This document shows, piece after piece, positions 1 through 44,097 of a stretch of DNA of 44,097 nt. The DNA is taken from the NCBI GenBank assembly GCA_020249005.1, contig JADCGN010000005.1:1-44097 (forward strand), given 5' to 3'. The notes below the pieces were generated by a model that saw only the letters and a program-made list of their open reading frames with translations, ran no database searches and was not told the DNA's origin. Origin of the DNA: Alphaproteobacteria bacterium. GTDB lineage: Bacteria; Pseudomonadota; Alphaproteobacteria; UBA2136; UBA6156. The number at the start of each line of letters is the position of its first letter. Position 1 is the first letter of the stretch. A program made the position numbers and the translations under genes.

Positions 1-1150
1 GGGTAAGCTGCCAACGGGTCTCGTGGGGGGTGGTAAGGCTTTGTATCCACCCCAAACGACTAAATTCCTGGAATTCCGTCATTTTCACGGCAGCCTCCCA
101 GGCATCATTACCGTAAGTTTTTTGTAGCTGTATGATGTCGACTCCCTCAGCGAGACGAAAACCCGTAAACAACGTCTCCTGGATGGTTCTTACCGGATTC
201 AGGGGTTCCCAACTGATAAAGTGTTTAAAGTCGGTCATTGTTCCGCGCAGGTAAGCCTCGGGGAGCTTGCGGTTGGCGGTGGCCACCCGGGTTCCGTCGC
301 CAAGTGTCACCCGCCCGTGCGCCCCAGCCCCAACTCCAAGGTAATCCTCACCCCGCCACACGCCTAAATTATGGCGGCAGGCCTCATCCGCCTTGGCGAA
401 ATTGGAAATCTCATAATTTTCGTACCCAAAACCCTGCAAAATCTCCCGTGTGGCCTCAAAAAAGTCGGCCTCCGCATCAGCCTCCAACGGTTGCCACAAA
501 CCCTTCCGAACTTGTCCCCAAAACGCCGTATTGCGCTCAACCGTGAGTTGGTAGGCGGCAATGTGGCTTAACCCGCGTCCAGCCAGCTCCTGCAACAGGG
601 CCTGCCAGGCGGGCAAATCCTGCCCCGGTAGACCATAAATTACATCGGCATTCACCCGAGCAAACACCCGCTGGGCGGCATCCAGCGTCGCCAACGCACC
701 AGTGGCCTGGTGGGTGCGGCCCAGAAAGTGCAACCAGTCATCCCGCAAGCCCTGTACGCCAATGCTCAAGCGATTCACGCCAACCTGATGAATTTCTTTA
801 AAATAACGAGCGCCCAAGTCTTCCGCCACGCTGGTTGGGTTGCACTCCAGCGTGACTTCGGTTGTGGCTTGCCACCGCCCCAAATGCTTGGCAGCCTGTA
901 AAATCAACTGAATATCTGATGGCTGCATTAAGCTTGGGGTGCCGCCTCCAAAGAAGATACTCTGCAACGGGCGTTGCGGCGCAATCTGCCCGCACCACCA
1001 TTTAATTTCTTCAATAATCTTAGCGATATAGGCTTGACGAAGGGGGTCTGGCAGCCCGCTTTGGGGTATGGCGTGGCTGTTGAAATCACAGTACGGGCAC
1101 TTGGCCTTACACCAAGGCCAATGAACGTAAAGATGGAGGGGCGCTGACAT
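1..1150 (-). CDS. hemW: Radical-SAM heme chaperone HemW (coproporphyrinogen III oxidase-like); C-terminus runs off the left edge
   Basis: Absent from the ORF track because it has no stop in the window. My reverse translation from the ATG at 1150-1148 reads MSAPLHLYVHWPWCKAKCPYCDFNSHAIPQ...SIFFGGGTPSLM...NRLSIGVQGL..., which contains the CxxxCxxC radical-SAM triad. The frame stays open to position 1. The gene lies 17 nt downstream of rdgB, the usual synteny. Confidence 0.85.
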   Translation of the reverse strand, partial: MSAPLHLYVHWPWCKAKCPYCDFNSHAIPQSGLPDPLRQAYIAKIIEEIKWWCGQIAPQRPLQSIFFGGGTPSLMQPSDIQLILQAAKHLGRWQATTEVTLECNPTSVAEDLGARYFKEIHQVGVNRLSIGVQGLRDDWLHFLGRTHQATGALATLDAAQRVFARVNADVIYGLPGQDLPAWQALLQELAGRGLSHIAAYQLTVERNTAFWGQVRKGLWQPLEADAEADFFEATREILQGFGYENYEISNFAKADEACRHNLGVWRGEDYLGVGAGAHGRVTLGDGTRVATANRKLPEAYLRGTMTDFKHFISWEPLNPVRTIQETLFTGFRLAEGVDIIQLQKTYGNDAWEAAVKMTEFQEFSRLGWIQSLTTPHETRWQLT

Positions 1151-1166
1151 CGAAGATTGATTTCAA

Positions 1167-1775
1167 TCACGCGGCAATTTTTAAGGCCGCCAACAAGGCG
1201 GATACAGCCAGCTGCCGGTGCTGCTTTACCTGCGCCGCTGGTTCGCCCCGTTCCAGCCGTACGGCATTCGTGAGATGATGGTTTTCTCCAATAAAAATAG
1301 AATCATAACCAAACCCCCCGTAGCCGCTGCGCACGGGCGCCACCATGCCACGGTCAACCCCTTCCACGACGAGGGTTGGTTGGTTGGGTCTGGCCAACGC
1401 CAATACGCAATGAAAGGCAGCGGTGCGCGGGGTTTGTGGCGGCAGAGCCGCAAACGTATTTAAAAGCTCATCAGGGCCAGCATAAGTGGCTGTATCAACA
1501 CCCAACAGGTGCGGCAAGGCTGCGACAAACAGACCGGAGTCATCGGCCAATGCCCAGTGGCCCGTGGCCTGCGCTAGAGTTTCCGCCTTAAGCCGTGCAT
1601 TTCCGGCCAAAGTGCCACCTTCGGCGGCGGTTAATTCAACGGGTAAGGCCACCCCCACGTCCTTAGCAGGGATGAAATGCCGTTTAAGTGGCTGGAGAAG
1701 AATCATAAACTCGGCAATTTTGCCCGAATTGCTGGTGGCGAGAACCACGAGGTCGGTTGGACGCGTCGCTAGCAT
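1167..1775 (-). CDS. rdgB: Non-canonical purine NTP pyrophosphatase (dITP/XTP pyrophosphatase, Ham1/RdgB family)
   Basis: 202-aa ORF with VLATSNSGKIAEF near the N-terminus and GYGGFGYDSIF near the C-terminus, both typical of the RdgB/Ham1 family. It sits between rph and hemW. Confidence 0.9.
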   Translation of the reverse strand: MLATRPTDLVVLATSNSGKIAEFMILLQPLKRHFIPAKDVGVALPVELTAAEGGTLAGNARLKAETLAQATGHWALADDSGLFVAALPHLLGVDTATYAGPDELLNTFAALPPQTPRTAAFHCVLALARPNQPTLVVEGVDRGMVAPVRSGYGGFGYDSIFIGENHHLTNAVRLERGEPAAQVKQHRQLAVSALLAALKIAA

Positions 1776-1916
1776 GTGGCTGGCATCGCGTGCGAACCGT
1801 CACACTGTCAAGCCATGAAACGTATGAAAAAACGAATTTTGGAGCTCCTTGGCAAAAAAGCCACAAAGTAGAATATCAGTAAGCGTTGACTCAAATTTGG
1901 AAATGTTTCGCGATCC

Positions 1917-2672
1917 CTAAGTTTCCAGGGCAGCCGTGAGTACTTGGCGCTGTAAATCGAAAAGCTCATAGAGGCCTTTTTGCGCCAGTTGCTGCATGGT
2001 GGTTAATTCCTGCGCAGTCACCGGCCGCTGTTCGGCACTCAGCTGGACTTCCACCCAATGGCCACTGCCCGCCATGACGAAGTTGCCGTCGGCGAGCGTG
2101 GTTGAATCTTCTTGGTAGTCCATGTCGAGCACCACGCCGTCCGATGTCAGACCACAGGAGATTGCGGCCACCTGATCCCGCAGGACCGGAGCGGCGCTCT
2201 TGAGCAGCCGGCGGCTTTGCAGATGGTGAACCGCCACGCTGGCAGCGAGGTAAGATCCTGTAATAGCAGCGGTTCTGGTACCGCCATCGGCCACCAATAC
2301 GTCGCAATCAAGCCATAAGGTAAAACCATCCAAGGCCTTAAGGTCGGTCACCGCCCGTAGGCTGCGACCGATCAGGCGCTGGATTTCAATCGTACGCCCT
2401 TCTTGTTTTCCCTTGGTGGCCTCGCGGTCTTTACGCTCATGGGTGGCCCGCGGCAGCATACCGTACTCCGCGGTCAGCCACCCCTGCCCTTTGCCGCGGA
2501 GCCAGGCGGGCACTTTGTCTTGCACGCTGGCCGTACAAAGCACCTCGGTCTTACCAAAGCGGATTAGGCAGCTGCCTTCGGCATGGGGGTTCACACCGGT
2601 GGTGACCTTCACCTCGCGCAGGTCATGCGCCAGGCGCTGATCATGGCGGAGTTTAGAGGGCGTGAGAGTCAT
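1917..2672 (-). CDS. rph: Ribonuclease PH
   Basis: Contains GSCLIRFGKTEVLCTASV, GWLTAEYGMLPRAT and DCDVLVADGGTRTAAITG, characteristic of RNase PH. I chose the internal ATG at 2672 (MTLTPSKLRHDQR...) over the track start at 2747, which adds an atypical extension. Confidence 0.92.
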   Translation of the reverse strand: MTLTPSKLRHDQRLAHDLREVKVTTGVNPHAEGSCLIRFGKTEVLCTASVQDKVPAWLRGKGQGWLTAEYGMLPRATHERKDREATKGKQEGRTIEIQRLIGRSLRAVTDLKALDGFTLWLDCDVLVADGGTRTAAITGSYLAASVAVHHLQSRRLLKSAAPVLRDQVAAISCGLTSDGVVLDMDYQEDSTTLADGNFVMAGSGHWVEVQLSAEQRPVTAQELTTMQQLAQKGLYELFDLQRQVLTAALET

Positions 2673-2923
2673 ACACATTCTTTCCAATTGGTCCTTGGCC
2701 TGTTCATACGAGAAACTTCTCAGGCCGTAAAATAAATAAATACTCACATCAGAGGGGCAAACTTCCCCGGCGCCGTTTAAAAATGTTTTTTAATGCCGAT
2801 TCAACGGTTCTCCAGTGTGGACCGTGTGAAGTGAAGGAGGTGCGAGAGTCTCATAATTGTAACATGGGTTCATGTGAAACAATGTTTCTCAAAAGTCTCA
2901 AGAAGAGTAATCTTAGTGCAACA

Positions 2924-3394
2924 CTAAACGTTGTCCTTAAACCACGTTGCAACATCCTGCGCCTGTTGAGCAGGTGTGACCTTAGGCCACACCATCCGCA
3001 CCATACCAGTAGGGTCGACCAACACGCTCATGCGAGCCATGCCCATGTAAGTCCGTCCATACATGCTTTTTTCCTGCCAAGCGCCGTAAGCATCGGCCAT
3101 AACGTGCTCGGCATCGCTCAACAAGTTAAAATTAAGCTGTTCTTTTTCAATGAACTTCTGTAAAAGGGCAGGCTTATCGGGCGAGATCCCCACCACCGTA
3201 ACGCCTAGTTGGTCCAGCAAGGCTTGATTGTCTCTGACGGTACAGGCCTGAACGGTGCAACCAGGGGTCATCGCCTTAGGATAAAAGTATATAAGCAACC
3301 ACGTACCACGGTAATCCTTCAAACTGCGTTGAACCCCTGTGGCGTCGGGCAAAGCAAACGCGGGGGCGGGGGTGTTAAGTATGGGGAGGGGCAT
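2924..3394 (-). CDS. bcp: Thiol peroxidase Bcp (peroxiredoxin Q family)
   Basis: FALPDATGVQRSLKDYRGTWLLIYFYPKAMTPGCTVQAC carries the peroxiredoxin PxxxT/SxxC active site. I chose the start at the ATG at 3394 (MPLPILNT...), which is preceded by AAGGAAC. The track start at 3490 adds an unlikely hydrophobic extension. Confidence 0.85.
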   Translation of the reverse strand: MPLPILNTPAPAFALPDATGVQRSLKDYRGTWLLIYFYPKAMTPGCTVQACTVRDNQALLDQLGVTVVGISPDKPALLQKFIEKEQLNFNLLSDAEHVMADAYGAWQEKSMYGRTYMGMARMSVLVDPTGMVRMVWPKVTPAQQAQDVATWFKDNV

Positions 3395-3482
3395 GGGGAG
3401 GTTCCTTATCGTTGCTGCAAACATAAGCAATAAGGCGTGGCAGGGCAAGTGTGAAAACGCGCAGAATAGCGCATAAAAGGCC

Positions 3483-3974
3483 ATGAGCAAAACTGTGAAA
3501 ACCCCTCAAAAATCGGTGGCCAAGTCTCAACAGACTGGTGCTTCCGTAAAATCTTCCAAAATCGTCGATAAATCAAAAGAAACAAAGTCTAAATCGAATG
3601 GCCCATGGCATTTTTTGGCGCCAATCGATGTCTCGCTGGAAAATCGGCCCATTTTACGCCCGATTAACCCCGGCGAACGTCAGCTGGATTTGGCGGTGCA
3701 AACCGGGCATGCAGCTTTGCCACAGGATGATCTGGTGCAGGTTGACGTTCGCTTAAGAGCCCAGATTTCAATTCCTGAAGGACTTGCAGTAGTGGCGGAA
3801 GTGCATTGTTTAGGTATTGCAATTAAGTCGAAAGGTAGTGACCAGATTGCCGAGTTGCAAGAACAACTCTATGGCCCCACCCGTGCAGCCCTTCAGACAG
3901 TCTTGGCTTTGGCCGGTCACACGCCACCCCTTCCCACCACGTTGCAGGAGATCTTATCTTTAAAAAACCAATAG
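3483..3974 (+). CDS. Hypothetical protein with a K/S-rich N-terminal tail; possible SecB-like fold (weak)
   Basis: 163-aa ORF in a visibly AT-richer stretch, followed by a hairpin plus T-run. The C-terminal half (VQVDVRLRAQISIPEGLAVVAEVHCLGIAIKSKG...LYGPTRAALQTVLALAGHTPPLP) resembles the SecB chaperone pattern by eye only. Confidence 0.5.
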   Translation: MSKTVKTPQKSVAKSQQTGASVKSSKIVDKSKETKSKSNGPWHFLAPIDVSLENRPILRPINPGERQLDLAVQTGHAALPQDDLVQVDVRLRAQISIPEGLAVVAEVHCLGIAIKSKGSDQIAELQEQLYGPTRAALQTVLALAGHTPPLPTTLQEILSLKNQ

Positions 3975-3995
3975 ATAAGCTTCCTTTTTATATTT

Positions 3996-4018
3996 CCCCC
4001 AGGCCCGGGGGATTTTTT
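3996..4018 (+). terminator. Rho-independent terminator candidate after the 3483-3974 ORF
   Basis: Stem CCCCC (3996-4000) pairs with GGGGG (4007-4011), followed by TTTTTT (4013-4018). Confidence 0.5.
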
Positions 4019-4135
4019 ATAGAATAATATCATATGATGCACTCATGCAACTTTTAAATAAAATTGGCACTTCTACAAAATTCTTTTAATCCATCATTTA
4101 AAGAACTTGAGCGATAGCGGTTGTGGCAAAGCCAA

Positions 4136-4159
4136 TAAAAAGCCGCCCGGCCGGGCGGC
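4136..4159 (-). terminator. Rho-independent terminator candidate after yggT
   Basis: The 18-nt perfect palindrome GCCGCCCGGCCGGGCGGC (4142-4159) is followed on the minus strand by TTTTTATT, just downstream of the yggT stop at 4182. Confidence 0.55.
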
Positions 4160-4181
4160 GATTTGGTGGGGTAAATTATTG

Positions 4182-4481
4182 TTATTGCGACATTTCCATC
4201 GCCATCCGGCTCAGGACTTTCAAAATTCCGGTGCGGACAAAGAAAATGATGGCGATGAGGGCCACGGGGGTGAGGTCCAAACCGCCGATCAAAGGAATGT
4301 AGGGGCGGAGCCTCTCAAACACCGGCTCGGTGAGGTTCCGGAGAATCCGTACCAATGGGTTGAGCGGGTCGGGGTTGGTCCAGGAAAGGATGACAGCCGC
4401 CAGAATCACGAACGTGTAGATCAACAACAGGTAATCAAGCAGCGTGACCGCCGAGTAGAGGGGATAACCGAGAGCGTACAT
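4182..4481 (-). CDS. yggT: YggT family integral membrane protein
   Basis: 99-aa hydrophobic ORF. The segment ILSWTNPDPLNPLVRILRNLTEPVFERLRPYIPLIGGLDLTPV is the typical YggT/Ycf19 core. Confidence 0.8.
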   Translation of the reverse strand: MYALGYPLYSAVTLLDYLLLIYTFVILAAVILSWTNPDPLNPLVRILRNLTEPVFERLRPYIPLIGGLDLTPVALIAIIFFVRTGILKVLSRMAMEMSQ

Positions 4482-4545
4482 GAGAGGGCACTTTCTTTCT
4501 GAGAAGTTTTATCATAGAGTGCGGCAAAACAAGGGAGATTTGCCC

Positions 4546-4842
4546 ATGAAACATGCAACCTTGCTACTCCTTGCCGGCCTGGCGCTGACCGTGGGGGGGG
4601 GTGCTAATGCGGCGACCGGCTTGCCGGTTGGCAGCGTGGCCTGCTTAAGTTTGAAGGATGCGCAGGATTATGCGCAATACCAACGGACCGCGCCCGATTT
4701 TGCCAAGGATCTCATGGCCCGGGCGGACTGCTACGTTATCCAAGAGCCGGCGGAAGCTGTGCAACAAGGTCGTCCGGAAGGCGGTTTCCAGGCCTACAAG
4801 TTGCTTTCTGGCCATAAGGTCTGGTTGCCAATCGCCCGTTAG
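4546..4842 (+). CDS. Small secreted protein, unknown function
   Basis: ATG at 4546 preceded by AAGGGAGA. Signal peptide MKHATLLLLAGLALTVGGGANA. Two cysteines. First gene of the co-directional block 4546-11097. Confidence 0.55.
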   Translation: MKHATLLLLAGLALTVGGGANAATGLPVGSVACLSLKDAQDYAQYQRTAPDFAKDLMARADCYVIQEPAEAVQQGRPEGGFQAYKLLSGHKVWLPIAR

Positions 4843-4878
4843 GTTGCGGGGGGTGCCGCAGGACCTTATGCTAAAAGC

Positions 4879-6156
4879 ATGAGGCAGGATTTTACCCCAC
4901 TGGTTGCGTTGCTAGTGTTAAATGCAGCTCTTGTGCTACAAGAGGTTAATGCCCAGATAAGCAATGAAGAGCTTCAAAGGTTTAGAACTCAAATTGAGGA
5001 TTTGAGAATCCAAGTAGGAGAAGAGGATTCCAAGACTTTGAGAAATGAACTGCAACAAAGTTCTCAAAATCTCGTCAATCAATTGGGCATTAGTCAATCA
5101 TTGGGTGTGAACCAGCGTGACTTCCCCTATTTGGGGAATGTCTATAACTCCGCCTGTAATTATGCTGGACGCGACAGTTTTCCACAATCCGTGGTGTGCA
5201 GTATTAAACCACCGTTAATAGCTAATACAGCAACTTATGAATATTGGGAACCAGCGGCAATTGTTGAAGTCTCCTGCCAAAAAGGCTTTAGTTTGTTAAA
5301 ACCCGGGTTCATGGGGCAGGGGGCCTCAATCGCCGGTAAACCGGTGCAGCCCGGCCAATGTGGCAGCGGGCCGAATTGGTTTTTCGAAGTCCGCGTATGG
5401 GCGTCAAACCCAGCCCCCAATGCCGACCGCCGGCTCAGTAGCTTAAGCTATCAGGAGTATTTATGGACGGGCCGGGGGACTTGTCACGCCGATGGTACCC
5501 AAAGAGCCTCCGAGTATGGCTATGGAAGGAAGAATAACTTTGCCAAAGGGCCGGCGACCGGACCGGGCGGAAGCTTTGAAGCCTATATTTCCGATAATGA
5601 TCCCGCCTGGTCGCGCCAACTCACGCCTGATCAGGCTACCCAACAAATGCAGCAAGCCAAAAAGCCGCCCGTCAACCAGCCTGAATGCCAAGAAAACACC
5701 CCGAATATCCAAGCCTGTTGGGGCGACCCAAGCCAACAAAACGGCTGGGTCACGCATCCCAACCGTGCCGTAGCCGCTGCGCTCGCTGGATATCGGGGGC
5801 TCCTCAAGGCACAGGGCATGAATCGGGTGGCCACGCCCATCCAAGCAGGCTGGCGGATGAGTATGGATTACCCGTTTGTCAAAAGCCCCTCCTCCTATGC
5901 ACAGGCGATGGGGATGCCCACGCAGGGCAACACCCGTCACCGGGGGTCGGATTGTTTTGTCCCCGGAGATGGTGGCGCGTGGTGGTTTACCACCGGCAGA
6001 CAAGGACGGAGCCCGCGCGCCTTGCAGGCTGTAACAAATCCTTCGGCAACAGCCAATGCAGATCTGGGCACCTACATCTTTTCTTATTGGGTCAAAACCA
6101 GCTGCACGGTTTACGATAAAAAAGGCGGAATTTGTCAGGATACTTACCATTATTAA
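4879..6156 (+). CDS. TraU-family (F-type conjugative pilus assembly) periplasmic protein homologue with an extra N-terminal coiled-coil segment
   Basis: Signal-like N-terminus. The motifs CSIKPPL...YEYWEPAAIVEV, NWFFEVRVW, ISDNDPAWS, GWRMSMDYPF and a C-terminal YIFSYWVKTSC align by eye with F-plasmid TraU (IGYWEP, FYHVHWY, EIDPTWTD, WRYQMVNMYP, YLMWRKRNC). Confidence 0.7.
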   Translation: MRQDFTPLVALLVLNAALVLQEVNAQISNEELQRFRTQIEDLRIQVGEEDSKTLRNELQQSSQNLVNQLGISQSLGVNQRDFPYLGNVYNSACNYAGRDSFPQSVVCSIKPPLIANTATYEYWEPAAIVEVSCQKGFSLLKPGFMGQGASIAGKPVQPGQCGSGPNWFFEVRVWASNPAPNADRRLSSLSYQEYLWTGRGTCHADGTQRASEYGYGRKNNFAKGPATGPGGSFEAYISDNDPAWSRQLTPDQATQQMQQAKKPPVNQPECQENTPNIQACWGDPSQQNGWVTHPNRAVAAALAGYRGLLKAQGMNRVATPIQAGWRMSMDYPFVKSPSSYAQAMGMPTQGNTRHRGSDCFVPGDGGAWWFTTGRQGRSPRALQAVTNPSATANADLGTYIFSYWVKTSCTVYDKKGGICQDTYHY

Positions 6157-6191
6157 TGTTTCACGCGTAACAACATAAAGAAAAGCGCTGC

Positions 6192-7034
6192 ATGAAAACC
6201 CCATATTTTATCCTAAGCGCAACACTGGTTGCAGGTACGGCGCTGGCCCAAACGGCGCTTGAACGCAAATACACGCCCTGCGTCGACTACTTCCAAGTTG
6301 GCGGAAGTCGTTGCGCCGCTACAGCCAGTCCGGCAATAGCCCCTGCCCCACCCAACCCTGTACCAACGGCCCCGGCAGCACGGCCCGCCACCGACCCAGT
6401 CCAAGCCTTTCTGGATAACCACGGCAAGCCGCCGCGTGAGTTCGCCGAATTCTATGTGAATCCTACCCCTGAGAACGCCCGTCGTTGGGTCGAGGCGTTT
6501 CGCGCGCAGCAGAGCAAGGCGAACGCCATGGCCGAGGCCTGGCGGCAGGCGGAACGGGCATTTCCAAGCCCAACCGAGTTGCCACGTCCGGCGTCAGCTC
6601 CAGCCCAGCCCGTTGCAGCCCCGGTTGCGGCACCAATGGCAACTCCCACAGCGCCAACCCCCACGGCCCCTCGCCTAGGCCGCTTTGCCACACCTGCCGA
6701 ACAGCTCCCCATCCTGGTGTATTATTTTAGTGCCAGTTGCCCCTTTTGTGCCCGGTTAAAGCCCGACCTGATGGCCATCACCCAAGCCACCCAAGGCAAG
6801 TTACTATTTACTTGCGTCGATCTTACGCCGCTTTCGCCGCGCCAGGCACCCAGCCCAGGCAACCGGACAGGGTTGCCGTGTGACTGGCGCTTGCCGCAAC
6901 CGGGCGAATTAGAACGGCTGCAAATCCGCCAAACCCCCACGTTGCTGATCAGTCGGCCCGGCCAAGGCGGCCAGCGCTTGACGGGCATCATTCCGCCGAG
7001 CCAGCTACAAACGGCCTTATTTGGCCAAAATTAA
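6192..7034 (+). CDS. TraF/TrbB-like thioredoxin-fold periplasmic protein
   Basis: Signal peptide MKTPYFILSATLVAGTALA. Contains the TraF-type segment FYVNPTPENARRWVEAFRAQQSKANAMAEAWRQAE, a Pro/Ala-rich linker, and a thioredoxin-like domain with YYFSASCPFCARLKPDL (CxxC). Confidence 0.7.
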   Translation: MKTPYFILSATLVAGTALAQTALERKYTPCVDYFQVGGSRCAATASPAIAPAPPNPVPTAPAARPATDPVQAFLDNHGKPPREFAEFYVNPTPENARRWVEAFRAQQSKANAMAEAWRQAERAFPSPTELPRPASAPAQPVAAPVAAPMATPTAPTPTAPRLGRFATPAEQLPILVYYFSASCPFCARLKPDLMAITQATQGKLLFTCVDLTPLSPRQAPSPGNRTGLPCDWRLPQPGELERLQIRQTPTLLISRPGQGGQRLTGIIPPSQLQTALFGQN

Positions 7035-7136
7035 AGATTTTTAAGGTGTGACTCGCGCGGCCCTGTCAGGTGGCCTTGCGTGGTGATCGATAGGGACTTG
7101 TCAGCAACCCCGAGAAAGAACAAGAATTGGTGTATC

Positions 7137-7478
7137 ATGGTTGAACTTGCCCAAGGCTCGAATAACCTCTCGCTGCATAAGCCTGAAGAGGTGGGATTGG
7201 CCCGTAGCCGGCTGATATGGGTAATGAAACCCTTAGGATTCCTCGTATTAGTCCTCTGGGTGCTGCATCCGGGCGTGAGTGACCGGGCGGAAATCGGCAC
7301 GATGCTGTTGCTGGGGTTCTTGTTAGGCGCAGCTTACGGCCTGGTGCACTATGGCGCCCAACTACGCCAATATCTTACCCTGCGCCCTTTGGCGGCCCGG
7401 CAGCAGAGCAACCGTATTCCCGCCGAATATTACTGGGGCGAAATCAATCAAGTGTTGTATGATAACAACGCGCGCTAA
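7137..7478 (+). CDS. Small two-helix membrane protein, candidate detached membrane anchor of the downstream coupling-protein ATPase
   Basis: Two hydrophobic helices (LGFLVLVLWVLHPGV and IGTMLLLGFLLGAAYGLVHYG). It ends 23 nt before the ATPase gene, in a different frame. The start is uncertain: GTG 7080, ATG 7137 or ATG 7224. Confidence 0.45.
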   Translation: MVELAQGSNNLSLHKPEEVGLARSRLIWVMKPLGFLVLVLWVLHPGVSDRAEIGTMLLLGFLLGAAYGLVHYGAQLRQYLTLRPLAARQQSNRIPAEYYWGEINQVLYDNNAR

Positions 7479-7501
7479 GAATTTGAAAGATAATTAAGCC
7501 A

Positions 7502-8932
7502 ATGGCAAACTCTCAGCTTTTCCTGCCGGCCGACCTGATGAGCCGGCATTGCCTTGGCGTGGCGGCCACCGGGAGTGGGAAGAGTAACTTCCTGAATTTA
7601 ATTCTGAAACAGCAGATGATGCGCGGGGGCGGTGTCATTCATATCGACGGGAAGAACAACAAGGACGCGATCCGTGAGTTCTTAACGCTCGCCAAGCAGC
7701 ACAACCGCTGGCACGACGTGCGGATCATTAACATCGACGACGCGGCCCATTCCAATACTTACAATCCGTTGCTGCGCGGGGATGCCGAAGAAATCACCAC
7801 GCGGATCATGCTGCTGCTGCAGGGGGGTGGAAAGGACAGCTACTTTCGCAGCCAAGCGGGGAAGGCCGTGGGTGCGATTATCGGACTCATGCGGGATATG
7901 GGCCTGCCCTTTAACTTCAGTGATTTGAATGCGGTGTTCAGCAGCGAAAGCCTGCTGCGCTACCTGCTGAAGGAGGGACCGAAGGATACCGAAAGTTATG
8001 CGAAGTTCCGGATTTTCTTCGACCAACTGCACGAGGACGACAAACGCACCGGGATGCGGGTACTCAACACCAAGGTCTTTCAGCATACCTTTGGCGACTT
8101 AACCGGGAAAATCGCCAGCTACGACCGTGGCGAAGCTGGGCGGGTGCTCAACGCCTACAACCCAGAGGTGGACCTGCTGCGGGCCATTAAGGAAAACCAA
8201 TTGGTTTACATTGGCTTGCCGATGCTTTCCAAGGCCGAGGTGGCGAGCGACTTTGCCAAGATTCTGCTCTCTGACCTGCGCACCGCGGTGGGGCAACTGC
8301 AGAATATTCCGCCCGAAGAACGCCCTAGCCCAACTTTTTTGGTGTTGATGGACGAGTTCAGCAGTTACGCGATGTCGACCCTCGCCCCGTTGTTCGAACA
8401 GGCCCGCAGCGCCAATATCAGCCTGTTTCCGTTCATTCAGACGATTAGTTCGCTGTCCGACAAAGACCGCGGCCTGAGCCAAGACTTTGCCTATAAGATT
8501 TTGGGGAACACGCTGAGCAAGATCAGCTTTGGTTTGAAAGACCCCGAAAGCGCGGAAATGATGAGCAAAATGGCGGGGCAAGCGCTCAAAGAGTTCGTCA
8601 GCCAGAGCTACAGCGAAAATCTGGGCTTTGCCAGCGGTGACCAGGATGCTAGCATGCTGCTGACCACCAACCGCGGCCGGGGGTACAGCAAGAGCACGCG
8701 GGTGGAATATGATGCCGTGGCTCGCCCGGAGGATTTCACCAACCTTAAGACTGGGGAGGCCATCTATATGGGCCCCAGCGGGGTGATGAGGCTGAAGGTG
8801 CCGTTTGTGAAGCTGAAGAAAGACGGTGACGCGCTGGATTTTCCCCGCTTCCGCATGCCCCTGGTGCCGGGCATTGGCTTGGCCGAAAAATACGGGCAAT
8901 TCGCCGTCGGTAGCCCAGAACGGAGAGGGTAA
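7502..8932 (+). CDS. Type IV coupling protein-like P-loop ATPase (TraD/TraG/VirD4 superfamily) lacking its own transmembrane region
   Basis: Walker A GVAATGSGKS at residues 20-29, Walker B PTFLVLMDEFSSYA, and the downstream FEQARSANISLFPFIQTISSL pattern typical of TraG/VirD4-type coupling ATPases. No hydrophobic N-terminus. Confidence 0.7.
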   Translation: MANSQLFLPADLMSRHCLGVAATGSGKSNFLNLILKQQMMRGGGVIHIDGKNNKDAIREFLTLAKQHNRWHDVRIINIDDAAHSNTYNPLLRGDAEEITTRIMLLLQGGGKDSYFRSQAGKAVGAIIGLMRDMGLPFNFSDLNAVFSSESLLRYLLKEGPKDTESYAKFRIFFDQLHEDDKRTGMRVLNTKVFQHTFGDLTGKIASYDRGEAGRVLNAYNPEVDLLRAIKENQLVYIGLPMLSKAEVASDFAKILLSDLRTAVGQLQNIPPEERPSPTFLVLMDEFSSYAMSTLAPLFEQARSANISLFPFIQTISSLSDKDRGLSQDFAYKILGNTLSKISFGLKDPESAEMMSKMAGQALKEFVSQSYSENLGFASGDQDASMLLTTNRGRGYSKSTRVEYDAVARPEDFTNLKTGEAIYMGPSGVMRLKVPFVKLKKDGDALDFPRFRMPLVPGIGLAEKYGQFAVGSPERRG

Positions 8933-8935
8933 TCA

Positions 8936-9226
8936 ATGTCTTGGATTGAGCGCTTGGCCCATTTTTATGTGAATGTGGTGGAACCGATCGCCCAAGTGCT
9001 GTTGGTGCTGATTGTGGTAATCTTGCTGCTTGGGATTATTAACTTTATTCGCGATCCAAAGGCCAAGGAAAATCTGATTAAAACCCTCATTAACTTGATT
9101 ATGAAGACCCTTAAGCTGAGTTTGGTCACGTTGGGCGCGTTGTTGAAAGGAACCTTGGAATTGTTGCAAAAATCCATCAAGGTTATTTTTGCAGCATTTC
9201 GTGACTTCTTTAGCTCGAAAATCTGA
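8936..9226 (+). CDS. Small membrane protein, unknown function
   Basis: ATG at 8936 preceded by GGAGAGGG. One strong TM helix (IAQVLLVLIVVILLLGIINFI). Visibly AT-rich; a hand count of row 9001-9060 gives 24/60 G+C. Confidence 0.55.
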   Translation: MSWIERLAHFYVNVVEPIAQVLLVLIVVILLLGIINFIRDPKAKENLIKTLINLIMKTLKLSLVTLGALLKGTLELLQKSIKVIFAAFRDFFSSKI

Positions 9227-9280
9227 TTGCAGCCGCCTTGAACTCTGTTAGCATGCCCTTACCAAGAAGAGGGGCAGGCG

Positions 9281-10276
9281 ATGGGCCAGGCATTCCAAAA
9301 CAATGAGAAAAACCCAGCTGGGGCAGCGCGGTTGCCTTGGCTTCCCGCATTGGCAGGTGTGGCATTCCTGGCAGCTTGCCAGCCGATGTTGGGGCGGGCA
9401 CCGGGCCAGCCGGTGGTGCAGGCGGCTTATCAGGCTGAAGACACCAGCCTGAACGCGCTGCAGCCAGCGGCCGGCCCGCAGCAGTCTCAGGCGGCCTACC
9501 CCCAACCGATGCCCCAGGCCTATGCCCCCATGCCTTATCAAGCGGGCTACCCCATGTATCCCACCAATGCGTTGAGCACGTTGGAAGGCAACCAGCAGGC
9601 CCTGCAGCAGCGCTTGGAGCGGATTGAACAGGCCTTGCTCCGGCTCGACAAACGCATGCAGCTGGTGGAACGCAATGAACTGGGCCGGATGAGTGGCGCC
9701 AACCCGGCCAGTGTGCCCACCACGCCTGACGTGCTTGGCCAAGCCCCGACGGCCATCCCGTTGGCACAAACGGTGCGGCAGGCCATGCGGGAAGACTGGG
9801 GCAGCGATATTCTGCCCCCCAGCCTGGCCGCCGGCGTGGCGCAGGCGCCCGAAGCGCCGCCCTATGCCGCCGGCTTTGCCCCCGTGAGCCAAGTTGATAC
9901 CACCATCCGCAGCACACTGCAGGCGGCGCCCAACCGGCTCCCTTCATTGGCCGACCAAACCCCGGCGGCAGCCGGGCGGATTCCGCAAAGCGCCGGCAAC
10001 ATGGCGGTCTGGACGGTACGCTACGAGCCGAGCAAGGTTTGGCCCGACCGTAGCCAACTGGCGGCCAGCCGCGGCGTGGTGGAGCTGTTGCGGAACTCGC
10101 AAACCGTCACCTTGGTGGCGCGCGGCCCCAATCCTACCCGGCCGGAATTCCAGGAACGCGTGCGGGCGCTCTCCCGCTATTTATCGAAGGTGGCGGCGCT
10201 GGAAACGGTGCCGATCAGTACCTTGGCCACACCGCAGCTGGATGCCGATACCATTGAAGTGCTGGCCACGCCCTAA
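9281..10276 (+). CDS. Lipoprotein with a Pro/Gln-rich region and a coiled-coil segment, unknown function
   Basis: Lipobox AFLAAC after a positively charged N-terminus. Coiled-coil-like LEGNQQALQQRLERIEQALLRLDKRMQLVERNEL. A C-terminal globular part of about 90 aa. No family recognised. Confidence 0.6.
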   Translation: MGQAFQNNEKNPAGAARLPWLPALAGVAFLAACQPMLGRAPGQPVVQAAYQAEDTSLNALQPAAGPQQSQAAYPQPMPQAYAPMPYQAGYPMYPTNALSTLEGNQQALQQRLERIEQALLRLDKRMQLVERNELGRMSGANPASVPTTPDVLGQAPTAIPLAQTVRQAMREDWGSDILPPSLAAGVAQAPEAPPYAAGFAPVSQVDTTIRSTLQAAPNRLPSLADQTPAAAGRIPQSAGNMAVWTVRYEPSKVWPDRSQLAASRGVVELLRNSQTVTLVARGPNPTRPEFQERVRALSRYLSKVAALETVPISTLATPQLDADTIEVLATP

Positions 10277-10455
10277 CGGGCCTTAACGGGCGAAAGAATA
10301 ATCGTGCTGGAGTTGGTGGCAGCCCCTTGTGGGAACGCCATGGCTGGCCCTAAGGTAGGATCTGTTGCAGCTGGTTAGCTGTGGCGACTCTGGAACGGTG
10401 AGGCGTGCGTGTCTTCCCGTTCAAAGTGCGTAATAACAATGGAGCACCTACCCCC

Positions 10456-11097
10456 ATGAGCGATGGCCAATTCCCCTCAGCCAACCCCGCCGCCCCCCAA
10501 TCCCCCATTTCCGCCGGGAACGAAAGCAGCTTTGAAGCCGCCCTTGGCGCCGTGTTGAACAAGTATATGAACAAGGGCAATCCGCAGTTTCGGGCCCGTT
10601 TGCTGAACCAGATGGTGCAGCTGGCGCGTCACGGCAACTTTGCCGAGACCTTCATCCGTACCACGCCGGAAGGCACCGACATGGTGAACTTTGCCCGCCT
10701 GTGGGAGTACGTGCTGGTGCAGGCCGACCGCGGCACCCGTGGCTATGTGGCCAAAAACAGCCGCGCCGAATTTGAACTGACGCGCAAGGACTTTGAAGAT
10801 TGCGTGGAGTTTATGGTGGCCCGCCTGCAGGCCGCCAGCAAGCGCCACAAGCTGGATCTCAGCGGCACCAACTTTATTTCCCGCGTGGCCCAACGCTATG
10901 GCATTGCCGAGAAGGTACGTAAGGGCCCAGCCCAAACCCCGCCGCAGCAGCCCAAAGCCGTGGCTGCCCAACCGGCGGCGGCGCCCCAACCAGTCGCCGC
11001 GGTGCCCGCCCCAGCCATGGTGAGCGAAGAGCCCGCCGCCAAGCCCAAGCGGGTGGCCAAGCCCAAGGTTGAAATGCCGGACGTGGATGCCCTCTAA
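10456..11097 (+). CDS. Hypothetical cytoplasmic protein with a Pro/Ala/Lys-rich tail
   Basis: ATG at 10456 (MSDGQFPS...) with GGAG 11 nt upstream. High third-position G+C. The 3' end overlaps the xseA start by 11 nt. Confidence 0.55.
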   Translation: MSDGQFPSANPAAPQSPISAGNESSFEAALGAVLNKYMNKGNPQFRARLLNQMVQLARHGNFAETFIRTTPEGTDMVNFARLWEYVLVQADRGTRGYVAKNSRAEFELTRKDFEDCVEFMVARLQAASKRHKLDLSGTNFISRVAQRYGIAEKVRKGPAQTPPQQPKAVAAQPAAAPQPVAAVPAPAMVSEEPAAKPKRVAKPKVEMPDVDAL

Positions 11098-12274
11098 CGG
11101 GGACGTGTTGGCCGAGCCGTTGACGGTTTCGGCCGTCAGCGCCTTGGTGCGCGGGCAGGTGGAGGCCGTGGGCCCGGTTACGGTGGTGGGGGAACTTTCC
11201 GCCCCCAAAGTACACAGCAGCGGCCATTTTTATGCCGACTTGAAAGATGCCTCCAATACCCTGGCCGTGGTCGCTTGGCGCAGCACGGTGGAGCGCTGGG
11301 CCGGCATCCCGACCCACGGCCAGCTGGTGGAAGTGCGCGGCAAGCTGACGACCTACCCGGCCCGCAGCAGCTACCAATTGCAAATCACCAGCCTGCAACC
11401 GGCCGGGCAGGGGGCCTTGCTGGCCCAGCTGGAAGCTTTGAAAGCCAAGCTGCAGGCCGAAGGCCTGTTTGCCGCCGAACGCAAGCGCCCGTTGCCGTTC
11501 CTGCCCGCGCGGATTGGCATTGTCACCAGCCCCACCGGGGCGGTGATTGCCGATATGCTGGCGCGCATTCAGGCGCGCTGTCCGCGGCCGGTGTTGTTGG
11601 CGCCCACCGCGGTGCAGGGGCCGGAAGCGCCGGGCCAAATCGCGGCGGCGATTGCCGCCTTGCATGCGCTTCCCATGGAACAACGGCCCGAACTTATCAT
11701 CGTGGCCCGGGGTGGCGGCAGCTTGGAAGACCTGATGGCCTTTAACAGCGAACAGGTGGTGCGGGCGGTGGCGGCCAGCGTAATTCCGGTGATTTCCGGG
11801 GTGGGCCACGAGCCGGACGTGACGCTGTGTGATTTTGCCGCCGACGTCCGCGCCGCCACCCCCACCGCCGCCGCCGAATTGACCGTGCCGGTGCGGGCCG
11901 ATTTGTTAGCCACCTTGGCGGCCGAGCAGGCCAGTCTGCAGCGTATGGTGCAGCAACAGCTGGCCCTGCTGCACACCCGCGTAGCCACCGCCCAACGGCT
12001 GTTGCCTGAACCGACGCGCCTGTTGTTACAGGCCAATCAACGCTTAGGAGACCTGGGCCAACGGCTGCACCACAGCGGCCCACAGGCGGTGCGCCAGGCG
12101 CGCCAGGCGCTGACCCAGGCCGAGCGCGTGTTGGCCGCCCATCACCCGGAAGCGCCGCTGCAGCGTGGCTATGTTTTGCTCTGGCGCGATGGCGCGGTGC
12201 TGGCTGCCGACAGTGCACCGGGGCCCGCCGAGGTGCAATTTGCCCACGGACGCCGCCGCGCAACCTTGCATTAA
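11087..12274 (+). CDS. xseA: Exodeoxyribonuclease VII large subunit
   Basis: OB-fold N-terminus LTVSAVSALVRGQVEAVGPVTVVGELS...HSSGHFYADLKD, followed by RIGIVTSPTGAVIADM and IIVARGGGSLEDLMAFN, typical of XseA. I chose the ATG at 11087; the track start at 11069 is a TTG. Confidence 0.88.
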   Translation: MPSNGDVLAEPLTVSAVSALVRGQVEAVGPVTVVGELSAPKVHSSGHFYADLKDASNTLAVVAWRSTVERWAGIPTHGQLVEVRGKLTTYPARSSYQLQITSLQPAGQGALLAQLEALKAKLQAEGLFAAERKRPLPFLPARIGIVTSPTGAVIADMLARIQARCPRPVLLAPTAVQGPEAPGQIAAAIAALHALPMEQRPELIIVARGGGSLEDLMAFNSEQVVRAVAASVIPVISGVGHEPDVTLCDFAADVRAATPTAAAELTVPVRADLLATLAAEQASLQRMVQQQLALLHTRVATAQRLLPEPTRLLLQANQRLGDLGQRLHHSGPQAVRQARQALTQAERVLAAHHPEAPLQRGYVLLWRDGAVLAADSAPGPAEVQFAHGRRRATLH

Positions 12275-12300
12275 CCCCGCCGCTTCGGCACAGTGCGGCC

Positions 12301-13140
12301 ATGAAAATGGTCTGGATTTGCTTGGGGTGGGCGGCGTTGCTGCCGGGGGTGGTGGCAGCCGAAGTGAAGGTCGCGGCGCAAACCTTGCGGCAAGGGGGGT
12401 TTACCCTGCTCCAAGTACCGGTCAGCAGCACCGTGCGGCTGGGGGGGGCGGCGGTGCCTGTGGTGCCGCAGGGCGGGCAGGCCTACGCCCTGTTGGGGTT
12501 TGACCGCAAGGAAGCCGCCACGCGGTGGCTGGAAATCTGCCCCCCCGCGGCCGCTTGCACCACCCAGAAAATAACGGTGGCCAGCCGTACCTACCAAACC
12601 CAGAATGTGAGGGGCGTGGGCAAGGCCCACCGTGAGCCCGATCCTCACGCGCTGAAGCAAATGGCCGCCGATAACGCCGCCATCGCCGCCGCACGCCGCG
12701 CCACGCTGGCGGCAGCCACCCGCGGTGAGGTGGCCGGCGGCCTGGGCTTCCTGGAACGCTTCCGCCGGCCCAGCGTGGGCCCCATTACCGGGGTTTACGG
12801 CAGCGCGCGGTTGTTTGATGGGGCAGAGCGCAGCTGGCATAAGGGGGTGGATTACGCGGCCCCCACCGGCACCCCCGTGGTGGCCCCGGCAGCGGGCGTG
12901 GTGCGCTTGGCCCGCAGCACCTTCATGAGCGGGAATTTGGTGATGCTCGACCACGGCGCCAACCTGACCAGCCTGTATGCGCATCTTGATACCATGGCCG
13001 TGAAAGTTGGCCAGGTGGTGCAGGCGGGCGACCGCTTGGGCACCGTTGGTACCACCGGGCGCAGCAGCGGCCCGCACCTACATTGGGGCCTGTATGTGGG
13101 CCCTGTGGCGCTTGATCCGCAGTTCTGGGTGGCAAAATAA
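12301..13140 (+). CDS. M23 family metallopeptidase (secreted)
   Basis: Signal peptide, then HKGVDYAAPTGTPVVAPAAGVV...LDHGANLTSLYAHL...GTTGRSSGPHLHWGL, which are the HxxxD and HxH M23 motifs. Confidence 0.85.
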   Translation: MKMVWICLGWAALLPGVVAAEVKVAAQTLRQGGFTLLQVPVSSTVRLGGAAVPVVPQGGQAYALLGFDRKEAATRWLEICPPAAACTTQKITVASRTYQTQNVRGVGKAHREPDPHALKQMAADNAAIAAARRATLAAATRGEVAGGLGFLERFRRPSVGPITGVYGSARLFDGAERSWHKGVDYAAPTGTPVVAPAAGVVRLARSTFMSGNLVMLDHGANLTSLYAHLDTMAVKVGQVVQAGDRLGTVGTTGRSSGPHLHWGLYVGPVALDPQFWVAK

Positions 13141-13194
13141 GCGGCCCCGGCCGGGGTGGTTGCAGCGGCTGGCCCAACGCCCTACGCTGAAGCC

Positions 13195-13614
13195 ATGATC
13201 AAGTGGACCCTCGCGCTGCTGACCGCCGCCCTGGTGCTGGCGCTGACCGCGAATTTCTTTGCCAACGGCGGCGCGGGCTTTGGCTTGCCGATTCACCCGT
13301 ACGTCTATTACACCGTCGGCGGTTTGGCCCTGGCGATTCCGGCCTTTTGGGCCGCGGCACACCTGTGCATGGGGGCGGTGATGGGGATTACCGGCGGCGG
13401 CTTGAAGGAAGGCTTGAAATTGGGCCTGATGCTCGGGGTTGGGATGGCGCTGGGCCGCAGCTGGCTGAATGTGGCCGCGGTGGGCGCCGGAATCTTGGCC
13501 GGGCAGGGGCCACTGCTGTGGGCGATCATCGCCTTGGGCCTATCCGCACTATTGTTTGCGCTGAACTGGGCGATTGATTACTTCTGGCATCACCACGAAG
13601 GCCCCGCCGCTTAA
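13195..13614 (+). CDS. Gly/Ala-rich polytopic membrane protein, unknown function
   Basis: ATG at 13195 (MIKWTLALLTAALVLALT...). Four predicted hydrophobic helices. The track start at 13156 is a GTG. Confidence 0.55.
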   Translation: MIKWTLALLTAALVLALTANFFANGGAGFGLPIHPYVYYTVGGLALAIPAFWAAAHLCMGAVMGITGGGLKEGLKLGLMLGVGMALGRSWLNVAAVGAGILAGQGPLLWAIIALGLSALLFALNWAIDYFWHHHEGPAA

Positions 13615-13643
13615 ATGCGCATCAACAGGCGGTGAACGGCCGT

Positions 13644-14657
13644 TCAACGGCCGAGCTTGACGGCCAGCCCGGCGAGTAAACTGGGCCAGTCCGCCCCGCT
13701 GACCGTGGTTTCCACCACCTGCGCAAAGCCTTGGGGAAGCTTGGCTGCATCCTTGCTGGTGGTGGCCAGCCGTGCATGTTGGGCCTGGGCTTCGCGTTGC
13801 AGGGCGGCCAGCTGGGCCGGGCGGTAGCGTACATGGTCGGGCAGCGCCACCGTGGTGGCGAGCGTCAGCCCCGCTTGGCGGAGACTGCTGAAGAATTTTT
13901 CGGGGTGCCCCAACCCCGCAAACGCCACCACCGGATGACCCTGCAGCGGGGCTAGGCTGGCGGCGGTGGGCTGCACCTGCACGCGGTAGGCCACCAGGCC
14001 GTAGTAGGGCAAGGCTTGGCCGGGCGGGGTGGGGGGTTCGTTCAGCACCACCGCCCAGCTGGCGCGCGTCCGCCCGGCCAACGGCTCACGCAGCGGCCCG
14101 GCGGGCAGGCACAGGCCATTGCCGAAAGGCTGCGGTTGGTGCTGTCCGGCCGGGGGGTGGCCGTTCAGCACCAGCAAATCAGCATCCCGCGCCACGTCGC
14201 GCCGTTGGAAGCCGTCATCCAGAATGATGAGCCCCGCACCGGCCGCTTCGGCCCGCCGCACCACGCTGGGGCGGTGCCGCCCCACCCACACCTGCACCCC
14301 CCGCGGCAGGGCGCGGAACAGTGCCAGCGCCTCATCGCCCACCTGAGCGGCGGTGTGTTGAAAGGTGACTTGCAGCGGATCATGCGCCTCATGCCCGCCG
14401 TAGCCGCGCAGCACCACCGCCACCTGCAGGCCTTGTGTGGCATAGTGCTGGGCCAAGGCCTGCACCAGCGGGGTTTTGCCGCTGCCGCCCACCGTGAGAT
14501 TGCCAACCGAGATGACGGGCACCGCCGCGTAATACGCACGCTTGGCGCGCCACGCCCCATGCCGGACCGCCACCGCGCCATAGAGCGCCGCCAGCGGCCA
14601 CAGCAGGGCGGCGGGCAAGGTGAGGTGGGGTTGCCACCAGAAGGCCGGGCTTTTCAT
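13644..14657 (-). CDS. lpxK: Tetraacyldisaccharide 4'-kinase
   Basis: N-terminus MKSPAFWWQP and P-loop PVISVGNLTVGGSGKTPLV, as in LpxK. I chose the ATG at 14657; the track start at 14678 is a TTG. Confidence 0.88.
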   Translation of the reverse strand: MKSPAFWWQPHLTLPAALLWPLAALYGAVAVRHGAWRAKRAYYAAVPVISVGNLTVGGSGKTPLVQALAQHYATQGLQVAVVLRGYGGHEAHDPLQVTFQHTAAQVGDEALALFRALPRGVQVWVGRHRPSVVRRAEAAGAGLIILDDGFQRRDVARDADLLVLNGHPPAGQHQPQPFGNGLCLPAGPLREPLAGRTRASWAVVLNEPPTPPGQALPYYGLVAYRVQVQPTAASLAPLQGHPVVAFAGLGHPEKFFSSLRQAGLTLATTVALPDHVRYRPAQLAALQREAQAQHARLATTSKDAAKLPQGFAQVVETTVSGADWPSLLAGLAVKLGR

Positions 14658-14722
14658 GGTGTTATTTTCTTGCGCCAATTAAGCCAAAGAAACCCAGCCG
14701 GGGCAAGCAAAACCAACGGGCC

Positions 14723-16012
14723 TTACAGCCGGGGGGCAGGGGGCAACTGCGCCAACACCACCGCGGCGGCCAGGGTGCTGCTGCCGCCAAAAGTGGGCAT
14801 TTCCTGGAGCAGTTTGGCGCTTTGGGCCGTGCGGGCGGCGGGGTCGGTCAGCCACTGTTTAAGGGTGTTGAAAATCGCCTGATCGGATTTTTCCTGCACC
14901 AACAGCCCGCGCTGCAACAGCGCGGGCACCATGTCCATAAAGTTGAACATATGCGGCCCGCACAGGGTGGGAATGCCCAGTTTCAGGGGTTCCAGCGGGT
15001 TATGCCCGCCAATTCGCTCCAGGCTGCCGCCGATGATGGCGCAGCTGGCCAGGCGGTACCACAGTCCCAGTTCGCCCAAGGTGTCGGCCACGTAAATCTC
15101 GGTATGGCGCGGGCCGCCCAGCGTGGGCATTTCGCCCAGGCCGCGGCGCTTCACCGCCTTGGTGGCCCGCAAGGCCGCATTGGCGGCTTGGGTGCCGCGG
15201 TGCGGGTGGCGGGGCACGATCACGGTCAGCAGGTCGGGCACGGCGTCCACCAGCTGGCGGTGCAGGTCGGCCACCCGTTCTTCTTCCCCGGCATGGGTGC
15301 TGGCGGCCACCAGTACCGGGCGGCCCTGCAGCACGGTGCGGAACTTTTCAATCAGCGCGTCATCAACCGGCAGGGGTTGGGCGTCGAACTTTAAGTTGCC
15401 GCCCACCTGCACGTTGGTGGCGCCTAGGGCTTTAAGCCGCTTGGCGTCTTCCTCCCGCTGGGCCAGCACCGCCACAAAATGCTTCAGCAGCGGCCGGAAG
15501 AACCATGTGAACTTACGGTATTTGGGCCAGCTGCGGTCGGAAATGCGGCCGTTCAGCAGCACGGGTTTGGGGGCCCGCACCAGCAGCTCGGGCCAGAATT
15601 CGCTTTCCATGATCACGCTGGCATCGGGCCGCCAGTGGGCAAAGAAGCCTTCCGCTGCGCGGGCCGTGTCAATCGGCGCATACTGCATCAGGGCTTGGCC
15701 GCTGCCCGGGAGGCCAGGGGCGCGGCGCTCCAGCATCTTACGGCCAGTGGCGGTGCCGGTGGTCAGCAGCAGGTGCAGCTCGGGCCGGGCTTCGCGGATT
15801 TTCTGTATCACCGGCAAGTGGCTGACCACTTCACCCACGCTGGCGCCGTGCACCCACAGCAACGGCCCAGCGGGGCGGGGGGCTTCGGGTTGGCCCAGGC
15901 GTTCATGGAACAGGTCGCGGTCCTCACGGCCGCGCAGCACCCGCACCAGCATCACCACAAAGATGACGGGGGCAAGGAGCCATTTGAGCAGGCGGTACAG
16001 AGTCAGGGCCAT
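14723..16012 (-). CDS. waaA: 3-deoxy-D-manno-octulosonic acid (Kdo) transferase
   Basis: MALTLYRLLKWLLAPVIFVV...LLWVHGASVGEV...ATGR..., with a C-terminal GGSL...GGHNPLEP, typical of WaaA/KdtA. I chose the internal ATG at 16012; the track ORF extends 68 codons upstream into the neighbouring gene. Confidence 0.9.
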   Translation of the reverse strand: MALTLYRLLKWLLAPVIFVVMLVRVLRGREDRDLFHERLGQPEAPRPAGPLLWVHGASVGEVVSHLPVIQKIREARPELHLLLTTGTATGRKMLERRAPGLPGSGQALMQYAPIDTARAAEGFFAHWRPDASVIMESEFWPELLVRAPKPVLLNGRISDRSWPKYRKFTWFFRPLLKHFVAVLAQREEDAKRLKALGATNVQVGGNLKFDAQPLPVDDALIEKFRTVLQGRPVLVAASTHAGEEERVADLHRQLVDAVPDLLTVIVPRHPHRGTQAANAALRATKAVKRRGLGEMPTLGGPRHTEIYVADTLGELGLWYRLASCAIIGGSLERIGGHNPLEPLKLGIPTLCGPHMFNFMDMVPALLQRGLLVQEKSDQAIFNTLKQWLTDPAARTAQSAKLLQEMPTFGGSSTLAAAVVLAQLPPAPRL

Positions 16013-16044
16013 GGGTGGAAATTTCGCCTTTGGTTGTAGGCGAT

Positions 16045-16668
16045 TCAGGCGGCGCTGTCCAGCAGGGCGTTGAGCGCGGCGCTTAACTGGGCGGCGCCGG
16101 CCTTGGGGGGGAGGGCCGGGCCATAGCGCAAGGTGAAGCGGGCAAACGGCAGCGGCAGCCAAAACGTATCCCAACTGCGGAACGTAAGTTTGGGGTGTAC
16201 GGCCGTTAAGGCACAAGGAATCAGCGGCAGCCCGGTCAGACGCGCCAGCTCGGTGGCGCCGTTCTTGGCCACCCGGGCAGGTCCGCGCGGGCCATCGGGG
16301 GTTAAGAACAGGCTATGGCCTTGCTTGGCCAGCCGCACCAGTTCCCGTGCCCCGGCCACCCCTTGGCGGCTGCTGCTGCCCACGGCCGCCCCGATGCCGT
16401 ACCGCTTGGCCACTTGGCGGGTCAGGCGGCCGTCGGCGCTGGGGCTCATCAGGCCCACCAACGGGTGCGGACGGTTCGGCTTGGCCAGCAGCGGCACCGC
16501 AAAGATGTGCTGGTGCCACAGTGCCAGCAGCACCGGCCCCTGGCGCAGCGCAGAGGGGATGGGCCCCACCACGCGCACCCTGGCGGTGGCAAACACCAGC
16601 CGCCCGTAGGCGGCCAGGGTCCACGCGGCCAGGGCCAGCGTGAAGGGCGATTGCAGGCGCAGCCGCAT
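16045..16668 (-). CDS. DUF374-type lysophospholipid acyltransferase-like protein (commonly upstream of waaA)
   Basis: LALWHQHIF...SPSADGRL...GHSLFLTPDGPRGP matches my recollection of the DUF374 family. It sits immediately upstream of waaA. Confidence 0.75.
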   Translation of the reverse strand: MRLRLQSPFTLALAAWTLAAYGRLVFATARVRVVGPIPSALRQGPVLLALWHQHIFAVPLLAKPNRPHPLVGLMSPSADGRLTRQVAKRYGIGAAVGSSSRQGVAGARELVRLAKQGHSLFLTPDGPRGPARVAKNGATELARLTGLPLIPCALTAVHPKLTFRSWDTFWLPLPFARFTLRYGPALPPKAGAAQLSAALNALLDSAA

Positions 16669-16673
16669 CAGCC

Positions 16674-17288
16674 TTAGCAGCAGGCGGCGCGGCGGTCATG
16701 GCGCAGCAGCCAGCCGCCCAACAGGCCGGCCAGCGCGCCCAGCAGCACGGTGCCGGCCGCCCACAGGCCCACCACGTTCACCGGAATGGGCTGGCTGCCC
16801 AGCACGTTCAGCAGGCTCAAGGCCACCGGCAGCAGAATCAACGCCCCCAGCTTGGTGCCTTCCACCAGACCGCCGCAGCCGGTGTAGGCCAGGCGGAACA
16901 GCAGCGCGAACACCAGGGCCATGGAAACATCGGCCAGCAGGAAGTAGTGCGGCTGCATCGCCTCGGGCGCCAGCCACAGAGCCGCGGTGGCGGCGTAGGC
17001 TTGGGCCATCACAAGGCCGTGCCACGCCATGTTGAAGGCCACAAACAAGGCGGCAGTTTGCAACCACAGCAGTAGGGTACCTTTTTGTAGCAACAGCGCC
17101 ATGACGTGGCAGTTGCACCAGCAACCATACTTTTTGGCGTCAATCGGGCTGTGGCAGGGGCAAGCGGCCCCGGTTTCCAGCATGGGGGGCAGCGGGGTTT
17201 TGGCGCTGGCCTTGGCCGCTGGCTTGGCGGCTGCTTTGGGGGCAATTTTAGCCTTAGCCGCAGCTTTGGCAGGTTTACGGGGGGCCAT
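16674..17288 (-). CDS. Membrane protein with an Ala/Lys/Pro-rich N-terminal tail and a Cys/His cluster, unknown function
   Basis: ATG at 17288. The sequence is MAPRKPAKAAAKAKIAPKAAAKPAAKASAKTP, then CPCHSPIDAKKYGCWCNCH, then about five hydrophobic helices, ending in ...RRAACC. Confidence 0.55.
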   Translation of the reverse strand: MAPRKPAKAAAKAKIAPKAAAKPAAKASAKTPLPPMLETGAACPCHSPIDAKKYGCWCNCHVMALLLQKGTLLLWLQTAALFVAFNMAWHGLVMAQAYAATAALWLAPEAMQPHYFLLADVSMALVFALLFRLAYTGCGGLVEGTKLGALILLPVALSLLNVLGSQPIPVNVVGLWAAGTVLLGALAGLLGGWLLRHDRRAACC

Positions 17289-17320
17289 GATAACCAACTT
17301 TCCTTTGTTGTTTGAACAGC

Positions 17321-18031
17321 CTACCACCCATATCCCCAGGCGCCCAGGCATGCGCCATCGCGCAACACCGCTTCCCGCAGTGGGGTGTGGTAAGCGGGTA
17401 CCACTGGCAGGGTGCTGATGGCGCACGGTACCGCCAGATTGGGCCGCCAGCACGCCAACAGCCGTTTGGGCGGTCGGGCGGGATGGCTGGCCAAGGGGCG
17501 CAGCTGCAGCGTGCCGCCGTGGGGTGTGGCATAGTCGAGTAATTCGGCCTGCAGCGACGCATGCAGCACCACATAGGCCGCACCCCCGGGGGCGAGGGCC
17601 TGCCGGATGGCCTGTAGCCATGGGGCGAGTGCCGGCAACCCATGGGCCAAAGCCTTGGCGGGGTTGGGGCTATGGTGGCCCCGGCGGTGGGCATGGAAGG
17701 GCGGGTTGCTCACCACCACAGGGAAGGGGTGCGGGGCGCGCCAGGTCAAGGCATCGGCCTCAATCAGCCGGGCCGACACGTTGGCCCAAGCGGCATGGCA
17801 GCGGGCCTCGGCCACGCGCGCGGGCTGCAGCTCTACCCCCCAGAGCTGCAGCCCCGGCGTGCGGAGGGCCAGCACCAACCCCACCATGCCGCTGCCGCAG
17901 CCTACATCGAGCACCTGGCTGCCCGCTGCCAGGGGGGGCACGGCGGCGGCCAGCCAACGGGCGTCTTCGGTGGGGCGTGGCGCGGTGGCTAGCCACGGCA
18001 GGCGGCCGCCCAGCAAGGCAAGCGTGGTCAT
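17321..18031 (-). CDS. SAM-dependent N6-adenine-type methyltransferase (tRNA m6A37 TrmN6/YfiC-like)
   Basis: SAM-binding VLDVGCGSGMVGL and catalytic VVSNPPFH (NPPF/Y motif). Start is the ATG at 18031 or the GTG at 18037. Confidence 0.75.
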   Translation of the reverse strand: MTTLALLGGRLPWLATAPRPTEDARWLAAAVPPLAAGSQVLDVGCGSGMVGLVLALRTPGLQLWGVELQPARVAEARCHAAWANVSARLIEADALTWRAPHPFPVVVSNPPFHAHRRGHHSPNPAKALAHGLPALAPWLQAIRQALAPGGAAYVVLHASLQAELLDYATPHGGTLQLRPLASHPARPPKRLLACWRPNLAVPCAISTLPVVPAYHTPLREAVLRDGACLGAWGYGW

Positions 18032-18052
18032 CACCACCAGCCTATGCCAGCC

Positions 18053-21000
18053 TTAGCGTGGCGTGGCAACGGTGGGCGACGCGGTGGCGGTGGGCGAGGG
18101 GCTGGTGTCGCTCAGCGCTTTGGTACCGCGGTGAATGAACACCCCGGTGGGGCTGCTCGCCCGAGCGGTATCGACGGTGTCGGTGTCTGGTGCATCCGCC
18201 GCCGTTGCTTCGCTTGTTTCGGTCACAGTTGCCGCCACGGCAGCAGTGCGAGACACATTCAAGCTGTTGGTGGGGCTGGTCGCCGTGGCACTGCGGGGAG
18301 TGGTGGTGGCGCTGGTGGCCGCTTGTGTGGCTTGAGTTTCGGCTTGGCTGGCGGCGCGGGCGGCCTGCGCTTGCCGCGCGGCCTGAGCCGCCGCCAACAA
18401 TTCGGCCGCTGCGGAACTGTTCTGGCCTTGCCGCACGGCGCTGCGTTCCCGCAGGCTTTCTTGGGTCTGCAGGCCGCGAATGAGGGTGGCATAAGCCAAA
18501 CGTGGGCTGTGCAGATGGTGCGCGCCACAGGTAATCGGCCCACCCAAGGTTTGGCACTTCACCGCCGCCCGTACGGTCTGGCCGCTGGTGGGCAGGGGGT
18601 AGCTGAAGGTAAAGGCGCTGGTGAGCGTGGTGGGGTCAAATTCGCCGGTAAAGGAAATTGGGCTGCTGCGTGCCGGGTGTTGCAGGGTGCCCAGCAACGG
18701 GTATACATCGCCGCGGAAGCCGTAGTCGGCACTGGCGGGTTGGGTGGTGGGCGCGGTTTGCAGCATGAGGATGCTGCCTGGTGGTAGAATATGCGTGGCT
18801 TCGGCGGGTTGCGGGGTCAGGGTTTGTTCCAGCGGGGTAGTGAGCGCGTACTGCCCGTCTGGAATCAGCACGGCCGCCGGGTTGGCCAAAATGCGCGAGA
18901 GCCGCAACACCACGCCATCGCGCAAGTGGGCTTCCAGCAAAGTACCGGTGGGATTGGGTTTAAACTGTAGTTTGCCGAAGTTACCGTACACGCTGGCCAG
19001 GCTGGCGCCCCCTGGGGCCGCCGCCAGCACGGCGGGTGTCAACTCCAGCGTACGGGTCCCAAAGCTGAACGGCGCGGTCAAGGTCAGCCGCTGCAGGGTG
19101 GCGGGGGTGCTGGTCAGCGTGGCGGGGTTGGTGCTGGCCAAGGTACCCAGGCGGTTCAGGAAGGTGAGGCTGATCTCGCCCAAGGCACCGCCCTGCAGCC
19201 CCAGGGGGCTCACCACCAAGCTCGCCAACGGCGCTTCCGGCGCGGCCGACAGTGGCACATAGACCCCCGCCACCGCCGCCAACCGTTCATTCAGCTTATC
19301 AAAGACCGGCGCGGCCTGCTCCAGCCAGGCGGCTTCGGTCAATTGATTGAGGCTGCTGGCGGCCAAATCGGGTTGGTTGGCAGCGTCGGCATCCATCGCT
19401 TTCATCAGCGCGGCAAACTGCGGCCGAATCGCGCGAATCACGGTGCGCACCGGGGCGGTGGCGTTGTCCCACAAGGTGCGGCTTTCGGCCACGGTGGTGG
19501 CGCGGGCTAAGGCCGTTTCCAGCAACGGCGCCAGCGGCAGCGTGGGGTGCACCACGGCCAAGTTGCCGGCCAAGGCGCTTAAGCCGGCGGCGTCGAGGGT
19601 GCTATCCTGCTGGGCCGCCCCCACGATGGCGGCATTGAGCCAGTTGGCCAAGCCGGCTTGGTCGTCGGCCGGGAACAGCGGCAGCAAGCGGTGCATCGCG
19701 GTGGGTGGGCCGTACACCCCTTTGGCGCCAGCCACCAGGGTGTTGAGTTGGCCGCGTAATACCTCGGGCTGGGCGGCAAAGTAGTCGGTCATGAAGTCCC
19801 ACAAGGGGCCCAAGTCCAGCGCCACCGCCTCCCGCGGTTGCAGCAGCAGGGTGGGGCTGGTGGCATTCAGCTGGGCCGCCACACCGTTGGCGAGGTTGCT
19901 GGCAGTAAATTCCTCCAGCAGCAACGCGGCGAGATCCAGCGGCAAATCCAGCGTGGTGTTGATGAGGGTGCTGGTGCTCACCGCTTGGGTGAAATCGCCT
20001 TGGCGCAGATTGGTGCGGATCGTCTCCACCAGCAGCGGCACCACCAATTGGCGGTTGTTGGCGGCAGCCTGCGGCCGGGCCTGGGCCAATGCCAGCGTGG
20101 CGGTAATTTGCTTGGTGGTGGCGGCCTTCACCAACAGTGTGCTGGCCAATTTATCCAGCTGCACCTGCTGGACACTGGGCAAGCTGAGTTGGCTGGCCAA
20201 TTGCAGCAACGGGGCTGCCAATTCGGGGCGGTTCTGCAGCCGCTGTGCCGCCTGCAACAGGGCATTGCCCAATTGGCCGGTGCTGGGCCCGCTCAGGCGG
20301 CCGGTTTGGAACGGGGCAGCCAGTTCGGGCAGCGTGGTGTGGCTGGCGGCGGCCGCCACCAAGGCCGGCAGGTAAGCTTGCCAGAGGGCCGGTTGATTGG
20401 CATTCAGGCGGAGGCTGGTGCGTTGCAAGGCCAAGGCCAGCGGGCCGGCGTTGGCAGTCTCCCACCCTTGGGCCCAAACCTTTTGCCAGGCAGGCTGCGC
20501 GGCCAGTTGTGCCAGTTCTTGGGCCGCCGCTGCAGCCTGGGTGGGGTTGGCCAAGGGGCCTAAGGTGCCCGATGTTTCCAGCATTACCGGCAGCGCCGCC
20601 AAGGTTTCGGCCGTGGTGGCGCCCGCGGACTGCCGGAGTATGTGGGGCAGCAGCGCCAGCGCGCCGGGGGCGTCATACGCCAAAGTGGGTTTGGCGCGTA
20701 GTGCGGCCGCCATGCTGGCCCGGTCGTCGGTCGCACCGTTCAGCAACGCGCGCAACAGGGTGGCGCTGTAGCGCAGCCCGGTGGGAAGGGCGGCAGTTTG
20801 CGCCAACGCGGCCAACTGGGCGCTCGCGGCCTTGGCGTTGCCCTGACGCAACTGCTGCAACGCCGGTTGCCATAGGCTGCTGCGCTGCGCGGCTTGCAGC
20901 GCGGTGGGCAGGCTGGTCTGCAGTGCCAGCAACGCCGCCGGTTGGGTCGGCAGCGCCGCAAAGGCGGTGGTGGCGCTGGCCACCACCCCGTTGGCGCTGA

Positions 21001-21340
21001 TGACCCAGCGTGCCTCGGCCTCGCCCGCGGTGTAACTGTTAGGCGCGGCGGCCAACAGCGCCGCCACCGGTTGCAGCAAGGCCGGCACACTGGCCTGGGT
21101 GGCACAGTTACGCTGGGCGCAGGCTTGCAGCCGGGCATGCGCCGCCAGCAGTTGCAGCACGGGGTCGTTGGGCGTGCTGGCCAGTTGGCTCTCCAGTTCG
21201 TCCAACGCTGCCGCGGCCTCGCCCTGTTCAATTTGGCTTAACAGGTCTTTGGGGTCGGGGCTGCAGCCCGCCAAGGCCAAGCCAACCGCCACCAGCCCCA
21301 ACCAAGGGGCATAACGCAGCAGCGGGCGTAAAGTTGGCAT
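18053..21340 (-). CDS. Very large (about 1095 aa) Ala/Leu/Gln-rich lipoprotein with a Thr/Ala/Ser low-complexity C-terminus, unknown function
   Basis: ATG at 21340 (MPTLRPLLRYAPWLGLVAVGLALAGC, a lipobox). A single uninterrupted frame of 3.3 kb. No recognisable catalytic motif. Confidence 0.65.
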   Translation of the reverse strand: MPTLRPLLRYAPWLGLVAVGLALAGCSPDPKDLLSQIEQGEAAAALDELESQLASTPNDPVLQLLAAHARLQACAQRNCATQASVPALLQPVAALLAAAPNSYTAGEAEARWVISANGVVASATTAFAALPTQPAALLALQTSLPTALQAAQRSSLWQPALQQLRQGNAKAASAQLAALAQTAALPTGLRYSATLLRALLNGATDDRASMAAALRAKPTLAYDAPGALALLPHILRQSAGATTAETLAALPVMLETSGTLGPLANPTQAAAAAQELAQLAAQPAWQKVWAQGWETANAGPLALALQRTSLRLNANQPALWQAYLPALVAAAASHTTLPELAAPFQTGRLSGPSTGQLGNALLQAAQRLQNRPELAAPLLQLASQLSLPSVQQVQLDKLASTLLVKAATTKQITATLALAQARPQAAANNRQLVVPLLVETIRTNLRQGDFTQAVSTSTLINTTLDLPLDLAALLLEEFTASNLANGVAAQLNATSPTLLLQPREAVALDLGPLWDFMTDYFAAQPEVLRGQLNTLVAGAKGVYGPPTAMHRLLPLFPADDQAGLANWLNAAIVGAAQQDSTLDAAGLSALAGNLAVVHPTLPLAPLLETALARATTVAESRTLWDNATAPVRTVIRAIRPQFAALMKAMDADAANQPDLAASSLNQLTEAAWLEQAAPVFDKLNERLAAVAGVYVPLSAAPEAPLASLVVSPLGLQGGALGEISLTFLNRLGTLASTNPATLTSTPATLQRLTLTAPFSFGTRTLELTPAVLAAAPGGASLASVYGNFGKLQFKPNPTGTLLEAHLRDGVVLRLSRILANPAAVLIPDGQYALTTPLEQTLTPQPAEATHILPPGSILMLQTAPTTQPASADYGFRGDVYPLLGTLQHPARSSPISFTGEFDPTTLTSAFTFSYPLPTSGQTVRAAVKCQTLGGPITCGAHHLHSPRLAYATLIRGLQTQESLRERSAVRQGQNSSAAAELLAAAQAARQAQAARAASQAETQATQAATSATTTPRSATATSPTNSLNVSRTAAVAATVTETSEATAADAPDTDTVDTARASSPTGVFIHRGTKALSDTSPSPTATASPTVATPR

Positions 21341-21413
21341 AACAGAGGGCGCGTTTGGCTTTTTTCTTGCGCCCACTCTGGCAGGGGCGCATGCTCTTTG
21401 CTAGAGTCACTTC

Positions 21414-22136
21414 ATGAATCGCTTGGCTTTCCGTGTGCTGTTTGCCACGTTTGGGGGGCTGGCGTACCTGCCGGTGGCGCAAGCCTGGCAGCTCAGCCAA
21501 ACCGAAGTGTTGAACTACCGCGTGAAGTGGGGCCCTCTCACCATGGGTAAGGCCAGCTTGGCCTACAGCCCCACGCCCCAGGGGTATGCGTTGGAAGTAC
21601 GGCTGAAAGACAGCTCCTCGCTGCTGAACCTGCAAAGCCTCTACACTGTGCAGGGCCGCCATACGCCGCAAGCCTTCACCAGCAGCCGCTACCATGCGCG
21701 CCAGCAGGAAAACGACTACCGCGCCGATAAGGTGGTGGAATTTAACGGGAGCACCCGGCGTATCACCTACACCAACCACCTGGATGCCAACGACCAAGCC
21801 CCGCCCGTGGGGTGGGATGGTAAGCTGCGCGATGTGTTTAGCCAACTGTACGCCTTGCGCCGCCAGCCGCTCAGCGCCTACGGCAAGCCTCAGGAACTGC
21901 AAGTGATGGGCACCAAACGCCCCTTTGTGCTGCTGCAGGGTGCCGCCCAACCGTTGCCGCAAGCCAAGAATGAGCGCCCGCGTGCCCGCGTGACGCTGCG
22001 CAACCGCAAGGAAGACGGCAGCTTGGCCAAGGATGTGTGGCAGGTAACGCTGCGTGAGGAGGCCGACGGTACGCTCACGCCCGTGGTGGTGCAGGCCCAA
22101 ACCAAGTTCGGCACCTTTACCGCCACGCTGAAGTAG
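21414..22136 (+). CDS. DUF3108-like secreted protein
   Basis: Signal peptide, then YRVKWGPLTMGKASLAY and a beta-rich remainder that resembles the DUF3108 family as I recall it. It is divergent from the large lipoprotein gene. Confidence 0.6.
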   Translation: MNRLAFRVLFATFGGLAYLPVAQAWQLSQTEVLNYRVKWGPLTMGKASLAYSPTPQGYALEVRLKDSSSLLNLQSLYTVQGRHTPQAFTSSRYHARQQENDYRADKVVEFNGSTRRITYTNHLDANDQAPPVGWDGKLRDVFSQLYALRRQPLSAYGKPQELQVMGTKRPFVLLQGAAQPLPQAKNERPRARVTLRNRKEDGSLAKDVWQVTLREEADGTLTPVVVQAQTKFGTFTATLK

Positions 22137-22172
22137 TTCTCCAACCGTTCAACCAACGAGGTACTCCCCCCG

Positions 22173-22922
22173 ATGTCGACCCTGGTGTTGATTCCGAGCC
22201 GCTTGGCTTCCACCCGCTTCCCCAACAAGCCGCTGGCCGACTTGGGCGGCAAACCGATGGTGGTGCGGGTATACGAACAGGCGCTGAAGGCCAACTGCGG
22301 CGCGGTGTACGTGGCGGCCGGTGATGAGGGCATTGCCGCGGCCGTCCGCGCCGGCGGCGGGCAGGTGGTGATGACCGATGCGGGCCTGCCCAACGGCAGT
22401 GAGCGGATCTGGCAGGGCGTGCAGCGCCTGATGGCCCAAGGCGTGCCGCAGCCCGAATTCATCATCAATGCCCAGGGCGACGAACCGCTGTTGCCGCCCG
22501 AGCTCATCACCCAAGCCGTGGCGGCGCTGCAGGCCGACCCCAGCGTGGACGTGGTGACCTTTGCGCACGAAATCACCGATCCAAGCGATATCAATAACCC
22601 TACCAAGGTGAAGGTGGTGACAACGCGCACCGGCCGGGCCCTATATTTTAGCCGCCATGCCATCCCCTACGGCGCCGCCGAAGCCGGGCTGCCGCTGCTG
22701 CGCCACATCGGCTTTTACGGCTACCGTTACGCGGCCCTGAAGCGCTACATCGAAACCGGCGAAGGCAAGCTGGAAAATGTGGAAAAGCTGGAGCAGCTGC
22801 GTGGCCTGGAACTGGGCCTGCATTACCACATCATCACCACCCACCATGAACCGATTGGGGTAGACACCCCCGCCGACTTGGAAGCGGTGAAACGCCTGAT
22901 GGGGCTGCTGCAGGGGGCATGA
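22173..22922 (+). CDS. kdsB: 3-deoxy-manno-octulosonate cytidylyltransferase (CMP-Kdo synthetase)
   Basis: LVLIPSRLASTRFPNKPLADLGGKPMV and NAQGDEPLLPPE, typical of KdsB. Confidence 0.9.
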   Translation: MSTLVLIPSRLASTRFPNKPLADLGGKPMVVRVYEQALKANCGAVYVAAGDEGIAAAVRAGGGQVVMTDAGLPNGSERIWQGVQRLMAQGVPQPEFIINAQGDEPLLPPELITQAVAALQADPSVDVVTFAHEITDPSDINNPTKVKVVTTRTGRALYFSRHAIPYGAAEAGLPLLRHIGFYGYRYAALKRYIETGEGKLENVEKLEQLRGLELGLHYHIITTHHEPIGVDTPADLEAVKRLMGLLQGA

Positions 22923-23563
22923 CGGCGCCCCCCTACTGGCCCCAAGCGTGCGCCCACTTGGCGGGGCAGGATGCCGTGCTGGCACAGCTGATTGCGCAGT
23001 TCCCCGGCAGCGTGGTGAAGAGCCGCGGCGCGGCGTTGGAAACGCTGCAGCGCGCGATTGTGGGCCAGCAAATCAGCGTGAAGGCGGCCGATGCGGTCTG
23101 GCACCGCTGCGTGGCCTTGCTGGGGCACCCCAACGACCCCGCCGCCTGGCTGGCCCCAGCCGATGAAGGGCTGCGCGCCTGCGGCCTCAGCGGCCAGAAA
23201 GTGCGCTACGTGCGGGGCATCGCGCAGGCGTTTGCGGCCGGGCAACTGCATCCGCACCGCTGGCCCACTATGCCGGATACCGCCGTACTGACCGAGCTGG
23301 TGGCGCTGCCCGGGGTGGGGGTGTGGACGGCGGAGATGTTTTTAATGTTTCACCTCACCCGCCCCGATGTGCTGCCGCTGGGCGATTTGGGCCTGATCAA
23401 CGCCTTTAAAAAACACTATGGTGCGCAGTGGAAAACCCCCACCGATTTAAGGGGCTGGCAAGGCCGCCTCAGCCGCCATGCCGCCAAGCATTGGGTGCCC
23501 TACCGCAGCGTAGCCACCTGGTATCTGTGGCGCAGCCTCGACCCCCACGAAGTGGGGTATTAG
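22919..23563 (+). CDS. HhH-GPD DNA glycosylase (3-methyladenine DNA glycosylase II / AlkA-like)
   Basis: LQRAIVGQQISVKAADAVWHR, LVALPGVGVWTAEMFLMF (helix-hairpin-helix) and the downstream D in PLGDLGL. ATGA overlap with the kdsB stop. Confidence 0.8.
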   Translation: MTAPPYWPQACAHLAGQDAVLAQLIAQFPGSVVKSRGAALETLQRAIVGQQISVKAADAVWHRCVALLGHPNDPAAWLAPADEGLRACGLSGQKVRYVRGIAQAFAAGQLHPHRWPTMPDTAVLTELVALPGVGVWTAEMFLMFHLTRPDVLPLGDLGLINAFKKHYGAQWKTPTDLRGWQGRLSRHAAKHWVPYRSVATWYLWRSLDPHEVGY

Positions 23564-23619
23564 CCCAACCCGGGCCCCGCCGCTTGCCAAGCGGCCGCCA
23601 ACGCGGCAGCCTATGCGGG

Positions 23620-24588
23620 ATGAGATGCCCTTTGCTGTTCGCGCTCTGCAGTCTGGCCACCGTGGGGTGGGCCCAACCCCGCGACTTGGGCTGCGGCACC
23701 CCACAAACGGTGGTTTTCCCCAACAGTGTGAGTCAAACGTTAACGGTGTGGGCCACGCACGAAACACCGCGCTGGTGGCGCGGCCTGGCCAGCGACGCCA
23801 GCGGCCAAACCCTGGCCGCCACCGCGTTGGATGGCCCCTTGTTGCTGAGCCGCGACGCTGGCGCAACTTGGCAGGCCACTACCGGGCCCTATGGCGCGTG
23901 GATGGTGGCGATGAGCGCCAACGGCCGTCGCCTAGTGGCCGGCGTGAAGGGTGGCAATCTTTACCGCAGCACCGATGGCGGCACCACCTGGCAGGCGGTG
24001 GCCCAACCGTTGCCATGGTACGGCCTCAGCACCGATGCCACCGGCCAACGTTGGTTGGCCGCGGTGGCGGGGGGCCCGCTGTACCGCAGCACCGATGGCG
24101 GCAAGCGGTGGCAGCCGCTGCATGTGTCCAGCACGTGGTTTGCTACCGCCAGCAGCGCCAATGGCCGTACGCTGGTGGCCACCGAACGGCGCGGCTTCAT
24201 TCACCGCAGTACCGATGGCGGCCGCACCTGGCAGGTGATCAGCCCCCGCGGGCCCTGGCGCGGCGTGGCGGGAGATACCCAACTGAAACGGTTGATTGTG
24301 GGGGTCAATCCAGGGCATGTGCGGATCAGTGACGATGGGGGTAAAACCTGGCGCAAGGTGCTGCATCACGGCGCCTGGCGGACGGTGGCCAGCAGCGCCG
24401 ATGGTATGATGTTTGTGGCCGCCCAAGAAGGAGGCCACATCTACCGCAGCACCGATGGCGGCCTGACCTGGCAGGCTCAGGAAATGCCGCGCGGCTGGTT
24501 GCGCATCGCCACCAACGCAGTTGGAAATCGCTTATCAGCCATCAGCTTAGGCCCCAACGGCACTTTGCACACCACGCACTGCCGTTAG
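23620..24588 (+). CDS. Secreted BNR/Asp-box repeat beta-propeller protein
   Basis: ATG at 23620 (MRCPLLFALCSLATVGWAQP). Six Asp-box units (S/T-x-D-x-G-x-T-W): SRDAGATWQ, STDGGTTWQ, STDGGKRWQ, STDGGRTWQ, SDDGGKTWR and STDGGLTWQ, spaced exactly 40 aa apart. Confidence 0.75.
   Translation: MRCPLLFALCSLATVGWAQPRDLGCGTPQTVVFPNSVSQTLTVWATHETPRWWRGLASDASGQTLAATALDGPLLLSRDAGATWQATTGPYGAWMVAMSANGRRLVAGVKGGNLYRSTDGGTTWQAVAQPLPWYGLSTDATGQRWLAAVAGGPLYRSTDGGKRWQPLHVSSTWFATASSANGRTLVATERRGFIHRSTDGGRTWQVISPRGPWRGVAGDTQLKRLIVGVNPGHVRISDDGGKTWRKVLHHGAWRTVASSADGMMFVAAQEGGHIYRSTDGGLTWQAQEMPRGWLRIATNAVGNRLSAISLGPNGTLHTTHCR
23842..24462 (+). repeat. Six in-frame 120-nt periodic units (propeller blades) inside the BNR gene
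   Basis: The 21-mer TACCGCAGCACCGATGGCGGC is identical at 23962, 24082 and 24442. A close variant lies at 24202, and diverged units at about 23842 and 24322. Confidence 0.7.
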
Positions 24589-24707
24589 GGTGTGTGGCGT
24601 GCCGATCGGGCCCTTGCCCCCCGGGCTTGGGTGAGGAAATGTTGCACCGCACGATGCAATGTCAGGCTATCCCGGGCCAGGGCCGCATAGAAGGACTGGT
24701 GCCCCCC

Positions 24708-25730
24708 ATGTCCAAACCCTTCAACGCCTCAGCCCTGCTGGCCCCGGAAAATGCCGGGGCCGCCCCCACCTTGTTTGACCCCTACTTAACCGCGGGGCAG
24801 ACCTGGCAACTGAAGTCTCCCAACGACAACACCCCGCAATTGTGGCTGATTGGCCCCGATCAGGCCATCGAGCACCTCACCAAGTTGGCCCAGCAGTTCC
24901 AAACCCCTACGCCGGGCTGGAAGGCCCTGCTGTTGGCCCCGCCGGGCCTGCAGGTGGCCGAATGGGCCACACCCGACAAATTTGAGCTGCTCTACGGCCT
25001 ATTGCCCGATGTCCTGAAGGCCACCCATACCGCCACCTTTCATAGTTTTTGTTACCTGCTGCCCGACAACCGCGTGGCCGTGGTGGTGCACCACGCCAAC
25101 AGTGCCGACTTGGTACCGGTGGTGTACCGTTTGGCAGGGGTGTTGGTGGGGTCCGAGCAAGCCCCGCGCACCAATGTCACGCTGCTCGATTTGGGCCAGC
25201 ACCCCACCAAGCTGGCCGCCTGGCCATTGCAAGTGCAGGCAGCGTTAGCGTTGCGGGCGCACCAAAGCGAAGAACAACAAATCCAAGCGGTGCTGCAGCG
25301 CCTGCAAGCCAGCCTTACCCCGGCGGTGTTGGCCCCCGCCGTGGCACGCCGGGCCAAGCGCCGTAAGCCCGAAGTGATGATTGTGGAGGATGACCCCAGC
25401 ACGGCGCTGTTGCTGGAAATGTTATTGGACGGGCTCATCACCACAGTCAGCAGCGCCAACGCCGTGCAGGCGGCGCAGAATTACGAGATCCATGCTCCCG
25501 ACCTGGTGCTGCTGGACTTGGGCCTACCCGATGTGGGTGGCCTGGATTTGTTGCAAATCATCCGCCAGGCCGACCCCGCCGCCCGGGTGGTGATCCTCAC
25601 CGCCACCGCCACCAAGGCCAACTTGGAAGCCGCCCGCCAATTCGGCGCGGTGGGCTTTATGGCCAAGCCCTTCACCCGCACCAAGCTGCAGGAAACGCTG
25701 CAGCAGCACGGCCTATTGAAAAGCCGTTAA
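24708..25730 (+). CDS. Response regulator: C-terminal receiver domain with an unassigned N-terminal domain of about 220 aa
   Basis: ATG at 24708 preceded by GAAGGA. Receiver motifs VMIVEDDP, DLVLLDLGLPDVGG, VVILTA and MAKPF in the last roughly 120 aa. No DNA-binding or known output domain recognised. Confidence 0.75.
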   Translation: MSKPFNASALLAPENAGAAPTLFDPYLTAGQTWQLKSPNDNTPQLWLIGPDQAIEHLTKLAQQFQTPTPGWKALLLAPPGLQVAEWATPDKFELLYGLLPDVLKATHTATFHSFCYLLPDNRVAVVVHHANSADLVPVVYRLAGVLVGSEQAPRTNVTLLDLGQHPTKLAAWPLQVQAALALRAHQSEEQQIQAVLQRLQASLTPAVLAPAVARRAKRRKPEVMIVEDDPSTALLLEMLLDGLITTVSSANAVQAAQNYEIHAPDLVLLDLGLPDVGGLDLLQIIRQADPAARVVILTATATKANLEAARQFGAVGFMAKPFTRTKLQETLQQHGLLKSR

Positions 25731-25745
25731 CCAAGGAGCCCGCCG

Positions 25746-28037
25746 ATGTTTTCCGCGCTCAAGCGCCTACTGCCGCACGCCAAGCCCAATACCCCGAATG
25801 TTGCTCTATGCCAGTTGCGCAGCAGCGTCCTGCTGGTGGGGATGATGCTGTTTGGGGCCTTGGCGTTGCTTACGCTGGCGGCTTGGGGCCCGCATCAGCT
25901 GCACGACTTGGCCCACCATTTGCTGTTACTGGCACTCCCCGTGTTCATTGGCTTAGGCGCCTTGGTATTTAGGCTGATGCAGGAAACCCAACAACATCTG
26001 CTGGCCCTGCAGGAATGGGCCAAGCAGGCCGACCAAGCCAAGACCGACTTCCTGGCCAACATGAGCCATGAAATCCGCACCCCGCTGAACGGGATTATCG
26101 GGATGCTGGAGCTGTTTGGCCAAATGAGCCTGAACGAGCGCCAGGCCGAGTATGTGCAAACCATCCGCAAGAGCAGCGAACAGCTGCTGCTGATTTTGAA
26201 CGACGTGTTGGACGTGGCGAAGATTGAAGCCAACCAACTGACCTTGGAACAGGCGCCTTTTGACGCCGCCAGCTGTGTCAATGACGTAGCCGAAACCTTC
26301 ATGATCCAAGCCCGCCAAAAGGGTTTGGAACTGGTGGTGCGGCACGACCCAAGCCACACCTGCCGGGTGGTGGGTGATGCGGGGCGCTTCCGCCAGATCA
26401 TCACCAACCTGCTGGGCAATGCGCTGAAGTTTACCGAGCAGGGCTATGTGTATCTTGGCTTTAGCCAACAGAATGAACCCAATGCCGACGGCGTCGCACC
26501 GTTTGTGTTGGAGGTGACGGATACCGGGATTGGCATGAGCTCGGTGCAGCAAGCGCGCCTGTTCCAACGCTTTATGCAGGCTGAAGCCGGCACCACCCGC
26601 AAATTTGGCGGCACCGGTTTGGGGCTAGCCATCTGCCGTGAGCTGGCCAGCCTGATGGGCGGGGAGATTGGCGTGCAAAGCATCGAAGGGCAGGGCAGCA
26701 CCTTCCGTGTGACGCTGCAGCTGAAGCTGGATGACCAAGGCTTGCAGCCCGGCAAGACCACGCTGCCGCCGCTAGATGTCTTGCGTGGCCGCCGCGTGCT
26801 GGTGGTGGATGACCAAGTCCTCACCCGCCGCATCTTGCGCGAAATCTTAAGCGGAGTGGGGATGCAGGTGGTGGAAGCCACCGGCGCCGCCGACGCCCAA
26901 GCCGTACTGCGCGCCAAGCCGTGCCACGCCGCGATAGTGGACAACCGTCTGCATGACGGCAATGGCCTGCAGTTGGGCCAGCAGCTGCATGCCATTAATC
27001 CGGCGGTGCACCTGGTGCTGCATACCAGCTTGGGCCAACGCGGTGAGGCCAAGCGCTTCGCCGAAGTGGGCTTTGGCGGCTATTTGCTGAAACCCTATGT
27101 GCCGTATGAGCTGTTGGATATGCTGCGTATCCTGCTGGGCCGCACCCAGCACCCCAACCCGCTGTTCGAGGGCTTCCTGACCCGTCACGTGCTGCGCGAG
27201 CTGCGCGAATACGGCCGCCGCAACACCGATACCACCGTGACCGAGGGCACCTACGGCCGCGTGTTGGTGGTGGAGGATGACCCGGTGAACCAGCAGGTGC
27301 TGGCGGCGCTATTGAAACAATTGGGCGCCGAGACGGTGCTGGCCAATCATGGCCAAGAGGGCCTGCAGCTGGCCACCCGTGCCACCCCCGACAATTCCTT
27401 CAGCCTCATCCTGATGGACATGAACATGCCGATCATGAACGGCCCGGCCTCGGCCAGTGCGATTCGCGCCGATGAGATGGAGCATGGCAAACTACCGGTG
27501 CCGATTGTCGCGCTGACCGCCAACGCGATGAAGGAACACCGCCAGCAATGCCTGCAGGCCGGAATGAGTGATTATCTGACCAAGCCGGTAACGCTGGACA
27601 AACTGAAAGCCCTGCTGGAAAAATGGAGCAATACCGGCGCCAATGCCGCCGACGTGAGCGCCGACCTACCGTTGCCCGAGGCGCCGAGCGATGCACAAAG
27701 CCTGGTGATGTCGCCCGAGGTGGTGGTGAATACCAGCCTGTTTGAAACCCTGACGGGGGGCGACGCCGCCACCGGCCAACGCTTGCTGGAATTGTTTATG
27801 GACAACACCAGCCGGGCGCTGGAAAGTTTGAGCGAGGCCGAATTCGGCAGCGAGGACTGGCGCAAGACGGCCCACCGCCTGAAGGGGAGTGCTGCCAGCC
27901 TGGGGATGTTCGGGCTGGCCGATTTGGCGAGCCAGGCCGAAACCGTGCCCGAAGGCAGCCGTAAGGAGGAACTGCTGATGGCGATGAGCGTGGCCTTTGA
28001 GGACGTGCGTACCTTTGCCACGCGGTATGGGGTTTAG
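25746..28037 (+). CDS. Hybrid sensor histidine kinase (2 TM - HisKA - HATPase - REC - REC - HPt)
   Basis: H-box NMSHEIRTPLNGIIGM. N/G boxes LLGNALKFT, DTGIGM and GGTGLGLAI. Two receiver domains (RVLVVDDQ...; RVLVVEDDP...LILMDMNMP...LTKPV). C-terminal HPt AHRLKGSAASLGM. Confidence 0.88.
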   Translation: MFSALKRLLPHAKPNTPNVALCQLRSSVLLVGMMLFGALALLTLAAWGPHQLHDLAHHLLLLALPVFIGLGALVFRLMQETQQHLLALQEWAKQADQAKTDFLANMSHEIRTPLNGIIGMLELFGQMSLNERQAEYVQTIRKSSEQLLLILNDVLDVAKIEANQLTLEQAPFDAASCVNDVAETFMIQARQKGLELVVRHDPSHTCRVVGDAGRFRQIITNLLGNALKFTEQGYVYLGFSQQNEPNADGVAPFVLEVTDTGIGMSSVQQARLFQRFMQAEAGTTRKFGGTGLGLAICRELASLMGGEIGVQSIEGQGSTFRVTLQLKLDDQGLQPGKTTLPPLDVLRGRRVLVVDDQVLTRRILREILSGVGMQVVEATGAADAQAVLRAKPCHAAIVDNRLHDGNGLQLGQQLHAINPAVHLVLHTSLGQRGEAKRFAEVGFGGYLLKPYVPYELLDMLRILLGRTQHPNPLFEGFLTRHVLRELREYGRRNTDTTVTEGTYGRVLVVEDDPVNQQVLAALLKQLGAETVLANHGQEGLQLATRATPDNSFSLILMDMNMPIMNGPASASAIRADEMEHGKLPVPIVALTANAMKEHRQQCLQAGMSDYLTKPVTLDKLKALLEKWSNTGANAADVSADLPLPEAPSDAQSLVMSPEVVVNTSLFETLTGGDAATGQRLLELFMDNTSRALESLSEAEFGSEDWRKTAHRLKGSAASLGMFGLADLASQAETVPEGSRKEELLMAMSVAFEDVRTFATRYGV

Positions 28038-28144
28038 AACCACCACGCGCCCAGCACAAAGCCAACGATGGCGCCTGACACAGCGCAGGCGAGGTAGGCG
28101 AGGGTCATTTCGGGGCGGTGAGAGTCGTCTGACGGTTTTGGCAT
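28034..28144 (-). CDS. Candidate 36-aa single-pass membrane peptide
   Basis: Not in the track because it is too short. ATG at 28144-28142, with AGGAG 10 nt upstream. It encodes MPKPSDDSHRPEMTLAYLACAVSGAIVGFVLGAWWF. 27 of 36 third positions are G/C, which fits local coding bias. Its 3' end overlaps the kinase stop by 4 nt (convergent). Confidence 0.35.
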   Translation of the reverse strand: MPKPSDDSHRPEMTLAYLACAVSGAIVGFVLGAWWF

Positions 28145-28171
28145 GGGCAAAGGGCTCCTGTTGATCGCACA

Positions 28172-28198
28172 CAAAAGCCTCCTAAATTTTTAGGAGGC
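28172..28198 (-). terminator. Hairpin plus T-run: terminator of the upstream structured region, or attenuator ahead of the 36-codon ORF
   Basis: On the minus strand, GCCTCCTAAA/TTTAGGAGGC forms a perfect stem (28177-28198) followed by TTTTG. Confidence 0.45.
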
Positions 28199-28200
28199 CG

Positions 28201-28563
28201 GGTGTTCGTAACCGCTACAGGAACGGCGCGGCGCTTTTAGACTTACGCCCTGGACAGGGCACCGCCACCCGGCCGTAAGCCGGAACATGCGTACCGGGTT
28301 GCCCCAGAAACGCAAACAGCACCTCGCTTGGCGGTGCCTGCCACCTGTAATCGGGGTTACGAGCCCCAGCGCTCACGCGCCAACTGCATTAGCTGTGAGG
28401 TGATGAACTGTGTCAAGCGCCTTTGGGGGGTAAGAACCCGGCGCCCCCCCAAAGCGGATTACGCCACAGTTCTTCAAGCGAGCTGCGCACGCTCTTTGTG
28501 TGGCGTTGCCCTGCGGGTCGAACCGCCTAGCGGATCTCAGCACCCTTGGGTTCACCAAAATTT
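28201..28563 (-). ncRNA. Unassigned helix-rich non-coding region (candidate structured RNA or long leader); strand inferred only
   Basis: No credible ORF in about 360 nt. Several perfect helices are visible: 28421-28430 with 28445-28454 (10 bp); 28258-28266 with 28330-28338 (9 bp, long-range); 28269-28273 with 28279-28283; 28353-28356 with 28364-28367; 28247-28251 with 28256-28260. It is bounded by hairpin-plus-T-run terminators on the minus strand at both ends. Confidence 0.3.
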
Positions 28564-28583
28564 AAAACCCCCTGCCGGGGGCT
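28561..28583 (-). terminator. Rho-independent terminator after tRNA-Ala
   Basis: The minus strand reads CCCCC-GGCA-GGGGG followed by TTTTAAATTTT, 10 nt after the tRNA CCA end. Confidence 0.6.
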
Positions 28584-28592
28584 TGAAATTTT

Positions 28593-28668
<76 letters not shown>

Positions 28669-28678
28669 CTCAGGGCGT

Positions 28679-28707
28679 GAAGTAAGGGAAGGGGCTGCCG
28701 TTGTCAA
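28679..28707 (-). promoter_or_regulatory. Candidate sigma70-type promoter for tRNA-Ala
   Basis: The minus strand reads TTGACA (28707-28702), a 17-nt spacer, then TACTTC (28684-29679 region, a weak -10), ending 10 nt before the tRNA 5' end. Confidence 0.3.
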
Positions 28708-28730
28708 CGCGCCAAAGTAAAAAAGCTGGT

Positions 28731-28766
28731 AAAAAAGCCCGTAGCGGAAGAATTTCCGTTACGGGC
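28731..28766 (-). terminator. Rho-independent terminator after the 28822-29025 ORF
   Basis: The minus strand reads GCCCGTAACGGAA-ATTC-TTCCGCTACGGGC (13-bp stem with one G-U pair) followed by TTTTTT. Confidence 0.5.
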
Positions 28767-28821
28767 CCCCCTGTGCTGTCGGCCGCACAAACTATGGCGT
28801 TTGGGTGCGTGCCGTGTGTGC

Positions 28822-29025
28822 CTAGCTGGCTGCCGACCTCCGCGTCAGCCAATCCTGCAGGGGCTGACGGCTAAATTCGTTCAAAATCTGCGGCACGGCT
28901 GCGGGCTCGAAGCCCAGTTGCTCGGCCAGCTTGGTGGCGTTTTCGATGGCGTTGGCGTCGTGTTCCAGCAAATACGCCCAATAGGCGTGGTTGATGGTGC
29001 GGATGGCGTCGAGATAGTCTTGCAT
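28822..29025 (-). CDS. Small (67 aa) hypothetical cytoplasmic protein
   Basis: ATG at 29025 preceded by AAGGGAAAC. It encodes MQDYLDAIRTINHAYWAYLLEHDANAIENATKLAEQLGFEP... and has its own terminator. No family recognised. Confidence 0.5.
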   Translation of the reverse strand: MQDYLDAIRTINHAYWAYLLEHDANAIENATKLAEQLGFEPAAVPQILNEFSRQPLQDWLTRRSAAS

Positions 29026-29246
29026 TGGGTTTCCCTTTCTTGTTGGCCCAAAATGTGGTGCGGCAGCACGCTCCAACGGGTTGGGCAAGCGAGAAACTGG
29101 TACCAACGGGCGGCCACAGGGGCGGGCGGCGCGCTGAAAAGTGATGTTTCCCCCATTGTTCGGCAGCGGCGGCAGGTGGTGGCTTCCGGCGCTGGGCAGT
29201 GGTCCCTCAACCGCCGCCTGCTTAAAAGCGTAGCAAACCGCGCTGC

Positions 29247-29951
29247 TCAGTCAACAACTTTTATAATCTTTTTATTTGAGTGAGTTGCGTCATGTTTGGC
29301 GGATGACTGACACATTTTTTCCACAGGGCATTGGGGGCAACGTGGGCCGATTGCCCTGCAGGTGTAGCGGCCGTGCAGAATCAGCCAATGGTGGGCGTCG
29401 CGCACATACGCGGGCGGGATCCGCTTGGGCAGTTCGGCGGCCATTGCATCGGGCGTGGTGGCCGCCGCAAGCCCCAAGCGCCGCGCCACCCGAAAGACGT
29501 GGGTATCCACCGCCACCACCGGGGCGCCCCACAGCGTGTTGGCCACCACGCTGGCGGTTTTACGGCCCACCCCGGGCAGGGCTTCCAGCGCAGCCATCTC
29601 GTGTGGCACCGTACCGCCGTGGCGTTCCAGTAGCAGTTTGGAAAGGGCGATGACGTTTTTCGCCTTGGTTTGATACAGGCCAATCGTGCGGATCGCCGCC
29701 TTCAGGTTGTCTTCGCCCCAGGCCAACATCGCTTGGGGGGTTTGGATCTGGGGAAAAAAGGTGGCGGTGGCCTTGTTGACGGCCACGTCGGTGGTTTGGG
29801 CGCTCATCACCACCGCGATCAGCAGCTGGTAAGCGTTGCCGTAGGCCAACTCGGTGGTGGGGTGAGGGTTGGCGGTTTGGAACGCGGCAAACAGCGCAGC
29901 CACCTCGGCCGCCGTTTTCCGGCGGGCGGGGCGTTCCAGCTGGCTGACCAT
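29247..29951 (-). CDS. nth: Endonuclease III
   Basis: LLIAVVMSAQTTDVAVNKAT, LPGVGRKTASVV (HhH) and the C-terminal 4Fe-4S cluster CRAIGPRCPQCPVEKMC. I chose the ATG at 29951 over the track start at 30143. Confidence 0.9.
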   Translation of the reverse strand: MVSQLERPARRKTAAEVAALFAAFQTANPHPTTELAYGNAYQLLIAVVMSAQTTDVAVNKATATFFPQIQTPQAMLAWGEDNLKAAIRTIGLYQTKAKNVIALSKLLLERHGGTVPHEMAALEALPGVGRKTASVVANTLWGAPVVAVDTHVFRVARRLGLAAATTPDAMAAELPKRIPPAYVRDAHHWLILHGRYTCRAIGPRCPQCPVEKMCQSSAKHDATHSNKKIIKVVD

Positions 29952-29971
29952 CGGGCGCGAAAATTTGGGTA

Positions 29972-30433
29972 CTAAAACGGCCAGCCCCACAGCCAGCCGT
30001 GCAGCAAGGCCGCGGTCACGGCAAAACCGCCGGCAATGAACAGGCTGGCGTCGATGCTGTCCTCGCCGTTGAGGATGGTCAGCACCACCATGCTGGCCAG
30101 CGCTGGGGTAAAGAGCACCACGAACAACGGCTGGGCCAGCCAATTCCAGACGGGGCTAGGGTGCAGCAGGCTCCCCACCAACCAAAACAGGCCGCCCAAG
30201 GCCATCAGTACGCTATCCACCACCACGCCGCGTTGGCTGCGCAGCAGTTCCAAGGAAAGCACCAGCAACCCCCCCACCACCAACAGTGGCCCAGTGCCGA
30301 GCAACAAGCTGCTGTTGGCCATCCCCCAGGCCAACCACTCCAGCGGCAATAGGGGTAAGATGCGTTGCCCCAACACGCCCAACCCCGCCGCCAACCAAGC
30401 GGCCGGGAGCGAGACGAGCACCAGTTGAATCAC
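29972..30433 (-). CDS. Polytopic membrane protein, unknown function
   Basis: 153 aa, almost entirely hydrophobic (Leu/Gly/Trp-rich). A GTG start overlaps the epimerase stop (GTGA). It lies within a co-directional run of polysaccharide-related genes. Confidence 0.5.
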   Translation of the reverse strand: MIQLVLVSLPAAWLAAGLGVLGQRILPLLPLEWLAWGMANSSLLLGTGPLLVVGGLLVLSLELLRSQRGVVVDSVLMALGGLFWLVGSLLHPSPVWNWLAQPLFVVLFTPALASMVVLTILNGEDSIDASLFIAGGFAVTAALLHGWLWGWPF

Positions 30434-31437
30434 CCAAGCAGCTCCCGGTGCGCCAGGTACCAGTCGTTGAGCTTTGCCAGGCCGGTGGCCAGCGGGGTGC
30501 TGGGGGCCCAGCCCACTGCAGCCTGCAGTTTTTCGGTGTTGGCGGCGGTGCGGTAAACCTCGGTGGCTGGGCGCGGCACCTTGTTGAGCTTGGCGGTGCG
30601 GCCCGTCACCTCTTCCAGCGTGGCGATGTAGGCATCCAGCCGGGTGGGCTGCTGGTTGCCCAGGTTGTAAACCTCGTGCGGCACCTTGGTGGTCGGCGCG
30701 GCGGGAATGAGGCGGACAATCGCCTCCACAATATCATCGATGTAGGTGAAATCGCGCCACAGGTCGCCATGATTGAACAGCTGAATTTCCTGGCCCTGGT
30801 GCAAGGCTTGCAGAAACAGCAGCGGGCTCATATCCGGCCGCCCCCAGGGGCCATACACGGTAAAGAAGCGCATGCCCGTAAGGGGCGTGCCAAACTGGGC
30901 CGCCCAGGCGTGGCTAATCGCCTCATCGGCCACCTTGGTAGCCGCATACAGGCTGGCCGGGGTGCTGACGTTGTCGGTCTCGCGGAACCCAGCCGCATCA
31001 TCTTCCCGGTTGCCGTACACGCTACTGCTGCTGGCATAGAGCAGGTGCTGCACCGGGGCGCCGGCCTCCGCCAGGCTTTTGCTGGCCTGCAGCACGTTGA
31101 AGTGGCCGATCAGGTTGCTGTGCAAATAGGGCTGCTGGGCCTGCAGGCCGTAGCGCACCCCGGCCTGGGCGGCCAGGTGGAGGATCATGCTCGGCTTGGT
31201 GGCTAAGGCCAAGGCGGTAAGCTCGGCTAGGTCGGCCAAGTCCAGCCGATGGAAGGCAAAGTTGGCCGCCTGCGGATGCTTGGCTAATTCCGCCAACCGG
31301 GCCTGCTTCAGCGCCGGGGTGTAGTAGTCGTTCAGGTTATCCACCCCCACCACGCGCCAACCCTCGGCCAGCAGGCGTTGCGCGCAGGCGAAGCCGATGA
31401 AGCCCGCGGCGCCGGTCAGCAGTATGGTATCGGCCAT
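30430..31437 (-). CDS. NAD-dependent nucleotide-sugar epimerase (UDP-glucuronate 4-epimerase-like, SDR family)
   Basis: ILLTGAAGFIGFACAQRLL (GxxGxxG) and YAATKVADE (YxxxK). Overall similarity to the CapI/LpsL-type epimerases as I recall them. Confidence 0.85.
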   Translation of the reverse strand: MADTILLTGAAGFIGFACAQRLLAEGWRVVGVDNLNDYYTPALKQARLAELAKHPQAANFAFHRLDLADLAELTALALATKPSMILHLAAQAGVRYGLQAQQPYLHSNLIGHFNVLQASKSLAEAGAPVQHLLYASSSSVYGNREDDAAGFRETDNVSTPASLYAATKVADEAISHAWAAQFGTPLTGMRFFTVYGPWGRPDMSPLLFLQALHQGQEIQLFNHGDLWRDFTYIDDIVEAIVRLIPAAPTTKVPHEVYNLGNQQPTRLDAYIATLEEVTGRTAKLNKVPRPATEVYRTAANTEKLQAAVGWAPSTPLATGLAKLNDWYLAHRELLG

Positions 31438-31441
31438 GGGC

Positions 31442-32377
31442 TTAGGCCTCGCGCGGCGCTTGGCGGCGCTCGTACTTGGCGGCGGTTTGCTGCAGGAAGG
31501 GCTGCAGGCGCGGCGCGATGTAGGGGTCGTTCATCGCAAAGTACAGGTTGGCCATCTGGAAGCCGACTTTATCGCCGCAGTCAAAGCGCGGGTTTTGCAG
31601 CAGATGGGCCTGGAAGCCTTCGTCCTTCGCCACCAGTTCCATCGCGTCAGTCAGCTGAATTTCGCCGCCCTTGCCGGGCTTGCCGTTGGCCAGCAACGCC
31701 ATGTGGCGGGGGCTGAGCACATAGCGGCCGACAATCGCGCAGCGGCTGGGGGCCTCTTCGGGCTTAGGCTTTTCCACGAAGCCCTTGATCGGCATCGCGC
31801 CGCCCGCCACCGGCCCGGCGGGGTCGCAGATGCCGTAGTTGCTGGTGCGTTCGGCCGGCACCTCCTCGGCCAATACCACGCTTTGCCCGGTGGTTTCGTA
31901 CAGGTCGATCATGCGCTTCAGGTCATTGCCGTTGTTGCGGCAAAGAATGTCATCGGGCAGCAGCACGGCAAAGGGGTCATCGCCGGTGATGGTGTGGCCG
32001 CACCACACCGCATGCCCCAGGCCCAAGGGCTCGCCTTGGCGGGTGTAGTAAATCCGGGCGTCTTTCGGCACCACGTTGGTCACCAGCTCCAACTCGGCCA
32101 GTTTACCCTTTTTTTGCAGGGTATCGGCCAACTCATAGGGGTAGTCGAAGTGGTTTTCCATCGCCGCCTTGCCGCGCCCGGTGATGATGATGAACTCGCG
32201 GATTCCGGCCTCATACGCCTCTTCCAGCGCATATTGAATAATCGGCTTGTTGACCACGGTCAGCATTTCTTTTGGCATCGCCTTGGTAGCGGGCAAAAAG
32301 CGCGTGCCAAGCCCGGCGGCCGGGATAATCGCTTTGGTGACTTTACGCGGAGTGACGGGTGCGGTGGGTGTGTTCAT
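31442..32377 (-). CDS. galU: UTP--glucose-1-phosphate uridylyltransferase
   Basis: KAIIPAAGLGTRFLPATKAMPKEMLTVVNKPIIQYALEEA and VEKP, typical of GalU. Confidence 0.9.
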   Translation of the reverse strand: MNTPTAPVTPRKVTKAIIPAAGLGTRFLPATKAMPKEMLTVVNKPIIQYALEEAYEAGIREFIIITGRGKAAMENHFDYPYELADTLQKKGKLAELELVTNVVPKDARIYYTRQGEPLGLGHAVWCGHTITGDDPFAVLLPDDILCRNNGNDLKRMIDLYETTGQSVVLAEEVPAERTSNYGICDPAGPVAGGAMPIKGFVEKPKPEEAPSRCAIVGRYVLSPRHMALLANGKPGKGGEIQLTDAMELVAKDEGFQAHLLQNPRFDCGDKVGFQMANLYFAMNDPYIAPRLQPFLQQTAAKYERRQAPREA

Positions 32378-33356
32378 GCGCGCGGATATACCATGCCACA
32401 GCCGCCATGAGAAGCAGGCCTATGGCAAAGCCCAGTTCGGGCCACCCGGTGGCCAAGCTGCCCAACGCCAGGGCCAACAGCGTAAGGTTCAGCCCTAGCA
32501 CCCCGCCGCTCAGTTGCCGGTGGGTCAATCCCAAGGCCAGCGCCCGATGAAACCAGAAGGTTTTGTGCGGTACCCACGGCGCATGCCCGTGGGCAATCCG
32601 CCGCACGAGGGTGCTGGTGGCATCGCTGCAGAACACCAACGTTATGGTCATCAGCGGCCACAGCTGCTGCCAGGTGTTGTCGGCGGCGGCCACCAACAGC
32701 AGCCCGCCCAGCATAAAGCCCAGCCAAGTGCTGCCCACATCGCCCAAGAACACCCGGGCGGGCGCGCCGTTGACGCGCTGCAGCCCGGCTGCGGCGGCCG
32801 CCACCAGCAACGCCAGCGGCGCAAATGCTGGGGCTAAAAGCGCCACCGCGCAGGCGATGAACACCGCATTGCCGCTGGCCAACCCGTCGGCGCCATCCAT
32901 GAAGTTGTAGAGGTTCACGAACCAGCCCCAGGCCAACAGCAAAATCAACTTTTCCACCCACCAGGGCAGCACCCAGGCTTGTGGCAAAACGTCGAACAGT
33001 GGCGGCAAGTAGGCCAAGGCCAAGGCCACCGCCGGCAAGTGCACGGCCAGGCGCAGTTGGGGGTCGAGGTTCGCATGGTCATCGCGCCAGCCAATGAACG
33101 CCACGCCCAGCGACGCCAACAGCAGCACGTACAGAAAATTATCGTGCGGCAGCTGCAGCCACCATACCGCAAATAGCCCCAAGGGTACCGCCACCAGCGG
33201 CAGCAGCACCCCGCCACCGTGCGGGGTGGGGGTGGTGTGGCTGCTGCGGCTGCAAATCGGCGCCACCAGGCCGCCCTGGCGGCAGACATTTACCACCCAA
33301 GGGCCAAGCGCATAGATGCCGCCGAAGGCCAATCCTAACAGGGCCAGCTCGGTCAT
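32343..33356 (-). CDS. Glycosyltransferase family 4 polyprenyl-phosphate sugar-1-phosphate transferase (WecA/MraY-like)
   Basis: About ten hydrophobic helices and the NLYNFMDGADGLASG motif. Its 3' end overlaps the galU start by 35 nt. Confidence 0.8.
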   Translation of the reverse strand: MTELALLGLAFGGIYALGPWVVNVCRQGGLVAPICSRSSHTTPTPHGGGVLLPLVAVPLGLFAVWWLQLPHDNFLYVLLLASLGVAFIGWRDDHANLDPQLRLAVHLPAVALALAYLPPLFDVLPQAWVLPWWVEKLILLLAWGWFVNLYNFMDGADGLASGNAVFIACAVALLAPAFAPLALLVAAAAAGLQRVNGAPARVFLGDVGSTWLGFMLGGLLLVAAADNTWQQLWPLMTITLVFCSDATSTLVRRIAHGHAPWVPHKTFWFHRALALGLTHRQLSGGVLGLNLTLLALALGSLATGWPELGFAIGLLLMAAVAWYIRAHEHTHRTRHSA

Positions 33357-33359
33357 CCG

Positions 33360-34607
33360 TTAGCCCAACAGCTTTTTAAAAAGCCCCACGTACTGGGCCG
33401 CCAGGGTGGAATGCAGAAAGTGCTTGGCCACATAGGCGCGGCCGGCTTGGGCCATCTGGCTGCGGCGGGCGGGGTCATCCAACAATGTGTTCAGCGCCTC
33501 GGCAAAGCGCTCGGCATTTTCGCTCGGCACCACCAGCGCCGCGCCGCTCTCTTGCATCAGTTCGGCCCCTTCGCCTTGCAGCGCGGCCACCGCGCAGCTT
33601 TCCGCCGCCATGATTTCAAACATCTTGGAAGGAATGAACATCGCAAAGTCGGGGATGTTCTTCAGGCACACCAGGTTGATGTCGGCCATCTGGTAGTAGG
33701 CCCATACTTCGGCATGGCTGACGCTGGGCAAAAACTGGATGTTCGGCACGCCCTTGGCGTAGTCGATGAGCTTTTGCTTTTCCGCCCCGCTGCCGACCAA
33801 CAGGAACAAGGTATCGGTGCGGCGTGACAGCAGCCGGGCGGCGTCAATCACCTGGGTCAGGGCTTGCGATTCGCCATGGTTGCCGATGTAGAGCACGATT
33901 TTGGTGAGGGGTGAAAGCCCCAGTTTGGCCCGCAGTTGGGTGGTGGCGCCGCTCTGGCGCGGTTGCACGGCGGCGGCGTAGTCGGCGTCGCTCACGCCAT
34001 TGAACACCACGCCCAATTTGTCCTGGGCAATCCCGCGCCCGGCAATGTTGCGGGCAAAACTGCGGGTCACCGTCACGATCGCATCGGCCTTGCGGTAGAG
34101 AAACATCTCCAAGCGCTCGAGCAAGGTCAGCACCAACCCCGGCTTGAGAATATTCATCTGCACGAAAATTGCGGGCCAGAGGTCACGCACCTCAAACACA
34201 AACTTCGCCCCATAGCGCTTGGCCAACAGCCACCCCGCCACGGCGCAAAAGAAGTTGGGCGAGGAGGCCACGATCAGGTCGGGCTTGGCGGCGGTCCGCA
34301 GCGTGCGGTTGCGCCACCACACGCTCGCCATGAAGCTCAGCAGGTTCATCAGCCGCCCCACCCGCCCCTTGTTGGGGGTCACGTACAGCCAGTGGCGGTG
34401 CACCGGGACGCCGTCCTGCGACTCAGTATAGTAAGCGGGTTTGCCGCGGTAGGCTTCCGGCACCACGCCTTCCGGATGGTTGGGGATGCCGGTCAGCACC
34501 GTGACCTCAACCCCCAACTGCCGCCAGCCGCGCACCAAGCCGCTGAGCCGCGTGGAAGGCGCCCCGATTTCGGGCGGATAATACTGGGTAATTAACCACA
34601 CGTGCAT
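33360..34607 (-). CDS. Group 1 (GT4-type) glycosyltransferase, WcaI-like
   Basis: N-terminus MHVWLITQYYPPEIGAPSTRLSGL, as in WcaI-type enzymes, and a C-terminal E-x7-E-type region (PSKMFEIMAAESCAVA). Confidence 0.8.
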   Translation of the reverse strand: MHVWLITQYYPPEIGAPSTRLSGLVRGWRQLGVEVTVLTGIPNHPEGVVPEAYRGKPAYYTESQDGVPVHRHWLYVTPNKGRVGRLMNLLSFMASVWWRNRTLRTAAKPDLIVASSPNFFCAVAGWLLAKRYGAKFVFEVRDLWPAIFVQMNILKPGLVLTLLERLEMFLYRKADAIVTVTRSFARNIAGRGIAQDKLGVVFNGVSDADYAAAVQPRQSGATTQLRAKLGLSPLTKIVLYIGNHGESQALTQVIDAARLLSRRTDTLFLLVGSGAEKQKLIDYAKGVPNIQFLPSVSHAEVWAYYQMADINLVCLKNIPDFAMFIPSKMFEIMAAESCAVAALQGEGAELMQESGAALVVPSENAERFAEALNTLLDDPARRSQMAQAGRAYVAKHFLHSTLAAQYVGLFKKLLG

Positions 34608-34612
34608 AAGGG

Positions 34613-37285
34613 CTAGTTTAACAGATTCTGCTCGGTTGTGACGCTCGCTGCCGTTTGCTTGGGCGCGTTTGATGCCGTGAGTTGCCCTTTCAGCTGATAG
34701 AGCAAGGTTAAGGCTTCCCGTGGCGAGAGGCCATCCACATCGGTGGCGCGGAGTGCGCTTTCCACCGCCGAAGGCGCCGCCACGGGTGCTGCCACCGGGG
34801 CAGCGAAGAGGCTTAAGCTATCGAGCCGTGCCACCGCCTGCTTACCCCCGGCCTTGGCCGCCGCCTCAAACCCCTGCAGCAGGCTTTGCGCGCGGGCCAC
34901 CACCGCCGTTGGCACCCCGGCCAGCTTGGCGACCTGCACGCCGTAACTGCCTTGCGCCGCGCCGGGTTGCACCGCATGCAAAAATACCAGTTCACCCTGC
35001 CAGACTTTGACCGCCAGCTGGTGATTGCTCACTCCCGGCAGCTGCTCGGCCAAGGCGGTGAGTTCATGGTAGTGCGTGGCAAACAGCGTGCGGCCTTGCA
35101 CCCGTTGCACCAGGTCTTCCACGCAGGCCCAGGCCAGCGCCAGGCCGTCGTAGGTGGCGGTGCCGCGGCCCAGCTCGTCCAAAATGATCAGGCTGCGCGC
35201 GGTGGCGCGGTTCAGGATGTTGGCGGTTTCGAGCATCTCCACCATGAAGGTGCTCTGCCCGGCAGCCAGGTTATCGGCGGCCCCAACCCGGCAGTAAATG
35301 GCGTCGGCTACCCCCACCGTGGCGGCGCGGGCGGGCACGTAACTGCCCAGTTGGGCCAGCACCACCAGCAAGGCCGTTTGCCGCAAAAAGGTGCTTTTCC
35401 CCGCCATGTTCGGGCCGGTGAGCAACCATAAATCGCCGCTGGTCAGCTGCACCGAATTGGGCACGAAATCGGCTACCGTAGCGGCCACCACCGGGTGCTT
35501 GGCCTCCTGCAGCACCAACTGGCCGGAATCCACCACCACCGGGGCCACCCAACCATGCTGCACCGCCACCGTGGCCAAGGCTTGCAGCACGTCCAACGTG
35601 GCCAAGGCTTCGCTCACGTTCAGCAGCGCCACGCTGTGGGTTTGTACCAGCGCCACCAAAGTGGCCAACAACGCCTCTTCCCGTGCTTGCGCTTGGGCGG
35701 CGGCGCTGCCCAGCTCGCGCTCTAGCTGCAGCAGGGCCGGCGTGCTGTAGCGGTGGCTGGTGGTGGTGGTTTGGCGGTGCACCCAATGGGGCGGTACGGC
35801 GCCCGCGCTTTTGGGCACTTCCAGGTAATAGCCCCACACTTGGTTGTAGCGCAGCTTGGCATTGAGCCCACTTTGGGCCACCTCGGTGGCTTCCAGCGCA
35901 GCCAACAGCTGCTGGGCGTCGCGCTGCAGGGTGCGCAGGCGGTCAAGCTCTGCATCATAGCCGTCGGCGATGAAGTTGCCGTCGCGCACCAGGGCCGGCA
36001 GCGGGTCGGCCGCCAGCGCCTGCGATAGTTCGGCAGTAAGGGGCTCCAATCCGCCCAAGTTGGCACGGTGGGTGGCCAGCAGACCGTCGCAATCGGCAAC
36101 CGCGGCCTGCAAGGCGGGCAGGGCCTGGCCGGTAGCACGCAGCAGGGCCAAATCGCGCGGGCTGCCGCGGCCCAACAACAGGCGGCTAACCGCGCGGGCC
36201 ACATCGCCGGTGGGCGCCAAGCCTTGGCGCAGTTGCTGGCGGCGGGTGGGCTGCTGCACCAGGGTGGTCACCGCCGCTTGGCGCGCCAGGATCGGCGCCA
36301 CCTGCGCCAAGGGTTCGCTCACCCAGCGGGCCAGCAAGCGGCCCCCGGCCGCCGTGATGGTGTCATCCAGCACGCCCAGCAAAGTCTCCCGCCGCTGGCC
36401 GCTGGGGCTAGTGGTGAGGTTCAGGCTCTGGCGCGTGGCGGCATCCAGCTGCAAGTGGGTACTGGCCAGTTGCAGGTGCGGCGGGCGCAGCCTGGGCAAC
36501 GCTCCCATTTGGGTCAGTTCGGCATAGCCCACCAAGGCCCCCACCGCCACCTGGCGGGCGGGTTCGGCCAGCCCCAGCCCGCTAGGGTCGGCCACGCCGT
36601 AGGCCCGCTTTAAGGCGGCTTGGGCGGTGCTGAGCGCAAACAGTTGCGGCTGTACCGCCAGCAGCTGGCGGCTCACCACGCCTTCCACCAAGGGGGCCAC
36701 CGTGGGGGTCACCACCAGTTCCCCAATCGGCAAGGCGGCCAGGCTGTGCGCCAGCTGGGCCGCACCCACGCCGCGCAGCCCCACCTCGCCGGTGCTTAAA
36801 TCCAGCCAAGCCAGCACCAGCCGTTGCGGCTGCGGCCCATTGTCTTCGGCGCTTAGTACCGCCAACAGGCTGGGCCGTTTGGCCTCCAAATAAGCCTCCT
36901 CGGTCAGCGTGCCCGGGGTAAACAACCGCACCACCTTGCGCGCCATCAGCGCGCCGCTGCCGCCGCGTTGTTTGGCTTCGGCCGGGGTTTCCACCTGCTC
37001 GGCCAGCGCCACCCGGTGCCCCGCCTGCAACAATTTGCCGATATAGCCTTCCGCCGCATGGTAGGGCACCCCGCACATCGGAGTACCGTCGTCGCCTTCC
37101 TTGGCGGTGCGGCGGCGGGTCAGGGTAATCTGCAGTACGTGGCTCGCCACCACGGCATCGTCGGCAAACAGCTCGTAGAAATCACCCATCCGGAACAGCA
37201 GCAGGGCGTGTGGGTACTGCGCCTTCAGTTCGGCATATTGGCGCATGATGGGCGTATCGGGCAGGGTAGCGGGCAGCGTGCTCAT
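34613..37285 (-). CDS. mutS: DNA mismatch repair protein MutS
   Basis: TPIMRQYAELKAQYPHALLLFRMGDFYELFADDA, Walker A LLTGPNMAGKSTFLRQ, and ILDELGRGTATYDGLALA. 890 aa. Confidence 0.93.
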   Translation of the reverse strand: MSTLPATLPDTPIMRQYAELKAQYPHALLLFRMGDFYELFADDAVVASHVLQITLTRRRTAKEGDDGTPMCGVPYHAAEGYIGKLLQAGHRVALAEQVETPAEAKQRGGSGALMARKVVRLFTPGTLTEEAYLEAKRPSLLAVLSAEDNGPQPQRLVLAWLDLSTGEVGLRGVGAAQLAHSLAALPIGELVVTPTVAPLVEGVVSRQLLAVQPQLFALSTAQAALKRAYGVADPSGLGLAEPARQVAVGALVGYAELTQMGALPRLRPPHLQLASTHLQLDAATRQSLNLTTSPSGQRRETLLGVLDDTITAAGGRLLARWVSEPLAQVAPILARQAAVTTLVQQPTRRQQLRQGLAPTGDVARAVSRLLLGRGSPRDLALLRATGQALPALQAAVADCDGLLATHRANLGGLEPLTAELSQALAADPLPALVRDGNFIADGYDAELDRLRTLQRDAQQLLAALEATEVAQSGLNAKLRYNQVWGYYLEVPKSAGAVPPHWVHRQTTTTSHRYSTPALLQLERELGSAAAQAQAREEALLATLVALVQTHSVALLNVSEALATLDVLQALATVAVQHGWVAPVVVDSGQLVLQEAKHPVVAATVADFVPNSVQLTSGDLWLLTGPNMAGKSTFLRQTALLVVLAQLGSYVPARAATVGVADAIYCRVGAADNLAAGQSTFMVEMLETANILNRATARSLIILDELGRGTATYDGLALAWACVEDLVQRVQGRTLFATHYHELTALAEQLPGVSNHQLAVKVWQGELVFLHAVQPGAAQGSYGVQVAKLAGVPTAVVARAQSLLQGFEAAAKAGGKQAVARLDSLSLFAAPVAAPVAAPSAVESALRATDVDGLSPREALTLLYQLKGQLTASNAPKQTAASVTTEQNLLN

Positions 37286-38121
37286 GGGGCCACCACCTGC
37301 AGTTGCTCGGGGTGCGTGACGCGGATTTGGGTGCCGTTCACCGGCTGGGCCACGCCGCGCACCAACACGGTTTGGCCCAAGTACTGATACCAGTTAAACG
37401 TCGTTTTTTTAGCCTTTTTGCCGCGTTTCTTGGGTTTCTTTGCCGCCTTTTCCTTAGGCTCTGCGGCGGGGCGGAAGTTCTTTTCATGCTTGCGGTCAAT
37501 CACCACCGAAAAATCAGTCCGCCAATCCTCGCCAAAATTCAGGTAGGTGCGGTCATCCACCGTGGCCACGGCCTTCACCACCCCTTGCACCAGCACAAAG
37601 CGGCCGAAATCCACCTCGGCACAGCATTGCGCGGCGGGCCGGATCTGCCAGCGCGGCAAGGCCCACAGCCCCCACGCCTTGGCCCGCGCGGTGGCTTCCA
37701 ATTGCTGCAGCTCCGGGCCGTACTGGCGGTTGTCGGGGAAGGTGTAAACATGCGCATAGCCGCCCTGCACCAACCCACCGTTGACCCACGCCACGCGGCT
37801 GCCGTTGCGCAGATACACGTGGCCCAGCACCCGGTTGTAGGTATCGTACACCCGCCGCCCCAATTGTACCTGCACGGGTTGGTGTAAAGCCAGCGTGGCC
37901 AGCGCCTGTTTGGCCGCCAGCGCCATGGGCTCGGCGGGCCGGTCGCCATGGGCCAACTCGGGGGTATTGATGTCGAGCAGCCGTACCGTCATGCCGTTGT
38001 CGAGCCGCAGCGTGTCGCCATCCACCACCTGGCTGACGGTGCCGTTGACCACGCCGTAAGGTTCCAGCTGGGCCCAGGCCAACCCTGGCAGCAGCAGCAA
38101 CCCAAGCAGCATCGTTCGCAT
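37282..38121 (-). CDS. Secreted staphylococcal-nuclease (SNase/thermonuclease) family protein with a Lys-rich linker and a C-terminal extension
   Basis: Signal peptide MRTMLLGLLLLPGLAWA, then VSQVVDGDTLRLDNGMTVRLLDINTPE (SNase core). The stop overlaps the mutS ATG (ATGA). The track start at 38196 would overlap tRNA-Arg, so I chose an internal ATG at 38121; 38151 and 38163 are also possible. Confidence 0.7.
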   Translation of the reverse strand: MRTMLLGLLLLPGLAWAQLEPYGVVNGTVSQVVDGDTLRLDNGMTVRLLDINTPELAHGDRPAEPMALAAKQALATLALHQPVQVQLGRRVYDTYNRVLGHVYLRNGSRVAWVNGGLVQGGYAHVYTFPDNRQYGPELQQLEATARAKAWGLWALPRWQIRPAAQCCAEVDFGRFVLVQGVVKAVATVDDRTYLNFGEDWRTDFSVVIDRKHEKNFRPAAEPKEKAAKKPKKRGKKAKKTTFNWYQYLGQTVLVRGVAQPVNGTQIRVTHPEQLQVVAP

Positions 38122-38181
38122 TGCCGTTAGCTTTAGCAGAGGCTTGACCATTGGGGAAGCCATGGGCCATACCGCCCTTAC

Positions 38182-38256
38182 GTCGCCGTCGTTCAATGGA
38201 TAGGACGAGAGCCTCCTAAGCTCTAAATCCCGGTTCGACTCCGGGCGGAGACGCCA
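38182..38256 (+). tRNA. tRNA-Arg (anticodon CCU)
   Basis: Folds as GTCGCCG-TC-GTTC-AATGGATA-GGAC-G-AGAGC-CTCCTAA-GCTCT-AAAT-CCCGG-TTCGACT-CCGGG-CGGAGAC-G-CCA (75 nt). There is one G4-A69 mismatch in the acceptor stem. The D and anticodon arms closely resemble E. coli argU as I recall it. Confidence 0.88.
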
Positions 38257-38274
38257 GTTGACCGCCGCAAACGG

Positions 38275-38637
38275 TTACTGCGGCTGGCTGAGCCCAATCC
38301 GGTTCCCTTCCGAATCCTGAATTTCCGCCACCAGGCCGTAGCCGCTGTCGGTGGCGGGGAAGAGCACCTTCGCCCCGGCCTGTTCGGCGCGTGCCAGTGT
38401 GGCGGCCAGGTTGGAGACGCCTAAATACAGCAGCACGCCTTGGGTGGTGGGCCGGTAGATTTCGCCCTGGGCCAAGGCCCCGGTAATCCCGCGGCTGCTT
38501 TCCTGCAGCGGAAAAAACGCCATGCGGTTGCCGTGAATGGTTTCTTCGGTAAAATCATAGCCAAACACCGCCGTATAAAATTGCTTGGCGCGGGCCAGGT
38601 CGGTGACCGGAATTTCAAAATAAATGGCAGGCTTCAT
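38275..38637 (-). CDS. VOC (glyoxalase/bleomycin-resistance/dioxygenase) family protein
   Basis: IYFEIPVTDLARAKQFYTAVFGYDF...GYGLVAEIQDSEGNRIGL is the typical VOC fold pattern. The start is uncertain: ATG 38637 gives a cytoplasmic form, and ATG 38736 would add a signal-like peptide. Confidence 0.7.
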   Translation of the reverse strand: MKPAIYFEIPVTDLARAKQFYTAVFGYDFTEETIHGNRMAFFPLQESSRGITGALAQGEIYRPTTQGVLLYLGVSNLAATLARAEQAGAKVLFPATDSGYGLVAEIQDSEGNRIGLSQPQ

Positions 38638-38862
38638 GGCGTAGGCTTTCACGGGTGGCATGGCAAAGATGGGGGCCCCGGGCACCAAGCCCAGCCCAAG
38701 CAACAGCAGGGCCAGGAGACGGGGGTGGCACACCATGGGCGGTACCCTAGCAATCCGGTGTGGGCCGCGCAAGCGCCGCGCGCCCCCCACGTACGTACGC
38801 GCCCGGGTGCGCAGGGAAACAGCCTTGACAGCGCCCGCTGTATCCAGCTACCCGTGAAAGCG

Positions 38863-41196
38863 ATGTCGAACCCAAATGCCCTCGTGATTGTGGAAAGCCC
38901 CGCCAAGGCCAAAACCATTGAAGGCTATTTGGGTAAAGGTTACAAAGTTTTGGCTAGTTTCGGCCACGTGCGGGATTTGCCGAGCAAGGAAAAGGCGGTG
39001 GAGCCCGATAACGACTTTGCCATGCACTACCAAGTCAGCGACGCGAAAAGCGAGCAGACACTGAAGGGCATCATGGCGGCGCTGAAGGATGTGGATACGC
39101 TCTATCTGGCAACCGACTTGGACCGCGAAGGGGAAGCCATTTCCTGGCACGTGTGGGAGGAAATCAAGCGCCGCAACCCCAAAAAGGCGGCCACGCTGCA
39201 TGTGCACCGCATCGAGTTTACCGAAATTACCAAAACCGCGTTGCAGCAGGCGTTGCGCCAGCCGCGCAGCCTGGCGCTGAACCTCATCAACGCCCAGCAG
39301 GCCCGCCGCGCGCTGGATTATTTGGTGGGGTTTACACTTTCTCCGGTGCTGTGGCGGAAGGTGAAGGGGGGCCTGAGTGCCGGCCGCGTGCAAAGCGTGG
39401 CGCTGCGCCTGATTGCCGAGCGTGAAGACGCCATCGAAGCCTTCAAACCCGAAGAATTTTGGACGCTGCACGGCCAGTTCACCACTGCCAGCGGCAAGCC
39501 TTTGCCGGGGAACTTGGTGCAATATGCGGGCAAAAAGGTTGAAAAGTTTTCCTTCACCACCGAAGACCAGGCCAAGCGGGCGCAAACCGCGCTGTTGCCC
39601 AACAAGTACGCGGTGCAGGCGGTGGAACGCGCCGACAAGCGCCGCTTCCCCAGCCCGCCATTCATCACCAGCAGCCTGCAGATGGAAGCCGCGCGTAAAC
39701 TGGGCTTCGCGGCCCGGCGCACGATGCAAACCGCCCAGCGCCTGTATGAGGCCGGGCACATCACCTACATGCGAACCGACAGTGTCAACCTGGCCAACGA
39801 AGCGGTGGCTGCGCTGCGCAGTCTGATTGGCCAAAAATACGGCGCCGAATACGTGCCAAGCCAGCCGATTGTTTACAAAAGCAAGAGCAAGAACGCGCAG
39901 GAAGCCCACGAAGCGATTCGCCCCACCAACCCTTCAGCCTTGCCCAATCAGCTTGGTCTCGAAGACGACCAGTTCAAGCTCTACAATCTCATTTGGCAGC
40001 GTACGCTGGCCTGCCAAATGGCGCCCGCACGGCTCGAGCAAACCACCATCACCATCACCAGCCAGCCCGACCAATTCCATCACTTTCGTGCCACCGGCAG
40101 CGTGGTGCTGTTCCCCGGCTTTTTGGCGGCCTACCAGGAAGGCAAGGACGACGATGCCGATGAAGACGGCGAAGCCCTGCTGCCCGCGGTGAAGGAAGGT
40201 GAGGCGCTGCAGACGCCCACGATCGACGCCGAGCAACACTTTACCCAACCGCCGCCGCGCTTTACCGAAGCCACCTTGGTGAAGGCGCTGGAAGAATACG
40301 GCATCGGGCGGCCTTCCACCTACGCCAGCATCATCGCCACGCTGCAGGACCGCGGCTACGTGCGGCTGGAGCAAAAGCGCTTCTTTCCCGAAGATGTGGG
40401 GCGGATTGTCAGCAAATTCCTGGTCGAGCACTTTGGCCAGTACGTGGATTACAACTTCACCGCCGAAATGGAAGACGACCTCGACGCCATCGCCCGCGGC
40501 GAGCACGACTGGAAGCCCACCCTGCGGCGCTTCTGGCAGCCGTTTAAGAGCCTGACGGTGGAAAAGATGGAGTCGGTGAAAAAATCCGATGTCACCACCG
40601 AGGCCACCGGCGAGGTCTGCCCGCAGTGCGGCGTCGGCGAATTGGTCTACCGCCTGGGCCGCTACGGCCGCTTTAAGGGCTGCAACCGCTACCCCGAATG
40701 CAATTATATCGAAAAATCGGGCCCCGCCGCCACCCCGGGCGAAACCACCGGCCTGGCCTGCCCGCAGTGCGTGGCGCAAAACCTGCCTAACCAAGGCGAA
40801 TTGGTGAAAAAAACCAGCCGCTTGGGCAAGATTTTCTGGAGCTGCAGTACCTACCCGGCCGACAATTACGCAGTGTGGGACGAACCGGTGAAAGGCCCGT
40901 GCCCGAAGTGCAGCTGGGGAATTATTACCAAGAAAATCAGCAAGAAGTACGGCGAATGGCACCGCTGCCCCAACTGCGACTGGAACGATAACCAAGAAGC
41001 CGCCGACGCCACCGCCGCCTTCCGTGCCCGCTTCACCAAGGGCAAAGAGGCCGCCGCGGCCAAAAAAATTGCAGCGAAAGCGAAAACCCCGGCGCAGGCC
41101 GGGGCCCCCAGCGCCAAAAAGGCGCCCGCCAAAGCCCCCAAAGCGGCCACCAAGGCCAAAACCGCCGCGAAAAAACCCAGTAAAGCCAAGCGGTAA
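38863..41196 (+). CDS. topA: DNA topoisomerase I
   Basis: ATG at 38863. LVIVESPAKAKTIEGYLGKGYKVLASFGHVRDL (Toprim), YITYMRTDS (active-site Tyr region), four C-terminal Cys4-type zinc ribbons (CPQC...; CPQC...; CPKC...; CPNC) and an Ala/Lys-rich tail. The track ORF from 38440 is an artefactual upstream extension. Confidence 0.93.
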   Translation: MSNPNALVIVESPAKAKTIEGYLGKGYKVLASFGHVRDLPSKEKAVEPDNDFAMHYQVSDAKSEQTLKGIMAALKDVDTLYLATDLDREGEAISWHVWEEIKRRNPKKAATLHVHRIEFTEITKTALQQALRQPRSLALNLINAQQARRALDYLVGFTLSPVLWRKVKGGLSAGRVQSVALRLIAEREDAIEAFKPEEFWTLHGQFTTASGKPLPGNLVQYAGKKVEKFSFTTEDQAKRAQTALLPNKYAVQAVERADKRRFPSPPFITSSLQMEAARKLGFAARRTMQTAQRLYEAGHITYMRTDSVNLANEAVAALRSLIGQKYGAEYVPSQPIVYKSKSKNAQEAHEAIRPTNPSALPNQLGLEDDQFKLYNLIWQRTLACQMAPARLEQTTITITSQPDQFHHFRATGSVVLFPGFLAAYQEGKDDDADEDGEALLPAVKEGEALQTPTIDAEQHFTQPPPRFTEATLVKALEEYGIGRPSTYASIIATLQDRGYVRLEQKRFFPEDVGRIVSKFLVEHFGQYVDYNFTAEMEDDLDAIARGEHDWKPTLRRFWQPFKSLTVEKMESVKKSDVTTEATGEVCPQCGVGELVYRLGRYGRFKGCNRYPECNYIEKSGPAATPGETTGLACPQCVAQNLPNQGELVKKTSRLGKIFWSCSTYPADNYAVWDEPVKGPCPKCSWGIITKKISKKYGEWHRCPNCDWNDNQEAADATAAFRARFTKGKEAAAAKKIAAKAKTPAQAGAPSAKKAPAKAPKAATKAKTAAKKPSKAKR

Positions 41197-41283
41197 GCGG
41201 GTATTTTGGCGAAATCTCCCCCAAGTGGGGGTTGTATACCCCATACAATCTCACTATAACATGAACAGCACTTCCCTAGGCTA

Positions 41284-41316
41284 AATGTGGCCTAGGAGGC
41301 CACATTGCCTTTTTTT
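41284..41316 (+). terminator. Rho-independent terminator after topA
   Basis: AATGTGGCCT-AGG-AGGCCACATT (10-bp perfect stem) followed by GCCTTTTTTT. Confidence 0.6.
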
Positions 41317-41337
41317 CACGCGCAACAGGAGGATTCC

Positions 41338-41844
41338 ATGCGCTTCAATCTTCGCAACGTCTTCTTCGGCCTTCTTGCTCTCCTCGGTTCGGCCTTCGCG
41401 GCCGCCCCGGCCTGGGCGGTTTATTGCCCGGTCACGCCGGCATCGATCTTGACCGAGCTCAAGAACGAACCAGCAGCACTCTATCACTCCGCGCAGAATC
41501 GCGCGGCGGTGGACGAGCAATGTGGTAGTGCGGTCGCCGAAGCCCGTCGCCGCGGCTGGCAGCTCCCCACGCTGCCGCAGTATCAGGCTCTGGTCGCAAA
41601 CTGTGGGAGCAATTGCTCCTACTGGAGCGGCTACAGGAGCCTTGCTTACAACCCGGTGGTCCATCCCCGGCCGCATCAGCCGCGTCGGGTGGTTCACCGT
41701 CCGCAGCCGCGGCCGGTTGTCATCCATCCGGCGCCGCGTCGTGACGTGGGCTGCTACAGCTGCGTCGACCAGCATGGTCGGCGCTTTCTGGTCACCCCCG
41801 AAGGGGTTGCCCACCCGGTTGCTGACCCGCGGCGCCACTACTGA
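41338..41844 (+). CDS. Secreted Cys-containing protein with a DUF1566 (Lcl C-terminal)-like segment and a Pro/Arg/His-rich region
   Basis: ATG at 41338 preceded by CAGGAGGA. Signal peptide MRFNLRNVFFGLLALLGSAFAAAPAWA. GWQLPTLPQYQALVANCGSNCSYWSG resembles the DUF1566 WRLPT..EL....YWS motif. This is followed by HPRPHQPRRVVHRPQPRPVVIHPAPRR. Confidence 0.55.
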   Translation: MRFNLRNVFFGLLALLGSAFAAAPAWAVYCPVTPASILTELKNEPAALYHSAQNRAAVDEQCGSAVAEARRRGWQLPTLPQYQALVANCGSNCSYWSGYRSLAYNPVVHPRPHQPRRVVHRPQPRPVVIHPAPRRDVGCYSCVDQHGRRFLVTPEGVAHPVADPRRHY

Positions 41845-41859
41845 TTGCGAACGCCAAAA

Positions 41860-41888
41860 GGCCCGGCACTCTCAGGAGTGTCCGGGCC
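41860..41888. terminator. Bidirectional hairpin between convergent small genes
   Basis: GGCCCGGCACTC / GAGTGTCCGGGCC (12-13 bp with one bulge), flanked by AAAA on the left. This reads as a TTTT run on the minus strand. Confidence 0.5.
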
Positions 41889-41921
41889 TTACGGCATTTC
41901 GTGGGGGTGGAATACAGCGTA

Positions 41922-42182
41922 TCAGCCGTGGCGGCGGCGCGGTTTGCCCATCCGGCAGCGCTGGCTGCCGGGGGCCCCGAGTTCCCAGGGGTCCTGCTCC
42001 TCCTTGCGGTCAGGCGTTGCGGCGGCAGGAACCGTTGCCACCGGTGTTTTTCCTTGCTGCAGCCGGGCGGCGAGCTCGGGGAACTCGCGGCGGAAGGCTT
42101 CGGCCTGGTCCGCGACGGCGGCCGCATTGATGGCAGCCGTGCGGCGGTCGAGTTCTTCATCGGAAAGCGAACGGAACGACAT
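41922..42182 (-). CDS. Small (86 aa) hypothetical protein
   Basis: ATG at 42182 preceded by a strong AAGGAGG with an 8-nt spacer. It encodes MSFRSLSDEELDRRTAAINAAAVADQAEAFRREFPELAARLQQGK... with a basic C-terminus. No family recognised. Confidence 0.5.
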   Translation of the reverse strand: MSFRSLSDEELDRRTAAINAAAVADQAEAFRREFPELAARLQQGKTPVATVPAAATPDRKEEQDPWELGAPGSQRCRMGKPRRRHG

Positions 42183-42397
42183 ACAGGTTACCCCTCCTTG
42201 GGGTCGGTTCGGCCACGGCACAGCCGGGGCGGGTTGCGAGCAAGTTACTCGGGTACTTAGGGGGAAAAGGTCAGGTCTCAGGGGCGGAAACAAGCAAATC
42301 TGGCTTACGCCAGCAGCAGGTTCAGCAGGAGACCGACTTTATTCACATAAAAAGTCTGGCAGGCCTAAACGTAAAAATCAAGCCCCGAAATCAAAAA

Positions 42398-42481
42398 CTG
42401 TCATCCTGAGTGCAACGAAGGACCCAGGTCTTTTTAATGCTGTTAAGACCTGGGTCCTTCGGCTCCGCCTCAGGATGACAG
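42398..42481. repeat. 84-nt nested palindromic element (REP/MITE-like)
   Basis: The outer arms CTGTCATCCTGAG (42398-42410) and CTCAGGATGACAG (42469-42481) are perfectly complementary. The inner arms GAAGGACCCAGGTC (42417-42430) and GACCTGGGTCCTTC (42447-42460) are also perfectly complementary. The right arm contains the last four codons and the stop of pip. Confidence 0.65.
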
Positions 42482-43438
42482 TAAGCGGTGCGCCAACGTC
42501 TCAAGCGCCGCCACGCGCGCGGCTTCCATGGCTGGGGTGCCGCGGTGGCCGCAGGCGGGAATCATGCTCAGTTCCGGCTGGCCGCCTGCTGCCCGCAAGG
42601 CTTCCGCCAGGCGGTAGGCGCCGGCGGGGGGGCAGACCATATCTTGCAGGCCCTGTTGAATGAAAATTGGCAGGTGCGCCAACTTATGGGCGTTGGCCAG
42701 CTGTTCGCCGGGCTGCAGGTCGCAGCGGCGACTGTAAAACGAGGCCTCAATCAGCGCATTGGCTTGCCCAGCCGGGCTCGCAAAATAGGTCTGAATACCG
42801 GTTTCATCAGGGCTTAGGTCGGCAGCTAAAGCGTGACAGGCAATCATCGTCCGGATGGATTCCGGCCCCTGGGCCGTGAGTTCCTGAATCATCGTCAGCC
42901 CTGTGGCTGTAGGTGAGAGCTTGCGGAGTTCATGAAAGGCGGCAGGCACAAACAGCGCCAGGCCGTTGGGCTGCGTGGCCCATTCCCAAGTAAAGTCCTC
43001 ATCCGGGAAAAAGCAGGCCGAAATGCACAGGCTGCGTACCTGCGGTGTGTGGCGTTCGGCATAGATGACCGCCAGCGCGCTGCCCCAACTGCTGCCGTAC
43101 ACGCAGGCCCATGCGGCAATCCCAAGGTGCTCCCGAATCCGTTCGCAATCGGCCACCAGGTGCGGCGTGGTGTTGGCGTGCAGGGGGCCCTCGGCGGGCG
43201 GCGTACTGCGACCACAGCCGCGTTGGTCGAAGCAGACAATCCGCCACTTGGTGGGGTCGAATCGCTGCCGATGGGTGGGCTTGCAGCCGCTCCCAGGGCC
43301 GCCGTGCAGCACCAGCGCGGGCAGGCCGTTGGGGTTGCCGCTTTCTTCCACGTACAGCACGTGGCCATCGCCCACCGCCAATTGGTGCGTGGCGTAGGGT
43401 TCCAGTTCCGGATACAGCTGCGTGTTGGGGTCAATCAT
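42470..43438 (-). CDS. pip: Prolyl aminopeptidase (proline iminopeptidase), alpha/beta hydrolase
   Basis: LYPELEPYATHQLAVGDGHVLYVEESGNPNGLPALVLHGGPGSG, CFDQRGCGRS and nucleophile elbow GSSWGS, typical of Pip. Confidence 0.85.
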   Translation of the reverse strand: MIDPNTQLYPELEPYATHQLAVGDGHVLYVEESGNPNGLPALVLHGGPGSGCKPTHRQRFDPTKWRIVCFDQRGCGRSTPPAEGPLHANTTPHLVADCERIREHLGIAAWACVYGSSWGSALAVIYAERHTPQVRSLCISACFFPDEDFTWEWATQPNGLALFVPAAFHELRKLSPTATGLTMIQELTAQGPESIRTMIACHALAADLSPDETGIQTYFASPAGQANALIEASFYSRRCDLQPGEQLANAHKLAHLPIFIQQGLQDMVCPPAGAYRLAEALRAAGGQPELSMIPACGHRGTPAMEAARVAALETLAHRLLSS

Positions 43439-43524
43439 TCCCGCATTTTAAGCCCATTCCGGCTTGGCAAACAAGGCAAAATAGCCTAATTTGCGCGGGT
43501 TCAATTCAACAAAGGATGCTCCCC

Positions 43525-44097
43525 ATGCCCCGCCTTACGCTCCCCGATGGTTCCGTACGGGAGTATGCAGGTACCACCACCGGGCAGGCGGTGGCTGAAA
43601 GCATTGGGGCCGGCTTGGCCAAGGCTGCCGTGGCGATTGTGGTGGATGGCCAGCAGCAGGATCTTAGCGAACCAATCAGTGCCGACGCCAGCATCCGCAT
43701 CCTGACGGTGAAAGACCCCGCCGGCCTGGAGGTGGTGCGTCACACGTTGGCCGCCCAGGTGCTGGCCCGCGCGGTGAAGGAACTTTACCCCGCCGCCCGC
43801 CTGGCGATTGGCCCCACGATTGAGGATGGCTGCTACTACGACATTGCCTTTCCTAACCCAATTTCTTCGGATGACCTGCCGAAAATTGAGTCGCGAATGA
43901 AGGAAATTATTGCAGAGGGTAACGACGTAGTTAGAGAAGAAATTCATATTGCAAATCTGACCGATTATTTTCGGCGTATTTCTAATGAGCCATTTAAAAT
44001 AGAAATAATGGACGACCAGGTTCAGAAGGGTCGTTTAATTAAAAAGCCAGAAATTGCATTTGAAGGTTTTAGTGCTTATCGTCAAAAAAACACAAAA
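43525..44097 (+). CDS. thrS: Threonine--tRNA ligase, N-terminal part (TGS and editing-domain start); continues past the right edge
   Basis: Not in the track because it has no stop. My translation from the ATG at 43525 reads MPRLTLPDGSVREYAGTTTGQAVAESIGAGLAKAAVAIVVDGQQQDLSEPI...RHTLAAQVLARAVKELYPAARLAIGPTIEDGCYYDIAF... and aligns by eye with E. coli ThrS (ITLPDGS...IRHSCAHLL...MAIGPVIDNGFYYD). Confidence 0.9.
   Translation, partial: MPRLTLPDGSVREYAGTTTGQAVAESIGAGLAKAAVAIVVDGQQQDLSEPISADASIRILTVKDPAGLEVVRHTLAAQVLARAVKELYPAARLAIGPTIEDGCYYDIAFPNPISSDDLPKIESRMKEIIAEGNDVVREEIHIANLTDYFRRISNEPFKIEIMDDQVQKGRLIKKPEIAFEGFSAYRQKNTK

Follow-up and report, generated by a model that had tools for sequence, protein, structure and literature searches.

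A fixed chromosomal operon of TraU-, TraF- and coupling-ATPase-like proteins in uncultured Alphaproteobacteria, probably a conjugation-derived envelope machine reused for another purpose

Eight co-directional genes, P1 to P8, lie between yggT and xseA at positions 4546-11097 (+ strand) of the window, the whole 44,097-nt stretch of alphaproteobacterial DNA analysed here (Table 1). The initial annotation had described this arrangement, and all eight open reading frames were found on the + strand as stated, with both flanks identified by Pfam. Packing is operon-like, with intergenic gaps of 3-179 nt, and no convincing terminator was found within the block. The described overlap of 11 nt between the last gene and xseA was likewise recovered, the xseA ATG lying at 11087 and the P8 stop codon ending at 11097. 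The start of P4 was set at MVELAQG; its reading frame opens at 7080, but the relatives, and conservation, begin at MVELAQG.

Table 1. Genes of the block and its two flanks, with positions in the window.
Feature	Position	Strand	Description	Basis
yggT	4182..4481	-	divergently transcribed flank	Pfam YGGT, E 2e-15
P1	4546..4842	+	small secreted protein, 98 aa, signal peptide, two conserved Cys	ORF
P2	4879..6156	+	divergent (putative) TraU-family periplasmic protein, 425 aa, N-terminal signal/TM segment, 10 Cys	
P3	6192..7034	+	TraF/TrbB-like periplasmic protein; N-terminal TraF-type region, C-terminal thioredoxin fold with CPFC	
P4	7137..7478	+	inner-membrane protein, 113 aa, two TM helices	
P5	7502..8932	+	soluble T4CP-type (TraD/VirD4/DotL-like) hexameric-type ATPase, 476 aa	
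P6	8936..9226	+	membrane protein, 96 aa; one long hydrophobic segment, amphipathic helices, conserved C-terminal RDFF.SKI motif	
P7	9281..10276	+	lipoprotein, lipobox Cys33	
P8	10456..11097	+	cytoplasmic helical protein, 213 aa	NCBI model
xseA	11087..12274	+	exonuclease VII large subunit	Pfam Exonuc_VII_L, E 5e-80

The identification of P5 as a coupling ATPase is strong. The protein exceeds the gathering cutoffs of three Pfam models, TraG-D_C (42.5 bits), T4SS-DNA_transf (38.7 bits) and TrwB_AAD_bind (29.9 bits). It also matches TIGR03743 (SXT_TraD) with an E value of 1.5e-32, a score that is nevertheless far under the NCBIfam equivalog cutoffs. Its best solved relative in a PDB search is DotL (6sz9, E 5e-15, residues 4-438). 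The catalytic motifs are intact: in 117 sequences, conservation is 97% or higher at Walker A (G24-x-G26-K27), Walker B (D284-E285), R302 and Q313. Homologues of P5 form about 80 clusters that are 57-97% identical, all of roughly 470 aa. The nearest ATPases outside the clade, about 33-34% identical, are T4CPs of 570-590 aa that carry about 95 additional N-terminal residues forming a TM region, and they sit in F-like transfer clusters (TraN-x-TraH-T4CP in Sinimarinibacterium and TraU-TrbC-TraN-T4CP on a Variovorax plasmid). P5 belongs to a distinct, tightly conserved, chromosomal clade that is about 33% identical to bona fide T4CPs. P5 begins 19 residues ahead of Walker A, and prediction on P5 gave no TM segment. 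In the relatives, the gene for P4 is always directly upstream of that for P5, and P4 has TM segments at residues 24-47 and 52-71 and highly conserved cytoplasmic ends. This architecture suggests that P4 may anchor the ATPase in the membrane, although its sequence does not resemble the TM region at the N terminus of full-length T4CPs.

Profile searches supported the proposed TraF/TrbB-like protein marginally and the proposed TraU only by an indirect route. P3 narrowly passes the Pfam cutoffs for PF13728 TraF (25.5 bits; cutoff 23) and Thioredoxin_2 (28.4 bits; cutoff 27). With TIGR02740 (TraF-like) it gives an E value of 8e-6, below cutoff, and it lies far under the cutoffs of both the TraF-like and the TrbB TIGRFAM models. 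P3 is present in every relative examined, and the alignment shows that its CXXC motif has been lost in two of them (L005 and L009). For P2 and its 11 close homologues, there was no direct TraU match in Pfam or NCBIfam. However, the P2 profile (A1) matches P0153 (E 4.8e-14) and P0158 (E 6.8e-12), which are the positional orthologues of P2 in the same block of sister lineages and which pass the Pfam TraU cutoff of 26.5 with 42.4 and 35.2 bits, respectively. An iterated P2 HMM reached F-plasmid TraU at 28.8 bits, with the motifs YWEP, SE.DP.W and CWG..GWV aligned, and its sole match among 920 ORFs was the annotated Variovorax TraU. This transitive and positional evidence suggests that P2 is a member of the TraU family. 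Searches by tblastn returned no match in plasmids for P3, and none in 72,556 plasmids for P2.

P1, P6, P7 and P8 match no known family, in agreement with the initial annotation, which had recognised none of them. P1 has no match in Pfam, NCBIfam or PADLOC; its orthologues are found at this position in L001-L009 and L014-L016 and are missing from L018. The sole family match of P6 is a sub-threshold one to T4SS_pilin (19.2 bits vs 26.6), which was regarded as compositional. P7, present in all relatives examined, contains linkers rich in Pro and Gln and a coiled-coil segment that is invariant (LRLDRRMQLVERNELGRM), and about 90 aa at its C terminus form a conserved domain; it has no match to any family in Pfam or NCBIfam, or in the PDB. 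P8 combines a near-invariant core with a disordered tail of Pro, Ala and Lys residues and a C terminus conserved as KPKR..KPK..PDVDAL. Its homologues form 208 clusters, all unnamed and lacking Pfam domains. An AF2 model of P8 has a helical core at residues 23-150 (pLDDT 70-87), and neither Foldseek nor a profile search found anything in the PDB for P8. The predicted structures reached low to moderate confidence, and searches by fold came back empty. None of P1, P6, P7 and P8 has a detectable homologue in F or in the elements of L011, L012 and L017.

The block is inherited vertically, deeply conserved and fixed in location. It adjoins yggT, a conserved landmark across nearly the whole clade, in all but one of roughly ten relative lineages that span 33-63% GC and have ATPases 38-97% identical. 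Relatives that have it beside yggT cover 46-59% GC. The same layout is found in the window and in L001-L006, L007/8, L009, L015, L016 and L018; in L014 (33% GC), the gene order is kept, but the block lies elsewhere in the chromosome. The initial annotation had proposed asking whether this exact gene set recurs without other tra genes. The gene order does so, in about ten lineages with no other T4SS gene within about 10 kb, but the exact set is not kept in all of them. P3-P4-P5-P6-P7 make up the conserved core, which P1 and P8 usually accompany. L007, L014 and L015 lack TraU, no P8 was detected at the L014 locus, and L016 has the block with the ATPase gene missing. The parts of the block are thus not all obligatory, since the ATPase, TraU, P1 or P8 is missing in some lineages. 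The xseA junction is the same or nearly so in L001, L002 and L005 and is not found in L007, L009, L014, L015 or L018. In having xseA downstream, the window's clade differs from most relatives, where a pilus-type secretin/ATPase cluster follows the block. The block genes are under strong purifying selection: for P5, dN is 0.04-0.06 with saturated dS and an omega of about 0.02-0.03, and this dN is lower than that of xseA (0.12-0.19) and similar to that of yggT.

Genes of a mobile element or of a complete transfer system were not found around the block. In line with the initial annotation, none of the sizeable ORFs of the 44-kb window matched VirB4, a relaxase, an integrase or any further T4SS family, and there are no flanking or oriT-like repeats. 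No tRNA lies close to the block. Among the called genes within about 10 kb on either side in about ten relative lineages, there is no integrase, relaxase or other T4SS gene, and the partners TraH, TraW, TrbC and TraN are not detectable here. The recurrence of the same operon at the same yggT site, free of mobile hallmarks, strongly supports the earlier judgement that the block is not the edge of an ICE.

Conjugation-machine parts are thus fixed and under selection with no other conjugation genes nearby, and the block is therefore probably a conjugation-derived envelope machine reused for another purpose. The fixed site and purifying selection support the earlier suggestion of a domesticated or minimal envelope-spanning ATPase system. 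On balance, it seems likely, if far from certain, that the block descends from an F-like (MPF-F/G type) conjugative system, as an operon that was domesticated long ago, has been inherited vertically and has a core chromosomal function in a clade of uncultured Alphaproteobacteria. In such a machine, the two-helix P4, perhaps together with P6, would tether P5, as an active hexameric-type T4CP ATPase, to the inner membrane. On the cytoplasmic side, P5 would engage P8, which could be an adaptor or the substrate itself; the basic-then-acidic conserved C-terminal tail of P8 resembles a docking or translocation signal. The TraF-like thioredoxin protein P3, the small disulfide protein P1 and, in lineages that have it, the Cys-rich TraU-like P2 would lie in the periplasm and may form an envelope-associated assembly with the long lipoprotein P7. 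P3 could serve as a chaperone or disulfide isomerase where its CXXC is kept, and as a structural partner where it is lost. ATP hydrolysis by P5 would then power the passage of a macromolecule, either a protein or a nucleic acid, into the envelope or through it.

A rather unlikely alternative is that the block belongs to a T4SS or conjugation system that is complete but scattered. In that case P5 would be a substrate receptor of the ordinary kind, serving a normal channel, and VirB4/TraC, the core complex, the pilin and possibly a relaxase would be encoded elsewhere on the chromosome. In the Rickettsiales, the rvh T4SS genes are scattered over split loci, and the statement that the rest of a T4SS is missing covers the 44-kb window and about 10-33 kb around the block in each lineage. 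Moreover, T4CP, TraU and TraF are known to work only within a full T4SS (PMC7555446; PMC4027160). Nevertheless, the window and the surveyed flanks hold no other T4SS family, the ATPase no longer has a membrane anchor of its own and falls in a separate clade, and TraU is dispensable in several lineages. The secretin cluster of the relatives could point to a hybrid between a T4CP and a type IV pilus/T2SS-like apparatus, with the T4CP motor and its periplasmic partners passing a substrate on to the secretin or pilus or helping in its assembly. The partner would be a machine of an MshL-like secretin, a GspE/PilB-like ATPase, a T2SSF platform and a TcpQ-like protein, the TcpQ match being weak. A homologous set does follow the block in L007/8, L009, L015 and L018, ordered as proteins of about 100-114 aa, about 450-470 aa (opposite strand) and about 414-441 aa and then the secretin. 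However, this adjacency may be conserved synteny only, and in the clade to which the window belongs the block is followed by xseA instead of the cluster; the window holds no secretin-cluster gene. We know of no precedent for such a hybrid and consider it improbable.

Two further readings fare worse against the conservation data. A decaying, now functionless remnant of an integrated conjugative element would fit the conjugative origin of the components, the loss of the ATPase gene in L016, and the lower GC and GC3 of several block genes relative to the right-hand part of the window. The low-GC stretch, however, also spans the housekeeping genes rph, rdgB and bcp and recurs in relatives, and there are no integrase and no att repeats. 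Reading frames and catalytic residues are intact despite saturated synonymous divergence and a range of 33-63% GC, and the ATPase is more conserved than xseA, so that a decaying remnant is effectively refuted. A match of P5 to the PADLOC model mad8 (E 1e-20) would suit a defence system against phages or plasmids with a HerA/T4CP-like ATPase at its centre. This reading is nonetheless very improbable: the other block proteins have no PADLOC match, secretion or a membrane location is predicted for five of the eight products, and a block so fixed in place, so deeply inherited by vertical descent and so slow to evolve does not look like a defence island.

The preferred reading, a domesticated derivative of an F-like system, can be set against known systems protein by protein. 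F-plasmid TraU is a periplasmic Cys-rich protein required for DNA transfer and mating-pair functions. P2 resembles it (PF06834) in its signal peptide and about 10 Cys, and is collinear with it through YWEP.A, (A)Y.S(E/D).DP.W, CWG..GWV and a C-terminal W.+..C. P2 differs from F TraU in being about 95 aa longer, with an N-terminal coiled region, in having no TraW, TrbC, TraN, TraH or TraC beside it, and in being missing from several lineages. P3 shares with F-type TraF/TrbB (PF13728; TIGR02740, TIGR02738) a two-part organisation, with a TraF-type N-terminal region and a C-terminal thioredoxin fold; its CXXC is kept as in TrbB and missing in some lineages as in TraF. It differs in that hhalign between P3 and F TraF is not significant and in having no TraH partner. 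Homologues of TraU, TraF, TraW and TrbC are limited to MPF-F/G, and those of TraF to F/G/I (PMC4027160). In F, TraU and TraF work inside a TraH/TraW/TrbC/TraN complex (PMC7555446).

P5 has the same ATPase fold and motifs as the T4CPs of F-like/ICE systems (TraD of SXT/R391-type and PFGI-1/TOL-type) and Legionella DotL/IcmO. Unlike those proteins, it has no N-terminal TM anchor, a separate 2-TM gene lying upstream, and no linkage to VirB4, a relaxase or a mobile element; unlike DotL, it is without a C-terminal adaptor-binding tail. We know of no function for a T4CP without a VirB4-containing channel. Exapted T4SSs (PMC3548315; PMC4207684) include Dot/Icm, the VirB/D4 effector systems and the gonococcal GGI DNA-secretion system. 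The block resembles these systems in being chromosomal, conjugation-derived and apparently used for something other than self-transfer. To our knowledge, all known exapted T4SSs keep VirB4 and the core channel, whereas here it is the coupling ATPase and F-specific periplasmic proteins alone that have been kept locally.

Eight co-directional open reading frames, whose products we refer to as P1 to P8, were located on the + strand between yggT and xseA, as the initial annotation had claimed. The last of them overlaps xseA by the 11 nt reported there, with the xseA ATG at 11087 lying ahead of the P8 stop codon. Spacing between the block genes is 3-179 nt, and no convincing internal terminator was seen within the block. 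The rest of the window carries housekeeping genes only: rdgB, rph, bcp, a SecB-like gene and yggT lie to the left of the block, and xseA, an M23 peptidase gene, lpxK, waaA and kdsB follow directly on the right. Farther right are genes for glycosylases, a hybrid histidine kinase, LPS/sugar genes, mutS, topA and two tRNAs, both far from the block. The window, a contig of 44,097 bp, belongs to an NCBI MAG that carries the label “Alphaproteobacteria bacterium” and INF43_ locus tags; its annotation goes no further than “TraM recognition domain-containing protein” for P5 and lists P8 as hypothetical.

Coordinates of the block genes and of other features discussed in the text; where no locus is named, coordinates refer to the window
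Feature	Locus	Coordinates	Strand	Remark
P1		4546-4842	+	ORF
P2		4879-6156	+	ORF
P3		6192-7034	+	ORF
P4		7137-7478	+	ORF
P5		7502-8932	+	ORF
P6		8936-9226	+	ORF
P7		9281-10276	+	ORF
P8		10456-11097	+	ORF
yggT		4182-4481	-	left flank of block
163-aa conserved protein		3483-3974	+	between bcp and yggT
1107-aa ORF		18053-21376	-	predicted lipoprotein
topA		38440-41196	+	
Long ORFs opposite topA		38848-39909, 39934-41244		rejected as genes
Post-block secretin cluster	L007	13589-21443		
Post-block secretin cluster	L009	15701-21416		
Post-block secretin cluster	L015	12952-17215		
Post-block secretin cluster	L018	10091-14090		
Block lacking the ATPase gene	L016	5624-6618		single Logan contig
Integrase and AlpA-like gene	L002	1581-3473		
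Mobile-looking element	L012	1-21419		

Some features of the window outside the block were also noted. The 163-aa protein between bcp and yggT has no Pfam match of its own; its family profile matches SecB genes (PF02556) at the same position in two relatives (L015, E 9e-5; L016, E 5e-16), which identifies it at the sequence level as a predicted SecB-like chaperone of divergent sequence, whose N terminus bears a Lys-rich extension. The 1107-aa ORF has the GC3 expected of a coding sequence (0.80), and its N terminus carries a lipobox (LAGC). Its product matched nothing in Pfam or NCBIfam and looks like a large lipoprotein of unassigned family. Two long ORFs opposite topA were rejected as antisense artefacts of high GC.

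The prediction that P5 is a type IV coupling protein (T4CP)-type P-loop ATPase of the FtsK/HerA class is solid, in agreement with the coupling ATPase proposed initially. P5 passes the cutoffs of three T4CP-related Pfam models (PF02534, 38.7 bits versus 20.1; PF12696, 42.5 versus 22; PF10412, 29.9 versus 20.5). It matches SXT-type TraD (TIGR03743) with an E-value of 1.5e-32, and its scores lie below the curated cutoffs for named T4CP subfamilies in NCBIfam (TIGR03743, 112.8 bits versus 366; TIGR03754, 70.6 versus 647; NF041447, 46.4 versus 800). Among solved structures, its best match is Legionella DotL/IcmO (6sz9; E 5e-15), to which P5 aligns over residues 4-438. Across 117 family members, conservation reaches at least 97% at Walker A (G24xG26K27), Walker B (D284E285), R302 and Q313. 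P5 lacks any hydrophobic segment and begins 19 residues ahead of Walker A; an N-terminal transmembrane (TM) anchor is absent from the polypeptide. The gene directly upstream encodes P4, a 113-aa protein with two TM helices, and T4CP relatives from outside the clade, 570-590 aa in length, have ~95 additional N-terminal residues relative to P5. We considered whether P4 might be a T4CP N-terminal TM region that has become a separate protein. Because it showed no sequence similarity to the extra region of those longer proteins, we infer a “split T4CP” from architecture only.

The initial annotation had also recognized P2 as TraU-like. Direct searches did not support this claim: neither P2 nor 11 close homologues matched TraU in Pfam (E<=1), and searches of NCBIfam and PDB gave the same outcome. 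Likewise, hhalign of the 12-sequence P2 alignment against F-plasmid TraU alone returned a probability of 3.7%, with only the YWEP stretch aligned. A tblastn search of 72,556 plasmids found no match, and Foldseek of a poor AF2 model (mean pLDDT 55) found no PDB match with E<1. Support came instead from orthologues. A profile built from the 12 sequences and searched against 1.84 billion representatives retrieved 44 proteins, among them P0153 (E 4.8e-14) and P0158 (E 6.8e-12). Both pass Pfam TraU (PF06834; 42.4 and 35.2 bits, cutoff 26.5), and P0158 covers positions 37-304 of the 306-position model. Their genes occupy the position of P2 in the yggT-adjacent block of other lineages, and they are positional orthologues of P2. 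In addition, a locally iterated HMM raised the score of F-plasmid TraU from 8.2 to 28.8 bits, aligning YWEP.A, Y.SE.DP.W and CWG..GWV in the same order, and an annotated Variovorax plasmid TraU was its only significant match among 920 ORFs (E 1.7e-5). Since the orthologues pass Pfam TraU and the iterated HMM reaches both F and Variovorax TraU, the assignment of P2 as a highly divergent TraU-family protein is convincingly, if indirectly, supported. P2 has 10 Cys and an N-terminal hydrophobic segment at residues 5-25; of the Cys columns in the 12-sequence alignment, seven are invariant and two nearly so. It is predicted to be a secreted, Cys-rich periplasmic protein, as are members of the TraU family. 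Separately, proteins P0142-P0172 from the profile search carry the C-terminal third of the TraU-like profile (~135 residues) at the C terminus of much larger proteins (~450-1378 aa), one of which has an N-terminal M23 peptidase domain.

The resemblance of P3 to TraF/TrbB, a further claim of the initial annotation, is marginal but consistent at the sequence level. P3 passes PF13728 narrowly (25.5 bits, cutoff 23) and PF13098, Thioredoxin_2, over its C-terminal fold (28.4 bits, cutoff 27). It does not reach the cutoffs of TIGR02740, the TraF-like family (25.2 bits versus 232; E 8e-6), or TIGR02738, TrbB (16 bits versus 132). Weak or faint TraF matches recur among P3 orthologues, with that of L016 slightly below the PF13728 cutoff (22.4 bits). 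hhalign gave 97% for P3 against a 281-aa protein of the comparison element L012 and 33% at the CXXC region of TrbB, and tblastn against the 72,556 plasmids found no match. Most lineages keep the CPFC (CXXC) motif; L005 has SDPNS in its place, and L009 has QGPYD. The occurrence of the motif does not follow that of TraU: L009 has TraU without the CXXC, and L007 has the CXXC without TraU.

P1, P6, P7 and P8 were as unrecognizable as the initial annotation had said, with no family match in Pfam, NCBIfam, PADLOC or PDB. When the block families were compared by hhalign with all F Tra/Trb proteins and with the genes of two comparison elements (L011 and L012), nothing was found for these four products or for P4. 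P1 is small and secreted and contains a pair of conserved Cys. In P6, a small membrane protein, the C-terminal RDFF.SKI motif is invariant; a weak T4SS_pilin match fell below the cutoff, P6 has no cleavable signal peptide, and the match was treated as compositional. P7 is a lipoprotein with an invariant Cys33. Its Pro/Gln-rich linkers are disordered, a coiled-coil stretch is invariant, and the C-terminal domain, of ~90 aa, is conserved. An OmpA-like identity for this domain was dropped for lack of Pfam support in seven orthologues. P8 is cytoplasmic and is, with P5, the most conserved member of the block. Its near-invariant core is helical (AF2 helices at residues 23-150, pLDDT 70-87; mean pLDDT of the whole model 64), and its disordered tail terminates in KPKR..KPK..PDVDAL. 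The P8 family comprises 208 sequence clusters, none of them named. Profile searches of PDB with P7 and P8 gave nothing meaningful, and Foldseek of the P8 model found no PDB match with E<1.

Comparison with relatives showed that the operon recurs with no other tra genes detected in the loci compared, the pattern that the initial annotation had suggested looking for. L001-L006 have the same eight genes followed by xseA, with ATPases 89-97% identical to P5. In more distant loci, identity to P5 is 70% in L007/8 (no TraU), 61% in L009 (a 532-aa TraU-like protein), 59.5% in L018 (a Pfam-positive TraU; no P1), 48% in L014 (no TraU; P8 not found; locus GC 33%) and 38% in L015 (no TraU). L016 has TraU and lacks the ATPase gene. 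The place beside yggT is common to all relatives examined except L014. The core that stays constant is P3-P4-P5-P6-P7, to which P1 and P8 are usually added; four lineage groups have TraU and three do not. The TraU-bearing loci L009, L016 and L018 encode an extra secreted protein of 190-236 aa between TraU and P3. In L016, TraU, the TraF-like gene, P6, P7 and P8 are present and P4 is truncated; the absence of the ATPase gene from this single contig reflects genuine gene loss or else an artefact of assembly. Among the window, L001 and L002, where synonymous sites are saturated, P5 dN is 0.04-0.06 and omega ~0.02-0.03; dN is higher for xseA (0.12-0.19) and similar to that of P5 for yggT. Omega is ~0.3 or less for the remaining block genes where computable.

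This conservation pattern contradicts two readings of the block. One is that it is the decaying remnant of an ICE, which we regard as exceedingly improbable. No integrase, relaxase or T4SS families were found in the window and no direct or oriT-like repeats flank the block; the closest tRNA is 17 kb off, and synteny is retained in relatives. As first proposed, the block is not the edge of an ICE, nor is it the wreck of one. The window does show a GC step, from 50-60% (1-10500; GC3 ~0.5-0.77) to 65-70% (11000-44097; GC3 ~0.8), and a similar step occurs in L001, L002 and L005 despite conserved synteny. Recent horizontal transfer was considered and rejected as its cause, because the low-GC stretch includes rph, rdgB and bcp and recurs in relatives. 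In L002, a phage-type integrase and an AlpA-like gene lie upstream of a DUF3576 gene, ~6 kb from the block; this insertion forms an island of its own, which neither the window nor L001 has. The other reading at odds with the conservation pattern is that the block is a defence system, which is highly improbable. The one point in its favor is a match of P5 to PADLOC mad8 of the MADS defence system (E 1e-20); the block contains no other mad genes, and the remaining seven products have no PADLOC match.

Two further possibilities involve genes outside the block. No VirB4-type T4SS or relaxase lies near P5 in the 44-kb window or within 10 kb on either side in relatives, and neither the window nor the loci of relatives yielded the F-type partners TraW, TrbC, TraN, TraH and TraC. 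The main alternative, that the remaining T4SS is encoded elsewhere in the genome, we consider unlikely. Alternatively, the block could cooperate with a cluster of an MshL-type secretin, a GspE/PilB-type ATPase and T2SSF. Such a cluster lies immediately after the block in L007/8, L009, L015 and L018, where the conserved set comprises a ~100-114-aa protein, a ~450-470-aa protein on the opposite strand, a ~414-441-aa protein with a weak TcpQ match, an MshL-like secretin, a GspE/PilB-like ATPase and a T2SSF platform. In the clade of the window, however, xseA takes that place, and no cluster member is found in the window; we judge this explanation quite improbable.

The block is, as a class, probably an autonomous domesticated module derived from a T4SS, and any one particular substrate for it is much less probable. 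Within such a module, P5 would be an active ring-type ATPase that P4, and possibly P6 as well, holds at the inner membrane, and P8 would be its cytoplasmic partner, acting as an adaptor or a transported substrate; the conserved, basic-then-acidic C-terminal tail of P8 presumably resembles the C-terminal signals recognized by coupling proteins. The secreted, Cys-containing P3, P2 and P1, together with the lipoprotein P7, would form the periplasmic and outer-envelope part. In lineages that retain the CXXC, P3 may serve as a disulfide isomerase or chaperone; in those without the motif, it may be a structural subunit. The module would use ATP to move a protein or nucleic acid into the envelope or through it. 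A fuller version of this proposal is tentative: the split-anchor coupling ATPase, the TraF/TraU-type proteins, the lipoprotein and P8 might constitute an unrecognized envelope translocation or assembly machine without a VirB4-type channel, possibly feeding a neighboring MSHA-like secretin/pilus, and serving a near-essential core function of an uncultured, order-level alphaproteobacterial clade.

T4CPs, TraU and TraF are textbook parts of conjugation only. The parts of the block are of a known kind and their combination is new: VirB4 appears to be lacking, the coupling ATPase is split from its putative anchor, the chromosomal location is fixed with deep vertical conservation, and dedicated partners of unassigned family are present. 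We found no description in the literature of an orphan chromosomal T4CP/TraU/TraF system, and public annotation of the block genes is generic or “hypothetical”. Few F-type proteins are as poorly understood as TraU and TraF; according to a 2020 review, no structure had then been solved for F-like TraF/TrbB or for TraU (PMC7555446), and our searches matched none. Here, TraU, TraF and a T4CP have persisted over a very long span of evolution in a chromosomal operon that is not mobile, with an ATPase that evolves more slowly than its housekeeping neighbors. This persistence would show that the T4CP motor can be useful outside a canonical T4SS. The block would offer a reduced natural system for what TraF and TraU bind and do, and would allow the engagement of a coupling ATPase with its partners to be studied, with P8 and its C-terminal tail as a ready candidate. 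The analysis also flags four conserved protein families without annotation (P1, P6, P7 and P8), with more than 200 sequence clusters for P8 alone.

Homologues of TraU, TraW and TrbC are confined to MPF-F and MPF-G, and TraF occurs also in MPF-I (PMC4027160). Beyond the clade, P5 identity falls abruptly to ~30-35%, to the 570-590-aa T4CPs. The nearest plasmid and ICE T4CPs adjoin F-type TraN, TraH, TraU and TrbC genes: the order is TraU, TrbC, TraN and then the T4CP on a Variovorax plasmid, and TraN, a 706-aa protein, TraH, the T4CP, 81-aa and 370-aa proteins and an integrase in Sinimarinibacterium. The simplest history is that part of an F-like transfer region was captured, and then reduced, in the ancestor of the clade. 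L012 may represent a second kind of element that uses a P5-type ATPase: it carries RadC, ParM-like, SLT, DUF1173 and AcrVA2-like genes, the P3-related protein, and an anchor-less, T4CP-like ATPase of 472 aa, 35% identical to P5, with a UvrD-type helicase after it. The Dot/Icm type IVB system differs in that DotL has a C-terminal adaptor-binding extension, whereas P5 aligns only to DotL residues 116-590 of 783, and DotM, DotN, IcmS and IcmW had no Pfam or NCBIfam match in P4, P6, P7 or P8. The variation in P3 parallels the F plasmid, where TrbB has a CXXC and TraF does not (PMC7555446), a split that the P3 lineages mirror.
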